NCBI RefSeq assembly: GCF_009931435.1
Contig: NZ_CP043414.1
Length of the DNA: 64,000 nucleotides
Source: Escherichia coli
GTDB lineage: Bacteria > Pseudomonadota > Gammaproteobacteria > Enterobacterales > Enterobacteriaceae
Direction: 5' to 3' (one strand)
Part shown: piece by piece, positions 1 through 64,000 of the stretch
How the letters are laid out: every line of letters starts with the position of its first letter
How positions within the stretch are numbered: position 1 is the first letter of the stretch
Notes under the pieces: model-generated
Database searches by the model: none
What the model was told of the DNA's origin: nothing
What the model saw: only the letters and a program-made list of their open reading frames with translations
Translations under genes and position numbers: made by a program

Positions 1-492
1 ATAGGAATGGCGGCGCGTTACGCGTGGTTAAATCGCGTGACAATTGCCGAAATGGTGCGCGTATGTCTTGCCAATCTCTTTCATCAGGACAATTCGCATC
101 TGGTGGTGGATGTGCCACATAACATCATCCTTCGCGAGCATGAAATGAATATTCATCGCAAAGGCGCAACACCGGCACGAGTGGGCAATCTGGCGTTAAT
201 CCCCGGTTCAATGGGCGATTATTCGTGGCTTGCGGTTGGTTGCGGCAACCCGGAGTGGCTGTGGTCATGCAGTCACGGAGCAGGACGCAGCCAGCGTCGG
301 CAGGCCATGCGCTCACGCGCGACTGAAGAGTCAACGCTGCCGTGGCAATGCGTCACATTGCGCGAAGAACGACGTCTTGAAGAAGCGCCAGCGGCTTATA
401 AAGATATTGGTCCGGTTATCGAAGCCCAACAAGAAGCCGGATTAATTCAGCCTGTGGTCAGATTTCGACCGTGGTTAACGTTTAAGGCATAA
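1..492 (+). CDS. RtcB-family RNA ligase-like protein, C-terminal 161 codons (5' end lies outside the window)
   Basis: ORF 7..492 in frame from window start; contains IPGSMG and SHGAGR motifs, with the His about 72 residues from the C-terminus as expected for the RtcB GMP-attachment histidine; ends convergent with sucD. Confidence 0.55.
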   Translation: MGMAARYAWLNRVTIAEMVRVCLANLFHQDNSHLVVDVPHNIILREHEMNIHRKGATPARVGNLALIPGSMGDYSWLAVGCGNPEWLWSCSHGAGRSQRRQAMRSRATEESTLPWQCVTLREERRLEEAPAAYKDIGPVIEAQQEAGLIQPVVRFRPWLTFKA

Positions 493-496
493 AAAA

Positions 497-514
497 GGCC
501 ATCATACGATGGCC
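497..514 (-). terminator. intrinsic terminator hairpin (ggccatc-atac-gatggcc) followed on the minus strand by a U-run; ends the sucABCD transcript
   Basis: perfect 7-bp stem with 4-nt loop at 497-514 flanked by aaaaaa at 491-496 on the plus strand. Confidence 0.6.
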
Positions 515-589
515 AACCATGTCGAAACCGACAGCCCTTCGCCATTCCTGTAGAGGGAAGCGGCGAGGGCTATTTCTTATTACAGATAT
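497..589 (-). ncRNA. sdhX: candidate 3'UTR-derived sRNA of sucD (SdhX/RybD position)
   Basis: position between sucD stop codon and the terminator; assignment from established K-12 knowledge, sequence identity not verified. Confidence 0.35.
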
Positions 590-1459
590 TTATTTCAGAA
601 CAGTTTTCAGTGCTTCACCGATATCCGCCAGGCTGCGAACGGTTTTCACGCCTGCGGCTTCCAGAGCAGCGAATTTCTCATCCGCAGTCCCTTTCCCACC
701 GGCAATGATGGCACCCGCGTGGCCCATACGTTTGCCTTTCGGCGCAGTTACACCAGCGATGTAACCTACAACTGGCTTGGTAACGTGCTCTTTGATGTAC
801 GCAGCCGCTTCTTCTTCAGCGCTACCGCCGATCTCACCGATCATCACGATCGCTTCGGTCTGCGGATCTTTTTCGAACATTTCGAGGATGTCGATAAAGT
901 TAGAGCCAGGGATCGGGTCGCCGCCGATACCGACACAGGTCGACTGACCGAAACCGTAATCCGTGGTCTGTTTAACCGCTTCATAGGTGAGTGTACCGGA
1001 ACGGGAAACGATACCCACTTTACCCGGTTTGTGAATGTGACCCGGCTGGATACCGATTTTGCATTCACCCGGAGTGATAACGCCCGGGCAGTTCGGGCCG
1101 ATCATACGAACGCCTGCTTCATCCAGTTTCACTTTCACGGTCAGCATATCCAGCGTCGGGATGCCTTCAGTGATGGTGATAATCAGTTTGATACCTGCGT
1201 CGATGGCTTCCAGAATGGAGTCTTTGCAGAACGGAGCCGGTACGTAGATAACAGAAGCGGTAGCGCCAGTGGCAGCAACGGCTTCACGCACGGTGTTGAA
1301 CACCGGCAGACCGAGGTGGGTAGTACCGCCTTTACCTGGGGTTACGCCGCCAACCATTTTAGTGCCGTATGCAATGGCCTGTTCAGAGTGGAAAGTCCCC
1401 TGGCTACCAGTAAAGCCCTGGCAGATAACCTTGGTGTTTTTATCAATTAAAATGGACAT
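590..1459 (-). CDS. sucD: succinyl-CoA synthetase alpha subunit
   Basis: 289-aa ORF starting [33 protein letters not shown], recognised. Confidence 0.97.
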
Positions 1460-2625
1460 TATTTCCCCTCCACTGCGGCAACAACCTGCTGAGCTGCATC
1501 CGTCAGACCTTTTGCTGCAATAATATTCAGGCCGCTGTCAGCCAGTTTCTTCGCGCCGAGTTCGGCGTTGTTACCTTCCAGACGTACCACGACCGGTACG
1601 TTAACACCCACTTCCGCTACCGCGCCGATGATACCGTCAGCGATCAGGTCGCAACGAACGATACCACCGAAGATGTTAACCAGAACGGCTTTCACTTTGT
1701 CGTCAGAGAGGATGATTTTGAACGCTTCGGTTACACGTTCTTTGGTTGCGCCACCGCCAACGTCCAGGAAGTTAGCTGGTTCGCCACCGTGCAGTTTAAC
1801 GATGTCCATGGTACCCATCGCCAGACCTGCGCCGTTAACCATACAACCGATGTTACCGTCCAGCGCAACGTAGTTCAGTTCCCACTGTGCAGCCTGTGCT
1901 TCACGTGGATCTTCCTGCGACTGGTCGCGCATTTCGCGCAGATCAGGCTGGCGGAACAGTGCGTTGCCATCAGCACCCAGTTTACCGTCGAGGCAGATCA
2001 GATCGCCCTGTTTGGTGATGACCAGCGGGTTGATTTCGATCAACGCCAGGTCGCGCTCCAGGAAAATGGTCGCCAGGCCCATGAAGATTTTGGTGAACTG
2101 CTGAACCAGTTTACCTTCCAGACCCAGTTTGAACGCCAGCTCGCGTCCCTGATACGGCATCGGGCCAGTCAGCGGATCAAGCGCAACTTTGTGGATCAGG
2201 TGCGGAGTTTCTTCCGCCACTTTTTCGATTTCCACGCCGCCTTCGGTGGAGGCCATAAAGACCACGCGACGGGAACTACGGTCTACAACGGCACCAAGAT
2301 ACAGCTCTTTAGCGATATCGGTCGCTGCTTCAACCAGAATCTGGTTAACCGGTTGGCCATTAGCATCTGTTTGATACGTTACCAGACGCTTGCCCAGCCA
2401 GTTTTCTGCAAAAGCACGGATGTCTTCTTTGCTGTTTACAACTTTCACACCGCCCGCTTTACCGCGGCCACCAGCGTGAACCTGACATTTCACTACCCAC
2501 GGACCGGCACCGATTTTTGAAGCGGCTTCTTCTGCTTCGCGCGGAGTAGTACAGGCATAACCCACCGGTGCTGGTAAGCCATAGCGGGCAAACAGTTGTT
2601 TTGCCTGATATTCATGTAAGTTCAT
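1459..2625 (-). CDS. sucC: succinyl-CoA synthetase beta subunit
   Basis: 388-aa ORF starting [20 protein letters not shown]; stop/start overlap with sucD. Confidence 0.97.
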
Positions 2626-2707
2626 GTGTTCTGTCCATCCTTCAGTAATCGTTATCTTTTAAACCGTAGACCGAATATTTCGTATCGCTTCCGGGTATTG
2701 TCGGTCA

Positions 2708-2790
2708 CCCGTAGGCCTGATAAGACGCGTCAGCGTCGCATCAGGCTTCAATTGCCGGAGAAAGCGATAATGCCTCATCCGGTCTACAGT
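2708..2790. repeat. REP (repetitive extragenic palindrome) elements in sucB-sucC spacer
   Basis: gtaggcctgataagacgcgtcagcgtcgcatcaggc palindromic unit. Confidence 0.5.
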
Positions 2791-2809
2791 GCAGGTGAAA
2801 CTTAAACTA

Positions 2810-4027
2810 CTACACGTCCAGCAGCAGACGCGTCGGATCTTCCAGCAACTCTTTGATCGTTACCAGGAAACCCACGGACTCGCGACCATCGATCAGACGG
2901 TGATCGTAGGACAGCGCCAGGTACATCATCGGCAGGATCTCAACCTGACCATTCACTGCCATCGGACGATCTTTGATAGCGTGCATACCCAGAATTGCGC
3001 TCTGCGGCGGGTTGATGATAGGCGTAGACATCAGGGAACCGAACACACCACCGTTGGTGATGGTAAAGTTACCACCGGTCAGATCTTCAACCGTCAGCTT
3101 GCCGTCACGGCCTTTAACTGCCAGCTCTTTAATTTTCTTCTCGATGTCTGCCATGCCGAGGGTATCGACATCACGCAGAACCGGCGTCACCAGGCCACGC
3201 GGCGTAGATACCGCCATGCTGACGTCGAAATAGTTGTGGTAAACCACATCATCGCCGTCGATAGAAGCATTCACTTCCGGGTAACGTTTCAGGGCTTCAA
3301 CCACCGCTTTCACGTAGAAGGACATAAAGCCCAGACGGATGCCGTGACGTTTTTCAAACGCTTCACCATACTGCTTACGCAGATCCATAATCGGCTTCAT
3401 GTTGACTTCATTGAACGTGGTCAGCATGGCGGTGGAGTTTTTCGCTTCCAGCAGACGCTCTGCCACACGCTTACGCAGGCGAGTCATCGGAACACGTTTT
3501 TCGCTACGTGCAGCCAGAGCCGGTTGCGCCGCCGTAGCAGCTGCTGCCGGTGCAGACTCTTTCGCCGGGGCTTTCGCCAGATGTTTTTCCACATCTTCAC
3601 GGGTCAGACGACCACCTACACCGGTGCCTTTAATGGCGCTGGCATCAAGATTGTGTTCAGCCAAAAGGCGACGGATCGCAGGGCTTAACGCATCGTTGTT
3701 TTGCTCTTCCAGAGACGCCTGTTGGCGTTGTGCCGGAGTTGACGCTTTCTCTTCAGATTTGGCGCTGGTTTCTTTACCGGCGCTGTTGCCTTCACGCAGG
3801 CGACCAAGGATCTGACGAGACGTTACGGTTGTACCTTCATCTTCCAGAACCGCATCCAGAATGCCGTCTGCTGATGCCGGTACTTCCAGTACCACTTTGT
3901 CAGTTTCGATTTCTACCAGCACTTCATCACGTACGACTGCGTCGCCGGGTTTTTTATGCCAGGTTGCGACGGTGGCATCGGCTACGGATTCAGGCAGGTC
4001 AGGGACCAGAATATCTACGCTACTCAT
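2810..4027 (-). CDS. sucB: 2-oxoglutarate dehydrogenase E2 (dihydrolipoyl succinyltransferase)
   Basis: 405-aa ORF starting [26 protein letters not shown]. Confidence 0.97.
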
Positions 4028-4041
4028 TGTGTATCCTTTAT

Positions 4042-6843
4042 TTATTCGACGTTCAGCGCGTCATTAACCAGATCTTGTTGCTGTTTCTGGTGAACGGACA
4101 TATACCCTACCGCCGGAGAGGCGGAGGCCGGGCGGCCTGCATAACGCAGAGAAGCCCCAAACGGAATCACTTCACGGAAATGATGCTGGCTGCAGTACCA
4201 TGCGCCCTGGTTGAGCGGCTCTTCCTGGCACCAGACAAAATCCTTGACGTGAGCAAACTGCTGCAACACTTCCTGCATCGCTTTATGCGGGAACGGGTAG
4301 AGTTGCTCGATACGCACAATGGCGACATCGTGTTGATTGTTCTTACGGCGTTGTTCCAACAGGTCGTAATAAACCTTACCAGAACACATCACTACGCGCT
4401 TCACACCCTTAGGATCAAGCTCGTCGATTTCACCAATGGCAGGCAGGAAGGTGCCGTTCGCCAGTTCTTCGAGGCTGGAAACCGCCAGCGGATGACGCAG
4501 CAGGGATTTCGGCGACATCACCACCAGCGGACGACGCATCCCGCGCAGCGCCTGACGACGCAGCATATGGTAAACCTGTGCCGGGGTAGACGGTACGCAC
4601 ACCTGCATGTTTTGTTCAGCACAAAGTTGCAGATAACGTTCCAGACGCGCGGAGGAGTGCTCCGGCCCCTGCCCTTCATACCCGTGCGGCAGCAGCATTA
4701 CCAGACCACACATCCGGCCCCATTTCTGTTCGCCAGAGGAGATGAACTGGTCGATAACCACCTGCGCACCGTTAGCGAAGTCACCAAACTGCGCTTCCCA
4801 GATGGTCAGCGTACGCGGCTCTGCGGTGGCATAACCGTATTCAAACGCCAGCACTGCTTCTTCAGACAGTACGGAGTCCCAGACGCGGAACGCGCCCTGG
4901 CCATTATGGATATGTTGCAGCGGCGTGTAAGTGGAACCGTTGGACTGGTTGTGGATCACCGCATGGCGATGGAAGAAGGTACCGCGACCGGAGTCTTCAC
5001 CCGACAGGCGGACCGGAATGCCTTCATCAACCAGCGTGGCGTAAGCGAGGTTTTCCGCGCCGCCCCAGTCGAACAGTTTCTCACCGGCAGCCATTGCCTG
5101 GCGATCGCCATAAATCTTGGCAACGCGAGACTGCATTTCAACCGCTTCCGGCACCGTACTGATACGTTTCGCCAGTTCCTGCAGGCGCTTCATCTCAACT
5201 TTGTTCGGGTACTCTTCGTCCCATTCGTGGTTGAGGTACGGCGACCAGGTGAAAGAGTGCATGTTCATCGGACGCCACTCTGCTACCACGCAATCGCCAG
5301 CATCCAGCGCATCGCGGTACAGGTTAACCATCTCGGTGGCATCTTCCAGCGTCGCGACTTTTTCCTGCTCCAGCTTGTCAGCGTAGATTTTGCGCGGCGT
5401 CGGATGTTTTTTGATTTTCTGATACATCAGCGGCTGAGTTGCACTCGGCTCGTCGGCTTCGTTGTGGCCGTGACGGCGGTAGCACACCAGGTCGATGAAG
5501 ACATCACGTTTAAAGGTGTTACGGAAATCGAGCGCCAGACGGGTCACAAAGGCAACGGCTTCCGGATCATCCGCATTAACGTGGAAAATCGGTGCCTGTA
5601 CCATCTTGCCGATATCAGTACAGTACGGCGTAGAACGGGCATCCAGCGGGTTAGAGGTAGTGAAACCGACCTGGTTGTTGATAACGATACGTACCGTACC
5701 GCCAACTTCATAACCACGCGCTTTCGACATGTTCAGGGTTTCCTGAACCACGCCCTGCCCGGTCACTGCGGCATCACCGTGGATGGTGATTGGCAGCACT
5801 TTGTTGCTGCTCGGCTCATCGAGTCTGTCCAGACGGGCGCGAACAGAACCGATAACTACCGGGCTTACAATCTCAAGGTGAGACGGGTTAAACGCCAGCG
5901 CCAGGTGAACCAGGCCGCCATCGGTCTGGAAGTCAGACGAGAAGCCCATGTGGTATTTCACGTCGCCCGTGCCGAGGTGTTCTTTATGTTTACCGGCAAA
6001 TTCGTCGAACAAATCTTGCGGTTTTTTACCCAGCACGTTAACCAGCACGTTCAGACGACCACGGTGCGCCATCCCAAGAACCACTTCACGGGTGCCGCTG
6101 TTGCCAGCATGGCGGATCATCTCTTTAAGCATCGGGATTAACGCATCACCGCCTTCCAGCGAGAAGCGTTTTGCGCCAGGGAATTTTGCGCCGAGGTAAC
6201 GTTCAAGGCCTTCAGCGGCGGTCAGTTCGCTTAAGAAGCGTTTTTTCTCTTCGCTATTGAAAGTCGCGCGACCAGACTCGATACGCTGTTGGATCCAGCG
6301 TTTTTCTTCGGTGCTGGTAATGTGCATGTACTCGGCACCAATCGGGCCGCAGTAGGTTTGCTTGAGGGCTTCCAGCAGCTCGCCGAGTTTCATGGTTTCT
6401 TTGCCGCTGGCAAATGAACCGACGTTGAAGGTCTCCTGGAAGTCTGCTTCGGTCAGATCGTGGAAAGACGGATCCAGATCGGCCACTTTATCTTGCTGCC
6501 ACAGTCCCAGCGGATCGAGATTCGCATGCTGGTGACCGCGGAAGCGGTATGCGTTAATGAGCTGCAGGACTTTAACCTGCTTCACATTGGTGTCAGGGTC
6601 GGAGATCGTTGAAGAGTAACGTGAAGCGTCTTTCGCCAGGCGGCGGAAATATTCACGCGTTTGAGAGTGGAATTGATCCGGTTTGACTCCCGTACCAGGT
6701 AACTGCTGGAACGTCGAACGCCAGTTAGCGTCAACCGAGTCAGGATCGGTTAAGAAGTCTTCATAGAGCTGTTCTATCCAGCTCTGGTTTGCGCCAGAGA
6801 GGTAAGAAGAGTCCAACCAGGCTTTCAAAGCGCTGTTCTGCAT
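4042..6843 (-). CDS. sucA: 2-oxoglutarate dehydrogenase E1
   Basis: 933-aa ORF starting [30 protein letters not shown]. Confidence 0.97.
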
Positions 6844-7002
6844 CGTGATCCCTTAAGCATCTTTTTTATGCTTACTTCGCCGTGGATACTACCACGCACA
6901 GTGATGTGCGTGCCGGGGTTCACTTGCGAGCTCTTGTCTACGTAGTGGCTCGCGAAGGAACCTTTAAAAACTGTCTTAGTGTCAGGGGCAGTTTTTAAAG
7001 AT

Positions 7003-7283
7003 TTCCTGCATTTCTTTTGTAGGCCGGATAACGCATTCACGCTGCATCCGGCGCTGTTTGCCTGATGCGACGCTTGCGCGTCTTATCAGGCCTACGATTC
7101 CTGCATTTCTTTTGTAGGCCGGATAACGCATTCACGCCGCATCCGGCCCTGGTTGCCTGATGCGACGCTTGCGCGTCTTATCAAGCCTACGATTTCTGCA
7201 TTTCTTTTGTAGGCCGGATAAGGCGTTCACGCCGCATCCGGCACTGGTTGCCTGATGCGACGCTTGTGCGTCTTATCAGGCCT
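7003..7283. repeat. tandem BIME/REP array, three copies of a ~95-bp unit each with two inverted REPs
   Basis: unit ttcctgcatttcttttgtaggccggataacgcattcacgc...ctgatgcgacgcttgcgcgtcttatcaggcctacga seen three times in the sdhB-sucA spacer. Confidence 0.75.
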
Positions 7284-7287
7284 GGGT

Positions 7288-8004
7288 TTACGCATTACGC
7301 TGCAACAACATCGACTTGATATGGCCGATGGCGCGCGTCGGGTTCAGCCCCTTCGGACATACACTGACGCAGTTCATGATGCTGTGACAGCGGAATACGC
7401 TGAATGCATCGCTCAAACCGTCGAGGCGGCTGTCAGTCTCGGTATCACGGCTATCGATCAGGAAACGATATGCCGCTAACAAGCCTGCCGGGCCGATAAA
7501 CTTATCGGGATTCCACCAGAAAGACGGACAAGAGGTTGAACAACATGCGCAGAGAATACATTCATACAGCCCGTCGATTTTTTCGCGCTGCTCTGGCATC
7601 TGTAAATGCTCACGAGCTGGCGGATTTTGTCCATTATTCAACAGGTAAGGCTTAATTTTCTCATATTGCGCATAGAATTGTCCCATGTCTACCACCAAAT
7701 CGCGGATCACTGGTAAACCTGGCAGCGGGCGAATCACAATCTTCTTGCCCGGCTGGTTGAGTGCCGAAATCGGGGTAATACAGGCCAGACCATTCTTGCC
7801 GTTCATGTTCAGACCGTCGGAACCGCACACACCTTCACGGCAGGAGCGACGGAACGACAGGCTGGGATCTTTCTCTTTCAACTGGATAAGCGCATCCAGC
7901 AGCATCATGTCGCGACCTTCTTCCGCTTCCAGGGTGTAATCCTGCATACGCGGAGCATCATCAACATCCGGGTTATAGCGATAAATTGAAAACTCGAGTC
8001 TCAT
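7288..8004 (-). CDS. sdhB: succinate dehydrogenase iron-sulfur subunit
   Basis: 238-aa ORF starting MRLEFSIYRYNPDVDDAPRMQDYTLEA. Confidence 0.97.
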   Translation of the reverse strand: MRLEFSIYRYNPDVDDAPRMQDYTLEAEEGRDMMLLDALIQLKEKDPSLSFRRSCREGVCGSDGLNMNGKNGLACITPISALNQPGKKIVIRPLPGLPVIRDLVVDMGQFYAQYEKIKPYLLNNGQNPPAREHLQMPEQREKIDGLYECILCACCSTSCPSFWWNPDKFIGPAGLLAAYRFLIDSRDTETDSRLDGLSDAFSVFRCHSIMNCVSVCPKGLNPTRAIGHIKSMLLQRNA

Positions 8005-8019
8005 TTTCCTGTCTCCGCA

Positions 8020-9786
8020 TTAGTAAGTACGAATCTTCGGCGGGAATGCCGGGCGCAGTTTCGGTTCCATGTTGACGCTTCGGCGCGTCATGGATTCCGA
8101 CTCTGGCAGATACAGGGAGTGGCACAGCCAGTTTTCATCATCACGATCCGGGAAGTCGAAGCGGCTATGCGCGCCACGGCTTTCGGTACGGAAGTTGGCA
8201 GAAACAGCCGTTGCATACGCCGTTTCCATCAGGTTATCCAGTTCCAGGCATTCAACGCGCTGGGTGTTGAACTCGCTGGAAGTGTCATCCAGACGGGCAT
8301 TTTTCAAACGCTCGCGGATCACTTTCAACTGCTCAAGCCCTTTTGCCATCGCATCACCTTCACGGAAGACCGAGAAGTTATGCTGCATACATTCTTGCAG
8401 TGCTTTACGAATCGCCACTGGATCTTCACCATTACGGTTGTTGTTCCAGCGATTCAGACGATCCAGAGACGCTTCAACATCAGACTCGCTGGCATCGCGC
8501 AGTGCGCCCTGCTCGGCAATAGACTCTTGCAGATGCAGGCCCGCTGCGCGACCAAAGACCACCAGGTCCAGCAGCGAGTTGCCGCCAAGACGGTTAGCGC
8601 CGTGTACCGATACACAAGCGATTTCACCTACCGCGAACAGCCCCGGAACAACCACATCTTCGCCTTTCTCGTTCACCGTCAGCGCCTGACCGGTCACTTT
8701 GGTCGGAATACCGCCCATCATGTAGTGACAGGTTGGGATAACCGGAATCGGCTCTTTCACCGGATCGACGTGTGCGAAGGTACGGGAGAGTTCAAGGATA
8801 CCCGGCAGACGGGATTCGAGAACTTCTTTACCCAGGTGGTCGAGTTTCAGTTTTGCATGTGGCCCCCATGGACCATCACAGCCGCGACCTTCACGGATTT
8901 CGATCATGATGGAACGCGCCACCACGTCACGGCCCGCCAGATCTTTGGCATTCGGCGCATAACGCTCCATAAAGCGTTCGCCATGTTTGTTCAGCAGATA
9001 ACCGCCTTCACCACGGCAACCTTCGGTGACCAGTACGCCCGCACCTGCTATACCGGTCGGGTGGAACTGCCACATTTCCATATCCTGCACCGGTACACCT
9101 GCACGGATAGCCATGCCGACGCCATCTCCGGTGTTAATGTGCGCGTTGGTGGTGGACTGATAAATACGCCCTGCCCCGCCGGTTGCCAGCACAGTCGCAC
9201 GGGCTTTGAAGTAAACCACTTCACCGGTTTCGATGCACAGTGCGGTACAACCAACTACCGCGCCATCCTGGTTCTTCACCAGATCCAGCGCATACCACTC
9301 GGAGAAAATGGTGGTGTGGTTTTTCAGGTTCTGCTGATAAAGCGTGTGCAACAGTGCGTGACCGGTACGGTCAGCTGCCGCCGCAGTACGTGCCGCTTGC
9401 TCGCCACCGAAGTTTTTCGACTGGCCGCCAAACGGACGTTGATAGATACGACCATCATCAAGGCGCGAGAACGGCAGGCCCATGTGTTCCAGTTCCAGAA
9501 TCGCTTCCGGCCCGGTTTTACACATATATTCAATCGCGTCCTGGTCACCGATATAGTCCGACCCTTTTACGGTGTCGTACATATGCCATTCCCAGTTATC
9601 TTCATGGGTATTACCCAGCGCAACGGTAATGCCGCCTTGCGCAGAAACGGTATGGGAACGGGTCGGGAAGACTTTGGAGAGCAGCGCACAGGTTTGGCCG
9701 CTCTGGGAAATTTGCAGCGCCGCGCGCATACCTGCGCCACCGGCACCAATCACAACTGCATCAAATTCTCTGACTGGCAATTTCAT
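8020..9786 (-). CDS. sdhA: succinate dehydrogenase flavoprotein subunit
   Basis: ORF 8020..9798; start taken at [24 protein letters not shown] (588 aa), FAD-binding GxGxxG motif. Confidence 0.95.
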
Positions 9787-10133
9787 CACACACCCCACAC
9801 CACAACGAATCCATAAATCACGTAAACCACCAGTGCAACGACAATCACCAGTTGCAGCATCAGGCGCAAAGCCAGTGGTTTAACGTAGTCGGTCAACACC
9901 TGCCACATGCCGATCCAGGCATGGATCAAGATAGAAAACAGCGCCAGCAGGGTGAACACTTTGGTGAACGCAGAGGCGAAGAAACCAATCCAGACTTCAT
10001 ATGTCAGCTCGCCAGTGGTAGCGAAAAAACCGACCATATAAATGATGTAAAGCGTCAGGACGATAGCGGTAGCGCGAACGAGGATGAAATCATGTACGCC
10101 ATTGCGTCCTAATGCGGAGGCGTTGCTTACCAT
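9786..10133 (-). CDS. sdhD: succinate dehydrogenase membrane anchor subunit
   Basis: 115-aa hydrophobic [29 protein letters not shown]. Confidence 0.95.
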
Positions 10134-10516
10134 ACGAGGACTCCTGCGAGAAGTGAAAGCACGACAGTAATAACAAAGGAGATTTTGGCGGAGCGTTTAC
10201 CCGCTTCGAATGTTTCTTCCAGATAGCCAAAATCCATCATCATGTGGCGAATACCTACGACGACGTGATACGCCAGAGCGGTAAGGATGCCCCACATGAT
10301 AAATTTGACGAAGAAGCTGCCCATAATCGCGGAAGCTTGCTCGAAACCTTCAGGGGAAGAGAGGCTGGTACCCAGAAGCCACAGCAGGATGCCCACTGCA
10401 ACAAAGGTGATCACACCGGAAACGCGATGGAGAATGGACGCTATCGCCGTGACGGGGAACCGGATGGTCTGTAGGTCCAGATTAACAGGTCTTTGTTTTT
10501 TCACATTTCTTATCAT
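10127..10516 (-). CDS. sdhC: succinate dehydrogenase cytochrome b556 subunit
   Basis: start taken at [20 protein letters not shown] (129 aa) inside ORF 10127..10531. Confidence 0.93.
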
Positions 10517-11224
10517 GAATAACGCCCACATGCTGTTCTTATTATTCCCTGGGGACTACGGGCACAGAGGTTAACTTTCTGTTACCTGGAGACGTCGGGA
10601 TTTCCTTCCTCCGGTCTGCTTGCGGGTCAGACAGCGTCCTTTCTATAACTGCGCGTCATGCAAAACACTGCTTCCAGATGCGAAAACGACACGTTACAAC
10701 GCTGGGTGGCTCGGGATTGCAGGGTGTTCCGGAGACCTGGCGGCAGTATAGGCCGTTCACAAAATCATTACAATTAACCTACATATAGTTTGTCGGGTTT
10801 TATCCCGAACAGTGATCTGGGTCACGATAACAACATTTATTTAATTTTTAATCATCTAATTTGACAATCATTCAACAAAGTTGTTACAAACATCACTAGG
10901 AAAAGCATATAATGCGTAAAAGTTATGAAGTCAGTATTTCACCTAAGATTAACTTATGTAACAGTGTGGAAGTATTGACCAATTCATTCGGGACAGTTAT
11001 TAGTGGTAGACAAGTTTAATAATTCGGATTGCTAAGTACTTGATTCGCCATTTATTCGTCATCAATGGATCCTTTACCTGCAAGCGCCCAGAGCTCTGTA
11101 CCCAGGTTTTCCCCTCTTTCACAGAGCGGCGAGCCAAATAACAAACGGGTAAAGCCAGGTTGATGTGCGAAGGCAAATTTAAGTTCCGGCAGTCTTACGC
11201 AATAAGGCGCTAAGGAGACCTTAA
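10517..11224. promoter_or_regulatory. divergent gltA / sdhCDAB promoter-regulatory intergenic region
   Basis: ~700-bp AT-rich spacer between divergently oriented gltA and sdhC; function from established knowledge, sites not mapped. Confidence 0.6.
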
Positions 11225-12508
11225 ATGGCTGATACAAAAGCAAAACTCACCCTCAACGGGGATACAGCTGTTGAACTGGATGTGCTGAAAGGCACGCTGG
11301 GTCAAGATGTTATTGATATCCGTACTCTCGGTTCAAAAGGTGTGTTCACCTTTGACCCAGGCTTCACTTCAACCGCATCCTGCGAATCTAAAATTACTTT
11401 TATTGATGGTGATGAAGGTATTTTGCTGCACCGCGGTTTCCCGATCGATCAGCTGGCGACCGATTCTAACTACCTGGAAGTTTGTTACATCCTGCTGAAT
11501 GGTGAAAAACCAACTCAGGAACAGTATGACGAATTTAAAACGACGGTGACCCGTCATACCATGATCCACGAGCAGATTACCCGTCTGTTCCATGCTTTCC
11601 GTCGCGACTCGCATCCAATGGCAGTCATGTGTGGTATTACCGGCGCGCTGGCGGCGTTCTATCACGACTCGCTGGATGTTAACAATCCTCGTCATCGTGA
11701 AATTGCCGCGTTCCGCCTGCTGTCAAAAATGCCGACCATGGCCGCGATGTGTTACAAGTATTCCATTGGTCAGCCATTCGTTTACCCGCGCAACGATCTC
11801 TCCTATGCCGGTAACTTCCTGAATATGATGTTCTCCACGCCGTGCGAACCGTATGAAGTTAATCCGATTCTGGAACGCGCGATGGACCGTATTCTGATCC
11901 TGCACGCTGACCATGAACAGAACGCCTCTACCTCCACCGTGCGTACCGCTGGCTCTTCGGGGGCGAACCCGTTTGCCTGTATCGCAGCAGGTATTGCTTC
12001 ACTGTGGGGACCAGCGCACGGTGGTGCTAACGAAGCGGCTCTGAAAATGCTGGAAGAAATCAGCTCCGTTAAACACATTCCGGAATTTGTTCGTCGTGCG
12101 AAAGACAAGAATGACTCTTTCCGCCTGATGGGCTTCGGTCACCGCGTGTACAAAAACTACGACCCGCGCGCCACCGTCATGCGTGAAACCTGCCACGAAG
12201 TCCTGAAAGAGCTGGGCACGAAGGATGACCTGCTGGAAGTGGCTATGGAGCTGGAAAACATCGCGCTGAACGACCCGTACTTTATCGAGAAGAAACTGTA
12301 CCCGAACGTCGATTTCTACTCTGGTATCATCCTGAAAGCGATGGGTATTCCGTCTTCCATGTTCACCGTGATCTTCGCTATGGCACGTACAGTTGGCTGG
12401 ATCGCCCACTGGAGCGAAATGCACAGTGACGGCATGAAGATTGCCCGTCCACGTCAGCTGTATACCGGCTATGAAAAACGCGATTTTAAAAGCGACATCA
12501 AACGTTAA
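11225..12508 (+). CDS. gltA: citrate synthase
   Basis: 427-aa [36 protein letters not shown]. Confidence 0.97.
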
Positions 12509-12537
12509 CTGCTGATTCCTAAGCAGTAAATTCTGTT

Positions 12538-12567
12538 AACCCGCCTTTAAAAGGCGGGTTAATTTTT
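12538..12567 (+). terminator. intrinsic terminator after gltA
   Basis: hairpin aacccgcctttaaaaggcgggtt followed by aattttta. Confidence 0.7.
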
Positions 12568-12900
12568 ATCTACCTAAACACAAAAAAATGTAAAAATAAA
12601 ATTAATTAACCGGCTGACATTAATATTGCAAAATAATAGAATTGTTCATTTTATCGGCAAAATAATAAATTTTAATTAAGGTATCTGCTTTTAGTTACAT
12701 TTATAACCTCATGAAAATGAGGTATATCTCTCTCATTCCCCCCGATAACATTCATTAAATTATTAATTCATCACATCAATTAGTTAACCTTGCATTTAAT
12801 ATAATTAATAATATTTTTAAGTAAAACTAAAAACATTCGACAATCAAATAAGATATTCTGATATCGCTATACTTTTTCTATTTCTGTAAAGGACTCAGTT

Positions 12901-13467
12901 ATGTTTAAAGGACAAAAAACATTGGCCGCATTGGCCGTATCTCTGTTATTCACTGCACCGGTTTATGCAGCTGATGAAGGTTCTGGTGAAATTCACTTTA
13001 AAGGTGAAGTTATAGAAGCACCATGTGAAATACATCATGATGATATTGATAAAGAAATTGAGCTAGGTCAGGTGACCACCAGCCACATTAATCAGTCTCA
13101 TCACAGCGATGCGGTTGCTGTCGACCTGCGTTTAATCAACTGCGACCTGGAAAACTCTAATAACGGTTCCGGTGGTAAGATTTCCAAAGTTGCGGTCACC
13201 TTCGATAGCTCAGCGAAAACTACTGGCGCAGATCCGATACTCAACAATACCAGCACTGGCGAAGCCACCGGTGTCGGCGTGCGTTTAATGAATAAGGATC
13301 AAAGCAATATCATTTTAGGCACTGCTTCTCCGGATATCGACCTCGCACCAACGTCCAGTGAACAAACACTGAACTTCTTTGCCTGGATGGAACAAATTGA
13401 TCAAGCGACACCAGTAACGGCAGGGGCTGTTACAGCGAATGCAACCTACGTACTGGATTATAAATAA
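12901..13467 (+). CDS. ybgD: fimbrial major subunit-like protein (chaperone-usher family)
   Basis: 188-aa ORF with signal peptide MFKGQKTLAALAVSLLFTAPVYA; AT-rich upstream region; position next to gltA. Confidence 0.85.
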   Translation: MFKGQKTLAALAVSLLFTAPVYAADEGSGEIHFKGEVIEAPCEIHHDDIDKEIELGQVTTSHINQSHHSDAVAVDLRLINCDLENSNNGSGGKISKVAVTFDSSAKTTGADPILNNTSTGEATGVGVRLMNKDQSNIILGTASPDIDLAPTSSEQTLNFFAWMEQIDQATPVTAGAVTANATYVLDYK

Positions 13468-13516
13468 GCGTTATTGGGCGGCATCACTGCCGCCTTTCTT
13501 AAAATATTTATCTGGT

Positions 13517-15976
13517 ATGGACACCGTGAATATTTATCGACTCTCTTTTGTATCCTGCCTGGTCATGGCGATGCCTTCCGCCATGGCGGTTGAATTCAAC
13601 CTGAATGTCCTCGACAAATCGATGCGTGAGCGCATTGATATTTCATTATTAAAGGAAAAAGGTGTCATTGCTCCCGGTGAATATTTTGTCAGCATTGCGG
13701 TAAATAATAACCAAATCAGTAATGGGCAAAAAATTAACTGGCAAAAAAAGGGTGACAATACCATTCCGTGCATCAATGATTTATTGGTCGATAAATTTGG
13801 CTTAAAACCTGAAGTCCGTCAGTCGTTACCCCTGATTAATCAGTGCGTCGATTTTAGCTCCCGACCAGAAATGCTCTTCAATTTTGATCAGGCCAGTCAG
13901 CAACTGAATATCACCATCCCACAGGCCTGGCTGGCGTGGCACTCAGATAACTGGACTCCACCCTCCACATGGAAAGAAGGTGTCCCCGGTGTCCTGATGG
14001 ATTACAACTTGTTTGCCAGCAGCTACCGCCCACAGGATGGCAGCAGCAGCACTAATCTTAACGCCTACGGAACAGCCGGAATTAACGCGGGGGCATGGCG
14101 CTTACGCAGTGACTATCAGTTGAATCAAAATGATGGCGATGATAACCATGAGCAGTCAGGCGAAATATCACGTACCTATCTTTTTCGCCCGCTACCGCAA
14201 TTAGGTTCAAAATTAACCCTCGGCGAAACGGATTTTAGTTCCAATATTTTCGACGGTTTTTCTTATACCGGCGCGGCACTGGCGAGTGACGACCGGATGT
14301 TACCGTGGGAACTGCGCGGCTACGCTCCACAAATTAGCGGTATTGCACAAACCAATGCCACCGTCACCGTGAGTCACTCAGGGCGAGTTATTTACCAGAA
14401 AAAAGTCCCGCCAGGCCCGTTTATCATTGATGATCTGAATCAGTCCGTCCAGGGGACGCTGGATGTCAAAGTGACGGAAGAAGATGGTCGGGTGAACAAT
14501 TTCCAGGTTTCGGCAGCATCGACGCCTTTCCTTACGCGCCAGGGGCAGGTTCGCTATAAACTTGCTGCCGGTCAGCCGCGAACATCTATGTCTCATCAAA
14601 CTGAAAATGAAACCTTTTTTAGCAATGAAGTTTCCTGGGGGATGCTGTCAAATACCTCGCTGTACGGCGGCCTGCTGATTTCGGGTGACGACTACCATTC
14701 TGCCGCAATGGGTATCGGGCAAAATATGCTCTGGCTTGGTGCATTGTCGTTTGATGTCACCTGGGCCAGTAGTCAGTTTGATACTCAGCAGGACGAGCGG
14801 GGCTTAAGTTACCGCTTTAATTACAGCAAACAAGTGGATGCCACTAACAGCACGATTTCGCTCGCCGCTTATCGCTTCTCAGATCGTCATTTTCACAGCT
14901 ACGCCAACTATCTGGATCACAAATACAACGACAACGATGCGCAGGACGAAAAACAGACGATCAGCTTATCCGTGGGGCAACCAATTACCCCACTGAACCT
15001 CAATCTGTACGCCAACCTGCTGCATCAAACCTGGTGGAATGCAGACGCCTCCACGACCGCCAACATCACGGCGGGTTTTAATGTTGATATTGGTAACTGG
15101 AGAGATATCTCGATCTCGACGTCATTCAATACAACCCATTACGAAGATAAAGATCGCGACAACCAGATTTACCTGTCGATTTCGCTTCCCTTCGGTAACG
15201 GTGGTCGGGTCGGTTATGACATGCAAAACAGTAGCCACAGCACCACACACCGCATGTCGTGGAACGATACGCTGGATGAACGAAATAGCTGGGGGATGTC
15301 TGCTGGACTACAATCCGACCGTCCGGACAATGGAGCCCAGGTGAGCGGTAACTATCAGCACCTGAGTTCAGCGGGTGAGTGGGATCTTTCTGGTACTTAT
15401 GCTGCCAATGACTACAGTTCTGTTAGCAGCAGCTGGAGTGGTTCTTTCACGGCGACGCAATATGGTGCAGCCTTCCATCGCCGCAGCTCCACCAATGAAC
15501 CACGCCTGATGGTCAGCACCGATGGCGTGGCAGATATTCCGGTTCAGGGCAATCTCGACTACACCAACCATTTTGGCATTGCAGTGGTACCGCTGGTTTC
15601 CAGTTATCAACCTTCCACCGTGGCCGTGAACATGAACGACTTACCCGACGGCGTGACGGTGACAGAAAACGTCATCAAAGAAACGTGGATTGAAGGCGCA
15701 ATAGGTTACAAATCACTGGCATCCCGTTCCGGTAAAGACATTAACGTCATCATTCGCAACGCCAGCGGTCAGTTCCCTCCCCTCGGTGCGGATATCCGTC
15801 AGGATGGCAGCAGCATTAGCGTGGGGATGGTTGGCGAGGAAGGACACGCCTGGTTAAGCGGAGTCGCTGAGAATCAAAAGTTTACCGTGGTCTGGGGTGA
15901 TAGTCAGCGTTGCTCGATCCATCTTCCTGAACATATGGAAGACACCGCAAATCGCCTGATTTTACCTTGTCATTAA
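13517..15976 (+). CDS. ybgQ: fimbrial outer-membrane usher
   Basis: ~819-aa product within ORF 13439..15976; start chosen at MDTVNIYRLSFVSCLVMAMPSAMA (alternative starts possible). Confidence 0.85.
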   Translation: MDTVNIYRLSFVSCLVMAMPSAMAVEFNLNVLDKSMRERIDISLLKEKGVIAPGEYFVSIAVNNNQISNGQKINWQKKGDNTIPCINDLLVDKFGLKPEVRQSLPLINQCVDFSSRPEMLFNFDQASQQLNITIPQAWLAWHSDNWTPPSTWKEGVPGVLMDYNLFASSYRPQDGSSSTNLNAYGTAGINAGAWRLRSDYQLNQNDGDDNHEQSGEISRTYLFRPLPQLGSKLTLGETDFSSNIFDGFSYTGAALASDDRMLPWELRGYAPQISGIAQTNATVTVSHSGRVIYQKKVPPGPFIIDDLNQSVQGTLDVKVTEEDGRVNNFQVSAASTPFLTRQGQVRYKLAAGQPRTSMSHQTENETFFSNEVSWGMLSNTSLYGGLLISGDDYHSAAMGIGQNMLWLGALSFDVTWASSQFDTQQDERGLSYRFNYSKQVDATNSTISLAAYRFSDRHFHSYANYLDHKYNDNDAQDEKQTISLSVGQPITPLNLNLYANLLHQTWWNADASTTANITAGFNVDIGNWRDISISTSFNTTHYEDKDRDNQIYLSISLPFGNGGRVGYDMQNSSHSTTHRMSWNDTLDERNSWGMSAGLQSDRPDNGAQVSGNYQHLSSAGEWDLSGTYAANDYSSVSSSWSGSFTATQYGAAFHRRSSTNEPRLMVSTDGVADIPVQGNLDYTNHFGIAVVPLVSSYQPSTVAVNMNDLPDGVTVTENVIKETWIEGAIGYKSLASRSGKDINVIIRNASGQFPPLGADIRQDGSSISVGMVGEEGHAWLSGVAENQKFTVVWGDSQRCSIHLPEHMEDTANRLILPCH

Positions 15977-15990
15977 TTAAGGAAATGAAA

Positions 15991-16722
15991 ATGACATTTA
16001 TGAAAGGACTTCCCCTTTTGTTGTTGGTTACCAGTCTGTGTAGCCACGCTGCACTACAACCCGATCGCACTCGCATTGTGTTTAACGCTAATGATAAAGC
16101 CACCAGCCTGCGAGTAGATAATCGTAGCGATAAACTCCCCTACCTCGCTTATTCCTGGCTCGAAAATGAAAAAGGGGAGAAAAGCGACGATCTTCTGGTC
16201 GCCCTGCCACCGATACAACGTCTGGAACCGAAAGCAACAACGCAGGTGCGGATAGTCAAGCAAGCCTCGACCGCGAAATTACCGGGCGATCGCGAAACGC
16301 TATTTTTCTACAATATGCGTGAAATTCCTCCCGCCCCGGAAAAAAACAGCGACCATGCCGTTCTGCAAGTCGCCATCCAGAGCCGTATCAAGGTGTTCTG
16401 GCGACCGTCTGCATTACGCAAGAAAGCAGGAGAAAAGGTCGAACTGCAGTTACAGGTCAGCCAGCAGGGCAATCAGCTTAGCTTAAAAAACCCTACTGGC
16501 TATTATCTGACCATCGCGTATCTTGGGCGAAATGAGCAAAGCGTTCTCCCGGGCTTCAAAACTGTGATGATTGCGCCTTTTAGTACAGTAAGCACAACCA
16601 CTGGAAATTATAGTGGCAGCCAGTTTTATCTCGGTTATATGGATGATTATGGCGCATTACGCATGACAACGCTCAACTGTAACGGGCAATGCCGTTTACA
16701 GGCTGTGGAGGCGAAGAAATGA
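15991..16722 (+). CDS. ybgP: fimbrial periplasmic chaperone (PapD-like)
   Basis: ORF 15967..16722; start taken at [20 protein letters not shown]; overlaps usher stop. Confidence 0.85.
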
Positions 16723-17780
16723 GTGCTGGCAAGGGATTGTTGCTCATCATCTGTCTGTTATTTCTACCGTTAAAATCTGCGCTTGCCCTGAACTGTTACT
16801 TTGGTTCATCCGGTGGTTCGGTAGAAAAATCGGAATCTATTCAACCATTTGCTGTACCAGGGAATGCCAAACCCGGCGATAAGATCTGGGAGTCTGACGA
16901 TATTAAAATTCCCGTCTATTGTGACAACAATACCAACGGCAACTTTGAGAGCGAGCATGTCTACGCCTGGGTAAACCCGTACCCGGGAATTCAGGATCGC
17001 TATTATCAACTCGGCGTAACTTACAATGGTGTTGATTATGATGCTAACCAGGGAAAAAGCCGCATCGACACTAACCAGTGCATCGACAGCAAAAACATTA
17101 ATATTTATACCCCTGAGCAGATCATCGCGATGGGATGGCAGAACAAAATTTGCTCTGGTGATCCCAATAATATTCATATGTCGCGTACGTTTCTCGCTCG
17201 CATGCGGTTATACGTCAAGATACGAGAGATACCGCCGCATGATTATCAAAGCACGCTCAGCGATTACATTGTGGTGCAATTTGATGGCGAAGGAAGCGTT
17301 AATGAGGACCCTACCGCCCAAAACCTGAAATATCATATTACCGGTCTGGAAAACATTCGGGTATTGGATTGCAGCGTCAATTTTTCTATTACCCCAGCCA
17401 ACCAGGTCATTGATTTTGGTAAATTTAATGTACTGGATATCCGGCGACACAACATGACAAAAACATTCGGTATTAAAACGACAAAATCACAAAACGATCA
17501 ATGTACCGACGGATTCAAAGTCAGCTCCTCGTTTTATACCGAAGAAACGTTGGTTGAAGAAGATAAAGCATTGCTGATTGGTAATGGTCTGAAGCTACGT
17601 TTACTGGATGAAAACGCCTCGCCCTATACCTTCAACAAATACAGCGAATATGCCGACTTCACCAGTGACATGCTGATCTACGAAAAAACCTATACGGCTG
17701 AACTTTCGTCTATTCCCGGCACTCCCATTGAGGCTGGCTCCTTCGATACCGTGGTGCTTTTTAAGATTAACTATAACTAA
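16719..17780 (+). CDS. ybgO: fimbrial adhesin-like tip protein
   Basis: ORF 16689..17780; start taken at [23 protein letters not shown] (353 aa); last gene of the chaperone-usher operon. Confidence 0.75.
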
Positions 17781-17930
17781 TTTCCCATGATGCCCTTTGC
17801 AACCGAAAGGGCATCTCTTTCAGAAAATTGCTGATTTTCCCCTTTTCCTTGATTGCTGTTATTTTTTCCTGGCCCGGCTTTCTTTATGCTGTATCGATAC
17901 ACCAAAGAGAAAATAATGAGGAAGCGAAGG

Positions 17931-18977
17931 ATGCCAGTTTTGCAGTGGGGAATGTTATGTGTGCTTTCACTTCTCCTTTCTATTGGCTTCCTCGCGGTAC
18001 ATCTTCCGGCGGCACTATTACTTGGGCCAATGATCGCCGGAATCATCTTTAGTATGCGCGGAATTACTCTGCAACTTCCCCGATCCGCTTTTCTCGCCGC
18101 CCAAGCCATTCTTGGTTGCATGATTGCGCAAAACCTCACTGGTTCGATTCTCACCACGCTAGCCGTTAACTGGCCGATTGTGCTAGCCATTTTACTCGTG
18201 ACGCTGCTTTCCAGTGCCATCGTGGGCTGGTTACTGGTGCGCTATAGCTCACTGCCTGGAAATACCGGTGCCTGGGGTTCTTCGCCAGGCGGCGCGGCTG
18301 CGATGGTTGCTATGGCACAGGATTACGGCGCAGATATTCGTCTGGTGGCGTTTATGCAATACCTACGAGTGCTGTTCGTCGCGGGGGCGGCGGTACTGGT
18401 TACGCGGATGATGTTGGGTGATAACGCTGAAGCGGTTAACCAGCAGATCGTCTGGTTCCCGCCAATGAGCATTAATCTCCTGCTTACGATTTTGCTCGCG
18501 GTCGTTGCCGGTACGGCGGGATGCTTGCTACGTCTTCCTTCCGGCACGATGCTCATCCCGATGCTGGCAGGCGCGCTGCTCCAGTCTGGTGAGTACATAA
18601 CCATCGAACTACCGGAATGGCTTCTGGCGATAGCCTATATGGCAATTGGCTGGCGGATTGGTCTTGGTTTCGATAAACAAATATTACTGCGAGCATTGCG
18701 TCCACTGCCACAAATCCTGCTGTCGATTTTTGCTCTGCTGGCTATTTGTGCGGGTATGGCGTGGGGGCTGACCCGGTTTATGCATATTGATTTTATGACT
18801 GCCTACCTCGCCACCAGTCCCGGCGGGCTTGATACCGTGGCGGTCATCGCCGCAGGGAGCAATGCCGATATGGCGCTTATTATGGCGATGCAAACCCTAC
18901 GCCTGTTCAGTATTTTGCTGACGGGGCCAGCCATTGCGCGGTTTATTTCAACCTATGCGCCGAAGCGGTCGGCCTAG
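17931..18977 (+). CDS. abrB: AbrB-family membrane protein (putative regulator/transporter)
   Basis: ORF 17853..18977; start taken at [23 protein letters not shown] (348 aa), polytopic hydrophobic. Confidence 0.85.
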
Positions 18978-19765
18978 TGCTGGCAGCCTGGACACCAGTA
19001 AAACGGGCGCGAGGACAACGTGGTTTTCTCAATGATGCTGCCACAACGTTCGCACGGTTCGCCATCACGATGAAAAACCTTAAAGCGAAACAGCGCCCCA
19101 TGATGTTTATTCTCATCCACCTGCCCCCGCGTAGCGTAAGAAAGTCGAGGAATCTCCAGTAACGCGTGTGCGAGTGCATCCAGTTGCGCCGCATTGAGAT
19201 CTTTCGCTTTATGATTGCCGGTTAACCCCACCTGCCAGAGGATCTCCACCCGCAAATAATTGCCAAGCCCAGCCAGAAACGCCTGATCGAGTAGTAATCC
19301 AGCAAACTGACGGTTACGAAAGCGCGGCGACAATAACCGTTCTTTCACCATTTCCGGCGTCAGATTCGGGTCGAGTACATCGGGGCCAACGCGTTGTAAA
19401 AACGGATGCGTGGTCAGTTGTTCCGGAGTCAACATCTCAATATCCGAGGCGCTATAAAGTAGAATGGTTTTGTCGACAGTTTGCAGTTTTACCCGCAATA
19501 CTCGCGTGGTCTGCGGCTCTTCGCCGGTATCAACCACGCGCCAGACGCCGTAAAGCTGATTATGGCTGTAGAGCGTTAACCCGTTGGAAAAATGAGTTAA
19601 CAACGCCTTACCTCGCGTTTCCACATGGGTAACGTGTTGACCGATAAGTTGTGATTGATAAGGTTTTAACTGCGGGAAGGCAAACCAGACATCAGTTAGA
19701 GGTTTGCCTTTGATCGCCGCCTCCAGGTTATCCGCTGCACGGCGGATCTCCGGGCCTTCAGGCAT
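18974..19765 (-). CDS. nei: endonuclease VIII (DNA glycosylase/AP lyase)
   Basis: 263-aa [26 protein letters not shown] with C-terminal zinc finger [25 protein letters not shown]. Confidence 0.95.
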
Positions 19766-19800
19766 GGTGATATCCTTTTTTCATTCTTTATTAAGCGGGG

Positions 19801-20535
19801 TTATGCTGCGACAACAATCCCCTTTTCGGCAAATGTAGAGCGTAGTCGGCGGGCGAACGCCAGTGCGTGTTCTCCATCGCCATGCAGGCAGACCGTTTGC
19901 GCCGTGACCGTTGCCCATTCGCCGTTGATACTTTTGACTCTGCCGTGTTGCACCATCTCCAGCGTCTGCGCCAGCGCCTGTTCTTCGTTTTCAATCAACG
20001 CGCCAGGCTGACTTCGCGGTACCAGTGAGCCGTCAGCCTGATATCCGCGATCGGCAAATACTTCCTCGCGCGTTGTCAGGCCATATTGCTTGCCTGCACG
20101 AATCAGCTCGCTTCCCGCCAGCCCAACGAGAATCAACGCCGGATCGCAAGCGTAAACTGCTCTGGCAATGGCGTCTGCCAGTTGTGCCTCTTTCGCCGCC
20201 TGGTTGTATAACATGCCGTGCGGTTTGACGTGACGCATCACGCCGCCTTGCGCGCGAGCAATAGCGGCCAGCGCACCAATTTGATACAGCGTTTGGGCGT
20301 AAACGGTTTCCGGCGGCAATTGCATGGCGCTACGGCCAAAATGTTCCCTGTCCGGAAAGCTCGGGTGAGCGCCAATGGCGACACCATTTTGTATGGCGTC
20401 ACGCACACAAGCCTGCATGGTTTGTGCATCGCCTGCATGAAATCCACAGGCAATATTGGCAGAGGAAACCAGCGTTAATAGCTCTGCGTCGCTGGCACAG
20501 CCTTCGCCCAGATCGGCGTTCAGGTCAATTTTCAT
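19801..20535 (-). CDS. pxpA: 5-oxoprolinase subunit A (LamB/YcsF family)
   Basis: 244-aa [39 protein letters not shown]. Confidence 0.9.
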
Positions 20536-21457
20536 TGTGCAGCCGCCACGCTAATTGTTCGAAATAACGTTGCTGATCTTGCCGCGCTTTCAGTGCCTCT
20601 TCCAGTGAACACTGGACAAAATGAATCGGCTGACCGAGCGGAATTTGCGCCAGATGGTACATATCAGCCTCAATGATACAGGCAATACGCGGATAACCAC
20701 CGGTGGTCTGTGCGTCGTTCATCAATACAATCGGCTGGCCGTTATGCGGCACCTGCACCACGCCCGGCAACAAACCATGAGATAACAGTTCGCGATCGGT
20801 GGTGCGTTTTAAAATTTGCCCCTGTAAGCGATAGCCCATACGGTTACTTTGCGGACTAAGCTGCCACGGCGAACGCCAGAATGCATCCTGCGAGGCGCGA
20901 TCGAACTCATGATATTCCGGCCCCGGCAAGGCGCGAATGCGGTTGCCCCACAGCAGCTGTTTAACGCCCTGCGCTTCCATAAAATCACGCTTCGATTTAC
21001 CCATCGGGAGTCGGTCACCATCCTTCAGTAAACGGCCTTCCAGCCCACCAATCCCCACTTTGAGATCGGTACTGCATGACCCCATTACCGGCGGAACATC
21101 AATACCACCCGCGACCGCCAGATAACTGCGCATCCCGTGCTGCGGGCGTTTAAGCGTTAAACGCTGGCCTGCTTTCATCGGCAATCGCCAGCCAGTCCAG
21201 ACGGCATTATCATCCAGCCGCGCTTCGCAACCTGCCCCCGTCAGGGCAAACCAACCATCAGTTTCGAACTCTACCGTTAACTGACCGAGCGTTATCTCCA
21301 GCGCGGGGGCATTGGCGTCATTACCCACCAGCAGGTTAGCAATGCGTAACGCAGGCATATCCAGTGCGCCGCAGTGGCTGATACCCGACTGGCGAAAACC
21401 GTGACGACCGCCATCCTGCACAGTGGTATACATGCCCGCACGAATAATCTTCAGCAT
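20525..21457 (-). CDS. pxpC: 5-oxoprolinase subunit C
   Basis: 310-aa ORF overlapping pxpA start and pxpB stop. Confidence 0.9.
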
Positions 21458-22107
21458 ACTCCCTCCTTCTGCGGTACAAAGCGCACGCTGTCTCCCGGAC
21501 GTAATAAGATGGGTTCGTCACGCGCCGGATCAAACAGGCTGAGTGAGGTATGACCAATCAACTGCCAGCCGCCCGGCGTTGCCAGCGGATAAACACCGGT
21601 CTGCGGCCCGCCGATCCCGACAGAACCTGCCGGAACGAGCAAGCGCGGTTCAGCGCGCCGTGGCGTGTGTAGTTGTTCCGGCAAACTCCCGAGATACGGG
21701 AAGCCCGGTTGAAAACCTAAAAACCAGACCACGTATTCCACAGAGGAGTGCAATTCAACAACCTGTTTTTCGCTCAATCCACAATGCGCCGCGACCACCG
21801 CCAAATCCGGTCCGCCTGCGCCACCGTAAACTACCGGAATTTCAATAAAACGAGACTCCGGCTCCAGCGCCTCACTCTCCTCCCACCAGCGTTGCAAACG
21901 CTCTATGGCATCCAGCGCCAGCGACTCAGGATTACGCAAAATCACCGTGATATTGTTCATGCCGGGAATGGCTTCAACCACATTCGGCATATCCACCAGA
22001 CGCTGCGCCAGTCGCCAGATCCGTTTCTGGCTAGCCAGCGTCACCGGCGGTTCCAGTTCCAGCACTACCGCCGTTTCACCTATCAGATAACAACGCGCTC
22101 GTTGCAC
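21451..22107 (-). CDS. pxpB: 5-oxoprolinase subunit B
   Basis: 218-aa ORF; operon arrangement ybgI-pxpB-pxpC-pxpA. Confidence 0.9.
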
Positions 22108-22129
22108 TTTCGATCCCTCTGATTATTCG

Positions 22130-22873
22130 TTATGCAGGATTAGGAATATCAATAAAGGTCACATCAAGATCGGTATTTTCATTCAGCCACTCACTCAATG
22201 CGCGAATACCACCGCGTTCAGTGGCATGGTGACCCGCAGCATAAAAATGCAATCCCTGCTCGCGGGCTGAATGAATGGTCTGTTCAGAAACTTCGCCAGT
22301 AATAAAAGCATCCACGCCAAAACGCGCGGCGCTATCGATAAAACTTTGCCCGCCGCCCGTGCACCAGGCAACGCGCTGAATCACCTCAGGTCCGGTATCT
22401 CCACACCATAACGGCTTACGTCCCAGACGCGCTTCAATCCAGGAGGCTAGTTCCAGTCCCGGCACAGGCATGGTCAGCTCGCCCCACGGCACCAACGGCT
22501 CAATTTCGCCCATGACCGTGATCCCCAGTAACGCCGCCAGCTGTGCGTTATTGCCCAGCTCAGGATGTGCGTCAAGCGGCAAATGCCAGCCATACAGGTT
22601 GATATCATTCGCCAGCAAGGTTTTTAAACGGTTACGCTTCATGCCGCGAATGACCGGAGATTCGCCTTTCCAGAAGTAGCCATGATGCACAATGACCGCA
22701 TCCGCGCCCAGACGCACTGCCTCATCGAGCAAAGCCTGGCTGGCGGTGACACCGGTAACAATTTTTTGCACCGTCTCTTTGCCTTCCACCTGCAAACCAT
22801 TCGGCGCGTAATCACTAATCGCCGCGCTGTTCAGTTTTTCGTTAATCAGTTGTTCCAGTTCGGTGTTTTTCAT
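22130..22873 (-). CDS. ybgI: Nif3/GTP cyclohydrolase 1 type 2 family metal-binding protein
   Basis: 247-aa ORF MKNTELEQLINEKLNSAAISDYAPNGLQVEG. Confidence 0.9.
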   Translation of the reverse strand: MKNTELEQLINEKLNSAAISDYAPNGLQVEGKETVQKIVTGVTASQALLDEAVRLGADAVIVHHGYFWKGESPVIRGMKRNRLKTLLANDINLYGWHLPLDAHPELGNNAQLAALLGITVMGEIEPLVPWGELTMPVPGLELASWIEARLGRKPLWCGDTGPEVIQRVAWCTGGGQSFIDSAARFGVDAFITGEVSEQTIHSAREQGLHFYAAGHHATERGGIRALSEWLNENTDLDVTFIDIPNPA

Positions 22874-22960
22874 CTTCGCGCCTTCCGTATTCTGATAGCT
22901 ACACCGTTAACATAGCGTTACCTCGCCTGTTCGTCGATAGCCAATCTTTTGACATATTAA

Positions 22961-24625
<1,665 letters not shown>

Positions 24626-24640
24626 CAGGCCAGCACCGAT

Positions 24641-24673
24641 GCCTGATAAGACGCTTAATGCGTTTTATCAGGC
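24641..24673. repeat. REP-like palindrome between convergent dtpD and phr (likely bidirectional terminator)
   Basis: gcctgataagacgcttaatgcgttttatcaggc. Confidence 0.45.
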
Positions 24674-26086
24674 ACCTTTCTTCGCTTCTTCATACGCTGC
24701 CAGCGTTCGCAGCCTTGCCTCTTTGTGGTCAACTATCGGTTGCGGATAATCCAGCTTCACACCTGCTTTCTCTGCCCACTTCCACGGTTCATGCACCGCT
24801 TTCCCTGGTACATCGCGCAACTCTGGTAGCCACCGGCGAATAAACTCGCCCTCGCGGTCAAATTTCTCGCCCTGGGTTGTCGGGTTGAAAATACGAAAAT
24901 ACGGCGCTGCATCAGTACCCGTAGAAGCCGCCCACTGCCAGCCACCGTTATTGGCTGCCAAATCACCATCAATCAGCTGCGACATGAAATACCGCTCGCC
25001 TTCGCGCCAGTCGATCAACAAATCTTTCACCAAAAAGCTTGCTGTAATCATCCGTAGCCGATTATGCATCCAGCCAGTGCTGTTAAGCTGACGCATGGCC
25101 GCATCAACAATCGGGTATCCCGTTTTGCCTTCCTGCCAGGCCTTTAAATGCGCGGGATTACTTTGCCACTGTACGCGATCGGTCCAGGCAATAAAGGGGC
25201 GATGCTTACACAGTGACGGGTGATACGTCATCAAATGACGGTAGAACTCGCGCCAGATCAGCTCATTAAGCCAGACGCTACCAGCCCCGCCATCCAGCGC
25301 ATGCGGCTGTTCCGCCAACAGGCGATGCAGACACTGGCGAGGCGATAACCTACCCGTTGCAAGGCTTGCAGACAAACGGCTGGTGCCTTCCACTGCCGGA
25401 AAATCACGCTGCTGATCGTACTGACTCGCACCGTTCTGGCAAAACTGGCGTAATTGCGCAATCGCCGCTTTTTCTTCCACCGGGAAATGCGCGGTATCGA
25501 ATGACTGACGAGGGTAATTCAGCGTAATAGATGGCGCGGGATCTAATGATCCGCTACTCCGAACTTTTGGCGCAGCGACGCACTCCGGCATCCCTTCCCG
25601 CAGCCGTTTCAGCCAGGCGTTTTTAAATGGCGTAAAGACTTTGTACATCTCATGATTGCCAGTCATCACCGCCCCCGGCGGCAGGATCACGCTGTCATCA
25701 AATCCTTCACACACCACGTTACGCAGCGTTCTCTCAACCTGCACATCCCGCGCCCGCTCATTCACCTCATACTGATAGTTATAAAACAGATGGGTAACAC
25801 GGTTTTCCGCGCACACCTGTTTAACTATTTCGACGCTGGCGGCAAAGTCATCCACTTCATGAAACAGCAAAGGAATGCCTTTTTCCGCCAGCGCGATTTG
25901 TAGCCCGTTCAGTTGTGCATTGATAAATTCAGCCTGACGCGGCGACATATTATGCGCCGCCCACTGGCGTGGTGTAGCGATATACAACGCCAGCACGCGT
26001 GCAGACGAATTGCGGCAGGCGGCAGCAAGCGCGAGATTGTCGTGCAGACGTAAATCCTGGCGAAACCAGACCAGATGGGTAGTCAT
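24668..26086 (-). CDS. phr: deoxyribodipyrimidine photolyase
   Basis: 472-aa ORF MTTHLVWFRQDLRLHDNLALAAACRNSSARVLALYIATPRQW. Confidence 0.95.
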   Translation of the reverse strand: MTTHLVWFRQDLRLHDNLALAAACRNSSARVLALYIATPRQWAAHNMSPRQAEFINAQLNGLQIALAEKGIPLLFHEVDDFAASVEIVKQVCAENRVTHLFYNYQYEVNERARDVQVERTLRNVVCEGFDDSVILPPGAVMTGNHEMYKVFTPFKNAWLKRLREGMPECVAAPKVRSSGSLDPAPSITLNYPRQSFDTAHFPVEEKAAIAQLRQFCQNGASQYDQQRDFPAVEGTSRLSASLATGRLSPRQCLHRLLAEQPHALDGGAGSVWLNELIWREFYRHLMTYHPSLCKHRPFIAWTDRVQWQSNPAHLKAWQEGKTGYPIVDAAMRQLNSTGWMHNRLRMITASFLVKDLLIDWREGERYFMSQLIDGDLAANNGGWQWAASTGTDAAPYFRIFNPTTQGEKFDREGEFIRRWLPELRDVPGKAVHEPWKWAEKAGVKLDYPQPIVDHKEARLRTLAAYEEAKKGA

Positions 26087-26592
26087 AAAACTCCTGCATG
26101 GCGCAAGTTAATCACCCGCGGCCAAAGTTCGAAATAACGCTGCTCTGAAAGCCAGGCGTCAGGATAAAGCGCCATATAGTGTTTGATACGCATCAGCGGC
26201 GCAAGAAGCGGTTGCTCGCCACGGCGATAACTGTCGATAAGCGCCGCCAGCTGCTGGCGTTCTGTGGAATCAATATGTGGGCGAAAATAACCCTGAACGT
26301 GCATCAAAACGTTGGTGTGATCGCGCGGGTTGGCGGGATGAGAAAGCAAAACAATTACGCGTTGGCGGTACTGGTTGTAATAGTCACCCAGATTTTGCCA
26401 CTGGTGAATATCAGCCACAAACGGGCCAAGTTTGCGGTATTCCGGCTGGGAATGAGCCAGAAAGACGAGTTTATAGCGGCTGTGATAATCGAGAAGCGCC
26501 CCGCGCGTTAAGCCTCGCTCTTTAAGACGGTGTAACTCATGCAAAGCAAAAATGCGGATAAGGGTGCTGTCATCAAAAAGTTGTTGATTCAT
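26083..26592 (-). CDS. ybgA: DUF1722-family protein cotranscribed with phr
   Basis: 169-aa ORF MNQQLFDDSTLIRIFALHELHRLKERG, stop overlaps phr start. Confidence 0.9.
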   Translation of the reverse strand: MNQQLFDDSTLIRIFALHELHRLKERGLTRGALLDYHSRYKLVFLAHSQPEYRKLGPFVADIHQWQNLGDYYNQYRQRVIVLLSHPANPRDHTNVLMHVQGYFRPHIDSTERQQLAALIDSYRRGEQPLLAPLMRIKHYMALYPDAWLSEQRYFELWPRVINLRHAGVL

Positions 26593-26676
26593 TACTACTC
26601 CTGGGCGGTTTACAGGAGTAAGTGTAGACGGCGGTACTGAAAAAACGAAACGAATAAATGATAACAGTAAAAAAAT

Positions 26677-27126
26677 TCAATTATTCATAATAAATTTCAT
26701 GGTGGCAAGAAATAGTTTCTTTTCTTCATCACTCATGGCAGCAACGTTTAACATGTTGTCATCAAAATTATTGATGATATTTTTTAATTTCAGTAACTGC
26801 AAAGGAGAAAAATAGTCACTCCCGATGAGATTACTCAATACCAGCAATAGCTCCCCATCATATAAATAGCCCACCATAAGATTAATCTCTATCATCTCAA
26901 TTGCTTTTTGTACAGCAAGCGCCGGTAAGATATTCTGACGAAGCATTTTGGCAATATCATTTTCATCCAGTTCATCGGGTGTTTTATCTAATAAAGAATT
27001 ATACCAGTTTATTAAACCACTTTTGAAAGCGAACGAATCATATTGCAGGTGATAAATCTGTTTTAGGGTTTCTTTATTTTTCAATTTATAGTGCCTTTGT
27101 TTGCTATAATTTTTCTGAAATAACAT
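26677..27126 (-). CDS. hypothetical protein, 149 aa, AT-rich, predicted helical; immunity-protein-like by context
   Basis: ORF with ATG overlapping the stop of the upstream gene (TGATG); strongly AT-rich codon usage unlike flanking core genes. Confidence 0.6.
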   Translation of the reverse strand: MLFQKNYSKQRHYKLKNKETLKQIYHLQYDSFAFKSGLINWYNSLLDKTPDELDENDIAKMLRQNILPALAVQKAIEMIEINLMVGYLYDGELLLVLSNLIGSDYFSPLQLLKLKNIINNFDDNMLNVAAMSDEEKKLFLATMKFIMNN

Positions 27127-27593
27127 CAGCGAGTTTGCTCAGGTGCAGGGATGACCGAAATTGTCATGTATTTTTTCAGTCTGGCTTCTCGTTTCACACC
27201 TTTCGGATCTGAACCAAAAGGAAGCGTCAAGCATGGTGAGTCAACGGTTTGGATTGTCCAGAGAGAATCACCAATGAATCTGAAATTGATGCTATCCGCT
27301 GTAACGGATAATCCCTCAAAACTTCCCGTCGCATACTCATTACCCAAACGTACGGTCTCTTTAACTCCATCATTAACATCGATAAGGACAATTGTCAGTG
27401 ATTCCTCAAAAATAACGTCATCCGTCAGAAAAAGGATATAACGCTGGTCATTAACCTGAATTGCCGCTTCCAGTATTTGCCCTGGTACAATAATACCTGT
27501 GTTATTGCCATTGAGCACAACGTCAGACTGAGCCTGAGATAAATCAGTCGCTTTGTGAACCTTGACCAACGATATCGAATTAACCTGTTGCAT
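27126..27593 (-). CDS. hypothetical protein, 155 aa (start at MQQVNSISLVKVHKATD; the 186-aa track ORF is probably over-extended)
   Basis: ATG at 27593 two nt downstream of the stop of the glycine-zipper ORF; first 31 codons of the track ORF overlap that ORF in another frame. Confidence 0.6.
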   Translation of the reverse strand: MQQVNSISLVKVHKATDLSQAQSDVVLNGNNTGIIVPGQILEAAIQVNDQRYILFLTDDVIFEESLTIVLIDVNDGVKETVRLGNEYATGSFEGLSVTADSINFRFIGDSLWTIQTVDSPCLTLPFGSDPKGVKREARLKKYMTISVIPAPEQTR

Positions 27594-27595
27594 AA

Positions 27596-27736
27596 TCAAT
27601 TCCACAAGCGCCCCATTTCCCATGCGGCAAGTGCACCGCCGACAAAGCCGCCAATAAGTACGCAAACAGGTGCACCTGGACCACACACCAATCCTGCCAT
27701 CGCGCCGCCTGCGACAGCTCCGGCAATAATATTCAT
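27596..27736 (-). CDS. small glycine-zipper membrane peptide, 46 aa (MNIIAGAVAGGAMAGLVCGPGAPVCVLIGGFVGGALAAWEMGRLWN); candidate small toxin or C-terminal remnant of a polymorphic toxin
   Basis: translated by hand from the minus strand; repeated GxxxG/AxxxG motifs, two hydrophobic segments; weak Shine-Dalgarno; open frame continues 35 codons upstream to a TAG at 27842-27844 without a start codon. Confidence 0.4.
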   Translation of the reverse strand: MNIIAGAVAGGAMAGLVCGPGAPVCVLIGGFVGGALAAWEMGRLWN

Positions 27737-27919
27737 CCGGGTACGACTGCCAGTGGTTTTAACAGATTTGCGCTCACCGTTACGTATCCTGCCACCACTC
27801 AGGTTGCAGACGCGGCAGTCACAGCCTTGACGGTGTTGAAACTAAAGTTCAGGTGATAGTCTGATGTTCATAGTTTGAGCATTATCCCCTGACAGAATCA
27901 AATCAAGCAGTGTCAATGA

Positions 27920-28177
27920 TCACGTGTATATATCATTTAAAGCATTATCAAGCCAATCTTCCATGTTTTTAATTTTAGCCCGCGCATATAAATCATTCAT
28001 AACATCCTCATAACTCTGTCCATCATTGACCATACAATTAGCTGTATGAGGCAGAACATGTATAAAATCAGACAATATAAAACAAGCCTTTGAATTTCCA
28101 GAGTTAGCTGCAATTCTGATATCAATCAATCCTCTGGCAATCAATTTAAGAATAACATCTTGCATTTTAATTTCCAT
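27920..28177 (-). CDS. hypothetical protein, 85 aa, AT-rich
   Basis: ORF MEIKMQDVILKLIARGLIDIRIAANSGNSKACFILSDF downstream of the SUKH-like gene on the same strand. Confidence 0.45.
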   Translation of the reverse strand: MEIKMQDVILKLIARGLIDIRIAANSGNSKACFILSDFIHVLPHTANCMVNDGQSYEDVMNDLYARAKIKNMEDWLDNALNDIYT

Positions 28178-28259
28178 ATCATTCAGTTAAATTTCAGTAG
28201 TAAATCGTCTATCAAAAAAAGATGAAATTAACATTCATAAATTTATTACAATATGAAAA

Positions 28260-28613
28260 TCAAAAATATACATCATCAGCTTCTACCGAAAACTCCATGG
28301 CTCCTAAGGCACCTAAATCAATACTAAATATAGTATCACTTTCCTTAGCACTCCCAACATAGATAAAATAGCCTAAATCTCCGTCTTGACCTATCAAAAA
28401 ATAGTCAGGTTCCACTTGTTGAATATCATATGTTTCATTTCTTTCAATAAGATCAGAATAGTTATATAAATATAATGTTTCGTGCTTCTTATTAGTTATT
28501 TCATAGGTCTCACTATCTTTAATTTCTTCTATCAAAAAACGTTTATACACTGGAGGAAACTTGATTGACATGTCAAATTCAATTTTATTTATATATTCTA
28601 TAATTTTATTCAT
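28260..28613 (-). CDS. SMI1/KNR4 (SUKH)-like immunity-type protein, 117 aa
   Basis: motifs FPPVYKRFL and FLIGQDGDLGYFIYVG...IFSIDLG resemble the SUKH superfamily pattern; assignment by eye, not by search. Confidence 0.55.
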   Translation of the reverse strand: MNKIIEYINKIEFDMSIKFPPVYKRFLIEEIKDSETYEITNKKHETLYLYNYSDLIERNETYDIQQVEPDYFLIGQDGDLGYFIYVGSAKESDTIFSIDLGALGAMEFSVEADDVYF

Positions 28614-28848
28614 GTTAAGAATACCTGAAAGATTATTTATTGATTATCTTGATGAATATATCTTCACTTTTTATTTTCATTTACTCATCGCGGAAATACA
28701 CATTGCCTTGTAGACAAGCGCTAATAATACGTTATGAACCTGACTTCCGCCAGACAATCAATCAATGAATTCATTACGCCGTAGTGTTTTAGAAAGACAC
28801 TTTCTGACCAGATGGTGAACCATATACTACATCGCGCATTATAAAAAA

Positions 28849-28872
28849 ACCGCCAGCGTTTCCACTAGCGGT
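28849..28872 (-). terminator. intrinsic terminator downstream of ybfA
   Basis: imperfect hairpin accgccag-cgtttcca-ctagcggt with a U-run on the minus strand (plus-strand aaaaaaa at 28843-28849). Confidence 0.5.
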
Positions 28873-28897
28873 TTTCAATGTTTTCAAAACTCAGCAA

Positions 28898-29104
28898 TCA
28901 GTAAAAATCACCGGTTGCCTTTTCGGCCTGATCCATCCACACCGGTTTATCGCTGGTTTTCGACCAGACGCGGTGCAGGTAGCTGTAAAAGCGGGCGCGG
29001 TCTTTCCAGAAAAGCATGAAAGGCAGCGCCAGAACGCCCGCTGCAACCGCATAAGTACGGCGTAAAAAGATAAGCCATGCAGGATATTCTCTGTAAAGTT
29101 CCAT
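28898..29104 (-). CDS. ybfA: DUF2517-family small protein
   Basis: 68-aa [71 protein letters not shown]. Confidence 0.9.
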
Positions 29105-29416
29105 ACTTTTCTCCCCCTTTTGTATCTACCCGGTGAATGGCACCGGAAAAATGAATTTGTTTATCTGATGAAAATAGTACCGCCTTTTGTGTAATTTTAC
29201 TACTCATCCGACCACTTATTTTTGCTTATTGATGGTTTATTTACATTCATCCCGTAATTAAGTTACATAAAAGTTAAATTAATACTAAACATTAGTTAAA
29301 TCATGGCTTTTGCCATTTTTATACTTTTTTTACACCCCGTCCGCAGATTTTTGCGAAATCTTTGCAGCCAGAATTCTACCCTTCCGGTATCACTTTTAGG
29401 CCACTGGAGGTGCACT
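29105..29416 (+). promoter_or_regulatory. kdpFABC promoter region (KdpE-dependent)
   Basis: AT-rich spacer upstream of kdpF; function from established knowledge, binding site not mapped. Confidence 0.5.
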
Positions 29417-29506
29417 GTGAGTGCAGGCGTGATAACCGGCGTATTGCTGGTGTTTTTATTACTGGGTTATCTGGTTTATGCCCTGATCAATGCGGAGGCG
29501 TTCTGA
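29417..29506 (+). CDS. kdpF: K+-transporting ATPase small subunit F (29 aa, GTG start)
   Basis: GTG-initiated [29 protein letters not shown]; stop overlaps kdpA ATG (TGATG). Confidence 0.85.
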
Positions 29507-31179
29507 TGGCTGCGCAAGGGTTCTTACTGATTGCCACGTTTTTACTGGTGTTAATGGTGCTGGCGCGCCCTTTGGGCAGTGGGCTGGCGCGGCTGATTAA
29601 TGATATTCCTCTTCCTGGTACGACGGGCGTTGAGCGCGTACTCTTTCGTGTACTCGGCGTGTCTGACCGTGAGATGAACTGGAAGCAATATCTCTGTGCC
29701 ATTCTCGGCCTGAATATGCTGGGGCTGGCAGTGCTGTTTTTTATGTTACTCGGTCAGCACTATCTGCCGCTTAATCCGCAACAACTGCCGGGGCTGTCGT
29801 GGGATCTGGCGCTGAATACTGCCGTCAGCTTTGTCACCAATACCAACTGGCAATCTTATAGCGGTGAAACCACGTTGAGCTATTTCAGCCAGATGGCGGG
29901 CTTAACGGTACAAAACTTTCTTTCTGCCGCCAGCGGGATTGCGGTGATTTTTGCCCTCATCCGCGCGTTTACCCGCCAGAGCATGAGCACACTCGGCAAT
30001 GCCTGGGTCGATCTGCTACGCATCACGTTATGGGTGCTAGTCCCTGTGGCGTTGTTGATCGCACTGTTTTTTATTCAACAAGGTGCGCTGCAAAACTTTC
30101 TGCCCTATCAGGCGGTGAATACCGTTGAAGGAGCGCAACAGCTGTTACCCATGGGGCCTGTAGCTTCTCAGGAAGCGATCAAGATGCTCGGTACTAACGG
30201 CGGTGGCTTCTTTAATGCCAACTCGTCGCATCCGTTTGAAAACCCAACCGCACTGACCAACTTCGTGCAGATGCTGGCGATCTTCTTGATCCCAACAGCG
30301 CTGTGCTTTGCCTTTGGTGAAGTGGCAGGCGATCGCCGCCAGGGGCGCATGTTGCTGTGGGCGATGTCGGTGATTTTTGTCATCTGCGTAGGCGTGGTGA
30401 TGTGGGCAGAAGTTCAGGGTAATCCTCATCTGCTGACGCTGGGTGCGGACAGCAGCATCAATATGGAAGGTAAAGAAAGCCGTTTCGGCGTGCTGGTCAG
30501 TAGCCTGTTTGCGGTCGTGACTACGGCGGCTTCCTGTGGCGCGGTGATTGCGATGCATGATTCGTTTACCGCTCTCGGTGGCATGGTGCCGATGTGGCTG
30601 ATGCAAATTGGTGAAGTGGTATTCGGCGGTGTCGGTTCTGGTCTTTACGGCATGATGCTGTTTGTTCTGCTGGCGGTATTTATTGCCGGGCTGATGATTG
30701 GTCGTACGCCGGAATATCTGGGTAAAAAAATCGACGTACGCGAGATGAAACTGACCGCACTGGCGATTCTGGTCACCCCAACGCTGGTACTGATGGGCGC
30801 AGCACTGGCGATGATGACCGACGCCGGACGTAGCGCCATGCTCAATCCTGGCCCGCATGGTTTTAGCGAAGTGCTGTACGCCGTGTCGTCCGCCGCTAAC
30901 AACAACGGCAGCGCCTTTGCCGGATTAAGCGCCAACTCTCCGTTCTGGAACTGTTTACTGGCGTTCTGCATGTTTGTCGGTCGCTTCGGGGTGATTATCC
31001 CGGTGATGGCAATTGCCGGTTCGCTGGTGAGTAAAAAGAGCCAACCCGCCAGCTCCGGCACGCTGCCAACGCACGGCCCGCTGTTTGTAGGCCTGTTAAT
31101 CGGCACCGTGTTGCTGGTTGGCGCACTGACCTTTATCCCTGCCCTGGCGCTTGGTCCGGTGGCGGAATATCTCTCCTGA
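29506..31179 (+). CDS. kdpA: K+-transporting ATPase subunit A
   Basis: 557-aa product [33 protein letters not shown] within ORF 29362..31179. Confidence 0.97.
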
Positions 31180-31201
31180 TGATATTGAGTGAGCACTGAA
31201 T

Positions 31202-33250
31202 ATGAGTCGTAAACAACTGGCGCTATTCGAACCAACACTTGTCGTTCAGGCGCTGAAAGAAGCGGTGAAAAAATTAAACCCGCAGGCGCAATGGCGTAAT
31301 CCAGTGATGTTTATCGTCTGGATCGGCAGTCTGTTAACCACCTTTATTAGCATTGCAATGGCAAGCGGCGCGATGCCTGGCAATGCGCTGTTTGGCGCGG
31401 CAATTAGCGCATGGCTGTGGGTCACCGTACTGTTCGCTAATTTCGCCGAGGCGCTGGCAGAAGGCCGCAGTAAAGCGCAGGCTAATAGTCTGAAAGGAGT
31501 GAAAAAAACCGCCTTTGCCCGCAAACTGCGCGAACCGAAATATGGCGCTGCGACAGACAAAGCTCCTGCCGATCAGCTGCGTAAAGGCGATATCGTGCTG
31601 GTAGAAGCGGGCGATATTATCCCCTGCGATGGCGAAGTCATTGAAGGGGGCGCATCGGTCGATGAAAGCGCCATCACCGGGGAATCGGCACCGGTGATCC
31701 GTGAATCCGGCGGCGATTTTGCCTCCGTCACCGGCGGCACGCGTATTCTTTCTGACTGGCTGGTGATTGAGTGTAGCGTTAACCCCGGCGAGACATTTCT
31801 GGATCGGATGATCGCGATGGTGGAAGGCGCGCAGCGACGTAAAACGCCGAACGAGATTGCCCTGACCATTCTGCTGATTGCCCTGACTATCGTCTTTTTA
31901 CTGGCAACCGCCACGCTGTGGCCGTTTTCCGCGTGGGGCGGTAATGCAGTCAGTGTAACGGTACTGGTGGCGCTGCTGGTCTGTCTGATTCCAACCACCA
32001 TCGGTGGCCTGTTGTCAGCGATCGGCGTCGCCGGGATGAGTCGGATGCTGGGCGCGAATGTGATTGCCACCAGCGGGCGTGCAGTTGAAGCGGCGGGCGA
32101 CGTGGACGTCCTGCTGCTGGATAAAACCGGTACCATCACCCTCGGTAACCGTCAGGCATCAGAGTTTATCCCTGCGCAGGGCGTAGAGGAAAAAACGCTG
32201 GCCGACGCAGCACAACTGGCTTCGCTGGCCGACGAAACGCCGGAAGGCCGCAGTATTGTGATCCTCGCCAAGCAGCGTTTTAACCTGCGCGAGCGCGATG
32301 TGCAGTCGCTTCACGCCACTTTTGTACCGTTTACTGCGCAAAGTCGAATGAGCGGGATCAATATCGACAACCGTATGATCCGTAAAGGTTCTGTCGATGC
32401 CATTCGCCGCCATATTGAAGCTAACGGTGGTCACTTCCCTGCCGATGTCGATCAAAAAGTCGATCAGGTTGCGCGTCAGGGGGCCACGCCTCTGGTAGTG
32501 GTGGAAGATTCCCGCGTGCTGGGCGTTATTGCGCTGAAAGATATCGTCAAAGGCGGCATTAAAGAGCGCTTCGCCCAGCTGCGCCAAATGGGCATAAAAA
32601 CGGTGATGATTACTGGCGATAACCGTCTGACTGCCGCCGCCATTGCCGCGGAAGCGGGCGTCGATGATTTTCTCGCTGAAGCGACACCGGAGGCCAAGCT
32701 GGCATTGATCCGTCAGTATCAGGCGGAAGGCCGTTTGGTGGCGATGACCGGCGACGGCACCAACGATGCTCCGGCGCTGGCGCAGGCAGATGTCGCGGTA
32801 GCGATGAACTCCGGTACTCAGGCGGCGAAAGAAGCGGGCAATATGGTGGATCTCGACTCTAACCCGACCAAGTTGATCGAGGTGGTGCATATTGGCAAAC
32901 AGATGCTGATGACCCGTGGCTCGCTGACCACCTTCAGCATTGCCAACGATGTGGCGAAATACTTCGCCATTATTCCGGCGGCGTTCGCGGCAACGTATCC
33001 GCAGTTAAATGCGCTGAACATCATGCGCCTGCATTCGCCCGACTCCGCCATTCTCAGTGCGGTCATTTTCAACGCCTTGATTATCGTCTTTTTGATTCCC
33101 CTGGCGTTAAAAGGCGTGAGTTATAAACCGCTTACCGCTTCTGCCATGTTGCGCCGTAACTTATGGATTTACGGTCTGGGTGGGCTGCTGGTGCCGTTTA
33201 TTGGTATCAAAGTCATTGATTTACTGCTGACCGTTTGCGGTCTGGTGTGA
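31202..33250 (+). CDS. kdpB: K+-transporting P-type ATPase subunit B
   Basis: 682-aa ORF with DKTGT phosphorylation motif ([12 protein letters not shown]). Confidence 0.97.
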
Positions 33251-33258
33251 GGTTTACC

Positions 33259-33831
33259 ATGCGTGGATTACGTCCGGCATTATCAACATTTCTCTTTTTG
33301 TTACTGATTACTGGCGGTGTTTACCCGCTGCTGACCACCGCGCTGGGGCAATGGTGGTTTCCCTGGCAGGCCAATGGTTCGTTGATTCGCGAAGGTGATA
33401 CGGTGCGCGGCTCGGCATTAATCGGGCAGAATTTTACCGGCAACGGCTATTTTCATGGTCGCCCGTCGGCAACGACAGAAATGCCCTATAATCCACAGGC
33501 TTCTGGCGGGAGCAATCTGGCGGTCAGTAACCCTGAGCTGGATAAACAAATCGCTGCACGCGTTGCCGTATTACGGGCTGCTAACCCGGATGCCAGCACG
33601 AACGTTCCGGTTGAACTGGTGACGGCGTCGGCAAGCGGGCTGGACAATAATATTACCCCGCAAGCGGCGGTCTGGCAGATTCCTCGCGTGGCGAAAGCGC
33701 GTAATCTCAGCGTTGAACAGCTCACGCAGCTGATCGCAAAATACAGCCAACAACCGCTGGTGAAATATATCGGCCAGCCGGTCGTCAACATTGTCGAACT
33801 CAATCTGGCGCTGGATAAGCTTGATGAATAA
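33259..33831 (+). CDS. kdpC: K+-transporting ATPase subunit C
   Basis: start taken at [25 protein letters not shown] (190 aa) within ORF 33235..33831. Confidence 0.93.
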
Positions 33832-36508
33832 CGAACCCTTACGTCCCGACCCCGATCGTCTGCTGGAACAAACTGCCGCGCCGCATCGGGGGAAGCTGAA
33901 AGTTTTTTTCGGTGCCTGTGCAGGCGTCGGGAAGACCTGGGCGATGCTGGCAGAAGCCCAACGACTGCGGGCGCAAGGGCTGGATATTGTGGTTGGCGTG
34001 GTTGAAACTCACGGACGGAAAGATACCGCCGCAATGCTGGAAGGGCTGGCTGTTCTGCCGCTAAAACGCCAGGCGTACCGTGGGCGGCATATCAGCGAGT
34101 TTGATCTCGATGCCGCCCTCGCCCGCCGTCCGGCGCTGATCTTAATGGACGAACTGGCGCACAGTAATGCGCCAGGTTCTCGTCATCCTAAACGCTGGCA
34201 GGACATCGAAGAGCTGCTGGAAGCGGGCATTGATGTTTTCACGACCGTCAACGTTCAGCATCTGGAAAGCCTGAACGATGTGGTCAGCGGCGTCACCGGA
34301 ATTCAGGTGCGGGAAACCGTGCCCGATCCCTTTTTTGATGCTGCCGACGACGTAGTGCTGGTGGACTTGCCCCCGGACGATCTGCGTCAACGGCTGAAAG
34401 AAGGCAAAGTCTATATTGCCGGGCAGGCGGAGCGCGCCATTGAACATTTTTTCCGCAAAGGCAATCTGATCGCCCTGCGCGAACTGGCACTGCGCCGTAC
34501 TGCCGATCGCGTAGATGAGCAAATGCGCGCCTGGCGGGGGCATCCTGGCGAAGAGAAAGTCTGGCACACGCGCGACGCGATTCTTTTATGTATTGGGCAT
34601 AACACCGGCAGCGAAAAACTGGTCCGCGCGGCGGCGCGGTTGGCGTCACGGCTGGGGAGCGTCTGGCACGCGGTGTATGTTGAAACCCCTGCCCTGCACC
34701 GCTTACCGGAGAAAAAACGTCGGGCAATTCTCAGCGCCTTACGTCTGGCGCAGGAGCTGGGCGCGGAGACAGCAACACTTTCTGATCCGGCGGAAGAAAA
34801 AGCCGTAGTGCGTTATGCCCGTGAACATAATCTCGGCAAGATTATTCTCGGTCACCCGGCCTCGCGCCGCTGGTGGCGTCGGGAAACGTTTGCTGACCGA
34901 CTGGCGCGCATCGCCCCCGATCTCGATCAGGTGCTGGTCGCGCTTGATGAACCACCCGCCCGCCCGCTTAATAACGCGCCGGATAGCCGCTCTTTTAAAG
35001 ACAAGTGGCGGGTACAGATTCAGGGGTGCGTGGTTGCCGCCGCATTATGTGCCGTTATCACCTTAATTGCCATGCAGTGGCTGATGGCGTTTGATGCCGC
35101 CAACCTGGTGATGCTGTATCTGCTTGGCGTGGTGGTGGTGGCGCTATTTTATGGACGCTGGCCTTCGGTGCTTGCTACCGTCATTAATGTGGTGAGTTTC
35201 GATCTCTTTTTTATCGCCCCACGCGGCACGCTCGCCGTCTCTGATGTGCAGTATCTGCTGACTTTCGCGGTGATGTTAACCGTCGGGCTGGTGATCGGGA
35301 ATCTTACTGCTGGCGTACGTTATCAGGCGCGGGTAGCCCGTTACCGCGAGCAACGCACACGACACTTATATGAAATGTCGAAAGCTCTGGCTGTGGGACG
35401 CAGTCCGCAGGACATCGCCGCCACCAGCGAACAATTTTTTGCTTCCACGTTTCATGCCCGCAGCCAGGTGTTGTTGCCCGATGACAACGGTAAATTGCAG
35501 CCGTTGACACATCCGCAAGGAATGACGCCGTGGGACGATGCCATCGCGCAGTGGAGTTTTGATAAAGGCCTGCCTGCGGGCGCGGGCACCGACACGTTAC
35601 CCGGTGTGCCATACCAGATTTTGCCGTTAAAAAGCGGCGAGAAAACCTACGGGCTGGTGGTGGTGGAACCGGGGAATCTGCGCCAGTTGATGATCCCGGA
35701 ACAGCAACGCCTGCTGGAGACGTTTACGTTGTTAGTCGCCAATGCCCTGGAACGCCTGACGCTGACCGCCAGCGAAGAACAGGCGCGGATGGCAAGCGAA
35801 CGAGAACAGATCCGCAACGCCCTGCTGGCGGCGCTTTCGCATGATTTACGCACGCCGCTTACGGTGCTGTTCGGTCAGGCAGAAATCTTAACGCTCGATC
35901 TGGCAAGCGAAGGATCGCCTCACGCCCGCCAGGCCAGCGAGATTCGTCAGCATGTGCTGAACACGACCCGACTGGTGAATAATCTACTGGATATGGCGCG
36001 AATTCAGTCCGGCGGCTTTAATTTGAAGAAAGAGTGGTTAACGCTGGAAGAAGTGGTCGGCAGCGCGCTGAAAATGCTGGAACCGGGTTTATCCTCGCCC
36101 ATCAATCTTTCTCTGCCAGAACCGCTGACCTTAATCCACGTTGACGGGCCACTCTTTGAACGGGTGCTGATTAATCTGCTGGAGAACGCGGTGAAATACG
36201 CGGGTGCGCAGGCCGAAATTGGTATCGATGCCCACGTTGAGGGCGAAAATCTACAACTGGATGTCTGGGATAACGGCCCCGGTCTTCCGCCAGGTCAGGA
36301 GCAGACGATATTCGATAAGTTTGCTCGTGGAAATAAAGAGTCGGCAGTGCCGGGTGTAGGGCTTGGGCTGGCAATTTGTCGGGCAATTGTGGATGTACAC
36401 GGCGGCACCATTACCGCGTTCAACCGACCGGAAGGTGGTGCCTGTTTTCGTGTTACACTTCCCCAGCAAACTGCCCCTGAACTTGAAGAATTTCATGAGG
36501 ATATGTGA
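33824..36508 (+). CDS. kdpD: sensor histidine kinase KdpD
   Basis: start taken at [41 protein letters not shown] (894 aa); H-box LSHDLRTPL. Confidence 0.95.
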
Positions 36509-37182
36509 CAAACGTTCTGATTGTTGAAGATGAACAGGCTATTCGTCGCTTTCTGCGCACGGCGCTGGAGGGTGACGGTATGCGCGTTTTTGAAGCCGAA
36601 ACGCTGCAACGGGGGCTGCTGGAAGCGGCGACTCGTAAGCCAGATTTGATTATTCTCGATCTCGGCCTGCCAGACGGTGATGGGATTGAGTTTATCCGCG
36701 ACCTGCGCCAGTGGAGCGCGGTGCCAGTAATTGTGCTTTCCGCCCGCAGCGAAGAGAGCGACAAAATCGCCGCGCTGGATGCCGGAGCGGATGATTACCT
36801 GAGTAAGCCATTTGGCATTGGTGAATTGCAGGCCCGTCTGCGCGTCGCATTACGCCGCCACTCCGCCACCACCGCGCCCGAGCCGCTGGTGAAATTTTCC
36901 GATGTTACCGTCGATTTAGCTGCCCGCGTGATTCACCGCAGTGAGGAAGAGGTGCATCTCACCCCGATTGAATTCCGCCTGCTGGCGGTGCTACTCAACA
37001 ATGCCGGAAAAGTGCTCACCCAGCGCCAGCTTCTCAACCAGGTGTGGGGACCAAACGCGGTCGAACACAGCCACTATTTGCGTATTTATATGGGGCATCT
37101 GCGACAAAAACTGGAGCAAGATCCCGCCCGCCCTCGCCATTTTATTACTGAAACCGGTATTGGGTATCGGTTTATGCCATGA
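36505..37182 (+). CDS. kdpE: response regulator KdpE (OmpR family)
   Basis: 225-aa [36 protein letters not shown]. Confidence 0.95.
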   Translation: MTNVLIVEDEQAIRRFLRTALEGDGMRVFEAETLQRGLLEAATRKPDLIILDLGLPDGDGIEFIRDLRQWSAVPVIVLSARSEESDKIAALDAGADDYLSKPFGIGELQARLRVALRRHSATTAPEPLVKFSDVTVDLAARVIHRSEEEVHLTPIEFRLLAVLLNNAGKVLTQRQLLNQVWGPNAVEHSHYLRIYMGHLRQKLEQDPARPRHFITETGIGYRFMP

Positions 37183-37456
37183 ATTATTATTCAATAAATA
37201 CGCTTAACTAATTATTAATTTATTATTAAACCTGCCCCGAAAATTATTATTTGGCAGGTTTAATTTCTTAATGAAAATATAACCTACGAAATTGCAACAT
37301 TTAAACAACAAAACAGCATCTAATATGGCGCTATTCATAATTAACGATTTATTATTTGGGGTGTGATCGTTTTTTGTTGATCTTCTTCACAGTTTATAGC
37401 CTTTTCATGGATAGAATAACTCTACCTTCAACTGACACAGCAAAAGGTAAAGGTAA

Positions 37457-37561
37457 ATGGAAAATAATAACCGCTTAATGCCTCATATAAGGCGGACAAC
37501 CCATATCATGAAGTTTGCCCATCGTAATAGTTTTGACTTTCATTTCTTTAATGCCCGTTAG
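37457..37561 (+). CDS. speFL: ornithine-sensing leader peptide of the speF operon (34 aa)
   Basis: hand-translated MENNNRLMPHIRRTTHIMKFAHRNSFDFHFFNAR stop; too short for the ORF track. Confidence 0.8.
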   Translation: MENNNRLMPHIRRTTHIMKFAHRNSFDFHFFNAR

Positions 37562-37871
37562 TCTTCTGACTAAAGGGCACCCCAGCGTACAGGTCTCCCT
37601 GACTTTAAGCATTACAGGTTAATACCTGTATCCCTCGGTGCTCATATACTGCTAACCCTTTTAAACTCTAAATAATTCAAGTCGCAGCACTAGCAACTTG
37701 AAGTATGACGAGTATAGCCAGTTACCGGGCTGGTCTGGGTTATTGCATCTGCAAAAAGCAAACTACTGATTTATTTATCAGCGGTGGAGTTTTGCTTTTT
37801 TTCCGGCGTGATCGATTTCTCCTTTGAGAAATTGAGGACCTGCTATTACCTGAAATAAAGAGATGAACAAA

Positions 37872-40070
37872 ATGTCAGAATTAAAAATTGCCGTTAGTCG
37901 TTCTTGCCCGGATTGTTTTTCCACTCATCGTGCATGCGTGAATATTGACGAAAGTAATTATATTGACGTTGCCGCCATTATTTTATCAGTCAATGATGTT
38001 GAACGTGGAAAACTCGATGAAATAGACGCTACTGGCTATGGCATTCCTGTTTTTATTGCAACGGAAAATGAAGAACGTGTACCAGCAGAATATCTGCCAC
38101 GTATTACTGGTGTCTTCGAGCATTGCGAATCACGGAAAGAATTTTACGGACGTCAGTTAGAAACCGCCGCCAGCCATTATGAAACGCAGCTGCGCCCGCC
38201 CTTCTTCCGCGCACTGGTCGATTATGTCAATCAGGGCAATAGCGCTTTTGACTGCCCGGGTCATCAGGGGGGTGAGTTTTTCCGTCGCCATCCGGCAGGC
38301 AATCAGTTCGTGGAATATTTTGGCGAAATGCTCTTCCGCTCCGACTTGTGTAATGCCGACGTAGCAATGGGCGATCTACTGATTCATGAAGGTGCGCCAT
38401 GCATTGCACAGCAACATGCGGCTAAAGTGTTTAATGCCGATAAAACGTACTTTGTTTTAAACGGCACCTCCTCTTCCAACAAAGTGGTTTTAAACGCCCT
38501 GCTAACACCGGGTGATCTGGTGCTGTTTGACCGCAATAACCATAAGTCTAACCACCACGGGGCCTTGCTACAGGCTGGTGCAACACCGGTTTATCTGGAA
38601 ACAGCACGTAACCCGTATGGTTTTATCGGTGGTATTGATGCGCACTGCTTCGAAGAAAGTTATCTGCGTGAACTGATTAGAGAAGTTGCACCGCAACGGG
38701 CAAAAGAGGCGCGTCCGTTCCGCCTCGCTGTGATTCAGTTAGGCACCTACGACGGTACTATTTATAACGCCCGCCAGGTGGTGGATAAAATCGGTCATCT
38801 GTGTGACTACATCCTGTTTGACTCAGCATGGGTCGGCTATGAACAGTTTATTCCGATGATGGCGGACTGTTCGCCGCTGCTACTGGAGCTTAATGAGAAC
38901 GATCCGGGTATTCTGGTTACGCAATCTGTACATAAGCAGCAGGCTGGTTTTTCTCAGACTTCACAAATTCATAAAAAAGACAGCCATATCAAAGGGCAAC
39001 AGCGTTATGTACCGCACAAACGCATGAACAACGCCTTTATGATGCACGCCTCCACCAGCCCGTTCTATCCGCTGTTTGCCGCACTGGATATTAACGCCAA
39101 AATGCATGAAGGTGTCAGCGGTCGTAATATGTGGATGGATTGTGTGGTTAACGGTATTAATGCCCGCAAATTGATCCTCGATAACTGCCAGCACATTCGT
39201 CCGTTCGTTCCTGAACTGGTGGATGGTAAACCCTGGCAATCGTATGAAACAGCGCAAATTGCGGTTGATCTGCGCTTCTTTAAATTTGTACCCGGTGAGC
39301 ACTGGCATTCTTTTGAAGGTTACGCAGAGAATCAATACTTTGTCGATCCGTGCAAACTGTTGCTGACAACCCCAGGTATTGATGCACGTAACGGCGAATA
39401 CGAAGCGTTCGGTGTACCCGCGACGATTCTTGCTAACTTCCTGCGCGAAAATGGCGTAGTGCCGGAAAAATGCGATCTTAACTCCATCCTCTTCCTGCTG
39501 ACTCCGGCAGAAGATATGGCCAAACTGCAGCAACTTGTTGCCCTGCTGGTACGCTTCGAAAAACTACTGGAAGCTGATGCGCCTCTGGCGGAAGTATTGC
39601 CTTCCATCTACAAACAGCATGAAGAGCGCTACGCCGGTTATACCCTGCGTCAGTTGTGCCAGGAAATGCATGATTTGTATGCCCGTCACAACGTGAAACA
39701 ACTGCAAAAAGAGATGTTCCGTAAGGAACACTTCCCACGCGTCAGCATGAATCCACAGGAAGCCAACTATGCCTACTTACGCGGTGAAGTGGAATTGGTT
39801 CGTCTGCCGGATGCAGAAGGCCGTATCGCAGCCGAAGGTGCGCTTCCTTATCCTCCGGGTGTGCTGTGTGTTGTTCCGGGTGAAATCTGGGGTGGTGCTG
39901 TTCTGCGTTACTTCAGCGCTCTGGAAGAAGGGATCAACCTGCTGCCAGGTTTTGCACCGGAGCTGCAGGGTGTCTATATCGAAGAACATGATGGTCGTAA
40001 GCAAGTTTGGTGCTATGTCATCAAGCCTCGTGATGCGCAAAGCACCCTGTTGAAAGGGGAAAAATTATGA
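37872..40070 (+). CDS. speF: inducible ornithine decarboxylase
   Basis: start taken at MSELKIAVSRSCPDCFSTHRACVNIDES (732 aa) within ORF 37863..40070. Confidence 0.95.
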   Translation: MSELKIAVSRSCPDCFSTHRACVNIDESNYIDVAAIILSVNDVERGKLDEIDATGYGIPVFIATENEERVPAEYLPRITGVFEHCESRKEFYGRQLETAASHYETQLRPPFFRALVDYVNQGNSAFDCPGHQGGEFFRRHPAGNQFVEYFGEMLFRSDLCNADVAMGDLLIHEGAPCIAQQHAAKVFNADKTYFVLNGTSSSNKVVLNALLTPGDLVLFDRNNHKSNHHGALLQAGATPVYLETARNPYGFIGGIDAHCFEESYLRELIREVAPQRAKEARPFRLAVIQLGTYDGTIYNARQVVDKIGHLCDYILFDSAWVGYEQFIPMMADCSPLLLELNENDPGILVTQSVHKQQAGFSQTSQIHKKDSHIKGQQRYVPHKRMNNAFMMHASTSPFYPLFAALDINAKMHEGVSGRNMWMDCVVNGINARKLILDNCQHIRPFVPELVDGKPWQSYETAQIAVDLRFFKFVPGEHWHSFEGYAENQYFVDPCKLLLTTPGIDARNGEYEAFGVPATILANFLRENGVVPEKCDLNSILFLLTPAEDMAKLQQLVALLVRFEKLLEADAPLAEVLPSIYKQHEERYAGYTLRQLCQEMHDLYARHNVKQLQKEMFRKEHFPRVSMNPQEANYAYLRGEVELVRLPDAEGRIAAEGALPYPPGVLCVVPGEIWGGAVLRYFSALEEGINLLPGFAPELQGVYIEEHDGRKQVWCYVIKPRDAQSTLLKGEKL

Positions 40071-41386
40071 GTCAGGCTAAATCGAACAAAATGGGCGTCG
40101 TTCAGTTAACCATACTGACGATGGTCAACATGATGGGCTCCGGCATCATCATGCTGCCGACAAAGCTTGCCGAAGTTGGGACAATCTCAATAATCTCCTG
40201 GTTGGTGACAGCCGTAGGCTCAATGGCGCTGGCATGGGCATTCGCAAAATGCGGTATGTTCAGCCGTAAATCAGGCGGTATGGGCGGTTATGCCGAGTAT
40301 GCTTTCGGTAAATCCGGTAACTTTATGGCGAACTATACCTACGGCGTCTCGCTGCTGATTGCTAACGTGGCGATTGCTATTTCGGCAGTTGGTTACGGCA
40401 CCGAACTGCTCGGCGCGAGTTTGTCACCAGTGCAGATTGGTCTGGCAACCATCGGAGTGCTGTGGATTTGTACCGTGGCTAACTTTGGTGGTGCGCGCAT
40501 TACCGGGCAAATCAGTAGCATTACCGTGTGGGGGGTCATTATTCCGGTGGTAGGCCTGTGCGTTATCGGCTGGTTCTGGTTTAGCCCGACACTTTACGTT
40601 GATTCCTGGAATCCGCATCATGCACCGTTCTTCAGTGCGGTAGGTTCTTCCATCGCCATGACGCTGTGGGCTTTTCTTGGTCTGGAGTCTGCGTGTGCGA
40701 ATACTGATGTAGTGGAAAACCCGGAACGTAATGTGCCAATCGCGGTACTCGGCGGTACGTTAGGTGCGGCGGTGATTTATATCGTCTCCACCAACGTGAT
40801 TGCCGGGATTGTGCCCAATATGGAGCTGGCAAATTCAACGGCACCATTTGGTCTGGCCTTCGCGCAAATGTTCACACCGGAAGTGGGTAAAGTCATTATG
40901 GCGCTGATGGTGATGTCCTGCTGCGGTTCACTGCTTGGCTGGCAGTTCACCATTGCCCAGGTGTTTAAATCTTCATCTGATGAAGGCTACTTCCCTAAAA
41001 TTTTCTCCCGTGTAACCAAAGTGGATGCACCGGTTCAGGGGATGTTGACCATTGTGATTATTCAGAGTGGATTGGCACTGATGACCATTAGCCCGTCACT
41101 GAACAGCCAGTTCAACGTGCTGGTTAACCTGGCCGTGGTGACCAATATCATTCCGTATATCCTGTCGATGGCGGCATTAGTCATTATTCAGAAGGTCGCC
41201 AATGTGCCACCATCAAAAGCGAAAGTAGCAAACTTTGTTGCCTTTGTTGGTGCGATGTACAGTTTCTATGCGCTGTACTCATCCGGGGAAGAAGCCATGC
41301 TGTACGGTTCCATCGTGACTTTCCTTGGTTGGACACTGTATGGTCTGGTATCACCACGCTTTGAACTGAAAAACAAACACGGTTAA
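40067..41386 (+). CDS. potE: putrescine:ornithine antiporter
   Basis: 439-aa ORF MSQAKSNKMGVVQLTILTMVNMMGSGIIMLPTKLAE, start overlaps speF stop. Confidence 0.95.
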   Translation: MSQAKSNKMGVVQLTILTMVNMMGSGIIMLPTKLAEVGTISIISWLVTAVGSMALAWAFAKCGMFSRKSGGMGGYAEYAFGKSGNFMANYTYGVSLLIANVAIAISAVGYGTELLGASLSPVQIGLATIGVLWICTVANFGGARITGQISSITVWGVIIPVVGLCVIGWFWFSPTLYVDSWNPHHAPFFSAVGSSIAMTLWAFLGLESACANTDVVENPERNVPIAVLGGTLGAAVIYIVSTNVIAGIVPNMELANSTAPFGLAFAQMFTPEVGKVIMALMVMSCCGSLLGWQFTIAQVFKSSSDEGYFPKIFSRVTKVDAPVQGMLTIVIIQSGLALMTISPSLNSQFNVLVNLAVVTNIIPYILSMAALVIIQKVANVPPSKAKVANFVAFVGAMYSFYALYSSGEEAMLYGSIVTFLGWTLYGLVSPRFELKNKHG

Positions 41387-41402
41387 AAAAAGCGAAATAA
41401 AA

Positions 41403-41437
41403 AAGGGCGATTGAATGATCGCCCTTTCTGTTTGTTG
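41403..41437 (+). terminator. intrinsic terminator after potE
   Basis: hairpin aaagggcgat-tgaatg-atcgcccttt followed by ctgtttgtt. Confidence 0.7.
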
Positions 41438-41468
41438 ACAAAGAGTTCGTTATTTATGCCGCATCCGG

Positions 41469-41611
41469 CAGGTGTAGGGTCCAAACGCGGTCGAACACAG
41501 CAACTATTTGCGTAATTATATGAGGCATTTGCGACAAAAACTGGAACAGGATCTCGTCCGCCCCGCCATTTCATTACTGAAACCGGTATTGGGTATCGGT
41601 TTATGCTTTGA
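41469..41611 (+). repeat. degenerate partial duplicate of the kdpE 3' end (direct repeat of 37039..37182)
   Basis: ~143 bp aligning by eye at roughly 90% identity with the last ~144 bp of kdpE, including ccaaacgcggtcgaacacag and aaaccggtattgggtatcggtttatgc; frame broken by an inserted a (tag). Confidence 0.75.
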
Positions 41612-41734
41612 AAAAAGTGGCAATGTATGGATAAAGTCATTTTTTATTCAAATATAAGGAACTTAATATTTAAAAAATGTCCCATACAATGCCTCATCAT
41701 AAATGACACCGTAGCACACAAGGAGCAAGTAGCG

Positions 41735-42385
41735 ATGCGTGAAGTGAGTCAGTTAGTAAATACTGAAGATTCAGCCTGGACAATAATCCAGAATTGGTTA
41801 AAAGAAGCCACAAACCATGCCGAACTCTTACCGGTTAATAAAGATTTAGCCGAAACCGCACTTTATCAATTACAGGTTACAACAAAATCACCGATGGGTG
41901 CGCTTGTCTATGGCTCCGGAGGTCTGCTGATTGATAACGGTTGGTTACGCATAGCAGGCTCTGGTCACCCCCGGTTACCACGAGATCCAGCAAGTTGGAC
42001 ACAACGCCCTGAATTCGCAAGCGTGCGGGCTTTACCCATCGCCGATGATGTCGCAGGGGGAATTTTTGCTCTTAATGGTGGCGATCTTGGGGAAGATACT
42101 GGCTGCGTTTATTATTTTGCGCCAGATACGCTGAGTTGGGAAAGTCTGGAGGTTGGATATTCTGAGTTTCTTCAGTGGGCATTATCCGGTGATTTAGATA
42201 CCTTCTATGAAAATGTACGCTGGCCGCAATGGCAAGAAGACGTAATAAAATTATCGGCAACGGAAGCCTTCACTTTCTACCCTTTCTTATGGGTACAAAG
42301 TGAAGAAGCAAGAACAAGAAAAGTTATTTCGCTTACTGAACTCTGGGAAATGCAGTATCAAATGAAAGAAACAATCACGCAATAA
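41735..42385 (+). CDS. ybfG: YbfG-like hypothetical protein, intact here
   Basis: start taken at MREVSQLVNTEDSAWTIIQNWLKEA with aaggag Shine-Dalgarno; 216 aa within ORF 41627..42385; positional match to K-12 ybfG. Confidence 0.7.
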   Translation: MREVSQLVNTEDSAWTIIQNWLKEATNHAELLPVNKDLAETALYQLQVTTKSPMGALVYGSGGLLIDNGWLRIAGSGHPRLPRDPASWTQRPEFASVRALPIADDVAGGIFALNGGDLGEDTGCVYYFAPDTLSWESLEVGYSEFLQWALSGDLDTFYENVRWPQWQEDVIKLSATEAFTFYPFLWVQSEEARTRKVISLTELWEMQYQMKETITQ

Positions 42386-42425
42386 GACATGTTCAGGTCC
42401 GGGTTTCATTCCCGGACTCGCTATT

Positions 42426-42920
42426 TTAATGTGTGTTTATCGCTTTCAATTCTTGCTGGCAATTTTCTGACTGACAGCGTCGCAACTCAATAATCCCGAC
42501 ATGCATCATCGAGCCAAAAAATCCGCTTTCGCTGACATAATCCTCATTAACTATCGGTCGAGTGCCGGGCTTACCCTGGCAAATCCCCATAAAAAATGAG
42601 GTGTAGCATTGCCATTCAGGATTTAAACCGGTCTTTTCTTGTGCTGACATATCATGAAGATAAGTAAGTTCTTTTTCGTTCCCGCCTGACAACTGCCAGC
42701 GGCGGGTATTATCAGGTAAGTTATCGCCACGGCAATTTGTCTTACACCGGGAAGGCGCAATATTTACCGCAATGCTACCCGTTAATCCTCTGGTTTTATC
42801 TTTAGGGGTCAGTAACCAGTCACCAGCTAATGATGATTGTTCAGGTTGGGCGCATGCTGTCAGCAGTAGTGTGGCGGTAATTAATGCCACTCTGACGACC
42901 AGACTCCTTTTGGTCTTCAT
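42426..42920 (-). CDS. ybfP: lipoprotein
   Basis: start taken at MKTKRSLVVRVALITATLLLTAC (lipobox LLTAC), 164 aa. Confidence 0.8.
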   Translation of the reverse strand: MKTKRSLVVRVALITATLLLTACAQPEQSSLAGDWLLTPKDKTRGLTGSIAVNIAPSRCKTNCRGDNLPDNTRRWQLSGGNEKELTYLHDMSAQEKTGLNPEWQCYTSFFMGICQGKPGTRPIVNEDYVSESGFFGSMMHVGIIELRRCQSENCQQELKAINTH

Positions 42921-42970
42921 TCGGAATTCCCTTGAGCTATTCAGTTTGTTGGCAAAGTACTCGTTGTTCA

Positions 42971-43070
42971 TGCCGGATGCGGCGTGAACGCCTTATCCGT
43001 CCTACAAAATAGTGCAAATTCAATATATTGCACCATCCTCGTAGGCCTGATGAACGTAGCGTATCAGGCT
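42971..43070. repeat. REP elements between pgm and ybfP
   Basis: tgccggatgcggcgtgaacgccttatccgtcctac and gtaggcctgatgaacgtagcgtatcaggc. Confidence 0.5.
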
Positions 43071-43123
43071 ATCATAAGTAAAAAGGGCGATCTTCCGACC
43101 GCCCTTTTTCTTATTTAATGTGT

Positions 43124-44764
43124 TTACGCGTTTTTCAGAACTTCGCTAACAATCTCAACCGCTTCTTTCTCGATCTGCTTGCGATGTTCTTCACCGAGGA
43201 AGCTTTCGCAGTAGATTTTGTATGCGTCTTCCGTGCCTGACGGACGCGCGGCGAACCAGCCGTTGTCAGTCATCACTTTCAGACCGCCAATAGAAGCACC
43301 GTTGCCCGGTGCCGCCGTCAGGCGCGCGGTGATCGGGTCACCAGCCAGGGTGCTGGCGCTCACCATTTCCGGAGACAGCTTAGACAGCGCCGCTTTTTGT
43401 GCGGAAGTCGCAGCTGCCTGCAAACGGTTATAGCTCGGCGCACCAAAGCGTTTTGCCAGTTCGTTGTAGTGTTCCTGCGGGTTCTTACCAGTGACAGCGG
43501 TGATTTCCGCCGCCAGCAGACACATGATAATGCCGTCTTTATCAGTCGACCACGGCGTACCGTCGAAACGCAGGAAGGAAGCCCCCGCGCTCTCTTCGCC
43601 GCCAAAGCCAAAGCTGCCGTCGAACAGACCATCCACAAACCATTTGAAGCCTACCGGGACTTCTACCAGCTTACGGCCTAAGTCATTGACCACACGGTCG
43701 ATCATCGCAGATGAAACCAGCGTTTTACCGACAGCAACATCTTTGCCCCACTGCGGACGATGCTGGAACAGGTAGTTGATCGCCACCGCCAGGTAGTGGT
43801 TAGGATTCATCAAACCTGCCGGAGTGACGATACCGTGACGGTCATAATCCGGGTCGTTAGCAAATGCCAGATCGAACTTATCACGCAGTGCCAGCAGGCC
43901 CGCCATCGCACACTCGGAGGAGCAGTCCATACGGATCGCGCCGTCTTTATCGAGGTGCATAAAGCGGAAGGTTTGATCGACCTGATCGTTAACGATGGTC
44001 AGGTTAAGGTTGTAATACTCGCCAATACGCTTCCAGTATTCGATACCGGAACCGCCCAGCGGATCAACGCCCAGCGTCAGGCCCGCTTTCTGAATCGCCG
44101 CCATATCAACGATATCGGCCAGACCTTCCACAAACGGCTGCACCAGATCCTGCTCTTTCACATGACCGGATGCCATCGCTTCGTCGAGGGAGATACGCTT
44201 CACACCTTTCAGGCCATCGGCCATCAGTGCGTTGGCCCTGTCCTCCACCACTTTGGTGACGTTAGTATCAGCCGGGCCACCATTTGGCGGATTGTACTTG
44301 ATACCACCATCTTCCGGCGGGTTATGGGACGGTGTAATCACGATACCGTCTGCCAGCGGGCCACCTTTTTTATTGTGAACCAGGATGGCATTGGAAACGG
44401 CAGGCGTCGGAGTGAAGCCATTGTTTTCCTGCACAATAACATCTACGCCGTTCGCTGCCAGCACTTCCAGTACGGAAATGAACGCAGGCTCGGACAGGGC
44501 GTGAGTATCTTTACCCACATAGCAAGGGCCAGTGATGCCGTTTTTCGCACGTTCTTCAGCAATTGCCTGAGCGATCGCCAGAATATGCGGCTCGTTAAAG
44601 CTGTGGCGCGCTGCACTGCCACGGTGACCGGAAGTACCGAATTTCACCGCGTGCTCCGCATTCCCTGCTTCAGGTTTCAGTACATAATATTGCGCCGTCA
44701 GTTGGGCGACGTTAATCAAATCACTCTGTTGTGCAGGTTGGCCTGCACGATTGTGGATTGCCAT
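43124..44764 (-). CDS. pgm: phosphoglucomutase
   Basis: start taken at [33 protein letters not shown] (546 aa); active-site TPSHNP motif. Confidence 0.95.
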
Positions 44765-44789
44765 TGCTTTGTCCTTTGTCTGCAACGTT

Positions 44790-45335
44790 TTAGATAGTTC
44801 CGCAAACCTTCTCAATCAATTCCGCCGGGAATTGCATCGACTGCATGATGTGTTCGATCATGCTGCATTTACGGCCGGTGTTGGTGTTGGTGATCACCCA
44901 ATATGGCGTGCCTGGCACATGTTTCGGCTTGGTCTGATTACCATTTTTCAGCAGCGTTTGTTCATCTGCCGCAAAGTAAACGCGTGTACGACCGTGCAAC
45001 GATTCCGTGGCCTCGGCAAACGCCTGGGCGTCAAGAGAATATAGTGTAGACAACAGCAGCATGAAGCGATTGACCGCTCGCTTTTGCTCTGCGTATTCGT
45101 CTGAAAGCAAAAGTTCACGCATTGCGCGAACCTTGTCTTTAATCGTTTTGACCGGCTTCGCTTCGACGATAGCAGGTGACGCAACGCGAACCTCTTTCGT
45201 CACCGGAGCAGCAGGCTGTGATGCGGCGGAAAATTTCAACATACGCCGTAAAATGTCGGATGCGCTCTCGCCGATATGCTTAGTGTGGCTGGCAATATAG
45301 CTGTAGAGTTCATCATCAACTTCAATCGTTTTCAT
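44790..45335 (-). CDS. seqA: negative modulator of replication initiation SeqA
   Basis: start taken at [33 protein letters not shown] (181 aa). Confidence 0.95.
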
Positions 45336-45519
45336 CTTAATCCAGTGCAGTGTCTTAGCTGAATACAAGTCGCCAGGAGTATATGAATAAATCCCGGCAG
45401 CGGATAGCGTCAAGCCTGGCTTGCAGAAAAACTCGGATTAAACCTTATTTGTTGCAGCCCTGTGGCACAATGGTCAACATAATACCCTAACCCGACAACG
45501 CGAAAAAAAGAACTTTGCC

Positions 45520-46284
45520 ATGAAATTGAATATCCGCGCGCAAACTGCACAAAACCAGCACAATAATTCTCCCATCGTTCTTGTCCATGGTCTGTTTGGC
45601 AGCCTCGACAACCTTGGCGTACTGGCTCGCGATCTGGTAAACGATCACAATATCATCCAGGTTGATATGCGTAACCACGGTCTTTCCCCGAGAGATCCGG
45701 TGATGAATTACCCGGCGATGGCGCAGGATCTTGTTGATACCCTGGATGCACTGCAGATCGATAAAGCGACATTTATTGGACACTCAATGGGCGGCAAAGC
45801 GGTGATGGCACTGACTGCACTGGCCCCCGATCGCATCGATAAACTGGTGGCGATTGATATCGCGCCGGTCGACTATCACGTACGCCGTCATGATGAGATT
45901 TTCGCGGCTATCAACGCAGTCAGTGAATCCGACGCGCAAACTCGCCAGCAAGCAGCGGCAGTAATGCGCCAGCATCTTAATGAAGAAGGGGTGATTCAGT
46001 TTCTGTTGAAATCTTTTGTTGACGGGGAGTGGCGCTTTAACGTGCCGGTATTGTGGGATCAGTATCCGCATATTGTGGGTTGGGAGAAAATCCCGGCATG
46101 GGATCACCCTGCCCTGTTTATCCCAGGCGGCAATTCTCCGTATGTTAGCGAGCAGTATCGTGATGATTTACTGACACAATTTCCACAGGCACGAGCGCAT
46201 GTGATTGCTGGCGCGGGTCACTGGGTCCATGCTGAAAAACCGGATGCTGTATTACGCGCTATCCGTCGCTATCTCAATGATTAA
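45520..46284 (+). CDS. ybfF: alpha/beta-hydrolase esterase
   Basis: 254-aa ORF with GHSMGG nucleophile elbow. Confidence 0.9.
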   Translation: MKLNIRAQTAQNQHNNSPIVLVHGLFGSLDNLGVLARDLVNDHNIIQVDMRNHGLSPRDPVMNYPAMAQDLVDTLDALQIDKATFIGHSMGGKAVMALTALAPDRIDKLVAIDIAPVDYHVRRHDEIFAAINAVSESDAQTRQQAAAVMRQHLNEEGVIQFLLKSFVDGEWRFNVPVLWDQYPHIVGWEKIPAWDHPALFIPGGNSPYVSEQYRDDLLTQFPQARAHVIAGAGHWVHAEKPDAVLRAIRRYLND

Positions 46285-46423
46285 CGTAACTGATTAAAAA
46301 CCCAGCGTCCGCGTCGCTTTCCGCGCGTGGGCGTTGGCGTGACTCATCGCGCTGATGTATTATGGCGCGCTATCCATCCGGGCAGGCGCCTGGCTGATTG
46401 TTTCCCCCGAAGTCACCAAGATC

Positions 46424-46717
46424 ATGGCCAAAGAACAAACGGACCGTACGACATTAGATCTGTTCGCGCACGAGCGTCGACCGGGACGACCGAAAACTAA
46501 TCCGCTTTCGCGCGATGAACAGCTGCGTATTAATAAACGCAACCAGCTAAAACGCGACAAAGTACGTGGCCTTAAGCGTGTCGAACTGAAGCTGAACGCG
46601 GAAGCTGTCGAGGCGCTGAACGAGCTGGCGGAATCGCGCAATATGAGCCGTAGCGAACTGATCGAAGAGATGTTAATGCAGCAACTGGCGGCGCTGCGTA
46701 GCCAGGGCATCGTTTAA
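46424..46717 (+). CDS. ybfE: LexA-regulated small protein
   Basis: start taken at [26 protein letters not shown] (97 aa). Confidence 0.8.
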
Positions 46718-46856
46718 TTTTCCACTTTCATGTAGCACAGTGTGCAGTCCTGCTCGTTTGCTGATTCCGCAAGACTGCCTGTTCTGCTATGATTGCCTTT
46801 ATCCGTGGGCAATTTTCCACCCCCATTTCAATAAGTTTCAAGAGGTTATTTCACTC

Positions 46857-47387
46857 ATGGCTATCACTGGCATCTTTTTCGGCAGCGACACCGGTAATAC
46901 CGAAAATATCGCAAAAATGATTCAAAAACAGCTTGGTAAAGACGTTGCCGATGTCCATGACATTGCAAAAAGCAGCAAAGAAGATCTGGAAGCATATGAC
47001 ATTCTGCTGCTGGGCATCCCAACCTGGTATTACGGCGAAGCGCAGTGTGACTGGGATGACTTCTTCCCGACTCTCGAAGAGATTGATTTCAATGGTAAAC
47101 TGGTTGCGCTATTTGGTTGTGGTGACCAGGAAGATTACGCTGAATACTTCTGTGACGCATTGGGCACCATCCGCGACATCATTGAACCGCGCGGCGCAAC
47201 TATCGTTGGTCACTGGCCAACTGCGGGCTACCACTTCGAAGCATCAAAAGGTCTGGCAGATGACGACCACTTTGTCGGACTGGCTATCGACGAAGATCGT
47301 CAGCCGGAACTGACCGCTGAACGTGTAGAAAAATGGGTTAAACAGATTTCTGAAGAGCTGCATCTCGACGAAATTCTCAATGCCTGA
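46857..47387 (+). CDS. fldA: flavodoxin 1
   Basis: start taken at [27 protein letters not shown] (176 aa). Confidence 0.95.
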
Positions 47388-47596
47388 TGTAATACGGCGT
47401 AGACTCATGTCTACGCCGTATTAATAGATAATGCCAATCAAAATAATTGCTACAAATTTGTAACTTTTGCCGTGGTACCTGTACAATGTTCCGGTGTTCA
47501 AGTGGCCTTGCCGTTGTAAATGTAAGCTGAGCCACGTTTTTATTAACAATATTTGCCAGGGACTTGTGGTTTTCATTTAGGCGTGGCAATTCTATA

Positions 47597-47683
47597 ATGA
47601 TACGCATTATCTCAAGAGCAAATTCTGTCACTTCTTCTAATGAAGTGAACCGCTTAGTAACAGGACAGATTCCGCATGACTGA
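47597..47683 (+). CDS. uof: fur leader peptide (28 aa), overlaps the fur start
   Basis: hand-translated MIRIISRANSVTSSNEVNRLVTGQIPHD stop; stop lies 5 nt inside fur in another frame. Confidence 0.75.
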   Translation: MIRIISRANSVTSSNEVNRLVTGQIPHD

Positions 47684-48122
47684 TAACAATACCGCCCTAA
47701 AGAAAGCTGGCCTGAAAGTAACGCTTCCTCGCTTGAAAATCCTGGAAGTTCTTCAGGAGCCGGACAACCATCACGTCAGTGCGGAAGATTTATACAAACG
47801 TCTGATCGATATGGGTGAAGAAATTGGTCTGGCTACGGTTTATCGCGTACTGAACCAGTTTGACGATGCTGGTATCGTCACCCGCCACAATTTTGAAGGC
47901 GGTAAATCCGTATTTGAACTGACACAGCAACATCACCACGATCACCTGATCTGCCTCGACTGCGGTAAGGTTATCGAATTTAGTGATGATTCCATCGAAG
48001 CGCGTCAGCGTGAAATCGCCGCAAAACATGGCATTCGCCTGACTAACCATAGTCTCTATCTTTACGGTCACTGTGCCGAAGGCGATTGCCGCGAAGATGA
48101 GCACGCGCACGAAGGCAAATAA
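47676..48122 (+). CDS. fur: ferric uptake regulator
   Basis: 148-aa ORF MTDNNTALKKAGLKVTLPRLKILEVLQEPDNHHVSAEDLYKRL. Confidence 0.97.
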   Translation: MTDNNTALKKAGLKVTLPRLKILEVLQEPDNHHVSAEDLYKRLIDMGEEIGLATVYRVLNQFDDAGIVTRHNFEGGKSVFELTQQHHHDHLICLDCGKVIEFSDDSIEARQREIAAKHGIRLTNHSLYLYGHCAEGDCREDEHAHEGK

Positions 48123-48205
48123 GCCAGTCTGAACGAGAAAAGCCAACCTGCGGGTTGGCTTTTTTATACAAGGGACATAAGAAAAGCGAGAGTTACAGCT
48201 CTCAC

Positions 48206-48532
48206 TTATTTGTTATTGCTGCGAATTTCCTGCCAGACCTTATCACAATCGGTTTTCACCGCCTGGTCATTACCGGTTTGCGTTGCCTGAATGCACTGCT
48301 GATAATCCAGCACACGGACACTTTCCTGCTCGGCAAATTGCTGATGTTGTTTCTCTTTCTTCAGCACGTTTAACACGCTCTGACAGGCTTCAATTTTTTC
48401 CGGCGAACCTTGCGCGGTGTTGATACAGGCGCTGTAAGCTTCTTTCAGATGGCTGTCTTCCTGTGGCGCGGTGGATTGTGCACAAGCCACCAGCCCCGAT
48501 GCCATCATGGCGATGAGAATCAGTTTTTTCAT
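48206..48532 (-). CDS. chiQ: chitoporin-operon lipoprotein
   Basis: 108-aa ORF MKKLILIAMMASGLVACAQ with lipobox. Confidence 0.85.
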   Translation of the reverse strand: MKKLILIAMMASGLVACAQSTAPQEDSHLKEAYSACINTAQGSPEKIEACQSVLNVLKKEKQHQQFAEQESVRVLDYQQCIQATQTGNDQAVKTDCDKVWQEIRSNNK

Positions 48533-48581
48533 TGCAAATTCCTCAAACGTGCGGCAGGCACAAAACCTGCCGCGTCGGGCA

Positions 48582-49988
48582 TCAGAAGATGGTGAATGGT
48601 GCGATTACCATAAATTTCACGTCACGCTCATCCTGGAAGATGTTGCCGTAACCACCGCCCCAGCTTGGGATGTCGGAGTGGTTGTCGTATTCGGTAAAGT
48701 GCAGTTTGAACATCGTGCCTTTGGCGCGACCGTCCTGAATGGTGTAGACCGCATCCAGGCTGTATGCAGACTCTTCAATAGTCCGGTTCTTGTCGTAGTA
48801 CGCATCCGGATTGCTCTGCCAGGTAGCGGGTTTAGCATCCCATGCGTAAACGTAGGAAGCGCCGATGGCGAAGCCTGGAAGATTCCAGTTTTTCAGGTCA
48901 TACATCGCACCGAAGAAGACCGCTTTTTCGCCGTTGGCGTTGAAGTCAGAACGGTTATCCCACCAGATATCCAGGCGACCGTTCGAGGAAGCATAGGTTG
49001 GAGTCATACGTTGCAGGAAGTATCCCTGCTGACCGTCGGCTTTAACCCAGGTGCCTTCCAGACGCAAATCCACTACGTCAGCCGCCCGGTAACCAAAGGT
49101 CAACGCTTGCAGCCAGGCAGTGCCGTCGTAAAGGTCGTTGACGCTGCGATCGTCAACTTTATCGCGCGTACCGTAGAACTGGTAGCTGGTGGTTAACGGG
49201 CTACCGGCGATATCAAATTTATAGCTGGCTTTGGCAAAATACTGATCAATATACCCTTCCGCCTGACCAAACGCCGCTTCCAGTACGAAGTTATTTTTGA
49301 AGTCGTACTTCGCCCCAAGGGAGTGTAGATAATCAACTTTAGTGGTTTTATCGTTCTGATAAAACTCATCCATTTCCAGATGCCACGGCGCTTTATATTC
49401 GTTGGTCCACATGTAGGAGAAACTCAACGCACCAGCATCGCCGTAATCAAAATTCGCCCCCGCTTCCGCCCCCTGATAAGTACCCGGCATAAAGCTCCAG
49501 TGCGGCGCTAACAGCGTCTGACCGGTTGGCTGAATATAACCTGCCCGCGCCCACACCGGACCGTATTTAAATTTGGCCGCTGCTTTATACAGGCTTATAC
49601 CGCTTTTATCGCCGGACCAGTCTTCGTCATAGGCTTTATTACTTTTTGAAAACGCGATTTCGTTCGGGTGAGAGCTGTCGCCGTTTTCCGCCATTTCAAT
49701 CGCCGTAAACGCGGCAATATCAAGGCCGAACATATCAGCAGCATAACCAGACTGAAAATCGAGGTTGGCGTTCCAGGTGGAATGAGAAAGGTTGGTTTTG
49801 TATTTGTCGCCGTCGGTAACGTCTTTACGGTCGCGTTCACGCTGCCAGTAATAGATACCGCCGGTTAAGGTTGAATCGTCGATGAATCCTTCGGCGCGAG
49901 CCTCCGGCATTGCCATAAAGCCCGACATTGCTGTAACACTGGCGATAGCCAGCGCCAGCGTACTACGTTTGCCACTAAACGTACGCAT
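48582..49988 (-). CDS. chiP: chitooligosaccharide outer-membrane porin (OprD family)
   Basis: 468-aa [35 protein letters not shown], ends in aromatic-rich beta-barrel C-terminus. Confidence 0.93.
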
Positions 49989-50348
49989 GGGTTAATCCTC
50001 TTTGACGTATAAATTGCTGCACCAAAGGTGAACAGCGAAAAAAATAAAAATTAAAAAAGTAGCGTTGAGAAAAGTCTCGCTGACTACAGGAACAGACTAT
50101 TTTTCGCGACGCGAATTATCAATCTCTTTCTGTAACCAGAATGTAAGAACATGAGCAACCGCACATATTTTGATGATTTTTGTTACAAGGCTTAAGTTTG
50201 TAGTTGAAAGGTTTACAAAAGAATAAAAGCCTGAGTTTCCAGCAAGATGAAAGCGGTTACATTTTATTTAATTATGCTTTGTGATTTTAAATTTGTTTTA
50301 TGGATAAATTGTGAAACGGAATTAATTCGCGAAGAAAAGCAGAAAAAA

Positions 50349-50368
50349 AACGCCGCGGAGCGCGGCGT
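50349..50368 (-). terminator. intrinsic terminator downstream of glnS
   Basis: hairpin cgccgcggagcgcggcg with U-run on the minus strand (plus-strand aaaaaaaa at 50341-50348). Confidence 0.6.
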
Positions 50369-50389
50369 TTGGGTTTGTTTGCTATTTCT

Positions 50390-50554
50390 TGCCGGATGCG
50401 GCGTGAACGCCTTATCCGGCCTACAAAAGCACGCAAATTCAATATATGGCAGAGATCATGTAGGCCTGATAAGCGTAGCGCATCAGGCAATTTAGCGTTT
50501 GAAACTGTTTCTATGTTTCTTGCCGGATGTGGCGTAAATGCCTCACCCGGCCTG
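50390..50554. repeat. REP element cluster (three units) between chiP and glnS
   Basis: gccggatgcggcgtgaacgccttatccggcctac, gtaggcctgataagcgtagcgcatcaggc, gccggatgtggcgtaaatgcctcacccggcc. Confidence 0.55.
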
Positions 50555-50567
50555 GTAGAACTTAAAA

Positions 50568-52232
50568 CTACTCGCCTACTTTCGCCCAGGTATCACGCAG
50601 CCCAACGGTGCGGTTAAATACCGGTTTTTCCGCCGTAGAATGGCGGCTGTCGAGGCAGAAATAACCTTCACGCTCAAACTGGAATGCTTTGCCCGCTACC
50701 GCGTCTTTCAGCGACGGTTCAGCAAAGCCCTGTTTGATCACCAGCGATTCCGGGTTAATCACCGACAGGAAATCATCCGCAGCACCTGGGTTCGGCACGC
50801 TGAACAGACGATCGTACAGGCGGATTTCAACCGGCAGCGCATGTGCCGCGCTCACCCAGTGAATAACGCCTTTCACTTTACGACCATCTGCCGGATCTTT
50901 GCTTAAGGTGTCGGCGTCATAAGTACAGAAGATGGTGGTGATGTTGCCTTCGGCATCTTTCTCCACGCGTTCAGCCTTAATGACGTAAGCATTACGCAGA
51001 CGCACTTCTTTACCCAGCACCAGACGTTTGTACTGCTTGTTAGCTTCTTCGCGGAAATCGGCGCGGTCGATCCAAATCTCACCGCTAAACGGCACCTGAC
51101 GGCTGCCCATTTCCGGTTTGTTCGGATGGTTCGGCATGGTGACCATTTCGCCTTCGCCCTGATAGTTTTCGATAACCAGTTTCACCGGATCGATAACTGC
51201 CATTGCGCGCGGGGCGTTTTCGTTGAGATCTTCACGAATGCAGGATTCCAGCGACGCCATCTCAATGGTGTTGTCCTGCTTGGTCACGCCAATGCGTTTG
51301 CAGAACTCACGAATAGAAGCCGCAGTGTAACCACGACGACGCAGACCGGAAATGGTCGGCATACGAGGATCATCCCAGCCTTCAACGTGCTTGTCGGTCA
51401 CCAGCAGGTTCAGCTTACGCTTGGACATCACGGTGTATTCCAGATTCAGGCGCGAGAATTCGTACTGGCGCGGGTGAACAGGAATGGTGATGTTATCCAG
51501 CACCCAGTCATACAGGCGACGGTTGTCCTGGAATTCCAGCGTACACAGAGAGTGCGTAATACCTTCCAGCGCATCGCTGATGCAGTGGGTGAAGTCGTAC
51601 ATCGGGTAGATGCACCACTTGTTACCGGTCTGGTGGTGTTCAGCAAACTTAATGCGGTACAGCACCGGATCGCGCATCACGATAAACGGCGAAGCCATGT
51701 CGATTTTCGCGCGCAGGCAGGCTTTACCTTCTTCAAAACCACCGGTACGCATTTTTTCGAACAGCGCCAGGTTCTCTTCAACGCTGCGGTCGCGGTACGG
51801 GCTGTTTTTACCCGGCTGAGTCAGGGTGCCACGATATTCGCGGATCTGTTCCGGTGTCAGTTCATCAACATACGCCAGGCCTTTATTGATCAGTTCGATC
51901 GCATAGGCGTGGAGCTGATCAAAATAATCGGAGGAGTAACGGACGTTACCAGACCAGTGAAAACCTAACCACTCTACGTCGTTTTTGATCGAATCGACAT
52001 ACTCGATATCTTCTTTTACCGGGTTAGTGTCGTCGAAACGCAGGTTGCACTGGCCTTTATAGTCCTGGGCGATCCCGAAGTTCAGGCAGATAGATTTCGC
52101 ATGGCCAATATGCAGATAGCCATTCGGCTCCGGCGGGAAACGGGTGTGTACTGTGGTGTGCTTACCACTGGCCAGATCTTCATCGATGATCTGACGGATA
52201 AAGTTAGTCGGGCGGGCTTCTGCCTCACTCAT
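50568..52232 (-). CDS. glnS: glutaminyl-tRNA synthetase
   Basis: 554-aa ORF with class I HIGH motif ([10 protein letters not shown]) and VMSKR. Confidence 0.97.
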
Positions 52233-52405
52233 CGTGGATTCCTCAAAGCGTAAACAACGTATAACGGCGTATGATCTTATAAGCGGGACAGGCTGACAAC
52301 TGTTAGTTAGTGAAAATCGAAAATCTCACTGAGATTATGGGGATGATTGATGAAAAAAAAAGCGGCAGAGAAGATCTCCACCGCTTTTGCCAGTCCTGCG
52401 TCATT

Positions 52406-52489
52406 GTTGGATGCGACGCTTAAGCGTCTTATCCAACCTGGACTGAGCTTTTGTAGGCCTGATAAGACGCGTCATGCGTCGCATCAGGC
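52406..52489. repeat. REP elements between glnS and nagE
   Basis: gttggatgcgacgcttaagcgtcttatccaacc and gtaggcctgataagacgcgtcatgcgtcgcatcaggc. Confidence 0.5.
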
Positions 52490-52499
52490 ATGAAGCAGA

Positions 52500-54446
52500 T
52501 TACTTTTTGATTTCATACAGCGGCGTTTGACCCGCCACAACATGACCCTGAGCTTTAATGATAAGGCCGCTGAAATCGTCGATATTGCTGCAAACCACCG
52601 GGCTAATCATCGAACGGGCGTTAGCGTTCAGGTAATCCAGATCCATTTCCAGAATCGGTTGCCCTGCGCTTACTTGCGCCCCCTCTTCCACCAAACGTTT
52701 AAAGCCTTTGCCTTCCAGCGCTACGGTGTCGATACCCATATGGACGACAATCTCAGCGCCTTTTTCGGTTTCCAGGCAGAACGCGTGATTGGTGTTGAAG
52801 ATTTTTACGATTGTCCCTGCGGCTGGCGATACGACGATTTTATCCGTCGGTTTCACCGCCACACCGTCACCCACCGCTTTGCTGGCAAATGCTTCGTCAG
52901 GAACCTGATCCAGCGCCACAACATCACCGGTAATCGGCGATACCAGCTCCGCGACAGACACCGCGTTTGGTACGGCCTGCGGTTTTGCTACAGGCACGGT
53001 AGTTGCAGGCGCAGTTTCAGCAGAGGCGGCTGCTACCGGACCACGGGCAACGACTTTCTTCATTGCATCGCCAATGGATTCCGCTTTCGCGCCAACAATC
53101 ACCTGAATAGTCTGTTTGTTCAGTTTCACTACCCCAGAAGCACCCAGACGTTTACACATCGTATCGTTAACGCGGGCAGAGTCAGCCACGGTCAGACGCA
53201 GACGGGTGATACAGGCGTCAATCGCTTTCAGGTTGTCAGTACCGCCAACCGCAGCAATATAGTTGGTCGCCAGTTGAGTCAGGCCTTCCTCGGTATTGCT
53301 GTTGGCTTCTTCAGTAACGATCTCGTCTTCTTTATCTTCGCGACCCGGCGTTTTCAGATTGAACATGCGGATAACCACACTGAACACCACGAAGTAGATA
53401 GCGAAGAACACAACCCCCATCACCAGCAGCATCCAGACGTTCTGGCTGGCGGCCGGCAGGTTATACATCAACGCGTAGTCGATAGCCCCCGCAGAGAAGG
53501 AGAAGCCAGCATGGATACCCAGCAGCGTTGCCACAAACAGGCTGATACCCGTCAGCAGTGCGTGCAGGAGGTACAGCAGCGGTGCAAGGAACATGAACAG
53601 GAATTCCAGCGGCTCAGTCACACCGGTCAGGAACGCAGTAACAGCAACAGAAAGCAGCATACCGCCAACCATCGGACGACGCTCTTTCGGTGCTGCGAAG
53701 TACATCGCCAGCGCCGCGCCCGGCAGACCGAACATCATAATCGGGAAGAAGCCGGACATGAACATCCCCGCGGTGCCGTCACCGGCATAGAAGCGGTTAA
53801 TGTCGCCGTGGAAAACCGTACCCGCCGCGTTGGTGAATTCACCAATCTGGAACCAGGCGATGGTGTTCAGCACCTGATGCAGACCGGTTGGGATCAGCAG
53901 ACGGTTGATGAAACCAAAGATACCGGAACCCAGCGCGCCCGCAGAAACGATCCATTCGCCGCCTGCATGGATAGCGTGCTGTACCGGTGGCCAGACGTAA
54001 CCAAAAATGGCCGCCAGCACCAGGCAGAAGAAGCCGGTGGCGATCGGCACAAAACGTTTGCCGCCGAAGAAGCTCAGGAAGTCCGGCAGTTTAATATCGG
54101 ACCAACGGTTATAGGCAGCACCACCGACCAGACCGGTAATGATACCCGCCAGTACACCCATGTTAATTTCTGGGTTGATGGTCACCATCGCTTTGGTTAA
54201 CACAAAGTAACCGACCGCACCCGCCAGCGCCGCCGCACCTGCGCTGTCTTTCGACCAGCTGGATGCCACACCGATGGCGAAGATTAATGCGAGGTTATCA
54301 AAAATCGCACCGCCCGCCTGGGCAATAAACGCAACGTTAAGTAAATCTGGCTGACCGAATCGCAGCAACAGTGCCGCCACCGGCAGCACCGCGATAGGGA
54401 GCTGTAACGCCCTACCGAGTCGCTGGAAAAAACCTAAAATATTCAT
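52500..54446 (-). CDS. nagE: N-acetylglucosamine PTS permease EIICBA
   Basis: 648-aa ORF MNILGFFQRLGRALQLPIAVLPVAALLLRFGQ. Confidence 0.97.
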   Translation of the reverse strand: MNILGFFQRLGRALQLPIAVLPVAALLLRFGQPDLLNVAFIAQAGGAIFDNLALIFAIGVASSWSKDSAGAAALAGAVGYFVLTKAMVTINPEINMGVLAGIITGLVGGAAYNRWSDIKLPDFLSFFGGKRFVPIATGFFCLVLAAIFGYVWPPVQHAIHAGGEWIVSAGALGSGIFGFINRLLIPTGLHQVLNTIAWFQIGEFTNAAGTVFHGDINRFYAGDGTAGMFMSGFFPIMMFGLPGAALAMYFAAPKERRPMVGGMLLSVAVTAFLTGVTEPLEFLFMFLAPLLYLLHALLTGISLFVATLLGIHAGFSFSAGAIDYALMYNLPAASQNVWMLLVMGVVFFAIYFVVFSVVIRMFNLKTPGREDKEDEIVTEEANSNTEEGLTQLATNYIAAVGGTDNLKAIDACITRLRLTVADSARVNDTMCKRLGASGVVKLNKQTIQVIVGAKAESIGDAMKKVVARGPVAAASAETAPATTVPVAKPQAVPNAVSVAELVSPITGDVVALDQVPDEAFASKAVGDGVAVKPTDKIVVSPAAGTIVKIFNTNHAFCLETEKGAEIVVHMGIDTVALEGKGFKRLVEEGAQVSAGQPILEMDLDYLNANARSMISPVVCSNIDDFSGLIIKAQGHVVAGQTPLYEIKK

Positions 54447-54778
54447 CTTATTCCCCCTACGAGAACCCTATTTGGCTCGTTTAAAGCCGTATTTTTATTT
54501 TGCTGCAAATTGTACTGCCGATGTTCTGTAATCAGATTGTTAGATCATCTGCTACAGAGTGTGTGAAAATTTAATTCGTATCGCAAATTAAACGCGTGTC
54601 TTTTGTGAGTTTTGTCACCAAATATCGTTATCATCACTCCCTTTTACTGGCTAAACCAGAAAACTTATTTTATCATTCAAAAAATCAGGTCGGATTGACG
54701 CCTGTCTGCGCAAATCCAGGTTACGCTTAAAGATGCCTAATCCGCCAACGGCTTACTTTTTACTTACTGAGGTGAATA
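54447..54778. promoter_or_regulatory. divergent nagE / nagBACD promoter-operator region
   Basis: 332-bp spacer between divergent nagE and nagB; NagC/CRP control is established knowledge, sites not mapped. Confidence 0.6.
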
Positions 54779-55579
54779 ATGAGACTGATCCCCCTGACTA
54801 CCGCTGAACAGGTCGGCAAATGGGCTGCTCGCCATATCGTCAATCGTATCAATGCGTTCAAACCGACAGCCGATCGTCCGTTTGTTCTGGGTCTGCCGAC
54901 TGGCGGCACGCCGATGACCACCTACAAAGCGTTAGTTGAAATGCATAAAGCAGGCCAGGTCAGCTTTAAGCACGTTGTCACCTTCAACATGGACGAATAT
55001 GTCGGTCTGCCGAAAGAGCATCCGGAAAGCTACTACAGCTTTATGCACCGTAATTTCTTCGATCACGTTGATATTCCAGCAGAAAACATCAACCTTCTCA
55101 ACGGCAACGCCCCGGATATCGACGCCGAGTGCCGCCAGTATGAAGAAAAAATCCGTTCTTACGGAAAAATTCATCTGTTTATGGGCGGTGTAGGTAACGA
55201 CGGTCATATTGCATTTAACGAACCAGCGTCTTCTCTGGCTTCTCGTACTCGTATCAAAACCCTGACTCATGACACTCGCGTCGCGAACTCTCGTTTCTTT
55301 GATAACGATGTCAATCAGGTGCCAAAATATGCCCTGACTGTCGGTGTTGGTACATTGTTGGATGCCGAAGAAGTAATGATTCTGGTGCTGGGCAGCCAGA
55401 AAGCACTGGCGCTGCAAGCCGCCGTTGAAGGTTGCGTGAACCACATGTGGACCATCAGCTGTCTGCAACTGCATCCGAAAGCCATCATGGTGTGCGATGA
55501 ACCTTCTACCATGGAGCTGAAAGTTAAGACTTTAAGATATTTCAATGAATTAGAAGCAGAAAATATCAAAGGTCTGTAA
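54779..55579 (+). CDS. nagB: glucosamine-6-phosphate deaminase
   Basis: 266-aa [48 protein letters not shown]. Confidence 0.97.
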
Positions 55580-55597
55580 TTGTTATCCCTGCCCTGA

Positions 55598-56788
<1,191 letters not shown>

Positions 56789-56796
56789 GAGAAAGT

Positions 56797-58017
56797 ATGA
56801 CACCAGGCGGACAAGCTCAGATAGGTAATGTTGATCTCGTAAAACAGCTTAACAGCGCGGCGGTTTATCGCCTGATTGACCAGTACGGGCCAATCTCGCG
56901 GATTCAGATTGCCGAGCAAAGCCAGCTTGCCCCCGCCAGCGTAACCAAGATTACGCGTCAGCTTATCGAACGCGGGCTGATCAAAGAAGTTGATCAGCAG
57001 GCCTCCACCGGGGGCCGCCGCGCTATCTCCATTGTCACCGAAACCCGCAATTTCCACGCAATCGGCGTACGGCTTGGTCGTCATGACGCCACCATCACCC
57101 TGTTTGATCTCAGTAGCAAAGTGCTGGCAGAGGAACATTACCCGTTGCCTGAACGCACTCAGCAAACGCTGGAACATGCCCTGCTGAATGCCATTGCTCA
57201 GTTTATTGATAGCTACCAGCGCAAACTGCGCGAGCTGATCGCCATTTCCGTGATCCTGCCAGGGCTTGTTGACCCGGACAGTGGCAAAATTCATTACATG
57301 CCGCATATTCAGGTAGAAAACTGGGGACTGGTAGAAGCACTGGAAGAACGTTTTAAAGTGACCTGTTTTGTCGGCCACGATATCCGCAGTCTGGCACTGG
57401 CAGAGCACTACTTCGGTGCAAGCCAGGATTGCGAAGACTCCATTCTGGTGCGTGTCCATCGCGGGACCGGGGCCGGGATTATCTCTAATGGGCGCATTTT
57501 TATTGGCCGCAACGGCAACGTCGGTGAAATTGGCCATATTCAGGTCGAACCGCTGGGTGAACGCTGCCACTGCGGCAACTTTGGCTGCCTGGAAACTATC
57601 GCCGCCAACGCTGCCATTGAACAACGGGTGTTGAATCTGTTAAAGCAGGGCTACCAGAGCCGTGTGCCACTGGACGACTGCACCATCAAAACTATCTGCA
57701 AAGCCGCGAACAAAGGCGACGGTCTGGCGTCGGAAGTGATTGAATATGTTGGTCGTCATCTGGGTAAAACCATCGCCATTGCTATCAACTTATTTAATCC
57801 GCAAAAAATTGTTATCGCTGGTGAGATCACCGAAGCCGATAAAGTGCTGCTCCCTGCTATTGAAAGCTGCATTAATACCCAGGCATTGAAGGCATTTCGC
57901 ACCAATCTGCCCGTGGTACGTTCTGAGCTGGATCACCGCTCGGCAATCGGCGCTTTTGCGCTGGTAAAACGCGCCATGCTCAACGGTATTTTGCTCCAGC
58001 ATTTGCTGGAAAATTAA
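56797..58017 (+). CDS. nagC: ROK-family transcriptional regulator NagC
   Basis: 406-aa ORF MTPGGQAQIGNVDLVKQLNSAAVYRLIDQYGPISR. Confidence 0.97.
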   Translation: MTPGGQAQIGNVDLVKQLNSAAVYRLIDQYGPISRIQIAEQSQLAPASVTKITRQLIERGLIKEVDQQASTGGRRAISIVTETRNFHAIGVRLGRHDATITLFDLSSKVLAEEHYPLPERTQQTLEHALLNAIAQFIDSYQRKLRELIAISVILPGLVDPDSGKIHYMPHIQVENWGLVEALEERFKVTCFVGHDIRSLALAEHYFGASQDCEDSILVRVHRGTGAGIISNGRIFIGRNGNVGEIGHIQVEPLGERCHCGNFGCLETIAANAAIEQRVLNLLKQGYQSRVPLDDCTIKTICKAANKGDGLASEVIEYVGRHLGKTIAIAINLFNPQKIVIAGEITEADKVLLPAIESCINTQALKAFRTNLPVVRSELDHRSAIGAFALVKRAMLNGILLQHLLEN

Positions 58018-58064
58018 TGTGCTTTTATAGTGGCGCTTATTGTTGTCAATATTCTGGGTAGTCC

Positions 58065-58817
58065 ATGACCATTAAAAATGTAATTTGCGATATCGACGGC
58101 GTGCTGATGCACGATAACGTCGCCGTACCGGGTGCAGCGGAATTTTTGCACGGGATTATGGATAAAGGCCTGCCGCTGGTGTTGCTGACCAACTATCCTT
58201 CGCAGACCGGGCAAGATCTGGCGAACCGCTTTGCCACTGCGGGTGTCGATGTGCCGGACAGCGTGTTTTATACCTCCGCGATGGCGACCGCCGATTTCCT
58301 GCGTCGCCAGGAAGGTAAGAAAGCGTATGTGGTGGGCGAAGGCGCACTGATTCATGAACTGTACAAAGCCGGTTTCACTATTACCGATGTGAACCCTGAT
58401 TTTGTGATTGTTGGCGAAACGCGTTCCTACAACTGGGACATGATGCATAAAGCAGCCTATTTCGTCGCTAACGGTGCACGCTTTATCGCCACCAACCCGG
58501 ACACCCACGGGCGCGGTTTTTATCCGGCCTGTGGCGCGCTATGCGCGGGGATCGAAAAAATCTCCGGACGTAAACCGTTCTATGTTGGTAAGCCGAGTCC
58601 GTGGATCATCCGCGCAGCATTAAACAAAATGCAGGCGCATTCGGAAGAAACGGTGATTGTCGGCGATAACTTGCGCACCGACATTCTGGCGGGCTTCCAG
58701 GCCGGTCTGGAGACGATTCTGGTGCTTTCTGGTGTTTCATCGCTCGACGATATCGACAGTATGCCGTTCCGCCCAAGCTGGATTTACCCGTCAGTCGCTG
58801 AAATCGACGTTATCTGA
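58065..58817 (+). CDS. umpH: UMP phosphatase (HAD superfamily)
   Basis: 250-aa ORF MTIKNVICDIDGVLMHDN with HAD DxDG motif. Confidence 0.95.
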   Translation: MTIKNVICDIDGVLMHDNVAVPGAAEFLHGIMDKGLPLVLLTNYPSQTGQDLANRFATAGVDVPDSVFYTSAMATADFLRRQEGKKAYVVGEGALIHELYKAGFTITDVNPDFVIVGETRSYNWDMMHKAAYFVANGARFIATNPDTHGRGFYPACGALCAGIEKISGRKPFYVGKPSPWIIRAALNKMQAHSEETVIVGDNLRTDILAGFQAGLETILVLSGVSSLDDIDSMPFRPSWIYPSVAEIDVI

Positions 58818-58869
58818 ATACCACCCACGTCTGCGGACGTGGTTGGCTCTGATGACAAACGCCAAACTG

Positions 58870-58967
58870 CCTGATGCGCTACGCTTATCAGGCCTACGCA
58901 GCTCCTGCAATATATTAAATTTTCATGCTTTTGTAGGCAGGATAAGGCGTTCACGCCGCATCCGGCA
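58870..58967. repeat. REP elements between umpH and asnB
   Basis: gcctgatgcgctacgcttatcaggcctac and gtaggcaggataaggcgttcacgccgcatccggca. Confidence 0.5.
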
Positions 58968-59213
58968 TGAACAAATCGCACTTTGTCAGCAATTTGGCCC
59001 CCGTAAAATATAACCATTTAATAAAACCCGCTAAAAATTATCGATTCATCAATAAATACATCCTCACACCAGACCTTTTTTCACCAATCGACAATCACCA
59101 TTACGTTTTTTATTTTCCCCCTGCCAAATCGCTTGCGCACAGTGCTGCTTTGCGGCATTTTTTTAAACAAGCAAACACAACAAGCAACAAATACCAGGTT
59201 AACGGAGAAGGTT

Positions 59214-60878
59214 ATGTGTTCAATTTTTGGCGTATTCGATATCAAAACAGACGCAGTTGAGCTGCGTAAGAAAGCACTCGAGCTGTCACGCCTGATGCGT
59301 CATCGTGGCCCGGACTGGTCCGGTATTTATGCCAGCGATAACGCCATTCTCGCCCACGAACGTCTGTCCATTGTTGACGTTAACGCGGGGGCGCAACCTC
59401 TCTACAACCAACAAAAAACTCATGTGCTGGCAGTAAACGGTGAAATCTACAACCACCAGGCATTGCGCGCTGAATATGGCGATCGTTACCAGTTCCAGAC
59501 CGGGTCTGACTGTGAAGTGATCCTCGCGCTGTATCAGGAAAAAGGGCCGGAATTTCTCGACGATTTGCAGGGCATGTTCGCTTTTGCCCTGTACGACAGC
59601 GAAAAAGATGCGTATCTGATTGGTCGCGACCATCTGGGGATCATCCCGCTATATATGGGCTATGACGAACACGGTCAGCTGTATGTGGCCTCAGAAATGA
59701 AAGCTCTCGTGCCAGTATGCCGCACGATTAAAGAGTTCCCGGCGGGGAGCTATTTATGGAGTCAGGACGGCGAAATCCGTTCTTATTATCACCGCGACTG
59801 GTTCGACTACGATGCGGTGAAAGATAACGTGACCGACAAAAACGAGCTGCGTCAGGCACTGGAAGATTCCGTTAAAAGCCATCTGATGTCTGATGTGCCT
59901 TACGGTGTGCTGCTTTCTGGTGGTCTGGATTCCTCAATTATTTCCGCGATCACCAAGAAATACGCCGCCCGTCGCGTGGAAGATCAGGAACGCTCTGAAG
60001 CCTGGTGGCCGCAGCTGCACTCCTTTGCTGTAGGTCTGCCGGGTTCACCGGATCTGAAGGCAGCCCAGGAAGTGGCAAACCATCTGGGCACTGTGCATCA
60101 TGAAATTCACTTCACTGTACAGGAAGGTCTGGACGCCATCCGCGACGTGATTTACCACATCGAAACCTATGATGTGACCACTATTCGCGCTTCAACACCG
60201 ATGTATTTAATGTCGCGTAAGATCAAAGCGATGGGCATTAAAATGGTACTGTCCGGTGAAGGTTCTGATGAAGTGTTTGGCGGTTATCTCTACTTCCACA
60301 AAGCGCCGAACGCTAAAGAACTGCATGAAGAGACGGTGCGCAAACTGTTGGCCCTGCATATGTATGACTGCGCGCGCGCCAACAAAGCGATGTCCGCCTG
60401 GGGCGTGGAAGCGCGCGTTCCGTTCCTCGACAAGAAATTCCTCGACGTGGCGATGCGCATTAACCCGCAGGATAAAATGTGCGGTAACGGCAAGATGGAA
60501 AAACACATCCTGCGTGAATGTTTTGAGTCGTACCTGCCTGCAAGTGTGGCCTGGCGGCAGAAAGAGCAGTTCTCCGATGGCGTCGGTTACAGTTGGATCG
60601 ATACCCTGAAAGAAGTGGCGGCGCAGCAGGTTTCTGATCAACAGCTGGAAACTGCCCGCTTCCGCTTCCCGTACAACACGCCGACGTCCAAAGAAGCGTA
60701 TCTGTACCGGGAGATCTTTGAAGAACTGTTCCCGCTTCCGAGCGCCGCAGAGTGCGTGCCGGGCGGCCCGTCCGTCGCGTGTTCTTCCGCTAAAGCGATT
60801 GAATGGGATGAGGCGTTCAAGAAAATGGACGATCCGTCTGGTCGTGCGGTTGGTGTTCACCAGTCGGCGTATAAGTAA
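59214..60878 (+). CDS. asnB: asparagine synthetase B (glutamine-hydrolysing)
   Basis: start taken at MCSIFGVFDIKTDAVELRKKALE (554 aa) within ORF 59133..60878; N-terminal Cys nucleophile. Confidence 0.97.
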   Translation: MCSIFGVFDIKTDAVELRKKALELSRLMRHRGPDWSGIYASDNAILAHERLSIVDVNAGAQPLYNQQKTHVLAVNGEIYNHQALRAEYGDRYQFQTGSDCEVILALYQEKGPEFLDDLQGMFAFALYDSEKDAYLIGRDHLGIIPLYMGYDEHGQLYVASEMKALVPVCRTIKEFPAGSYLWSQDGEIRSYYHRDWFDYDAVKDNVTDKNELRQALEDSVKSHLMSDVPYGVLLSGGLDSSIISAITKKYAARRVEDQERSEAWWPQLHSFAVGLPGSPDLKAAQEVANHLGTVHHEIHFTVQEGLDAIRDVIYHIETYDVTTIRASTPMYLMSRKIKAMGIKMVLSGEGSDEVFGGYLYFHKAPNAKELHEETVRKLLALHMYDCARANKAMSAWGVEARVPFLDKKFLDVAMRINPQDKMCGNGKMEKHILRECFESYLPASVAWRQKEQFSDGVGYSWIDTLKEVAAQQVSDQQLETARFRFPYNTPTSKEAYLYREIFEELFPLPSAAECVPGGPSVACSSAKAIEWDEAFKKMDDPSGRAVGVHQSAYK

Positions 60879-60919
60879 GAAATGCGGTACTGCCCCGGAG
60901 AAATCCGGGGCTGTTTCAG

Positions 60920-61357
60920 TTATTGAGCTGCTTGTTGATTCTGATATGCAGTAAGGAAATGTTCCGGGTTTGCCACATCACTGTTTGACAACTCATCACT
61001 GTAGGCCACCGACCAGGTCGCCTGCTCATCCGGAATATGCAGGCTGCCATTCCCCTCTTTCAGGCGTAATAACTCAAAAGATTTGCCCTTAATTACGGCG
61101 GTATAGGATTTTTCACCTTCCTGTAATGCTTTCACTTTACAGCGAAAAATCTGGCCATCGATGTCATTATCAACATGCGATACCTGAATGAGGGCTTCAT
61201 TAGAGGCTTTCGGCCCTATCCGCATCATCCACACCACAGCGCCTTCCTGCCCACGATAGCCAAAAACATATTTCCCGATTTCCGGTTTGACCGTATCGGC
61301 AAACGCAGATTGCATGAGTAATAACGCCCCCATCAGCGCCGTCATAAAACGCAGCAT
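60920..61357 (-). CDS. hypothetical periplasmic protein, 145 aa, with signal peptide
   Basis: ORF MLRFMTALMGALLLMQSAFA/DTVKPE with gaggg Shine-Dalgarno ~7 nt upstream; host-like codon usage; identity not recognised. Confidence 0.6.
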   Translation of the reverse strand: MLRFMTALMGALLLMQSAFADTVKPEIGKYVFGYRGQEGAVVWMMRIGPKASNEALIQVSHVDNDIDGQIFRCKVKALQEGEKSYTAVIKGKSFELLRLKEGNGSLHIPDEQATWSVAYSDELSNSDVANPEHFLTAYQNQQAAQ

Positions 61358-61599
61358 AGTATTCCCTCAATAAATCGCCTGAAGTGGTAGCAGAGATGCA
61401 GGCGTAGCGATCCCTGCCCTGTCCTGTTGCAACGGGCCAGTATTTCATAGATTAATTTCCTACCACTATTGTTGAATTCCGAATTTCATCCTGTATGACA
61501 AAAGAATGGCTGTAGGGTGGGGAAAAAACACAAAGTAAACAATAATTGACGAATATAGCGCCACGCTGTTCGCAACCTAACCAAACAGTCACTTTCGAG

Positions 61600-61656
61600 C
61601 AATTTTCCTTGAAAAAGAGGTTGACGCTGCAAGGCTCTATACGCATAATGCGCCCC
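61600..61656 (+). promoter_or_regulatory. stable-RNA-type promoter of the tRNA operon
   Basis: -35 ttgacg (61621-61626), 17-nt spacer, -10 cataat, then GC-rich discriminator gcgcccc; AT-rich tract upstream. Confidence 0.5.
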
Positions 61657-61688
61657 GCAACGCCGATAAGGTATCGCGAAAAAAAGAT

Positions 61689-61765
61689 GGCTACGTAGCT
61701 CAGTTGGTTAGAGCACATCACTCATAATGATGGGGTCACAGGTTCGAATCCCGTCGTAGCCACCA
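61689..61765 (+). tRNA. metT: tRNA-Met (elongator, anticodon CAT)
   Basis: 77-nt cloverleaf ggctacgtagctcagttggttagagcac...ccacca, anticodon loop ctcataa. Confidence 0.95.
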
Positions 61766-61773
61766 TCTTTTTT

Positions 61774-61858
61774 GCGGGAGTGGCGAAATTGGTAGACGCA
61801 CCAGATTTAGGTTCTGGCGCCGCAAGGTGTGCGAGTTCAAGTCTCGCCTCCCGCACCA
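61774..61858 (+). tRNA. leuW: tRNA-Leu (anticodon TAG)
   Basis: 85-nt class II tRNA gcgggagtggcgaaattggtagacgc... with long variable arm, anticodon loop tttaggt. Confidence 0.95.
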
Positions 61859-61881
61859 TTCACCAGAAAGCGTTGTACGGA

Positions 61882-61956
61882 TGGGGTATCGCCAAGCGGT
61901 AAGGCACCGGTTTTTGATACCGGCATTCCCTGGTTCGAATCCAGGTACCCCAGCCA
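61882..61956 (+). tRNA. glnU: tRNA-Gln (anticodon TTG)
   Basis: 75-nt tggggtatcgccaagcggtaaggcaccggtttttgataccgg...; symbol assigned by order. Confidence 0.93.
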
Positions 61957-61990
61957 TCTTCTTCGAGTAAGCGGTTCACCGCCCGGTTAT

Positions 61991-62065
61991 TGGGGTATCG
62001 CCAAGCGGTAAGGCACCGGTTTTTGATACCGGCATTCCCTGGTTCGAATCCAGGTACCCCAGCCA
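61991..62065 (+). tRNA. glnW: tRNA-Gln (anticodon TTG), tandem copy
   Basis: identical to the previous tRNA-Gln(TTG); symbol assigned by order. Confidence 0.93.
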
Positions 62066-62080
62066 TCGAAGAAACAATCT

Positions 62081-62157
62081 GGCTACGTAGCTCAGTTGGT
62101 TAGAGCACATCACTCATAATGATGGGGTCACAGGTTCGAATCCCGTCGTAGCCACCA
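62081..62157 (+). tRNA. metU: tRNA-Met (elongator, anticodon CAT), second copy
   Basis: identical to metT sequence. Confidence 0.95.
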
Positions 62158-62205
62158 AATTCTGAATGTGTCGAATGCGTTCGGCAAATTCACAAACCAA
62201 TTTGT

Positions 62206-62280
62206 TGGGGTATCGCCAAGCGGTAAGGCACCGGATTCTGATTCCGGCATTCCGAGGTTCGAATCCTCGTACCCCAGCCA
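62206..62280 (+). tRNA. glnV: tRNA-Gln (anticodon CTG)
   Basis: 75-nt tggggtatcgccaagcggtaaggcaccggattctgattccgg... Confidence 0.93.
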
Positions 62281-62317
62281 ATTTATTCAAGACGCTTACC
62301 TTGTAAGTGCACCCAGT

Positions 62318-62392
62318 TGGGGTATCGCCAAGCGGTAAGGCACCGGATTCTGATTCCGGCATTCCGAGGTTCGAATCCTCGTACCCCAGCCA
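62318..62392 (+). tRNA. glnX: tRNA-Gln (anticodon CTG), tandem copy
   Basis: identical to the previous tRNA-Gln(CTG). Confidence 0.93.
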
Positions 62393-62399
62393 CATTAAA

Positions 62400-62429
62400 A
62401 AAGCTCGCTTCGGCGAGCTTTTTGCTTTT
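62400..62429 (+). terminator. intrinsic terminator of the tRNA operon
   Basis: hairpin aagctcgc-ttcg-gcgagctt followed by tttgctttt. Confidence 0.75.
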
Positions 62430-62480
62430 CTGCGTATATTCAATGTCGAATGCGATGTTGACACGTCTTATTCTTCAAAG

Positions 62481-62516
62481 TCGGATGCGACGCTGATGCG
62501 TCTTATCCGACCTACA
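62481..62516. repeat. REP element
   Basis: gtcggatgcgacgctgatgcgtcttatccgacctac. Confidence 0.5.
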
Positions 62517-62545
62517 GTTGGCATGCATCCGGCAATGTTGTAAGG

Positions 62546-63721
62546 CTACAACCCTAACGCATATTTCAGCGCCTGCCGTTTCAATACGCCAGCACGCTCC
62601 GCCGCCATTAACCCGAGATTACGCATAAAACGCAGTGGCGGCAGATTATTGCTGAATCCGGCATAAAACAGATCCATACCGCTTTGCATAATGAAGTTAT
62701 CCGCCATACGCCGCATCTGGTAACGCTTGAGGACAGGATAACTGGCCCACGCTTCACCGTAGCTGCGGGCATTCACCAGAACGTCAATCAGCGCATCAAC
62801 ATCGCGATAACCAAGATTCACCCCCTGCCCCGCCAGCGGATGAATGGTGTGCGCCGCATCGCCCACCAGCGCAAGCCCTGGCTGCACATACTGCAACGCA
62901 TGGCGGCGCGTCAGCGGAAACGCACCAGCAGCAAGCGGCGTTACATAACCCAGACGTGACGGGAAATGCTTCGCGATTTCCGCCTGGAGCTGCGCCATAT
63001 TCATATTCTGCAACTGGCGAATACGCGCTGGTGAGTCGTACCACACCAGCGATGCCCAGTTATCAAACAGCGGCAAAAACGCACGCGGCCCGTCCGGAGT
63101 AAACTGCTGCCAGGTGCTGTCGCCGGGATCATTCTCGCACTGTACGCTAATCAACATACACGACTGCGCATACTGCCAGGCATGAACGCCAATTCCCGCC
63201 ATTTGCCGCACCTGCGAATTTGCACCGTCAGCGCCAATCACCAGCTTCGCCTGGATCACTTCGCCCCCCTTCAGTTCCAGTTCCTGAAGATCATTATGGC
63301 GATGCAGAGCAATTAGTGAGCCTGGCACACGTAACGTTACTTTCGGATGCGCTTCCAGCGCCTGCCACAGCGCCTGTTGCAGGACAGTGTTTTCCACCAT
63401 ATAGCCAAGCAACGGCAGCTTCAATTCGGCTGCATCAAACACCACATGCGCCGTTTCCCACTCCCACGTTTCCAGTCTGCGATAAGGATGGCAACGCATG
63501 GCCTGTACCGCGTCCCAGACGCCTAAACCTTTAAGCAATGATACCGAAGCCGCACTAATCGCCGAGATCCGCACGTCAGGCTGGCTGTCAGCGACAAACG
63601 GTGCAGGCTCTGCATGCTCGATTACCGTTACCGAAAATCCGTGCTGAGCCAGTCCCAGCGCCAGTGCGCCGCCGACCATTCCTCCGCCGACAATGGCAAT
63701 TTCCGTTGGTTGATTTGTCAT
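62546..63721 (-). CDS. ubiF: FAD-dependent ubiquinone biosynthesis hydroxylase
   Basis: ORF 62546..63727 with N-terminal FAD motif IAIVGGGMVGGALALGLAQ; start chosen at second Met. Confidence 0.93.
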   Translation of the reverse strand: MTNQPTEIAIVGGGMVGGALALGLAQHGFSVTVIEHAEPAPFVADSQPDVRISAISAASVSLLKGLGVWDAVQAMRCHPYRRLETWEWETAHVVFDAAELKLPLLGYMVENTVLQQALWQALEAHPKVTLRVPGSLIALHRHNDLQELELKGGEVIQAKLVIGADGANSQVRQMAGIGVHAWQYAQSCMLISVQCENDPGDSTWQQFTPDGPRAFLPLFDNWASLVWYDSPARIRQLQNMNMAQLQAEIAKHFPSRLGYVTPLAAGAFPLTRRHALQYVQPGLALVGDAAHTIHPLAGQGVNLGYRDVDALIDVLVNARSYGEAWASYPVLKRYQMRRMADNFIMQSGMDLFYAGFSNNLPPLRFMRNLGLMAAERAGVLKRQALKYALGL

Positions 63722-63866
63722 GGTCAATCATCCTGTTAGCAATATGCTTTAAGTTTACAGGATTTTTACCCCCAAGGGCTGATAACGCTCATACTGGTCA
63801 CAACGGCAGCAAAGCATTACACTATGCGCCCTGCATTCCTGGCTACTATTTCGCAAGAGCAAGTCG

Positions 63867-64000
63867 ATGACCAAAAAACTCCATATTAAAACCTGGGGCT
63901 GTCAGATGAACGAGTACGATTCATCGAAGATGGCCGATCTGCTGGATGCCACCCACGGCTATCAACTGACCGACGTGGCGGAAGAAGCGGATGTGCTGCT
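63867..64000 (+). CDS. miaB: tRNA-i6A37 methylthiotransferase, N-terminal 44 codons (continues beyond window)
   Basis: hand-translated [28 protein letters not shown] from ATG at 63867. Confidence 0.9.

Follow-up and report, generated by a model that had tools for sequence, protein, structure and literature searches.

The window analyzed here is the whole 64,000-nt stretch of Escherichia coli DNA. It opens within a gene of the RtcB RNA ligase family (hereafter rtcB), which converges with sucD. We assigned the following features to this end of the window:

1..492, plus strand: 3′ part of a gene for an RtcB-family RNA ligase paralogue of 465 aa (Pfam; 99.4% match to locus L001; residue alignments; clade alignment)
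484..492, plus strand: junction between accessory and core DNA (blastn boundaries 483/487; side-by-side comparison of the window, K-12, O169:H41, O157:H7 and 98203)
491..514, minus strand: Rho-independent terminator of the sdhCDAB-sucABCD operon and of the SdhX sRNA (terminator scan; fold; PMC6393394)
516..526, minus strand: SdhX seed UUCGACAUGGU, directly 5′ of the terminator stem (read from the sequence; published seed, PMC6393394)
~534..581, plus strand: a second, long G+C-rich hairpin followed by AUUUCUUAUU (fold of window 480-600, z = -5.5)
590..1459, minus strand: sucD, encoding the succinyl-CoA ligase alpha subunit, convergent with rtcB (ORF list; RefSeq annotation of matching loci)

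Frame 1 of the plus strand is open from base 1 of the window to the TAA at 490-492, that is for 163 codons, and the fragment measures 161 aa when counted from the first ATG (base 7). The first-pass annotation had described an RtcB-like ORF in this position, ending convergently with sucD, carrying the motifs IPGSMG and SHGAGR and placing the GMP-accepting His at the expected distance from the C-terminus; all of these observations were confirmed. The translation holds IPGSMG and SCSHGAGR, and the His of SHGAGR, which aligns with His337 of the E. coli K-12 enzyme (Eco) and His404 of the P. horikoshii enzyme (Pho), lies 71 residues from the C-terminus, and the 408-aa RtcB of K-12 has the same spacing. 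The Pfam RtcB model (PF01139) matched the fragment with E=1.4e-44, residues 3-162 corresponding to model positions 239-425/426, and the RtcB identity is therefore far above chance. The full orthologue from L001 gave E=7e-95 over model positions 7-425/426, and a phmmer search with it against solved RtcB structures gave E-values from 9e-43 to 1e-34. Besides IPGSMG and the SHGAGR His, the part of the gene visible at 1-492 spans the last metal-binding His (VPHNI), the AYK motif and the C-terminal Lys.

The 3′ end of rtcB runs into the terminator of the facing operon. The stem of this terminator occupies 497-514, and its U-tract (491-496) takes in two bases of the rtcB stop codon. Read on the minus strand, the order is UUCGACAUGGU-GGCCAUCGUAUGAUGGCC-UUUUUU, in agreement with the seed published for SdhX and, after it, the terminator of the sdh-suc operon (PMC6393394); spacer 493-589 is therefore the sucD 3′-UTR with the SdhX (RybD) sRNA. 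This identification is based on the published seed and terminator and not on Rfam, which returned no family at the gathering threshold in the rtcB-sucD spacer. It had been proposed that rtcB shares the sucD terminator hairpin, which is correct as a description of the geometry but does not extend to function: hairpin 497-514 follows the intrinsic-terminator rule on the minus strand only (GGCCATCGTATGATGGCC then TTTTTT), and no U-run follows it on the plus strand. A bidirectional terminator was rejected on these grounds, and the hairpin was not taken as a proven terminator of rtcB. The second hairpin, at ~534-581, could be a candidate stop for rtcB transcription within the sucD 3′-UTR; if it acts in this way, rtcB transcripts would be antisense to SdhX, as K-12 mngR transcripts would be. 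Further along the same operon, the sucB-sucC spacer (window 2626-2809) varies in length by strain, ranging between 93 and 274 bp among the loci inspected, and the sucA-sdhB intergenic region carries three tandem matches to Rfam naRNA4 (REP/BIME-type repeats) at window 7022-7282 on the plus strand.

Through the sucD part, the window finds a match in 5,425 of 5,426 complete E. coli genomes, but no more than 289 of them cover the rtcB part. An intact rtcB is found in 289/5,426 genomes and directly adjoins sucD in 156, so that the arrangement, as the first-pass annotation stated, is strain-specific and differs from that of K-12. Only a 44-bp relic of rtcB is left in about 400 of the 5,426 genomes, O157:H7 and 042 among them. 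The first-pass annotation placed K-12 mngR in the same orientation as sucD, which is wrong. In K-12, too, the gene next to sucD (mngR) converges with it and stops at this terminator, and gene orientation is therefore not what distinguishes K-12 from the window. The gene occupies the edge near sucD of the cydA-sucD interval, a region that is already known to vary and is also home to the published mesaconate/FumD cluster. Five arrangements of the cydA-sucD interval were seen in the E. coli loci examined:

Type A: cydA, two hypothetical genes, glmS/L/E, methylaspartate ammonia-lyase, AtuA/DUF4387, a transporter, class I fumarase (FumD), cobO, a LysR gene on the opposite strand, rtcB, sucD
Type B: as type A, with mngB-mngA-mngR between rtcB and sucD
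Type C: hut operon, rtcB, sucD (strain 98203)
Type D (O157:H7): mesaconate cluster and LysR gene kept, rtcB reduced to scraps of 57 bp and 44 bp beside ~450 bp of unrelated AT-rich DNA
Type E (K-12): cydA, mngB, mngA, mngR, sucD, without rtcB

The scraps of type D were seen in O157:H7 MB41-1 (L003 14,495-15,044), and the 57-bp piece is known from that one O157:H7 locus. In strain 98203 (L016 1-5920) the hut operon lies directly upstream of rtcB, replacing the mesaconate cluster, and a metagenomic orthologue of 86% identity (L011) adjoins hut genes too. The best match to window 1-25,000 among complete RefSeq E. coli genomes reaches at most ~98.7% identity, so that the lineage of the window has no very close relative among the complete genomes of that collection; we infer the exact strain background of the window and the upstream neighbours of its rtcB from relatives.

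The junction with sucD bears on how the arrangement arose. Similarity to K-12 begins at 484..492, where the stop codon of mngR lies in K-12. The type-B gene ends in ACG TTT AAG GGG TAA, that of the window in ACG TTT AAG GCA TAA AAAAGGCC, where the final bases are those that follow mngR in K-12 and type B; the last codon of the window's rtcB (Ala, not Gly) and its stop are thus core sequence from downstream of mngR. This rtcB-sucD junction is common to types A and C. The O157:H7 relic has the same junction and is therefore derived from the same rtcB-sucD arrangement. The strain-specific insertion proposed at first did not hold up in its simple form. The simplest reading of these alignments is that the window arrangement would have come from a type-B ancestor (rtcB-mngB-mngA-mngR-sucD) by deletion of mngBAR, an event which would have changed the last rtcB residue from Gly to Ala and would have placed the new stop codon in the U-tract of the sucD terminator.

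Variation between strains was also seen away from this locus. The ybgA-ybfA interval (window 26,600-28,850), which holds rhsC in K-12 and a 7.2-kb vgrG/glycoside-hydrolase segment in RMDEC465, consists here of ~2.2 kb with four small minus-strand ORFs; the RefSeq labels are CDI immunity protein, hypothetical proteins and an IS630 fragment, and at least 80% of the interval is covered in only 13/5,426 complete genomes. It looks like an orphan immunity-gene array left from a decayed Rhs/T6SS locus. The arrest-peptide leader ORF speFL is present at window 37,457-37,561 (plus strand), upstream of speF, and the usual seven tRNA genes (Met, Leu, Gln x2, Met, Gln x2) follow asnB at 61,689-62,392 (plus strand). 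The IS621 copy that precedes asnB in RMDEC465 is absent from the window.

Only the last 163 codons of rtcB lie within the window; the 5′ two thirds are outside and were read from orthologues. The best complete-genome match, strain Z0117EC0005 (locus L001; 99.4% DNA identity over window 1-700), holds a whole and intact 465-aa rtcB. The length of 465 aa is counted from the conserved start, since the upstream ATG used in a 473-aa annotation reads ACG in strain 98203. In this numbering the metal ligands are D104, C107, H224, H255 and H342, which are invariant in the clade and correspond to D95/C98/H203/H234/H329 in the Pho enzyme and D75/C78/H168/H185/H281 in the Eco enzyme; of the five, the window itself covers the last His. 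Four of the six key residues fall in the 5′ part and are predicted from orthologues at 99.4% DNA identity (window 1-700), a disruption in the window genome being possible. When 12 clade members were aligned with K-12 RtcB, the metal-binding Asp, Cys and three His, the Asn-His pair and the nucleophilic His were invariant, together with Arg398/Arg402, Tyr435 and the C-terminal Lys. The orthologue also has equivalents of Arg189, Arg341 and Arg345 of the Eco enzyme, and its alignments to the RtcB of P. horikoshii and of K-12 show that two positions in GMP-binding motifs, the Tyr of AYK and the Lys at the C-terminus, are present as well. The metal-binding Cys and His residues, whose possible loss the first-pass annotation had raised against its own proposal, are all kept in the full-length orthologues. 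Two irregular forms of the protein were noted: an N-terminally shortened RtcB of 398 aa beginning with MRQTCATPDF, annotated in one E. coli lineage and standing for 189 database sequences, and the gene of strain 88-3493, whose annotated first codon translates as Ile and not Met. Either of them may represent a change of start site or early decay.

Taken together, we estimate a probability of about 85% that window 1-492 represents the C-terminal third of a stand-alone RtcB-family gene that looks intact and would be a third E. coli paralogue besides RtcB1 and RtcB2. We consider it improbable that the gene is a decaying pseudogene in the window genome, with an intact-looking tail only. The frequent decay of rtcB within E. 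coli shows that the gene is dispensable and often lost, and the 44-bp 3′ relics of about 400 genomes, the additional 57-bp piece of the O157:H7 locus, the 398-aa form and the position of the 5′ part outside the window would all agree with ongoing decay here. Against this, 163/163 visible codons are open, the 492 bp of rtcB in the window exceed the relics by far, and the full-length copies sampled are all annotated as intact. Selection points in the same direction: pairwise dN/dS among six E. coli copies and one relative of 86% identity was 0.07-0.2 in all comparisons but one, the exception being a value of 0.44 for the near-identical pair L002/L017, which differs at only ~7 sites, and the window fragment compared with its relatives gave 0.07-0.22. 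These low ratios therefore indicate that rtcB is under purifying selection wherever it is retained.

In order to describe the neighbourhood of the gene, 14 loci (six from E. coli and eight from other bacteria) were examined over 4-15 kb around it. Neither prfH, rtcA, rtcR nor archease was found within this distance in any of the 14; a release-factor-like gene was not annotated in the six E. coli loci and gave no Pfam hit in the eight others, and for archease neither the Pfam family nor an annotation was found in the 14. Within E. coli the partners vary, with either the LysR gene and mesaconate cluster or hut upstream and either sucD or mngB downstream, and ~115 bp upstream of the rtcB start are the only sequence common to the differing configurations. 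Outside E. coli, the surroundings of the eight orthologues are unrelated to one another. In P. aeruginosa the gene follows nuo and a gene for a methyltransferase, in Burkholderia it follows an NmrA-like gene and in Pseudogulbenkiania an Rhs toxin gene. The Chitinivorax copy stands between genes of cytochrome c biogenesis and a KptA/Tpt1-like gene, the Ralstonia copy has a gene for a cytochrome c peroxidase as its neighbour and the Variovorax copy one with a FIST domain, and the two remaining orthologues adjoin hut genes in one case and dmsABC in the other. On account of the changing partners, the short shared upstream sequence and the eight unrelated contexts, rtcB looks like a stand-alone gene and not like part of a cassette.

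As for its control, inspection by eye of the conserved 115 bp revealed no TGGCAC-N5-TTGC-like (sigma-54/RtcR) element, and control of the sigma-54/RtcR type was set aside for this reason. A sigma-70 scan of L001 13450-14150 gave no excess of promoter-like sites over shuffled sequences (5 against 3.1 ± 1.6), and none of the sites lies in the conserved 115 bp.

A functional tie of rtcB to the glutamate-fermentation (methylaspartate/mesaconate, FumD) cluster, under the divergent LysR-type regulator, is very unlikely. The gene is indeed divergent from the LysR regulator of the cluster in most of the E. coli carriers examined, and LysR genes are found near the Burkholderia orthologue too, but strain 98203 has hut operon-rtcB-sucD with neither mesaconate cluster nor LysR gene, and O157:H7 has lost rtcB and yet keeps both, so that rtcB and the cluster (glmSLE, mal, fumD) each occur without the other. 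Moreover, the similarity upstream of rtcB extends over just ~115 bp, orthologues elsewhere have unrelated neighbours, and the published description of the cluster by Kronen and Berg names the LysR regulator and is silent on RtcB (PMC4682846). This link was discarded on account of strain 98203 and of the shortness of the shared upstream sequence. Hardly tenable is the suggestion of the first-pass annotation that the gene belongs to an RNA-repair cassette, either as the RtcB2 of a PrfH-type ribosome-rescue/rRNA-repair module or within another multi-gene operon: such RtcB2-PrfH modules do exist in some E. coli strains (PMC9304027, PMC9223846) and the protein does hit the model TIGR03073 ‘release_rtcB’, but with 169.3 bits against a cut-off of 271.8 (and 206.8 against 407 for NF007153), K-12 RtcB1 scores similarly below threshold on both models, so that these hits reflect the common fold only, and the 14 loci contained no cassette partner.

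The family, its chemistry and its motifs are textbook knowledge, and RefSeq names the full gene ‘RtcB family protein’. RtcB enzymes act through Mn2+/GTP-dependent guanylylation of a His, transfer of the GMP to an RNA 3′-phosphate and sealing by the 5′-OH. The product of the stand-alone gene is most likely a GTP/Mn-dependent 3′-phosphate/5′-OH RNA ligase, judging from the residues it shares with these enzymes. In the predicted reaction the His of SHGAGR would be guanylylated with Mn2+ and GTP, the GMP would be moved from the His to the RNA 3′-phosphate, which would be made, if needed, by hydrolysing a 2′,3′-cyclic phosphate, and the 5′-OH end would then attack and seal the break.

What the enzyme might repair can be addressed more tentatively. 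The papers that a literature search for RtcB paralogues and for an RtcB3 in E. coli brought up all dealt with RtcB1, RtcB2-PrfH or the paralogues of Myxococcus; in the literature searched we found no experiment or assay on the 465-aa clade, no functional study of the stand-alone orthologues and no characterisation of the lone third paralogue. RtcB2 shows that paralogues may be substrate-specific (PMC9223846). By analogy, the 465-aa clade might constitute a functionally distinct third bacterial class of RtcB with its own RNA (or DNA-end) substrate, for example a tRNA or rRNA cleaved by a nuclease toxin of the colicin, CDI or Rhs type, and its patchy gain and decay might then reflect fluctuating toxin selection; we regard this as a speculative reading, possible but doubtful. 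Two neighbourhoods, each a single case, give weak hints in its direction, possibly of a role in toxin damage or RNA repair. The Pseudogulbenkiania orthologue (L020 1-5392) lies just downstream of the Rhs toxin gene and a 99-aa ORF, and in Chitinivorax (L008 6001-8049) the KptA/Tpt1-like gene (PTS_2-RNA; RNA 2′-phosphotransferase) starts 73 bp after the orthologue.

E. coli is the main model of bacterial RtcB biology, with RtcB1 assigned to general RNA repair and RtcB2-PrfH to the repair of colicin E3 damage. A lone third paralogue present in ~5% of strains and held under purifying selection would offer an easy target for questions about RtcB substrates. Compared with K-12 RtcB1, the protein belongs to the same Pfam family and has identical equivalents of D75/C78/H168/H185/H281, of His337 within SCSHGAGR and of Arg189/Arg341/Arg345, but the overall identity is 30%. 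With its 465 aa it is longer than the 408-aa RtcB1; an additional segment lies at alignment columns ~205-260, and the longer N-terminus resembles that of archaeal RtcB. The operon of RtcB1 has rtcA and rtcR as neighbours, whereas the gene described here has hutU or the LysR gene before it and mngB or sucD after it, which sets the gene apart from the canonical rtcR-rtcBA locus. RtcB1 is also far more widespread, being found in 4,850/5,426 complete E. coli genomes (89%, absent from ~11%) as opposed to ~5% for the window paralogue. The single carrier checked, Z0117EC0005, possesses a separate rtcR-rtcB-rtcA locus as well; the window-type gene is therefore an additional paralogue in that strain, and this one carrier speaks against a distribution complementary to that of RtcB1.

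The RtcB2 of the RtcB2-PrfH module is likewise an accessory, strain-specific paralogue in E. coli and agrees with the window-type protein in fold and active-site motifs. It reseals 16S rRNA cut by colicin E3, and the module protects against this toxin (PMC9304027, PMC9223846). RtcB2 differs from the window-type protein in the length of its family models (356-379 aa as against ~465 aa), and the window-type gene lacks a prfH partner.

The RtcB enzymes of P. horikoshii and T. thermophilus (1uc2/4dwq and 2epg) are similar in length and in the N-terminal region. PH1602 aligns from end to end (query 48-468 to 30-476) and has the six catalytic residues and the GMP-binding motifs in common with the query, the match being moderate (E ~1e-41); the role of archaeal RtcB in tRNA splicing does not apply here, and no archease partner was seen. 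The true orthologues, 60-67% identical and 462-470 aa long, are found in Pseudomonas, Burkholderia, Ralstonia, Variovorax, Chitinivorax and their relatives. Those of P. aeruginosa, Burkholderia, Ralstonia, Variovorax and Chitinivorax have the signatures WLWSCSHGAGR and RPWxTFKA in common with the window-type gene and are, like it, lone genes, but unlike the E. coli gene they are hosted by beta-proteobacteria and pseudomonads.

Follow-up and report, generated by a model that had tools for sequence, protein, structure and literature searches.

The 3′-terminal segment of the sdhCDAB–sucABCD operon in an Escherichia coli genome with a convergent RtcB-family gene as the probable sdhX gene of the small RNA SdhX (RybD)

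In Salmonella the small RNA (sRNA) SdhX is found in two forms, SdhX1 of 87 nt and SdhX2 of 38 nt (Miyakoshi et al., 2019, PMC6393394). The RNase E site lies at a UUU motif and the short form is 38 nt in length (PMC6393394; form lengths and site also in PMC9438474). The Salmonella and E. coli types are both made by RNase E cleavage at the operon's 3′ end, and they have in common the core CGACAU, the terminal U stretch and the main target ackA. They differ in that the E. coli type, to which the sequence described here belongs, carries a G at position 62 and a stretch complementary to katG, whereas Salmonella has a U at position 62; fdoG and katG are targets of the E. coli type in place of fumB and yfbV in Salmonella (PMC6393394). 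G62, numbered from the end of the sucD coding sequence, is the determinant for fdoG, and further upstream a stretch specific to E. coli, in which C34 was mutated, pairs with the katG Shine–Dalgarno sequence (PMC6393394). Hfq favours the U tails of terminators (PMC6393394). CpxQ, SroC, NarS and MalH, which are likewise RNase E-processed and Hfq-dependent 3′ UTR sRNAs, share with SdhX a terminator common to the parent mRNA, the lack of a promoter of their own and a seed located immediately upstream of that terminator (PMC9438474), but their parent operons and targets are different. Outside the seed SdhX is unusually variable between genera, yet it is nearly invariant within E. coli.

The sequence analysed here (the window) is a stretch of 64 000 nucleotides of E. 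coli DNA. In the annotation of K-12 MG1655 the ncRNA gene sdhX (b4764) occupies NC_000913.3 765050–765150, directly after sucD, in agreement with the statement of an earlier note on the window that the K-12 sucD 3′ UTR yields SdhX/RybD. The sRNA was reportedly described as RybD by Zhang in 2003, and the E. coli SdhX paper is said to be that of De Mets from 2019. The counterpart in the window, 101 nt in length, is encoded on the strand of sucD immediately 3′ of the stop codon of that gene and has the following features.

489–589, minus strand: sdhX, SdhX/RybD sRNA in its long form (~101 nt), counterpart of K-12 b4764 with 100/101 identity
533–571, minus strand: 5′ stem-loop of long SdhX (sRNA nt 19–57), −25.1 kcal/mol, z = −4.8, identical to K-12
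556, minus strand: C34, katG determinant, C present
528, minus strand: G62, fdoG determinant, G present
516–526, minus strand: seed UUCGACAUGGU, as defined in PMC6393394, intact
519–524, minus strand: seed core CGACAU, intact
491–528, minus strand: putative short processed form GUUUCGACAUGGUUGGCCAUCGUAUGAUGGCCUUUUUU, equivalent of the 38-nt SdhX2, with G62 as its first base
497–514, minus strand: Rho-independent terminator hairpin, GGCCAUC / loop GUAU / GAUGGCC, from terminator scan and fold, identical to K-12
491–496, minus strand: U6 tract, terminator tail and expected Hfq-binding 3′ end, from sequence and terminator scan

The earlier note had placed a sucD 3′ UTR segment at the position of SdhX at 497–589. 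The place was correct, but the unit runs from 589 to 489; the note had stopped at the base of the terminator stem and so omitted the U tract at 496..491. Alignment of window 589..489 (minus strand) with K-12 sdhX, which the note had proposed together with an inspection of the seed, gave 100 identical positions out of 101 without gaps, and the seed was intact at 526..516; the lack of similarity named there as counter-evidence was thus not what was found. The sole mismatch is a G-to-A change at nt 100 (window 490), past the U6 tract, and an A is also found at this position in the aligned O157 and B2-type sequences. A BLAST search with the 101-mer returned an E value of 7e-45, and a 19-mer joining the seed to the terminator stem occurs once in the window and in none of 100 shuffles, so the likeness to K-12 sdhX is not due to chance. 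The minus strand between sucD and the convergent gene reads AUAUCUGUAAUAAGAAAUAGCCCUCGCCGCUUCCCUCUACAGGAAUGGCGAAGGGCUGUCGGUUUCGACAUGGUUGGCCAUCGUAUGAUGGCCUUUUUUAU. Compared with K-12 SdhX, the position after the sucD stop codon, the strand, the seed, G62, the katG-pairing stretch, the 5′ hairpin, the terminator stem and loop and the U6 tract are all the same, whereas nt 100 is A instead of G and the convergent neighbour is an RtcB-family gene, the stop codon of which overlaps the U tract, instead of mngR. A search of positions 1..3000 against Rfam 15 (E ≤ 1) gave no match within 489–589, its only matches being REP-like naRNA4 hits at 2669–2784. Because a near-identical copy of K-12 sdhX would match if the family were modelled, this null result evidently reflects an SdhX family without an Rfam model and not a missing RNA.

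Judged by its sequence, the segment after sucD is the well characterized sRNA SdhX (RybD), an already known and ordinary RNA. With a probability of about 0.95 we regard it as the sdhX gene, that is, as an operon 3′ end which is released as the Hfq-dependent sRNA SdhX and represses ackA. The direct basis of this assignment is the identity with K-12, the presence of the seed, hairpins and U tract, the position after sucD, the intact operon and the complementarity to ackA. RNase E processing, Hfq binding and repression in the strain from which the window derives are expected by analogy with the K-12 and Salmonella literature.

The parent operon sdhCDAB–sucABCD is intact in the window (590..10531, minus strand) and is composed of the following genes.

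590–1459, minus strand: sucD, 289 amino acids, last gene of sdhCDAB–sucABCD, from the open-reading-frame list and Pfam, stop codon TAA at 590–592
1459–2625, minus strand: sucC
2810–4027, minus strand: sucB
4042–6843, minus strand: sucA
7288–8004, minus strand: sdhB
8020–9798, minus strand: sdhA
9786–10133, minus strand: sdhD
10127–10531, minus strand: sdhC

The sucD product matched the Pfam families CoA_binding (3.5e-32) and Ligase_CoA (2.5e-27), as for the succinyl-CoA ligase α subunit, and the annotation was confirmed in relatives. gltA (11225–12508) is divergent from the operon. Two intergenic regions of the operon contain repeated elements. A REP-like element at 2669–2784 (both strands) in the sucB–sucC spacer scored 50 bits with the naRNA4/CssrE model, below the gathering score of 59.5; the spacer measures 184 nt in the window, 94 nt in O157 644-PT8 and in FCI1 and approximately 262–274 nt in NC101 and Z0117EC0005, which suggests a variable number of REP copies inside the operon. 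Three tandem elements of the naRNA4/REP type (66–87 bits, above the gathering score) are located between sdhB and sucA at 7022–7282 (plus strand). In the literature an internal terminator and promoter of the operon are assigned to the sdhB–sucA region.

A consensus scan of the minus strand detected no promoter-like site in the last ~400 nt of sucD, which would fit the published production of SdhX by processing only. On this model sdhX would be the 3′ untranslated region of the sdhCDAB–sucABCD transcript, from which RNase E would free SdhX as an Hfq-dependent sRNA in a long form of ~101 nt and a short form of ~38 nt. The 5′ end of the 38-nt form would lie at 528 in this strain, by analogy with the published RNase E site, and the UUU motif of the processing site is present at 527..525 (minus strand). 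The seed, single-stranded ahead of the terminator hairpin, would pair with the start-codon region of the ackA mRNA and repress the synthesis of acetate kinase, tying acetate metabolism to the expression of the TCA-cycle operon. In E. coli SdhX, G62 and the upstream C-rich stretch would further allow repression of fdoG and katG.

Folding of full-length SdhX gave a minimum free energy of −41.3 kcal/mol (z = −4.67 versus shuffles) and three elements: first the 5′ hairpin (nt 19–57, window 571..533), then a weak helix of 4 bp and, last, the terminator. Within the 5′ hairpin lies the E. coli-specific stretch that pairs with katG, including C34 at 556. The terminator stem (514..497, minus strand) consists of seven base pairs, five of them G–C, closed by a 4-nt loop and followed by TTTTTT, and it was the single terminator-like site found by a pattern scan of positions 1..1500. 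The description of this hairpin as a strong intrinsic terminator was confirmed: folded in isolation, the hairpin has an energy of −12.7 kcal/mol, whereas shuffles average −2.8 (z = −5.07). The distance of approximately 90 nt that had been given between the sucD stop codon and the terminator holds when measured to the end of the stem, but the stem begins after 75 nt. In the fold of the 38-nt form (528..491) the seed is wholly single-stranded and lies 5′ of the terminator.

All of the published functional determinants of SdhX, i.e. the seed, its core, G62, C34, the 5′ hairpin and the terminator, are intact in the window. Pairing with ackA was assessed using the K-12 gene from −50 to +30 as a proxy, as the strain's own ackA lies outside the window; the 80-nt ackA start region was found in 5424 of 5426 complete E. 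coli genomes, with at least 99% identity in 5126. UCGACAUGG forms a contiguous perfect 9-bp duplex with CCAUGUCGA of K-12 ackA across the AUG and UCG codons. Only this contiguous seed duplex is taken as evidence, RNAduplex on the full molecules over-extending the pairing by ignoring intramolecular structure. The katG and fdoG genes of the strain likewise lie outside the window, and these target sites were checked in K-12 and across the species.

A BLAST search with the sdhX 101-mer found it in 5425 of 5426 complete E. coli genomes, with identities of at least 99% in 4225 records, 95–99% in 1194 and 90–95% in seven. At least four downstream contexts of sdhX occur in the species.

K-12 type: convergent mngR, with its stop codon 2 nt past sdhX
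Window type: methylaspartate/glutamate-fermentation island ending in a 473-amino-acid RtcB-family gene, in 154–156 of 5426 genomes (~3%)
O157 type: island as in the window type, with a near-complete deletion of rtcB that leaves remnants of 57 and 44 bp, one of which has a 1-nt insertion
B2 type: a TPR protein, then cydA

The 44-nt 3′ end of rtcB, used as a megablast query, matched 154 rtcB-bearing genomes and missed the O157-type remnant, in which the 1-nt indel leaves an exact word of less than 28 nt. Among the aligned contexts sdhX varies at three places only: an AU-to-GG change in B2 at two neighbouring positions on the 3′ side of the loop of the 5′ hairpin, a G-to-U change in B2 at one base of the terminator loop, and nt 100. 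No difference between the six aligned E. coli contexts occurs in the seed, in either arm of the terminator or in the U tract; beyond that tract, resemblance between contexts is lost within a few bases (BLAST boundaries at 483 or 489). The junction of a variable island coincides exactly with the 3′ end of the sRNA U tract, with four different neighbours and an unchanged seed and terminator. From the alignments, this constancy would fit strong purifying selection on SdhX within E. coli. The earlier note had asked whether the sRNA and its terminator are preserved next to a neighbour other than that of K-12; the neighbour is indeed different, an RtcB-family gene replacing mngR, and the seed, stem, loop and U6 tract are nevertheless identical to those of K-12. 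Among the matches listed, RefSeq/PGAP annotates nothing under sdhX and the curated K-12 record alone has an ncRNA feature. The segment deserves the sdhX label, and the gap in annotation is systematic; beyond correct annotation the significance is small.

The convergent neighbour was examined with respect to its identity and to transcription towards sdhX.

1–492, plus strand: 3′ part of an RtcB-family gene (open reading frame 7..492, the gene being cut by the start of the window), PF01139, E = 1.2e-44, stop codon TAA at 490–492
533–582, plus strand: complement of the SdhX 5′ hairpin (533–571) followed by the T-rich tail TATTTCTTATT (572–582), −24.2 kcal/mol, z = −4.2

Its translation covers positions 239–425 of the 426 of the PF01139 profile, in line with the earlier naming of the gene as RtcB-like. 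In the nearest genome (NZ_CP098223.1) a 473-amino-acid 'RtcB family protein' is encoded beside the methylaspartate/glutamate-fermentation island, the genes of which include glutamate mutase, methylaspartate ammonia-lyase, an AtuA-family protein, a DUF4387 protein, a dicarboxylate symporter, a class I fumarase, cobO and a LysR regulator. For the final 44 nt of the RtcB-family gene (445–488, plus strand) the best match in a complete E. coli genome was 95.5% identical (two mismatches); sdhX next to it is identical to that of many genomes. Positions 1–1000 were matched at 99% or more in nine records only, and because of this small number the lineage of the window is regarded as poorly represented among complete E. 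coli genomes.

The terminator had been described as shared with the RtcB-like gene, which is correct only in part. The U6 tract overlaps the last two bases of the stop codon of that gene (490–492); on the plus strand there is no T run. There the hairpin at 497–514 (−13.2 kcal/mol) is preceded by AAAAAA and followed by AACCATG, and the scan of positions 1..1500 returned no plus-strand terminator at 497–514 of the kind expected for a bidirectional intrinsic terminator. Since a T run follows on the minus strand only, the hairpin qualifies as a canonical terminator of the suc operon alone and not as a canonical bidirectional one. Further downstream the plus-strand hairpin at 533–571 is followed by UAUUUCUUAUU. 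The 533–582 element was not called by the simple terminator scan, its stem being bulged, its loop long and its T tail interrupted; it may represent a candidate terminator of the convergent gene, located within sdhX.

Convergent transcription of the RtcB-family gene could in principle interfere with SdhX. The RtcB-family transcript, without a canonical terminator of its own, might run antisense through the terminator and seed of SdhX, stop at the 533–571 hairpin and its T-rich tail, and titrate SdhX or trigger its cleavage. This scenario is considered very unlikely. If it were true, the 3′ end of the rtcB mRNA would be perfectly complementary to short SdhX, and expression of the methylaspartate/RtcB island would be linked in a strain-specific manner to the control of acetate metabolism and the TCA cycle; if the 533–582 element terminates transcription in K-12, the 3′ UTR of mngR would likewise be antisense to short SdhX.

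A stronger version of the same concern is that the segment serves only as a structural 3′ UTR with the terminator of the suc operon and that no functional sRNA accumulates, for instance because RtcB-family transcription or antisense pairing destroys it. The RtcB-family open reading frame ends 4 nt before the hairpin and, with no T run on the plus strand, antisense read-through is conceivable. The arrangement in K-12, however, is equally tight, the stop codon of mngR lying 2 nt past sdhX, and functional SdhX is still made there (PMC6393394); moreover, the sdhX sequence is identical and, irrespective of the neighbour, is conserved in 5425 of 5426 genomes, and the loss of a functional sRNA is held to be highly improbable. 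It is barely plausible that the segment is mainly a two-way termination zone, in which the sucD transcript ends at the minus-strand hairpin and U6, and the RtcB-family transcript at the complement of the 5′ hairpin together with its T-rich tail, any sRNA being secondary. The stability of the plus-strand hairpin at 533–571 (−24.2 kcal/mol, z = −4.2, followed by TATTTCTTATT) speaks for this arrangement, but the terminator scan did not call the 533–582 element, the tail of which is interrupted, and the seed, which lies between the two hairpins, does not vary and has been shown experimentally to be functional in K-12 and Salmonella (PMC6393394). Such a zone would in any case be compatible with the role as an sRNA, so that the reading as sdhX would stand beside it.

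A small protein encoded by the open reading frame 519..764 (plus strand, 81 amino acids) or 447..545 (minus strand, 32 amino acids) is of negligible probability: both frames appear in the mechanically generated list, but the former is antisense to the sucD coding sequence, and the latter runs across the terminator into the 3′ end of rtcB and would be disrupted in K-12 and B2 strains, in which the sequence diverges past 489. Small open reading frames overlapping sdhX were rejected as coding, as there is no coding support and sdhX accounts for the whole region.

Two further sets of RNA genes were noted elsewhere in the window. Positions 43006–43048 (plus strand) matched the Rfam sRNA family ES036 (CssrF) at 45.5 bits, the gathering score being 37.6. 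Seven tRNA genes are found at 61689–62392 (plus strand) in the order Met(cat), Leu(tag), Gln(ttg) twice, Met(cat) and Gln(ctg) twice, a cluster which matches the K-12 metT–leuW–glnUW–metU–glnVX operon.

Follow-up and report, generated by a model that had tools for sequence, protein, structure and literature searches.

A three-unit BIME-2 repeat array between sdhB and sucA of Escherichia coli: anatomy, allele series and a possible role in the operon mRNA

The spacer between sdhB and sucA, at the junction of the two halves of the sdhCDAB-sucABCD operon, carries a conspicuous block of tandem repeats in Escherichia coli assembly GCF_009931435.1 (contig NZ_CP043414.1), which raises the question of what kind of element this block is, how far it varies between strains and whether it could influence the mRNA in which it lies. 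We addressed this in a window of 64,000 nucleotides, the whole stretch of DNA that was analysed, and in matching loci of other genomes. The array proved to be an element of a known kind, a BIME-2, and REPs had been described at this locus before; what is new here is descriptive, namely a series of alleles with zero to four units and evidence of exchange between those units.

Identity and anatomy of the array

The DNA hosting the array is an E. coli-group chromosome; among 5,426 complete E. coli genomes, none exceeds 99.0% identity over the 11.7 kb adjoining the array. Tandem Repeats Finder described 7003..7283 as one tandem array with a period of 95, 3.0 copies, 94% matches, no indels and a score of 499, and a repeat search resolved it into three copies in register (7003-7097, 7098-7192 and 7193-7287); relative to the first of these, the other two have 96% and 89% identity. 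The initial annotation had described three tandem units of about 95 bp and named tandem periodicity as the feature to check; both were recovered, and the unit that it quoted is present in the sequence. Its start at 6985 lies 18 nt too early, since 6985..7002 is unique sequence belonging to a separate inverted repeat. The units are mutually distinguishable, with 4-10 differences per 95 positions.

The complete array of three 95-bp units (7003..7287, minus strand; delimited by the tandem repeat search, the in-register copies and dissection of the units) is extragenic and lies in the sdhB-sucA spacer (6844..7287, 444 bp), as had been proposed, between the sdhB stop codon (7288) and the sucA start codon (6843). 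Open reading frames and the RefSeq annotation of matching loci identify the upstream gene as sdhB (7288..8004, minus strand), after whose stop codon the array directly follows, and the downstream gene as sucA (4042..6843, minus strand), whose start codon lies 159 nt beyond the array end at 7003. Because both genes are on the minus strand, the mRNA is complementary to the array as displayed in the window, and transcription runs from right to left. Two frames that cross the array on the minus strand (6982..7131 and 6825..7040, of 49 and 71 aa) are translations of REPs and linkers and not genes.

Fixed-phase dissection of the units on the transcribed strand resolved each into a y REP of 36 nt (GTAGGCCTGATAAGACGCGCAAGCGTCGCATCAGGC), a head-to-head linker of 7 nt, an inverted z2 REP of 34 nt (GCCGGATGCGGCGTGAACGCCTTATCCGGCCTAC) and a tail-to-tail linker of 18 nt (AAAAGAAATGCAGRAATC), adding up to 95. 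All features that follow are on the minus strand. Unit 1, adjoining sdhB, begins with a y REP (7250..7284) that has 3 mismatches to the y pattern, a 5' GTAG degenerated to CAG and a predicted hairpin of -19.7 kcal/mol, whose first paired base lies 6 nt after the sdhB TAA. An S-type head-to-head linker (AACCAGT, 7243..7249) joins it to an inverted z2 REP of exact consensus (7209..7242; 0 mismatches, -21.3 kcal/mol), which aligns to the Z2 hairpin of Rfam RF02564, and the tail-to-tail linker AAAAGAAATGCAGAAATC (18 nt, 7191..7208) closes the unit. The y REP of unit 2 (7155..7190) has a single mismatch, a C-to-T change in the stem that gives a G.U pair in the sense RNA, with a hairpin of -17.8 kcal/mol in the sense and -14.8 kcal/mol in the antisense orientation; it is followed by the linker AACCAGG (7148..7154), a z2 variant, GAATGCGTT (7114..7147; 2 mismatches, -16.4 kcal/mol), and the 18-nt linker AAAAGAAATGCAGGAATC (7096..7113). 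Unit 3 comprises a y REP of exact consensus (7060..7095; 0 mismatches, -20.5 kcal/mol), the linker AAACAGC (7053..7059), a z2 variant, GCAGCGTGAATGCGTT (7019..7052; 3 mismatches, -16.0 kcal/mol), and a linker-like tail, AAAAGAAATGCAGGAA (7003..7018), which was delimited by the repeat search and dissection and merges into the unique sucA 5'UTR. The AAACAGC linker marks the sucA-nearest unit in all E. coli multi-unit alleles examined except that of N96.

The array thus holds the 36-nt y pattern three times (0, 1 and 3 mismatches) and the 34-nt z2 pattern three times (0, 2 and 3 mismatches), against 0.00 expected from 100 dinucleotide-preserving shuffles of the window, which excludes chance. The y and z2 REPs lie on opposite strands, head to head over the three 7-nt linkers, as paired inverted palindromes of the sort that the initial annotation had recognised in each BIME unit. 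The GTAG/CTAC motif is kept in five of the six REPs, the exception being the y REP nearest sdhB, and the 18-nt tail-to-tail linker is conserved within the array. In the Bachellier/Gilson classification, BIME-2 elements consist of y and z2 REPs separated by a short S linker, carry an s-, l- or r-type motif tail to tail, and occur in tandem copies whose number varies between strains (PMC3333891). In its REP types, their alternation, its tandem and variable copies, its GTAG/CTAC motifs and its extragenic site the array is a BIME-2; we regard it as a textbook case, to be labelled a repeat region and neither a gene nor an sRNA. BIME-1 elements (RIP/RIB) also pair a y REP with an inverted z-type REP, but are single-copy, of z1 type and have a long L linker with an IHF site (PMC3333891). 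That assignment was ruled out, as the units here are tandem and of z2 type, their linker measures 7 nt and the IHF consensus WATCAANNNNTTR is absent from the spacer (6844..7287).

REPs of these types are also present at four other places in the window (2711, 42972, 50391 and 58933), with none expected by chance. Within the same operon, another intercistronic spacer, that between sucB and sucC (window 2700..2790, minus strand), carries y- and z-type REPs, namely a degenerate z-like REP followed by an inverted y REP (2711..2746), but with opposite polarity and no tandem array. A z2 REP at 42972..43005 (1 mismatch) is followed by a match to the Rfam sRNA ES036/CssrF (43006..43048; 45.5 bits against a gathering score of 37.6), which is probably another REP-associated RNA annotation. 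The z2-type REPs at 50391..50424 and 58933..58966 have 0 and 1 mismatches, respectively. Seven tRNA genes (Rfam RF00005) are clustered on the plus strand at 61689..62389.

Alleles at the site and exchange between units

The sdhB-sucA spacer is strongly polymorphic, ranging from 200 to 550 bp, and the strain-variable copy number proposed in the initial annotation was confirmed in sequence for alleles with zero, two, three and four units and for the K-12 type. The shortest spacer (200 bp, strain 102651) contains no unit and no REP. At the site of the array, a 36-nt segment (L006 409..444) carries an unrelated GC hairpin, GCCGGGGAAATCCCCCGGC, with its stem beginning 12 nt past the stop codon; the 50-nt segment that includes this hairpin has a predicted -17.9 kcal/mol. 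Spacers of 300 or 311 bp are of the K-12 type, with one y-z2 unit and a short third REP (K-12, L1PEag1), and those of 349 or 361 bp have two units (EC31, C7, WP5-S18-ESBL-09). Three units were found in spacers of 444, 445 or 455 bp, i.e. in the window, RMDEC465, R32_14_1F, N96 and AVS0096, and four in spacers of 550 bp from CFT073, Nissle 1917, LF82, ATCC 25922 and the E. albertii type strain. The four-unit allele of the CFT073 type is identical in at least 60 genomes.

Frequencies were estimated, rather than taken by census, from two samples (n=39 and n=59) drawn at even spacing from a similarity ranking of the 5,426 complete E. coli genomes, with sampled alleles inferred from the span of the match and checked by sequence in 12 loci. 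On this basis the K-12 type was the commonest (18/39 and 25/59, ~43%), followed by the zero-unit allele (12/39 and 19/59, ~32%) and that with two units (7/39 and 12/59, ~19%), while alleles with four units (1/39 and 2/59, ~3%) and three units (1/39 and 1/59, ~2%) were rare. That about 32% of the sampled genomes have no REP at the site means that the array is dispensable. The zero-unit allele nonetheless has its own hairpin after sdhB, and a stable hairpin thus follows this gene in every allele seen. In a cross-species scan of contigs with the 3' end of sdhB, in which the variable codon position was made degenerate, the E. albertii type strain was the only one returned, although the same scan did not return the E. 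coli representative genome. The third-last sdhB codon (window 7300) varies synonymously: K-12, the CFT073-type allele and the other loci examined have CAA, against CAG in the window, RMDEC465 and EC31.

The K-12 REP cluster shares with the window its site, its flanks, the initial order of y REP, S linker and inverted z2 REP and the sucA-proximal 5'UTR. The two differ in that K-12 has, within 300 bp, one y-z2 unit, a 12-nt linker (AAGTCATTACCC) and an atypical short third REP, against three regular units in the 444 bp of the window, and in the GTAG before the first REP, which is kept in K-12 and replaced by CAG in the window.

Several comparisons bear on how the units have changed. Removal of a single internal unit from the CFT073-type four-unit allele gives exactly the three-unit allele of AVS0096. 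Four three-unit alleles with a common 5'UTR haplotype, those of the window, RMDEC465, R32_14_1F and N96, differ from each other at 5-12 of 284 nt of the array, with the adjoining 175 nt identical, and these differences amount to a few variant sites redistributed between units. The E. albertii array has two species-specific variants, each present in three of its four units and in none of the E. coli units examined. The mosaic make-up of the units and their faster divergence relative to the flanks indicate that unequal exchange or gene conversion has taken place between them repeatedly, and the number of units probably shifts in 95-bp steps through unequal recombination or slippage. TnpAREP, the REP-associated transposase, possibly helps this turnover; it cleaves and recombines BIMEs in vitro, and variation in copy number is a general trait of BIME-2 (PMC3333891).

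Predicted RNA structure and comparison with REP325

The array was predicted to fold strongly on the transcribed strand (-137.8 kcal/mol, z = -8.6 against shuffles), and also on the plus strand (z = -7.65). Each REP forms its own predicted RNA hairpin of -16 to -21 kcal/mol, all with an internal mismatch or loop. Alternatively, adjacent y and z2 REPs may pair with each other over either linker into an imperfect duplex of ~33 bp, at about -43 kcal/mol equal in stability to the two local hairpins. A scan of 6700..7450 for intrinsic terminators found no terminator-like site on either strand, the hairpins having no U-tract and the linkers after each REP hairpin no T run, and no sigma-70 promoter was found by scanning the same interval on either strand. 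The few substitutions of the window cost 13.7 kcal/mol of hairpin energy in the sense RNA versus 19.5 kcal/mol in the antisense RNA, a smaller cost on the sense strand that may faintly hint at constraint at the RNA level.

REP325 (naRNA1-6, yjdM-yjdN of K-12) is likewise a tandem BIME-2 of y and z2 REPs between co-oriented genes with which it is co-transcribed, but its details differ. Its period is 100 bp with 5.8 copies (95 bp and 3 in the window), its head-to-head linker has 13 nt (7 nt) and its tail-to-tail linker, AAATTCCCGCACCCTCC, has 17 nt and is unlike the 18-nt AAAAGAAATGCAGAAATC found here. In the mRNA, REP325 places a z2 REP before an inverted y REP, as opposed to a y REP before an inverted z2 REP, and its first hairpin follows the stop codon after ~20 nt rather than 6 nt.

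All three units match the Rfam model RF02564 (naRNA4/CssrE), which is based on the Y and Z2 REPs of REP325, with no indels in the hairpins, and they could accordingly be read as naRNA4-like genes for small two-hairpin RNAs that bind HU and condense the nucleoid, as proposed for REP325. Scores on the plus strand, antisense to the operon, were 86.8, 72.2 and 66.1 bits and all exceed the gathering score of 59.5, which speaks for this reading; it is weakened by those being the only matches above the threshold, the transcribed minus strand reaching 53.7, 39.9 and 37.3 bits. The empty promoter scan on both strands and the polarity of the array, opposite to that of REP325, also argue against it, as does a 2026 study in which neither REP325 nor naRNA4 measurably compacted the nucleoid (bioRxiv 10.64898/2026.03.23.713779). 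In effect RF02564 recognises any y-z2 BIME-2 unit, and a match therefore indicates a BIME-2 unit and is no proof of an naRNA gene. With the transcribed strand below the gathering score, we rejected the units as naRNA4 genes and consider this reading very improbable.

A possible role in the operon mRNA and the adjoining sucA 5'UTR

Overall, the array is best explained as a three-unit y/z2 BIME-2 in an operon spacer with a probable role at the RNA level, a reading that we hold with good confidence. Its structural side was observed above and comprises the anatomy of the units, their assignment to a family, strong predicted hairpins and a polymorphism from zero to four units. Its functional side, already suggested in the initial annotation, is that the array would affect mRNA stability and partly terminate transcription between sdh and suc; this is in line with the literature on K-12 and REP325 and would extend to the three-unit allele by analogy. 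According to that literature the array would be transcribed within the long sdhCDAB-sucABCD mRNA. There, its six stable hairpins would block 3'-to-5' exonucleases and so protect the upstream sdhCDAB segment, and could at the same time act as a series of leaky, non-intrinsic termination or pause sites, probably in part dependent on Rho, that lower readthrough into sucABCD. The ~33-bp y:z2 duplexes are plausible substrates of RNase III.

The processing that takes place in the sdhB-sucA spacer is reportedly the subject of a primary paper by Cunningham and Guest from 1998. For the sdh-suc operon of K-12, an internal terminator with partial readthrough and a secondary promoter have been described (PMC4161252), and the sucA 5'UTR is reported to be cut by RNase III (PMC9731577). 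An RNA-seq study lists an RNase III site, 'P67/sucA', at coordinate 758515 of NC_000913.3 (PMC5371410), which corresponds to position 110 of the K-12 spacer (L004/L009). This places it in the loop formed by the short third REP and outside the unique 5'UTR, though only approximately, since the coordinate was computed as a coverage ratio from reads of 100 nt that fall within repeats. This site in the third K-12 REP may reflect real cleavage of a REP duplex or noise in read mapping.

The closest functional parallel comes from REP325, described as a dual terminator and stabiliser: its deletion lowers the upstream and raises the downstream mRNA, its products form a ladder, and dependence on Rho was seen only with the full array, none being detectable for fragments of 2-4 hairpins (bioRxiv 10.64898/2026.03.23.713779). 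The same study found REP effects to be context-dependent (bioRxiv 10.64898/2026.03.23.713779). REPs within 15 nt of a stop codon have in addition been linked to ribosome stalling and to reduced translation of the gene before them (Liang, Rudd and Deutscher 2015, cited in PMC12306157), and the sdhB-proximal REP, at 6 nt, lies within this distance, position alone being compared. The expression data on the sdhB-sucA spacer all come from K-12, whose REP arrangement differs from that of the window. Given the polymorphism of the spacer, results obtained in K-12 on RNase III sites, the internal terminator and the targeting of the sucA 5'UTR by sRNAs need a check of the allele before being transferred to other strains.

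The same observations can be read without any selected function, the array being a selfish or neutral repeat that persists through TnpAREP or recombination and affects expression only incidentally. About one third of the genomes do without it, its unit number drifts from zero to four, its mosaic units outpace their flanks in divergence, and both the in vitro recombination of BIMEs by TnpAREP and the variation in copy number usual for BIME-2 (PMC3333891) are in keeping with such a history. The retention of a four-unit array at the same site in E. albertii stands against it, as does the other stable GC hairpin of the zero-unit allele (-17.9 kcal/mol in a 50-nt segment, stem 12 nt after the sdhB stop), which suggests that a hairpin is wanted there; the lower cost of the substitutions on the sense RNA would weigh slightly in the same direction. 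We regard neutrality as possible but, on balance, unlikely. Somewhat more doubtful is a role mainly at the level of DNA, in which the array would be a strong, transcription-independent site of gyrase binding and cleavage that governs supercoiling between sdh and suc, and which would be compatible with a role of the RNA. Gyrase cleavage sites are over-represented in BIME-2, mostly in y REPs, of which the window array carries three, and the sucB-sucC BIME-2 of K-12, a gyrase cleavage hotspot, holds several (PMC6379681). However, only a subset of BIME-2s is cleaved and the K-12 BIME-2 table has no sdhB-sucA entry, jumping from 712453 to the sucB-sucC element (PMC6379681), and about one third of strains have no array for gyrase to act upon. 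Finally, the count of three could be an assembly artefact, a collapsed or expanded repeat, since short reads can mis-assemble near-identical 95-bp units. With units distinguishable by 4-10 differences per 95, and with three-unit alleles in four independent complete genomes (RMDEC465, R32_14_1F, N96 and AVS0096), we find an artefact scarcely credible.

Within the preferred reading of a BIME-2 with a role in the mRNA, we further considered whether the number of units is a heritable dial for the ratio of sdh to suc expression, each unit adding leaky hairpins and a duplex that RNase III could cut. This we consider unlikely and advance as speculation. If it were true, lineages with the zero-unit, the K-12 and the four-unit form (the last represented by B2 strains, among them CFT073 and Nissle 1917) would differ measurably in how the levels of 2-oxoglutarate dehydrogenase and succinyl-CoA synthetase are coupled to that of succinate dehydrogenase, and a unit number that tunes readthrough would be a natural case of non-coding copy-number variation setting the stoichiometry of enzymes of the TCA cycle.

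The array ends directly against an inverted repeat that is rich in A/T, AAATCTTTAAAAACTG ... CAGTTTTTAAAGGTT (6959..7004, minus strand). This repeat has arms of 15 nt (6959-6973 and 6989-7003) that are 93% complementary, and forms a predicted RNA hairpin of -14.1 kcal/mol. It was found in every allele examined, including the zero-unit allele and that of E. albertii, and may be part of the sucA promoter region or of a site of processing. Closer to sucA, two small hairpins of the 5'UTR (6926..6953 and 6892..6913, minus strand) occur in two haplotypes (loci L005, L007, L008, L010, L011 and L012). The stem of the first is either GCGAGC/GCTCGC or GCGGAC/GTCCGC, i.e. with two compensatory pair changes, and its loop is wholly different; the second keeps its stem, CACGCACA/TGTGCGTG, and has a loop 8 nt longer in one haplotype. 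The 5'UTR haplotype and the BIME allele combine in various ways, L012 for instance having a K-12-type BIME with the alternative 5'UTR.

Follow-up and report, generated by a model that had tools for sequence, protein, structure and literature searches.

An intact Ybg fimbrial operon of the chaperone-usher type in Escherichia coli, present as a rare allele behind an AT-rich, probably H-NS-silenced leader

Overview

Positions 12568-17780 of the window, the 64-kb stretch of DNA that was analysed, hold an intact copy of the previously described Escherichia coli operon for Ybg chaperone-usher fimbriae, present here as a rare allele. For E. coli K-12, publications already describe the operon, the fact that it is cryptic, and the binding of H-NS to the spacer in front of it. 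We read the locus as an intact Ybg operon that would assemble a fibre, that lies behind a leader silenced by H-NS, and that forms an old allele cassette open to replacement, and we put the probability of this reading at roughly 85%.

Identity of the locus

The genes ybgD, ybgQ, ybgP, and ybgO are all on the plus strand downstream of gltA (11225-12508), and the operon lies between gltA and abrB/nei, which is its usual chromosomal site. A match to the Ybg locus was found in 4,756 of 5,426 E. coli genomes, with identical neighbours. Ybg type is assigned by usher phylogeny and locus position (Wurpel 2013). The position between gltA and abrB/nei agrees with this type, and YbgQ is 94-96% identical in amino acid sequence to the K-12-type and L003-type ushers and 83% identical to the O145 type. 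The gene names, order, roles, and place beside gltA given in an earlier note on this DNA were confirmed by the open reading frames, Pfam matches, and RefSeq homologues, and its end coordinate, 17780, is the stop codon of ybgO. Uniform GC content across the leader and missing usher and chaperone domains had been named beforehand as observations that would speak against that note; the GC content was found to be non-uniform and the domains are present.

The gltA gene is followed by an intrinsic terminator (12535-12563, plus strand), which was identified by a terminator scan and also as a perfect 13-nt inverted repeat, and which has a 13-bp GC-rich stem before a T-run. All alleles retain the stem core CCCGCC/GGCGGG, and the terminator forms the left boundary of the variable cassette. 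A search for known RNA families between 12300 and 13100 gave only sub-threshold chance matches on this terminator.

Genes and proteins of the operon

The first gene, ybgD (12901-13467, plus strand), encodes the major pilin subunit of 188 aa and matches PF00419 (Fimbrial) with an E value of 2e-29. Its ATG is preceded at a distance of 7 nt by the Shine-Dalgarno sequence AGGA (12890-12893, plus strand), seen in the sequence, and the AAGGA block at this site is kept in all alleles. YbgD has the signal peptide, the donor-strand N-terminal extension, and the fold of a pilin, and it matches FimA and PapA in a comparison with the PDB. In a comparison of the alleles, the mature protein is invariant at 22/22 of residues 24-45 and at only 64/115 of residues 46-160.

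A GC-rich hairpin with a T-rich tail (13476-13501, plus strand; 8-bp stem at 13476-13495) separates ybgD from ybgQ. A comparable hairpin follows the pilin gene in all 31 of the Ybg-like loci checked, and the sequence of its stem differs between genera. From this conservation we infer that the hairpin is likely a partial terminator or a stabiliser of the mRNA 3' end, and it would probably increase pilin transcript relative to usher transcript.

The gene ybgQ (13517-15976, plus strand) encodes a PapC-like outer-membrane usher of 819 aa, and ybgP (15991-16722, plus strand) encodes a periplasmic PapD-like chaperone of 243 aa. The start of ybgQ and the coordinates of ybgP were taken from RefSeq homologues, and the ybgQ ATG at 13517 is in frame. 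YbgQ has the three domains of an usher, PapC_N (PF13954), Usher (PF00577, E 2e-187), and PapC_C (PF13953), and YbgP has the two domains of a chaperone, PapD_N (PF00345, E 3e-34) and PapD_C (PF02753, E 2e-13). YbgQ scored 530 bits against PapC and 273 bits against FimD, and with the NCBIfam models it scored 633 bits for StdB and 278 bits for FimD. Judged by these bit scores rather than by a tree, YbgQ belongs to the Pap-like (pi) usher clade, nearer to PapC/StdB than to FimD/LpfC. The NCBIfam models nearest to YbgP are SteC, StfD, and StdC.

The stop codon of ybgP and the start of ybgO overlap by 4 nt. The gene ybgO (16719-17780, plus strand) encodes a two-domain tip adhesin of 353 aa with a signal peptide (residues 1-23), a receptor-binding domain (residues ~24-217, nt 16788-17369), and a pilin domain (residues ~218-353). 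The match to PF00419 is weak and confined to the C-terminal third, where it spans residues 228-363 in the translation of the longer ORF. The two-domain assignment comes from PDB entries 9RX0 and 9RWW, which are structures of the YbgO receptor-binding domain and match residues 24-217/222 with an E value of 1e-130, and from an AlphaFold model (pLDDT 88) that is structurally most similar to full-length FimH, LpfD, PapG, CupB6, and CsuE. In a Foldseek search of the PDB (to April 2026) the 9RW-series entries and 9RX0 were not listed, and all whole-chain matches had a low TM score, owing to the two-domain geometry of YbgO. No publication describing 9RX0, 9RWW, 9RWU, and 9RWE was found in the literature searched. 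In agreement with the earlier note, no receptor of YbgO was found in that literature; crystal structures of the receptor-binding domain have now been deposited.

By analogy with the protein families, YbgD and YbgO would be exported via Sec and capped in the periplasm by the PapD-like YbgP, and the PapC-like YbgQ would polymerise the subunits through donor-strand exchange. The resulting fibre would have a YbgD shaft with the two-domain YbgO adhesin at its tip. In Pap-type systems an adaptor usually joins the adhesin to the rod. The Ybg operon contains no adaptor, terminator, or regulator genes, and because an adaptor gene is absent the exact arrangement of tip and shaft is tentative.

The AT-rich leader

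The operon is preceded by an AT-rich leader (12564-12900, plus strand) that is presumed to be an H-NS nucleation region or 'promoter island', based on its GC content, its density of promoter-like sites, and its K-12 counterpart. The GC content of positions 12568-12900 (333 bp) is 0.240. Across the whole window the mean is 0.510, with an sd of 0.061 for segments of 333 bp. A value this low occurs at only 0.08% of positions, and the minimum, 0.228, is at 12558-12890. The leader has 13 runs of A or T with a length of 4 or more, and eight of its tracts of 8 nt or longer consist of A and T only, with a maximum of 27 nt, which agrees with the earlier description of an extremely AT-rich leader with long A/T tracts. 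TpA steps have a frequency of 0.134 in the leader and 0.046 across the window. Additionally, seven promoter-like sites were found in the 337-bp leader, or 20.8/kb compared with 1.1/kb window-wide, which is the maximum of any such window. Extreme A+T content and dense overlapping promoter-like sites, each an extreme for the window, are among the features of a promoter island. The low GC content is held in all alleles (0.26-0.33) although their leaders are just 45-71% identical, and of 57 related loci with a GC content of 0.45-0.63, ~55 have an AT-rich upstream region (GC 0.23-0.40).

One predicted sigma-70 promoter-like site, TAAACA-16-TAAAAT (12575-12602, plus strand; promoter scan), is kept as a block in three of the four allele classes. 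In K-12, genomic SELEX identified an RNA polymerase site with the same hexamers and spacing in the ybgD/gltA spacer, flagged HNS (PMC3946193). The matching site here lies ~300 nt 5' of the ybgD ATG and is a candidate promoter only. The K-12 spacer was bound by H-NS in all ChIP studies and is one of 78 'promoter islands' (PMC3661553), and the cryptic chaperone-usher fimbriae of E. coli are described as H-NS repressed (Korea 2010, as cited in PMC3559732). Two sites in the leader resemble the H-NS high-affinity motif TCGATAAATT, each with 2 mismatches, a weak and uninformative likeness.

H-NS probably silences the present allele as well. This is an extrapolation from composition and one conserved promoter block because the leader is only 71% identical to that of K-12, where H-NS binding was recorded. 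The H-NS-silenced leader of the earlier note is thus upheld as far as its composition resembles an H-NS target and the K-12 spacer is published as H-NS-bound; occupancy of the present leader is by analogy. As reported for K-12, the ~340-bp leader with its many promoter-like sites may bind both H-NS and RNA polymerase, and H-NS filaments may hold the operon silent under laboratory conditions.

Allele classes, selection, and cassette exchange

The ybgD gene falls into discrete classes: it is at least 99% identical to the present one in 18 genomes, ~90% identical in ~2,800, and 71-75% identical in 1,338; another 1,241 genomes are without it. Among the 5,426 complete E. coli genomes, only 18 have an allele that reaches 95% identity to the present one. 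Compared with three other allele classes, the leader is 71/70/45% identical in nucleotides, while amino acid identity is 80/96/73% for YbgD, 87/95/79% for YbgP, 94/95/85% for YbgO, and 95/96/87% for the receptor-binding domain of YbgO. YbgD is the most variable protein of the operon. The adhesin gene had been expected to be the most variable part, an expectation that failed: YbgO is 85-95% identical, and no part is better conserved than its receptor-binding domain. Variability was highest in the leader, with 45-71% nt identity, and in YbgD, with 73-96% aa identity.

Between pairs of alleles dN/dS is 0.03-0.13 for all four genes, and dS is 0.3-1.9, compared with 0.07-0.14 for gltA. The four ybg genes are under long-term purifying selection, since dN/dS is this low with dS up to 1.9. 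Identity to the other alleles is ~97% up to the gltA stop, drops at precisely that point to 43-69%, and is restored beyond ybgO. Between E. coli O145 and Escherichia sp. E1V33 the ybg alleles are 98.5-99.3% identical, compared with 91.9% for gltA and 94.0% for nei. The whole unit, including the leader, behaves as a replaceable cassette between conserved flanks with discrete, very old allele classes. The cassette is often deleted; deletion or IS1 scars were seen, and ~23% of complete E. coli genomes are without ybgD.

Within the cassette, the shaft and the leader have diversified and the receptor-binding domain of the adhesin has remained conserved. We suggest tentatively, as a proposal slightly short of an even chance, that ybg is a long-lived cassette polymorphism of Escherichia with discrete allele classes whose synonymous divergence is saturated, that it predates the split of the species' flanking genes, has been swapped whole across species including the leader, and has been lost repeatedly, with YbgD, the chaperone, and the leader diversifying around a near-constant receptor-binding domain. 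If true, this would suggest that immunity or phages drive the diversification of a fibre with a single conserved receptor. No prior description of such a polymorphism for Ybg was found in the literature searched.

Alternative explanations

The operon could instead be a decaying relic, with 'cryptic' meaning non-functional and the leader being unconstrained DNA that drifts to A+T. The frequent loss of ybgD and its scars fit this view, as do the fast evolution of the leader (the fastest-evolving part of the locus), the ybgO pseudogene in Shigella flexneri 2457T, and the statement of Wurpel et al. (PMC3559732) that the Ybg locus is not intact in many strains. All four open reading frames are full length here, however, and the dN/dS values at such high dS speak against decay, as do the invariant donor-strand segment of YbgD and the recurrence of low GC upstream of the operon in distant genera. 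Over-expressed K-12 Ybg fimbriae are also reported to raise adherence (Korea 2010, as cited in PMC6033998), and we consider a relic very improbable. Recent acquisition of a foreign island by the present strain is a little less probable again. The GC3 of ybgD (0.40) and the GC of ybgO (0.44) are low compared with the GC3 of gltA (0.58), three predictors called the K-12 ybg locus foreign (PMC3661553), and the divergence boundary at the gltA stop is sharp. Against this, Superficieibacter electus and all of the sampled Escherichia species carry the operon at this site, a tRNA is lacking within 8000-22000 and an integrase among the annotated neighbours, and the usher and chaperone genes have a GC content of 0.49-0.50, near the window mean of 0.51. 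No true plasmid copy was found, the next best true plasmid match being 43%. Carriage on a plasmid was rejected, as the high-identity 'plasmid' matches are records of 0.28-4.9 Mb, evidently chromosome filed as plasmid. The earlier term 'horizontally acquired' is to be used with reserve: the hallmarks of an island (tRNA, integrase, plasmid) are absent and the position is conserved, but the alleles are exchanged between lineages as a cassette. Judged from the sequences, what moves horizontally is the ybg allele between conserved flanks, and the data fit an old resident locus with alleles swapped by homologous recombination.

The leader might also act in phase variation instead of being a plain silencer; it would then be an invertible promoter like fimS or a switch that works by Dam/Lrp methylation as in Pap. 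Phase variation is common among chaperone-usher operons, and an 18-nt inverted repeat, 89% complementary (12591-12608/12802-12819), surrounds 193 nt of the leader. This repeat is made up of A/T only, and 9 of 200 dinucleotide shuffles gave one as good or better. The K-12, L003, and O145 alleles do not conserve it. The scan of the leader for the invertible-switch repeats proposed earlier thus gave none above chance and none conserved. A domain search and the annotated neighbours gave no recombinase gene within or beside the ybg locus, and a fimS-type switch was rejected on these grounds. A Pap-type switch was rejected as well, since the leaders of five alleles have no GATC sites and the leader has no papI/papB-like ORF; its only small ORFs are three of 24-28 aa, and none is annotated in four RefSeq loci. 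A switch of either type is the least probable of these alternatives, and an intact operon behind a silenced leader is the reading that we retain.

Significance

The value as a discovery is small, as the operon was already known from K-12. The divergent, discrete allele classes matter for adhesin typing because reads mapped to K-12, or a GWAS based on it, will wrongly score them as dense 'variants'; a high variant density in ybgP has been recorded (PMC12547504). The conserved receptor-binding domain of YbgO, for which structures are deposited, is a better target for receptor or anti-adhesion work than the variable shaft.

Comparison with known systems

The closest system is the K-12 Ybg fimbriae, described as a 'core-associated' type by Wurpel et al. 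(2013) and as cryptic by Korea et al. (2010). The two have flanks, gene order, and domains in common, and in both the spacer is AT-rich and carries TAAACA-16-TAAAAT and an intercistronic hairpin is present. The K-12 operon belongs to another allele class, with nucleotide identities of 71% in the leader, 74% in ybgD, 91% in ybgQ, 85% in ybgP, and 89% in ybgO. The promoter islands of K-12 (Panyukov and Ozoline 2013) resemble the present leader in extreme A+T content, in dense overlapping promoter-like sites, and in preceding a poorly expressed gene cluster, a likeness read here from the sequence.

The Yqi, or ExPEC adhesin I, operon (ygiL-yqiG-yqiH-yqiI) is a paralogue at a different site, between zupT and ribB. 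It has the same order of pilin, PapC-type usher, chaperone, and two-domain adhesin and also has an AT-rich upstream region, but the adhesins are only 34-38% identical and the ushers 41-43%. For Yqi there is a report of glycan ligands (PMC12442223), and none was found for Ybg in the literature searched.

P pili (pap) share with Ybg a PapC-like usher, a PapD-family chaperone, a pilin that matches PapA, and a two-domain adhesin like PapG. Ybg differs in that it is without the PapK/E/F adaptors, the PapH terminator, the PapI/PapB regulators, and the GATC pairs for Dam/Lrp switching, and it is not on a pathogenicity island. Compared with type 1 fimbriae, Ybg is without the invertible element, a FimB/FimE recombinase, and the FimF/FimG adaptors, and its usher is nearer to PapC than to FimD. 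FimH of type 1 fimbriae is nonetheless the best full-length structural match of the predicted YbgO model, and both systems combine a chaperone-usher fibre and a two-domain tip adhesin with a variable major pilin and a conserved adhesin.

Gene content of the operon

The gene gltA (11225-12508) is the upstream neighbour of the operon and is followed at its 3' end by a strong terminator hairpin (12535-12563), with a gap of 337 bp between this terminator and the first fimbrial open reading frame. Four genes follow on the + strand: ybgD, encoding the fimbrial pilin (12901-13467; Pfam E 2e-29), ybgQ, encoding the usher (13517-15976; PapC_N, Usher and PapC_C, E 2e-187), ybgP, encoding a PapD-type chaperone (15991-16722; two of two Pfam domains), and ybgO (16719-17780), for which Pfam gave a weak pilin match in the C-terminal third only. 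The operon region was found by Megablast in 4,756 of 5,426 complete E. coli genomes, where these genes are annotated as ybgD/ybgQ/ybgP/ybgO and have constant neighbours, sdhCDAB and gltA on one side and abrB, nei and pxpA on the other. The window operon is of the Ybg fimbrial type, and the subunit, usher, chaperone and adhesin-like genes named in the earlier note were confirmed by this annotation and by Pfam, which finds both the usher and the chaperone domains. Wurpel et al. classed the Ybg type as core-associated and frequently not intact, with carriers that are mainly commensal and diarrhoeagenic strains (PMC3559732). A 147-aa open reading frame on the - strand (17777-18220), antisense to the end of ybgO and the start of abrB, is probably spurious, since Pfam gave no match and RefSeq homologues leave it unannotated.

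A GC-rich hairpin (13476-13495) with a T-rich tail (to 13501) lies between ybgD and ybgQ. A comparable hairpin and tail follow the pilin gene in 31 of the 31 Ybg-like loci examined (L001-L031, from other genomes), and the stem core does not vary within Escherichia and has an entirely different sequence in other genera. In other chaperone-usher operons, hairpins after pilin genes serve in part-termination or message stabilisation. By analogy, the ybgD-ybgQ hairpin probably either partly terminates transcripts or stabilises the pilin message, which would result in more pilin than usher.

The AT-rich leader and its probable silencing

The region upstream of ybgD is as extremely AT-rich as the earlier note described, with a GC content of 0.240 at 12568-12900 versus an average of 0.510 across the window (sd 0.061, 333-bp windows), and GC is not uniform over this leader, which holds the lowest-GC stretch of all 64 kb. 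It contains seven sigma-70-like hexamer pairs (20.8/kb versus 1.1/kb overall, the maximum among 337-bp windows) and TpA steps at three times the window frequency. Among the 78 'promoter islands' published for K-12 is the ybgD/gltA spacer of 413 bp, to which H-NS bound in every ChIP data set compared and which carries a flag for association with foreign genes (PMC3661553). Additionally, genomic SELEX determined an RpoD site in this spacer, TAAACA-16-TAAAAT, marked HNS (PMC3946193); the same hexamers and spacing recur in the window at 12575-12602, within one of the few leader blocks kept between alleles. Leader GC is 0.26-0.33 in four allele classes whose mutual identity is only 45-71%, and nearly all of 57 related loci, in genera with a local GC of 0.45-0.63, have a low-GC region (0.23-0.40) ahead of their pilin gene. 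Because low GC is kept across these alleles and loci, the comparison supports a composition that is functional rather than accidental.

Silencing by H-NS was weighed against a switch in the leader, invertible or of the methylation type. The scan for an invertible switch that the earlier note suggested was run, and the best inverted repeat in the leader is 18 nt of A/T only, with arms 193 nt apart; 9 of 200 shuffles gave a repeat as good, and the other alleles compared do not conserve it. No recombinase gene was found near the operon, no small regulator reading frame in the leader, no GATC sites in five leader alleles, and nothing exceeding noise in an Rfam search around the leader. Since these tests were negative, the best reading is a promoter-dense, AT-rich leader silenced by H-NS. 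The cryptic state of Ybg and the binding of H-NS and RNA polymerase in the spacer have been reported for the K-12 allele, for which the silencing proposed in the earlier note is thus documented; by extension, the window allele would be kept silent by H-NS on its leader. Over-expression of BolA is reported to induce ybgD of the K-12 allele. A separate paper, citing Korea 2010, states that adherence increases when that allele is expressed.

Other AT-rich stretches occur in the window. A second very AT-rich block (26600-29400; GC minimum 0.246 at 28356-28688) lies between ybgA/phrB and kdpA; the annotated products in matching E. coli records are a 'contact-dependent growth inhibition system immunity protein' and hypothetical proteins. 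Since at least 80% of 25500-30500 is present in only 170 of 5,426 genomes, this block resembles a variable rhs/CDI orphan-immunity islet. Further low-GC stretches (0.29-0.33) are found at 10744-11076, the sdhC-gltA divergent promoter region, and at 37138-37470 and 49992-50324.

Variation among alleles

The window genome belongs to a somewhat divergent E. coli lineage, its gltA being 97-98.9% identical to that of all E. coli; in a distant control stretch of 6 kb, identity is ~96-97%. At the gltA stop codon, identity to representative alleles drops abruptly from ~97% to 43-69%; it is 65-95% in the operon and recovers just past ybgO. Compared with the K-12, L003 and O145 types, three other Ybg allele classes, the leader is 71%, 70% and 45% identical in nucleotides, and amino acid identities are 80%, 96% and 73% for YbgD, 87%, 95% and 79% for YbgP, 94%, 96% and 83% for YbgQ, and 94%, 95% and 85% for YbgO (95%, 96% and 87% for its N-terminal domain). 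The expectation of an adhesin more variable than all other parts therefore fails for Ybg: YbgO is 85-95% identical, whereas YbgD is 73-96% and the leader 45-71% identical, and it is the shaft subunit and the leader that differ most. The alleles do not differ in the donor-strand segment of YbgD (residues 24-45) but do in its central part. The ybgD gene falls into discrete identity classes, at least 99% identical to the window (18 genomes), ~90% (~2,800 genomes) and 71-75% (1,338 genomes), with none between 95% and 99%, and 1,241 genomes lack it. The window carries a rare allele. The reading frames are intact, and dN/dS of 0.03-0.13 in all four genes shows purifying selection, so the operon is selectively maintained rather than decaying. 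Between classes dS is 0.3-1.9 versus 0.07-0.14 for gltA. The diversity of the shaft may have a selective cause.

The flanks are asymmetric, abrB-nei-pxpA (17931-20535) being 92-96% and sdhC-gltA (9500-12508) 97-99% identical to typical E. coli, and identity in the final 400 nt of gltA falls to 93-95%. Recombination tracts, or hitch-hiking beside a variable cassette, may be the cause.

Exchange and loss of the locus

A scan that took one genome from each species found Ybg-like four-gene units across Enterobacterales. The operon is bordered by gltA and nei in each Escherichia lineage with captured flanks and in Superficieibacter electus, and lies at other sites in Enterobacter, Citrobacter and further genera. 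In E. albertii (L009 1-4186) and a second lineage (L007 1-4183), the operon is immediately preceded by a metabolic cluster with genes for an SDR, a Zn-dependent alcohol dehydrogenase, an RraA-like aldolase and a GntR/FCD regulator, and gltA was not found in the ~4 kb captured on that side.

The cassette has definite boundaries and has been exchanged between lineages. All four genes of the E. coli O145/O157-type allele are 98.5-99.3% identical to those of Escherichia sp. E1V33, versus 91.9% for gltA and 94.0% for nei in the same pair. Recombination in conserved flanks therefore moves whole cassettes among Escherichia lineages. No tRNA, integrase or genuine plasmid copy of the locus was found. 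The horizontal acquisition claimed in the earlier note thus fits alleles exchanged between lineages better than it fits an island; given the conserved gltA-nei position, an old resident locus with recombinational allele replacement is the more accurate description.

Loss of the operon is common, and two independent routes were identified. E. coli MINF_1A has a clean deletion (L063 4987-5382) that leaves the final ~396 nt of ybgO adjoining gltA, and in E. coli VG888-46E9 (L062 7154-8188) an IS1 separates a 90-nt 5' remnant of ybgD from a 195-nt 3' remnant of ybgO.

Comparison with known fimbrial systems

The observation in the earlier note is correct but ordinary, as both the operon and this kind of silenced leader are known. 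What is mildly new is how deeply the allele classes diverge and that they are exchanged like cassettes, and a shaft and leader that vary versus a conserved YbgO receptor-binding domain. The YbgO signal peptide ends at ALA|LN, and residues 24-217 match PDB entries 9RX0 and 9RWW ('Fimbrial protein'; E 1e-130, ~96% identity), whose deposited sequence is that of the common L003-type allele; 9RWU/9RWV and 9RWE match more weakly. No paper citing this series of entries was found, Ybg is absent from a 2025 review of the fimbrial lectins of E. coli and, in agreement with the earlier note, our literature search returned no published YbgO receptor. The AlphaFold model of YbgO (pLDDT 88) has two beta-rich domains, and its best whole-chain matches are the two-domain tip adhesins FimH, LpfD, PapG, CupB6 and CsuE; YbgO would likewise be located at the fibre tip. 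The usher YbgQ is Pap-like (bit scores of 530 for PapC versus 273 for FimD), and the closest NCBIfam models for the usher and chaperone are those of Salmonella Std, Ste and Stf. Within Escherichia the closest paralogue is the Yqi operon (ygiL-yqiGHI, between zupT and ribB), which shares its gene order with Ybg and encodes an adhesin 34-38% identical to that of Ybg.

Follow-up and report, generated by a model that had tools for sequence, protein, structure and literature searches.

The site between ybfA and ybgA, where Escherichia coli K-12 carries the rhsC element, holds a short block of minus-strand open reading frames in another E. coli strain. What is this block, and what might it do for its host? 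We analyzed it in a stretch of 64,000 nucleotides from contig NZ_CP043414.1 (hereafter the window). Judging from sequence comparison, the block is probably an orphan array of immunity genes that has no working toxin and would protect against the contact-delivered toxins of competitors. The four intact genes (g1, g2, g4 and g5) would be expressed from one strand behind an AT-rich leader, each product binding and neutralizing one toxin family, of the T6SS/Rhs or CDI type, from competing Enterobacteriaceae. The fifth reading frame, g3, would have been carried in as debris along with its partner gene g4. The sequence data below show the gene content, the family assignments, the truncation of the toxin, the structure of the insertion, the distribution, the purifying selection and the near-identity across species; we infer that the array is co-transcribed, that it protects against incoming toxins, and which toxins it neutralizes.

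An AT-rich block in place of the rhsC element

In a blastn comparison with the K-12 locus, homology stops at window position 26630 and returns at 28844, which delimits the island proper (Table 1). It is slightly narrower than the interval 26593–28897 given in the preliminary description, which had the flanking genes ybgA and ybfA right but took in two core segments that lie outside the island, the terminator hairpin of ybfA and 38 bp in front of ybgA. The end of K-12 homology falls right behind the T-run of this terminator. The MG1655 interval measures 9.6 kb and reads rhsC-ybfB-ybfO-ybfC-ybfQ-ybfL-ybfD; this and the blastn breakpoints bear out the earlier statement that K-12 has rhsC and its downstream modules at this junction. 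The two arrangements share the junction and the transcriptional orientation of a known rhs locus. They differ in size (2.2 kb versus 9.6 kb) and have no sequence in common, so the possibility that the K-12 interval is identical can be dismissed, and an Rhs core with a toxin tip is present in K-12 only. The term 'Rhs-derived' would apply in a positional sense only, the island showing no Rhs sequence.

Table 1 Features of the ybfA–ybgA interval, in window coordinates
Feature	Position	Strand	Description	Basis or remark
ybgA	26083-26592		Flanking gene	RefSeq annotation of the same locus in other strains
Island proper	26631-28843		2.2 kb	No K-12 counterpart; sits in place of the 9.6-kb rhsC element
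g5	26677-27126	-	CdiI_3 immunity protein (predicted)	149 aa from ATG 27126 or 135 aa from TTG 27084
803-bp block	27118-27920	-	Carries g3 and g4	In the five-gene form, absent from the three-gene form
g4	27126-27593	-	155-aa all-beta cytoplasmic protein (predicted), orphan	Conserved downstream partner of the glycine-zipper toxin
g3	27596-27736	-	46-codon ORF	Final 44 codons left from the gene of a glycine-zipper membrane toxin of ~240 aa
5' side of insert	27729-27919	-	~190 bp, no homology to intact toxin loci	Source of the g3 ATG
g2	27920-28177	-	85-aa helical ORFan, presumed immunity-type	Position, size, patchy spread
g1	28260-28613	-	117-aa SUKH-1 (SMI1/KNR4) immunity-type protein	Pfam, PDB and RefSeq names
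Leader	28614-28843	-	230 bp, AT-rich, upstream of g1	Presumed promoter region of the array
ybfA terminator	28843-28872	-	Intrinsic terminator, hairpin and T-run	Read from sequence; core/island boundary
ybfA	28898-29104		Flanking gene	RefSeq annotation of the same locus in other strains

The compositional shift noted earlier is clear. In 400-nt windows, GC is 0.28–0.40 across 26400–27400 and 27800–28800 and rises to about 0.48 in the sub-block 27400–28000, giving an island range of 0.28–0.48 against 0.50–0.58 in the flanks (phrB/ybgA and kdpA/B). The five short reading frames previously listed, all on the minus strand, are present at the sizes given (117, 85, 46, 155 and 149 aa), but only four of them are regarded here as genes, the 46-aa frame being the 3' remnant of a toxin gene. 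The block is a mosaic of at least two origins rather than one homogeneous island.

No direct or inverted repeats of att-like character were found at the island ends, and the island has no integrase-sized ORF. An Rfam scan of 26000–29600 gave no tRNA-family match, all hits at E ≤ 1 being at chance level. The integrase, tRNA-family match (Rfam scan) and flanking repeats by which a classical genomic island or integrative element is recognized are therefore absent here. The leader has no ORF in any frame and is 99–100% identical within the five-gene form of the island and 83% identical in the three-gene form (described below). A promoter would be placed in this leader; a promoter and terminator scan, which stayed at background level throughout, found no consensus sigma-70 site upstream of g1. 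Scans of the five island products against NCBIfam, PADLOC and PHROGs returned nothing usable.

Two products match immunity protein families

The product of g1 matches Pfam SMI1_KNR4 significantly but weakly (E = 1.6e-4; SUKH_6, 0.0087; SUKH_5, 0.015) and, in the PDB, the Smi1/Knr4-family protein 3d5p (E = 1.6e-5). These matches uphold the earlier designation of g1 as an immunity-type SUKH protein, and RefSeq labels its variants 'SMI1/KNR4 family protein'. In Paraburkholderia, VgrG is followed by a 1558-aa protein whose stop overlaps the start of a g1 relative (33% identity), and in Bernardetia a relative (45%) lies in a T6SS-linked immunity array behind a DUF6531 giant toxin. Relatives of g1 are thus found directly downstream of VgrG-linked giant toxins, the polymorphic-toxin neighborhood that serves as a criterion for SUKH proteins. 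The g1 product is expected to neutralize a family of contact-delivered toxin.

At the other end of the array, g5 matches Pfam CdiI_3 (PF18616) over residues 24–99 (E = 2.7e-17) and, over residues 36–128, PDB 5j5v chain C, 'Immunity protein CdiI' (E = 2.1e-6). The RefSeq annotation reads 'contact-dependent growth inhibition system immunity protein', and PGAP chooses the TTG start for g5 in some genomes. On plasmid pCP127 of EC93, an orphan Ntox28 toxin lies downstream of cdiA, and a g5 relative (35% identity) overlaps the toxin's stop codon. A CdiA-CT directly before g5, which would mark a cognate pair, was not found: the upstream gene is g4, and the interval holds no toxin ORF, cdiA or cdiB. 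Because no toxin ORF adjoins it in the window, g5 is seen as a family member in the orphan state. The chain 5j5v C, from the PF18616 family, is the CdiI of uropathogenic E. coli 536; g5 matches both the family HMM and this solved chain, but its sequence identity to it is low and it has no adjacent CdiA-CT.

A toxin tail and its partner inserted into g2

The remaining reading frames are less familiar. Only 29 relatives of g2 were found among 5.8 billion proteins, and those with names are nearly all from E. coli or E. fergusonii. AF2 predicts a bundle of five helices (pLDDT 91.6), the Foldseek relatives of this fold are all uncharacterized proteins, and no recognizable family could be assigned. 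We presume an immunity role for g2 from its position, small size and patchy phyletic spread. In the three-gene form of the island g2 encodes 94 aa; its original 3' end was removed in the window by an 803-bp insertion, which pairwise alignment with E. coli Ecol_316 maps inside the g2 3' end. The 803-bp block was found in only 13 of 5426 genomes.

Within the insert, positions 27118–27728 are 94% identical to an intact toxin-partner locus. Homology begins only at 27728, at about toxin codon −44, and the g3 start codon is fortuitous, supplied by unrelated junction DNA. This junction DNA (27729–27919) has no homology to intact toxin loci, and its DNA matches are confined to the same 13 genomes. A PGAP call over 27681–27800, 'IS630 family transposase, partial', was rejected; the frame contains stops and no IS copy matches. 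The intact toxin is about 240 aa long and helical, with a C-terminal hydrophobic glycine-zipper hairpin, of which g3 keeps some 18%, having lost the helical domain entirely along with the first hydrophobic helix. On this evidence g3 is the 3' remnant of a toxin and not an independent gene, and is probably debris. The preliminary description of g3 as a glycine-zipper membrane peptide was correct insofar as a real toxin family ends in this segment, but the peptide itself is a 44-codon remnant with a chance start.

The partner, g4, is retained in full. It has 124 relatives, among them the partner in a metagenomic contig (33% identity, E = 5e-27), and no sequence match in Pfam, NCBIfam or the PDB. 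Its AF2 model (pLDDT 83.7) has propeller-blade-like fold matches, and Foldseek returned uncharacterized proteins only. With neither signal peptide nor TM segment, the protein is predicted to be cytoplasmic. We presume that g4 is the immunity protein to the glycine-zipper toxin. Since it is kept without the toxin and bears the signature of purifying selection, immunity to an external toxin is the suggested role. Immunity proteins to membrane-disrupting toxins are usually membrane or periplasmic, and the cytoplasmic location of g4 is a point against the immunity reading.

The parent toxin-partner family

An exhaustive search with a profile of the g3 family collected 507 proteins, mostly of 230–530 aa, and in nearly all of them the domain forms the very C-terminus. 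Strains carrying the intact toxin belong to Enterobacter, Citrobacter or Kosakonia, with a toxin of 240 aa in Citrobacter sp. NCU1. The parent toxin has no match in Pfam, NCBIfam or the PDB. When large polymorphic toxins (Rhs, CdiA) with a terminal g3 domain were sought, a word-indexed search returned only proteins of 46–144 aa, and the profile search contained one protein of 1360 aa that matches internally. One family member, P0194, carries an N-terminal PAAR fusion (NCBIfam, 143 bits versus a cutoff of 124; Pfam, 1.7e-17).

We compared 59 species loci with a g4 homologue. A full-length toxin ORF lies just upstream in 23 of them, a truncated remnant in about 8 and no toxin in about 28. PAAR was found in none of the 59 and VgrG nearby in two, both toxin-free. 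Toxin-g4 pairs often adjoin a P4-type primase (phrog_2249, 5.7e-200), and the closest donor-like sequences for the insert appear to be toxin-partner pairs on P4-like satellite elements of Enterobacteriaceae. Because a T6SS is rarely adjacent and the P4-type primase often is, a toxin-antitoxin or phage-defense role of the intact pair is possible. A more specific proposal is that the parent is an undescribed two-gene system, disseminated chiefly by P4-like phage satellites rather than T6SS loci and serving as an abortive-infection or addiction module, with the E. coli stub, still coupled to g4, as a domesticated mini-toxin; we consider this very improbable.

Distribution and history of the island

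The five reading frames are not ubiquitous core genes, a possibility that the preliminary description had left to be checked: among 5426 complete E. coli genomes, 170 carry the island, 13 in its five-gene form and 157 in the three-gene form. A count of 3866 of 5426 genomes with rhsC at the site is rough only, because repeated Rhs core makes up 81% of the query and the search was not strictly site-specific. The five-gene form is 98.7–100% identical in E. fergusonii, while the neighboring dtpD, phrB and ybgA are only 92–94% identical. As the island is near-identical while its flanks differ by 6–8%, a recent exchange between E. coli and E. fergusonii is indicated.

These patterns suggest an order of events. 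A three-gene array (g1, g2 and g5) would have occupied the ybfA–ybgA site first, the 803-bp piece with the toxin tail and g4 would then have entered the 3' end of g2, and the resulting five-gene form would recently have moved between the two species, E. fergusonii and E. coli, through homologous recombination within its conserved flanks. Growth of such an array, by the entry of a fragment with a toxin tail and an immunity gene, and its spread, seen in the near-identical copies of 13 E. coli genomes and of E. fergusonii, can both be followed at this locus.

Alternative explanations

The preliminary description proposed an orphan toxin/immunity cargo at the rhsC hotspot, to which the SUKH protein, the CdiI_3 protein and the toxin tail with its partner lend support, and named an uncharacterized, active small-gene system as the alternative, which we do not favor. 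In one rival reading, g3 and g4 form a live two-gene module for toxin-antitoxin or abortive infection, in which the 46-aa glycine-zipper membrane peptide serves as a small toxin or as an effector and its translation is coupled to that of a cytoplasmic antitoxin or sensor. The spacing is suggestive, with 2 nt from the g3 stop to the g4 start and a 1-nt overlap of g4 and g5. Moreover, the 46-aa ORF is open in both E. coli and E. fergusonii, and intact pairs sit beside the primase on P4-like satellites and rarely near T6SS genes. We nonetheless give this module little credence: 44 of about 240 toxin codons are left, the borrowed ATG has no evident Shine-Dalgarno in the sequence, and PGAP leaves g3 uncalled in most genomes. 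PADLOC 2.0 detected no anti-phage defense match for any of the five products, g3 and g4 included, or for the full-length toxins of the g3 family. Many species, furthermore, keep g4 alone, which would be senseless for an antitoxin and is sensible for an immunity protein.

A different origin, which we judge unlikely, would be from an ancestral Rhs element, with the block as its decayed distal end and the downstream immunity and orphan array having survived deletion of the main rhs gene. Site and gene orientation are shared with K-12 rhsC and the downstream ybfB/ybfO/ybfC modules, Rhs and CDI toxins are followed by genes of this type, and PMC3150448 describes orphan modules that lie behind rhs and cdi genes. 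Against this, neither DNA nor protein comparison detected similarity to RhsC, YbfO or other K-12 element products (best tblastn E = 0.27), remnants of PxxxxDPxGL or YD repeats are absent, and an rhs gene is joined to the array in none of the 170 E. coli or the examined E. fergusonii genomes. The g3-g4 piece, moreover, derives from stand-alone toxin pairs rather than from Rhs tips, and the g5 family is CDI-associated. It is also most doubtful that the block is hitch-hiking DNA of no function, AT-rich junk that is silenced, drifts and is kept only for its place between two conserved genes, even though its GC is very low, no consensus promoter precedes g1, an IS5 lies inside g1 in one genome and no gene is called at the g5 position in one relative (L011). 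The values of dN/dS across the island genes lie between 0.05 and 0.37, indicating purifying selection (g1, 0.05 versus the three-gene form; g4, 0.18–0.29; g5, 0.23; g2, 0.37). The ORFs are intact in the examined genomes of both island forms, which differ by about 8%, and the near-identical copies in both species point to recent exchange. For the immunity array, the possible silencing of very AT-rich DNA and the missing consensus promoter upstream of g1 are points against.

Comparison with known systems

The closest parallels are the orphan cdiA-CT/cdiI and rhs-CT/immunity modules of Poole et al. 2011 (PMC3150448), as those modules are described there. As in such modules, g3-g4 consists of a toxin C-terminal fragment without the delivery part followed by its presumed immunity gene, with more immunity genes stacked on the same strand at what is an Rhs-element locus in other strains, and a g5 relative occurs in a module of this kind on EC93 pCP127. 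The island differs in having no upstream full-length cdiA or rhs, and therefore re-arming by recombination is impossible; the 44-codon fragment is also too short for a functional toxin domain.

Clusters of orphan immunity genes directed against the T6SS toxins of non-kin are known as 'acquired interbacterial defense' in Bacteroidales and as arrays in Vibrio cholerae. Like these, the island combines several immunity families without cognate toxins, varies between strains and has undergone horizontal exchange, in this case between E. coli and E. fergusonii. It is much smaller, however (four genes), has no recombinase or mobile-element backbone, is found at one chromosomal site and probably moves by homologous recombination in its flanks. 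At the rhsC hotspot of E. coli, a toxin-free immunity array would be one alternative cargo, an ordinary though rare example of its kind; orphan immunity genes at polymorphic-toxin loci are already well described, and current understanding is unchanged.

Tse4, Tse5-CT and Ssp6 are membrane-depolarizing T6SS effectors with glycine-zipper segments. The g3 parent, which ends in a glycine-zipper hairpin and has one PAAR-fused member, resembles them by description only, and its partner is a predicted cytoplasmic all-beta protein, unlike a membrane or periplasmic one. The toxin-partner family is widespread in Proteobacteria and often resides on P4-like satellites, and with no counterpart in Pfam, NCBIfam or the PDB it is a reasonable target for a toxin/immunity assay.

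An island in place of rhsC

The genes at this site run dtpD (+), phrB (-), ybgA (-), the block, ybfA (-) and kdpFAB (+). In 400-nt windows the GC content of the block is 0.28-0.40 against 0.50-0.58 in the flanks, bearing out the shift claimed in the preliminary description; a sub-block at ~27400-28000 reaches 0.48. All five minus-strand ORFs of that description, here g1 to g5 from the ybfA side, are present at the sizes it gave, and its statement that K-12 carries rhsC at this junction holds for MG1655, where the interval contains rhsC, ybfB, ybfO, ybfC, ybfQ, ybfL and ybfD. The island proper is delimited by the positions at which blastn homology to K-12 breaks, 26630 and 28844, and stands in place of 9.6 kb in K-12. 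Its left boundary coincides with the end of the T-run behind the ybfA terminator hairpin. Neither direct or inverted repeats flanking the island nor an integrase-sized ORF within it were found.

Over glnS-nagE, the window matches complete E. coli genomes at 96-98.5% identity. Past the island on the ybgA side, the core genes (23144-26592; dtpD, phrB, ybgA) are unusually divergent and mosaic: compared with a range of E. coli and E. fergusonii genomes, phrB has 91-97% and ybgA 92-97% identity, versus 98-100% for ybfA, a pattern that suggests recombination has recurred around the hotspot.

Features of the ybfA-ybgA interval (window coordinates)
Feature	Position	Size	Strand	Description
ybgA	26083-26592		-	core flank
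ybfA	28898-29104		-	core flank
Island proper	26631-28843	2213 bp		blastn breakpoints versus K-12
g1	28613-28260	117 aa	-	SUKH-1 protein
g2	28177-27920	85 aa	-	helical ORFan
g3	27736-27596	46 aa	-	glycine-zipper rich
g4	27593-27126	155 aa	-	toxin's downstream partner
g5	27126 or 27084 to 26677		-	CdiI_3 protein
Inserted block	27118-27920	803 bp	-	alignment of three- and five-gene forms
Remainder of inserted block	27729-27919	~190 bp	-	no homology to intact toxin loci

Distribution and insertion history

Together, g1 and g5 occupy the ybfA-ybgA site in 170 of 5426 complete E. coli genomes, and g3 and g4 in only 13. The other 157 carry a three-gene form (g1, g2 and g5; 117, 94 and 135 aa) that is ~92% identical. 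Aligned with it, the five-gene form is the three-gene form plus a block in the 3' end of g2. The alignment also shows the displaced g2 tail still in frame, now extending g5 at its N-terminus when that gene is read as 149 aa. Of this block, 611 bp come from a locus encoding a glycine-zipper membrane toxin and its partner: the DNA of window 27118-27728 is 94% (L016) and 87% (Citrobacter sp. NCU1) identical to intact toxin-partner loci. In 12 of the 13 genomes RefSeq/PGAP labels 27681-27800 as a pseudogene, 'IS630 family transposase, partial'. The frame contains stop codons, no IS copy matching this DNA occurs in the 5426 genomes, and the label looks spurious.

E. fergusonii has the five-gene island too, in the same position. 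It is 98.7-100% identical to that of the window, whereas identity falls to 92-94% in dtpD, phrB and ybgA. The comparison indicates that the two species exchanged the island recently, and homologous recombination within the conserved flanks would be the simplest route.

Two further differences concern the three-gene form. In E. coli Ecol_316 (L002, 4148-4388), an extra ~240 bp, absent from the window, lies directly past the ybfA terminator, as an insertion at window ~28843; it contains the ERIC/IRU consensus, recognised by its likeness to the ERIC primer sequences (GTAAGCTCCTGGGGATT...). In E. coli WP7-S17-ESBL-01 (L015, 7960-8940), an IS5 lies inside g1 and cuts it short.

Immunity families of g1 and g5

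g1 matches Pfam SMI1_KNR4 (1.6e-4) and PDB 3d5p (1.6e-5), and some of its alleles are labelled 'SMI1/KNR4 family protein' in RefSeq. A Paraburkholderia relative (33% identity) overlaps the stop codon of the gene for a 1558-aa protein situated after VgrG, and a Bernardetia relative (45%) lies in an immunity array past a DUF6531 giant toxin, within a T6SS cluster. g5 matches PF18616 (2.7e-17) and chain C of PDB 5j5v (2e-6), deposited as 'Immunity protein CdiI'; 5j5v is the CysK-activated UPEC 536 CdiA-CT complex. On E. coli EC93 plasmid pCP127, downstream of cdiA, a g5 relative (35% identity) overlaps the stop codon of an orphan gene labelled 'polymorphic toxin type 28'. Since relatives of both adjoin toxin genes, the two families act like immunity genes for contact-delivered toxins. 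The pCP127 region (L075, 6381-14168) is a string of orphan toxin/immunity modules downstream of cdiA (Ntox28 with a CdiI_3-like gene, DUF6862, Ntox25), broken up by IS3 and IS66 elements.

The g3 toxin family and its g4 partner

The g3 frame has no stop for 35 codons upstream of its ATG. An exhaustive search of 1.84 billion representative proteins with a profile of g3 relatives gave 507 matches, in which the g3 domain nearly always forms the very C-terminal end; most of these proteins are 230-530 aa long. The full toxin unit (~240 aa) comprises a helical N-terminal part, one hydrophobic helix and a glycine-zipper hairpin, and has no match in Pfam, NCBIfam or PDB. Because one member (P0194, 414 aa) starts with a T6SS PAAR domain (NCBIfam 143 bits versus a cutoff of 124; Pfam 1.7e-17), at least some lineages probably deploy the glycine-zipper domain as a secreted antibacterial toxin. 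Three other members (P0257, P0253 and P0311; 458-531 aa) begin with a long extension that by eye looks more like a peptidoglycan-binding-type domain than PAAR, which would hint at another delivery route.

g4 has no sequence match in Pfam, NCBIfam, PADLOC or PDB, and its 124 relatives (Enterobacter, Cronobacter, Pseudescherichia, Kosakonia) are all named 'hypothetical'. Of 59 loci with a g4 homologue, scanned at one genome per species, 23 have a full-length toxin ORF whose end lies directly upstream, ~8 have a truncated remnant, and ~28 have g4 alone. A metagenomic contig has the same pairing (33% identity, E=5e-27). These arrangements make g4 the conserved downstream partner of the toxin, often retained after toxin loss. 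This retention and a dN/dS of 0.18-0.29 point to immunity against an external toxin rather than an addiction antitoxin.

Interpretation of the island

The evidence best supports reading the island as orphan immunity genes in an array (g1, g2, g4 and g5) with a toxin stub, g3. In K-12 the same locus holds a full Rhs toxin element; the window has the immunity array and stub instead. The array genes would shield their carrier from toxins delivered by competitors; we infer this protection, their co-transcription and their target specificity. As a less likely rival reading, the island could be a decayed Rhs element; it has no likeness to the K-12 Rhs element in DNA or protein. Another, also unlikely, takes g3 and g4 as a live mini-module. 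Given that the last 44 toxin codons and g4 are all that was imported, and that the ATG at 27736 sits in DNA unrelated to the toxin locus, g3 is a toxin remnant with a fortuitous start.

A third rival, likewise improbable, is that the island is junk DNA. Between the three- and five-gene forms, dN/dS is 0.05 for g1, 0.23 for g5 and 0.37 for g2.

Among 5.8 billion proteins g2 has 29 relatives, and those with a named source come almost entirely from E. coli or E. fergusonii. Its predicted fold is a high-confidence five-helix bundle (pLDDT 91.6); the few proteins of similar structure are small, uncharacterised and spread across distant phyla.

For CDI and Rhs loci, orphan toxin/immunity modules have been described before (PMC3150448), as have polymorphic toxin/immunity systems in general (PMC3482391). 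Modestly new are the insertion history of the immunity array, the nearly identical copies of it that E. coli and E. fergusonii share, and a toxin-partner family, absent from Pfam, NCBIfam and PDB, often on P4-like satellites.

Genomic contexts of the toxin-g4 pair

Intact pairs in Enterobacterales often lie beside a P4-alpha-type primase (phrog_2249, 5.7e-200) or ssrA, and T6SS genes are almost never adjacent. At three loci (L016, 1380-4904; L018, 5371-7468; L029, 239-7474) an intact 240-254-aa toxin and g4-like gene immediately follow the primase gene, and the Citrobacter pairs also adjoin apparent P2-like tail genes and a DNA invertase, judged from ORF N-terminal sequences; there the pair has the look of cargo on a satellite or prophage. 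In Enterobacter ludwigii (L005/L006, 7260-8468), a truncated toxin (78-98 aa) and g4 homologue lie directly behind ssrA (tmRNA) at its 3' end, where elements typically integrate, and in one strain adjoin a CbtA/CbeA toxin-antitoxin, RadC and antirestriction block. On a metagenome contig (L010, 8580-9680), a related toxin is split into 143 and 134 aa, and the gene behind it is no g4 homologue but another one, of 92-97 aa (faint DUF7079). Partners of more than one type thus occur in the toxin family. In Mangrovibacter (L037-L039) and Duganella (L057, L060), one toxin gene precedes two tandem or nearby g4-family genes, which suggests duplication or stacking of immunity genes.

Follow-up and report, generated by a model that had tools for sequence, protein, structure and literature searches.

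For the two-gene module considered here, in which a gene for a ~240-aa glycine-zipper protein is followed by a gene for a 155-aa protein, the closest functional analogy is Ssp6/Sip6 of Serratia marcescens, a T6SS ion-selective pore-forming effector with its immunity protein (PMC6889166). Ssp6 is a helical, stand-alone protein of ~210–230 aa, encoded outside T6SS clusters, widespread in Enterobacterales and with the immunity gene directly after it; the published homologue table lists genes of 636–696 nt, and Sip6 is a very small membrane protein with two transmembrane helices (PMC6889166). The analogy concerns the ~240-aa partner and was drawn by description, not by sequence; judged by position and length, the gene of Serratia sp. 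FGI94 in that table (3019347–3019985, 639 nt) is not the homologue of the ~240-aa gene that was detected in that genome. The second proteins differ, with two transmembrane helices in Sip6, whereas the 155-aa protein is predicted to be soluble, its model being all-beta with 12 strands.

CdzC and CdzD of Caulobacter are glycine-zipper toxins. TelE of Streptococcus is a glycine-zipper toxin of the T7SS (PMC10434224), and in Tde1 of Agrobacterium the glycine zipper is needed for translocation (PMC10240207). What the present family would share with Tde1, TelE and CdzC/CdzD is a zipper that drives membrane insertion or permeabilisation by an antibacterial toxin; the delivery routes are other ones, and the likeness is by motif only. 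Polymorphic modules (Rhs-CT, CdiA-CT and the 'specialised' effectors of T6SS) resemble the present module in having a toxin domain that occurs alone or behind PAAR, Mu F-like or peptidoglycan-binding domains, a downstream immunity gene, displaced 3' fragments of the toxin gene, and both tandem and orphan immunity copies. They differ in that the ~240-aa and 155-aa families have no Pfam, NCBIfam or PADLOC model and mostly come without a trafficking domain or nearby secretion genes. Among CDI systems, the immunity protein CdiI of E. coli 536 (PDB 5J5V) keeps its cognate CdiA-CT tRNase from binding tRNA (PMC11724271).

The window, a 64,000-nt stretch of Escherichia coli DNA (NZ_CP043414.1, assembly GCF_009931435.1), carries on its minus strand, in this order, ybfA, a 117-aa ORF, an 85-aa ORF, a 46-aa glycine-zipper ORF, a 155/186-aa ORF, a 149-aa ORF, ybgA and phr (Table 1). 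The stretch between ybgA and ybfA is an array of orphan immunity-type genes without a toxin, and as such is ordinary in kind. Its most probable composition is the 155-aa immunity gene of an unnamed two-gene module, a stump of the corresponding toxin gene and an unrelated orphan CdiI gene.

Table 1. Features of the ybgA–ybfA stretch (positions in the window).
Feature	Position	Strand	Remarks
ybfA	28898–29104	minus	
117-aa SUKH-1 (SMI1/KNR4) protein	28260–28613	minus	Pfam PF09346, 1.6e-4
85-aa ORF	27920–28177	minus	no family assigned; 94 aa in cassette-free strains
810-bp segment	27119–27928		carried by just 13 of 5,426 complete E. coli genomes
611-bp cassette	27118–27728	minus	toxin 3' end, immunity gene and ~8 bp of flank; common to other Enterobacterales
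46-aa glycine-zipper ORF	27596–27736	minus	codons 4–46 (27599–27727) read as 3' remnant of a ~240-aa toxin-like gene
31-codon upstream extension of the 186-aa ORF	27594–27686	minus	non-coding in that frame
155-aa gene	27126–27593	minus	ATG 27593, stop TGA 27126–27128; candidate orphan immunity protein, unnamed family
14-codon extension giving the 149-aa ORF	27085–27126	minus	ATG from cassette flank
Orphan CDI immunity gene (CdiI_3 family)	26677–27084	minus	135 aa from TTG 27084

Two tight junctions had been reported in a preliminary description of this DNA, and both were found exactly where it had placed them. The stop of the glycine-zipper ORF (TGA, 27596–27598) is followed by tt and then by the ATG at 27591–27593 (TGAttATG, 27591–27598), and the 155-aa frame ends at the TGA at 27126–27128, whose A is shared with the ATG (27124–27126) of the 149-aa ORF (TGATG, 27124–27128). 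In the mechanical ORF list the upstream gene has 186 aa, starting at GTG 27686 and overlapping the glycine-zipper ORF out of frame by 91 nt. This overlap accounts for the Cys/Arg-rich extension, in agreement with the earlier proposal that it is an off-frame reading of the glycine codons.

The suspicion that the 186-aa ORF is over-extended and that the real start is the internal Met was borne out. The RefSeq protein of the sister strains (WP_001188052.1) is the 155-aa form, with identical extent; the N-termini of the homologues align at the internal Met and coincide at MQQVNS; 22 of 79 related loci have an in-frame stop within the five codons before the conserved start; and the Cronobacter copies have no glycine ORF upstream. 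Since all four observations agree, the 186-aa reading is considered an artefact of the mechanical ORF list, and ATG 27593 is well supported by this comparison as the start of the 155-aa gene. A word-indexed search for the 155-aa protein gave 124 relatives, all from Enterobacterales, all labelled "hypothetical" and mostly of 152–165 aa, those of 165 aa being gene-caller extensions that reach an upstream ATG. Across the loci compared, the stop-2 nt-ATG junction is also a conserved feature: it is identical in 16 of the 79 related loci, all of them in Enterobacterales, and in nearly all the remaining ones the gap between the toxin-like gene and the 155-aa homologue is between −17 and +33 nt.

The glycine-zipper ORF had been taken for an intact toxin gene, which it is not: of a ~240-aa gene, no more than the final 43 codons are present. 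DNA homology between the window and full-length toxin-like loci begins at 27728, and the first three codons of the 46-aa ORF, beginning with the ATG at 27736, fall outside the homologous DNA. The encoded peptide matches the C-terminal part of 240-aa proteins, of which it retains residues ~198–240, and its short relatives (57–103 aa, and one 148-aa fragment) also align as fragments of ~240-aa proteins. The full-length toxin-like gene is absent from all 5,426 complete E. coli genomes, 13 of which carry the stump and the 155-aa gene together. Judged from these alignments, the supposed 46-aa "glycine-zipper peptide" is what remains of a longer gene, and since only a stump is present, this E. coli locus has no functional toxin/immunity pair.

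Three further proposals concerning this ORF were rejected. Against an origin as the end of an Rhs or CdiA toxin stands the size of its close relatives, which are all small, the intact ones being stand-alone proteins of ~240 aa. Homology extending upstream of ATG 27736 was discarded with the boundary at 27728. As for truncation by an IS630 fragment, the RefSeq pseudo-CDS of the sister strains is in frame with the Gly/Ala-rich ORF, the 200-bp left part has no other copy in E. coli, and this "IS630 transposase" fragment over the stump is probably a spurious call.

It was also considered whether the 46-aa ORF could be a working small membrane toxin, with the 155-aa and 149-aa proteins as its coupled immunity proteins. 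In favour are an unbroken ORF with an ATG, the complete glycine-zipper hairpin, the close spacing to the 155-aa gene and, in one strain, a RefSeq annotation as a 46-aa hypothetical protein. Nevertheless, we hold this explanation to be very improbable, as the ATG and first codons are outside the homologous DNA, the intact relatives are all ~240 aa long, no consensus Shine–Dalgarno sequence is visible just upstream of the ATG when read from the sequence, and the 149-aa ORF is of an unrelated family, that of CDI immunity proteins, and owes its link to the pair to the insertion.

The insertion was delimited by base-by-base comparison with one cassette-free strain, in which the 810-bp segment 27119–27928 is replaced by 8 bp; 246 E. 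coli genomes cover only part of the 810-bp region. The 611-bp cassette has 94% identity with DNA of a soil Proteobacteria MAG, 93% with that of Kosakonia arachidis and 87% with that of Citrobacter sp. NCU1. The upstream ORF of Enterobacter ludwigii (78/98 aa) shares its C-terminus with the glycine-zipper ORF and stops 2 nt before the homologous ATG. Pantoea stewartii has two ORFs ahead of the 155-aa homologue, of 134 and 83 aa, and one Pantoea protein bridges both. The insertion has also altered the C-terminus of the 85-aa ORF upstream of it, which has 94 aa in cassette-free strains. The GC content is 41–56% in the 810-bp segment versus 25–35% in the flanking small genes, a difference that identifies the array as a mosaic. 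We propose that the 810-bp piece would have brought the last 43 toxin codons and an intact immunity gene into this E. coli lineage; with only the 3' end of the toxin gene arriving, the immunity gene would be an orphan.

Downstream of the cassette, the 149-aa ORF (26677–27126) matches Pfam CdiI_3 (PF18616, i-Evalue 2.7e-17, 63 bits, residues 24–99) and chain C of PDB 5J5V (E = 2.1e-6, residues 36–128), so it resembles CdiI of E. coli 536, the similarity being distant. In RefSeq it is listed as a 135-aa CDI system immunity protein that starts at a TTG. In cassette-free E. coli there is an ATG at the site equal to TTG 27084, and the CdiI gene is 135 aa long, starting 14 codons further down than the 149-aa ORF. 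Among the first 14 codons of the latter, three are the 3' flank of the cassette, including the ATG, and the other 11 show homology to the preceding gene's 3' end and the spacer; the TAA stop of this preceding gene in other strains is CAA here, within the extension. By this comparison the native CdiI start is codon 15 of the 149-aa ORF, an ATG in other strains and a TTG here. At the corresponding site, the closest relatives of the cassette have TGATG (Citrobacter), TAACG or TGACG, and the overlap is not conserved. Because the native start is codon 15 and the upstream ATG lies in the cassette flank, the TGATG overlap is interpreted as a by-product of the insertion junction. The tight coupling first proposed for this gene row is kept in part: the 2-nt junction is conserved; the TGATG overlap was made at the insertion junction, and the two small genes do not form one coupled unit.

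No cdiA, cdiB or CdiA-CT gene is found in the ybgA–ybfA gap, and the upstream neighbour of the CdiI gene is unrelated, being the 155-aa gene here and the 85/94-aa gene in other strains; for these reasons the CdiI gene is an orphan. In sequence terms, therefore, the 149-aa ORF is an orphan CDI immunity gene unrelated to the 155-aa gene. It differs from the known CdiI systems in that it has no adjoining cdiA, cdiB or CdiA-CT, begins at TTG, and has an upstream ATG that adds 14 codons.

A further member of the array is the 117-aa protein, which gave weaker matches to SUKH_5 and SUKH_6 besides PF09346. SUKH-1 (SMI1/KNR4) is a superfamily of polymorphic-toxin immunity proteins. Scanning for promoters and terminators gave signals no higher than the shuffled background. 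In K-12, the gap between ybfA and ybgA is occupied by rhsC, ybfB, ybfO, ybfC and transposase remnants. YbfC had been suggested as a possible homologue of the 155-aa protein, an idea that the comparison did not sustain: BLASTP gave E = 53 for YbfC and 0.18 for YbfB. The K-12 proteins share the position at the rhsC locus between ybfA and ybgA and no sequence similarity, and they are presumed to be Rhs-associated small proteins.

The distribution of the module was analysed with one genome per species, and the 80 loci obtained belong to gamma-, beta- and alpha-proteobacteria, with a small number of other phyla represented. The HMM of the 155-aa family matched the ORF directly downstream of the ~240-aa gene, on the same strand, in 74 of these 80 loci; of the remaining six, one lies at a contig end, one has a disrupted toxin, two are very distant copies and two come from non-proteobacterial MAGs. 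Clustering of ~1,270 neighbour ORFs revealed no third gene family recurring near the module. The pairwise distances of the two families are correlated (r = 0.74), with a mean divergence of 60% for the 155-aa family versus 44% for the toxin family. Additional copies are of three types: tandem second copies of the 155-aa homologue (loci L029, L038 and L052), extra units of truncated toxin and immunity gene (L026 and L045), and extra lone 155-aa homologues (L077 and L092). Moreover, the 155-aa family is intact where the toxin is absent or truncated, as in E. coli, Cronobacter and locus L033. From the sequence comparisons, the 155-aa protein is most likely the cognate immunity protein of the ~240-aa glycine-zipper toxin-like protein. 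The earlier idea that both small proteins behind the glycine-zipper ORF are immunity proteins is still the best reading, with the CdiI_3 match for one and the position of the other's family downstream of the toxin-like family, and we infer toxicity, neutralisation and secretion for the ~240-aa and 155-aa families.

A reconstructed 236-aa query retrieved 821 proteins, and nearly all of the best 120 are stand-alone proteins of ~240 aa. Exhaustive profile searching extended the ~240-aa family to 920 representative clusters (50% identity) in Proteobacteria and beyond. The proteins are all-helical and end in a hydrophobic, Gly-rich hairpin round an invariant CGPGAPVC within the motif ...AGLxCGPGAPVCVxIGxFVGGALAAW...; the Kyte–Doolittle hydropathy of the C-terminal window is above 1.4. 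The ~240-aa protein had no significant sequence match in Pfam, NCBIfam or PDB, its AF2 model was of low confidence (pLDDT 62.6) with uninformative fold matches, and PHROG returned only a weak match to a tail-associated lysin. No paper with the motif CGPGAPVC was found in the literature, nor was one on the ~240-aa family among the papers listed for glycine zippers and T6SS.

Most toxin homologues, and among them all those of Enterobacterales, consist of the 240-aa protein alone and lack a recognisable trafficking domain. Longer forms also occur, with N-terminal extensions of at least 60 aa in 28 of 118 near-full representatives. The Marinobacter form (411–414 aa) begins with a T6SS PAAR domain (NF033420, 146.5 bits with a cut-off of 124; PF05488, 1.7e-17), and a clear PAAR fusion was seen in only two Marinobacter loci and one of 150 representatives. 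Phage_Mu_F, PG_binding_1 and Endonuclea_NS_2 were each matched by a single protein in a set of 35 long representatives, and others had unknown N-terminal regions. Some of the extensions in high-GC genomes may be gene-calling artefacts. One C-terminal domain found behind varied delivery domains points to a polymorphic toxin domain. A reading as microcin or class II bacteriocin was rejected, the Bacteriocin_IIc match being at noise level (E = 3.3) and a C39 ABC exporter lying near one Pantoea locus only, on the opposite strand.

The 155-aa protein gave no Pfam match even at E ≤ 10, which also excludes a match to DUF1795/Eag, and no match in NCBIfam, in PHROG or among PDB sequences, with either the single sequence or the profile. 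Its AF2 model has a pLDDT of 86.4 and consists of 12 strands in an all-beta fold; the fold neighbours are weak and propeller-like, and the AFDB50 matches are essentially all uncharacterised proteins, apparently of the same family. The most hydrophobic window contains DD and EE residues, and the protein is predicted to be soluble and cytosolic. Compared with its relatives, the gene shows a dN/dS of 0.17–0.29.

A soluble all-beta protein of ~150 aa encoded beside a protein with a hydrophobic tail could also be a chaperone or adaptor that keeps this tail soluble before export, as Eag chaperones do for the transmembrane helices of PAAR effectors, and a soluble partner would be unusual as immunity against a membrane toxin. 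Eag genes usually lie upstream of the effector gene, whereas the 155-aa gene lies downstream of the toxin gene. In addition to the missing Eag match, the gene is intact where the toxin is absent or truncated, has the low dN/dS given above and occurs in tandem copies, and a dedicated chaperone would have no use there. A chaperone function is thus highly unlikely, and immunity remains the preferred interpretation.

The neighbours of the module were housekeeping or mobile-element genes in the loci sampled, with no T6SS genes among them, and many Enterobacterales copies share variable islands with ssrA/smpB, P4-type primases, restriction-modification, SIR2/DUF87 and AbiEii genes. This company of defence genes would fit an intracellular toxin–antitoxin or abortive-infection pair, of which the E. 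coli copy would be a leftover antitoxin. Under such a scheme, a membrane-depolarising glycine-zipper effector would be restrained by its cytosolic partner and freed on phage infection or stress. The prevalence of stand-alone two-gene cassettes without secretion domains, the predicted cytosolic location of the 155-aa partner and the tight gene spacing are consistent with it as well. We nonetheless regard it as unlikely, given the PAAR (T6SS) fusions and the Phage_Mu_F and peptidoglycan-binding domains of other long representatives. Neither protein had a significant PADLOC match (none for the 155-aa or a 153-aa protein, and a marginal one to MkoA, E = 0.026, for the toxin-like protein), and tblastn found no match to one Pantoea toxin homologue in a phage collection or to the 155-aa protein of the window in a plasmid collection. 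Furthermore, extra or orphan partner copies are located among SUKH and CdiI immunity genes. Unlike classic type II toxin–antitoxin systems, the module has the toxin gene first, an all-beta partner with no Pfam domain and no DNA-binding domain, and a toxin with no Pfam or NCBIfam match.

Under the preferred immunity interpretation, the ~240-aa toxin would be delivered into neighbouring cells, where the glycine zipper would let it damage or cross the inner membrane. The soluble, beta-rich 155-aa protein would bind the toxin in the cytoplasm and neutralise it, and the tight spacing (stop, 2 nt, ATG) would keep toxin and immunity protein co-translated. A soluble protein, as modelled, fits poorly with immunity to a simple pore-former; the known immunity proteins against toxins that target membranes, Sip6 being one, are membrane proteins (PMC6889166). 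By analogy with Tde1 (PMC10240207), the glycine zipper might instead serve translocation. The orphan 155-aa gene of this E. coli lineage could protect against related toxins of Enterobacter, Citrobacter and Kosakonia-like neighbours. The broader proposal, that the module is a widespread, undescribed toxin/immunity family in which the immunity protein is soluble and cytoplasmic instead of being a membrane protein, and of which E. coli and Cronobacter keep the immunity gene alone, is put forward tentatively, as a real possibility that falls somewhat short of being probable.

For annotation, two starts are fixed by this work, giving 155 aa instead of 186 for one gene and 135 aa from TTG instead of 149 for the other. 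Orphan-immunity arrays are already known in kind and RefSeq already names the CdiI gene, while the 155-aa family and its toxin partner appear to have been undescribed so far. A family of "hypothetical proteins" present in many Proteobacteria is thereby given a testable function, and its partner emerges as a glycine-zipper toxin that probably acts against bacteria and that, in one lineage or more, is connected with T6SS. If a soluble protein does neutralise a membrane-inserting toxin, this would be an unusual mode of immunity, in which the zipper would bring a helical domain that acts in the cytoplasm through the membrane, or else the immunity protein would capture the toxin from the cytoplasmic face. 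For E. coli, the locus is a further example of the gathering of orphan immunity genes at the Rhs-associated ybfA–ybgA site.

Many of the beta- and gamma-proteobacterial homologues of the glycine-zipper toxin-like protein share a conserved N-terminal leader, roughly 35 residues long (MAG...GP[LV]G...N.P.[VI]DGGT[LA]....SP.PG), which could serve in secretion or loading. In Marinobacter confluentis and M. shengliensis, a T6SS PAAR domain is fused N-terminal to the toxin domain, and the linker between both domains is Ser/Thr/Pro-rich. A weak match of the toxin family to PHROG 1047, "tail associated lysin" (E = 7e-7), was found for residues 92-232 of the family member P0157, a region that includes the zipper. 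Phage tail proteins may have a membrane-inserting segment similar to that of the toxin family.

In Mangrovibacter (L029 and L038) and Duganella (L052), one toxin gene is followed by two tandem copies of the 155-aa homologue, the candidate immunity partner. At two other loci, L026 and L045, a second toxin gene lies a few kb away, truncated and accompanied by a partner gene. In three Cronobacter malonaticus loci, the homologue has 156 residues and is flanked by the same genes, an acetyltransferase gene and a divergent 138-aa gene with no recorded Pfam match; no remnant of the toxin gene was found beside it.

Features in the window and in homologous loci (L) or toxin-family proteins (P) from other genomes
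Feature	Location	Strand	Remark
IS630 family transposase fragment	window 27683-27802	-	RefSeq call in 12 sister strains
91-aa Pro/Ala-rich ORF	window 27555-27830	+	antisense reading of Gly/Ala-rich stretch
85-aa ORF	window 27920-28177	-	no Pfam match
117-aa ORF	window 28260-28613	-	SUKH-1 (SMI1/KNR4) protein
156-aa homologue	L006-L008 5998-6471		stands alone
Leader carriers	L035, L042, L049, L076, L078, L083, L094; P0241, P0257
PAAR-toxin fusions	L043 9458-10693; L044
CdiI_3 gene, E. coli 2017-02-2CC	L001 4817-5203		128 aa

The IS630 fragment shares its reading frame with the Gly/Ala-rich ORF, and the 200-bp stretch on its left (27729-27928) has no second copy in E. coli; the annotation is probably a spurious low-complexity match. 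A 23-locus "family" obtained from neighbor-ORF clustering was rejected as false, being made of antisense ORFs over the putative toxin/immunity pair.

The 85-aa ORF ends in ...DIYT, whereas its counterpart in cassette-free strains has 94 residues and ends in ...DIELNQKNHSK, indicating that the 810-bp insertion altered its C-terminus.

The ybfA-ybgA gap, occupied by rhsC in K-12, holds in the window the 155-aa gene, the CdiI_3 gene and the 117-aa ORF, which belongs to a known immunity superfamily; these three make it an orphan-immunity array. The CdiI_3 gene of the sister strain E. coli 2017-02-2CC has an altered 3' end (C-terminus ...EEKNYFLPP). Part of the lineage may be losing this orphan through decay.
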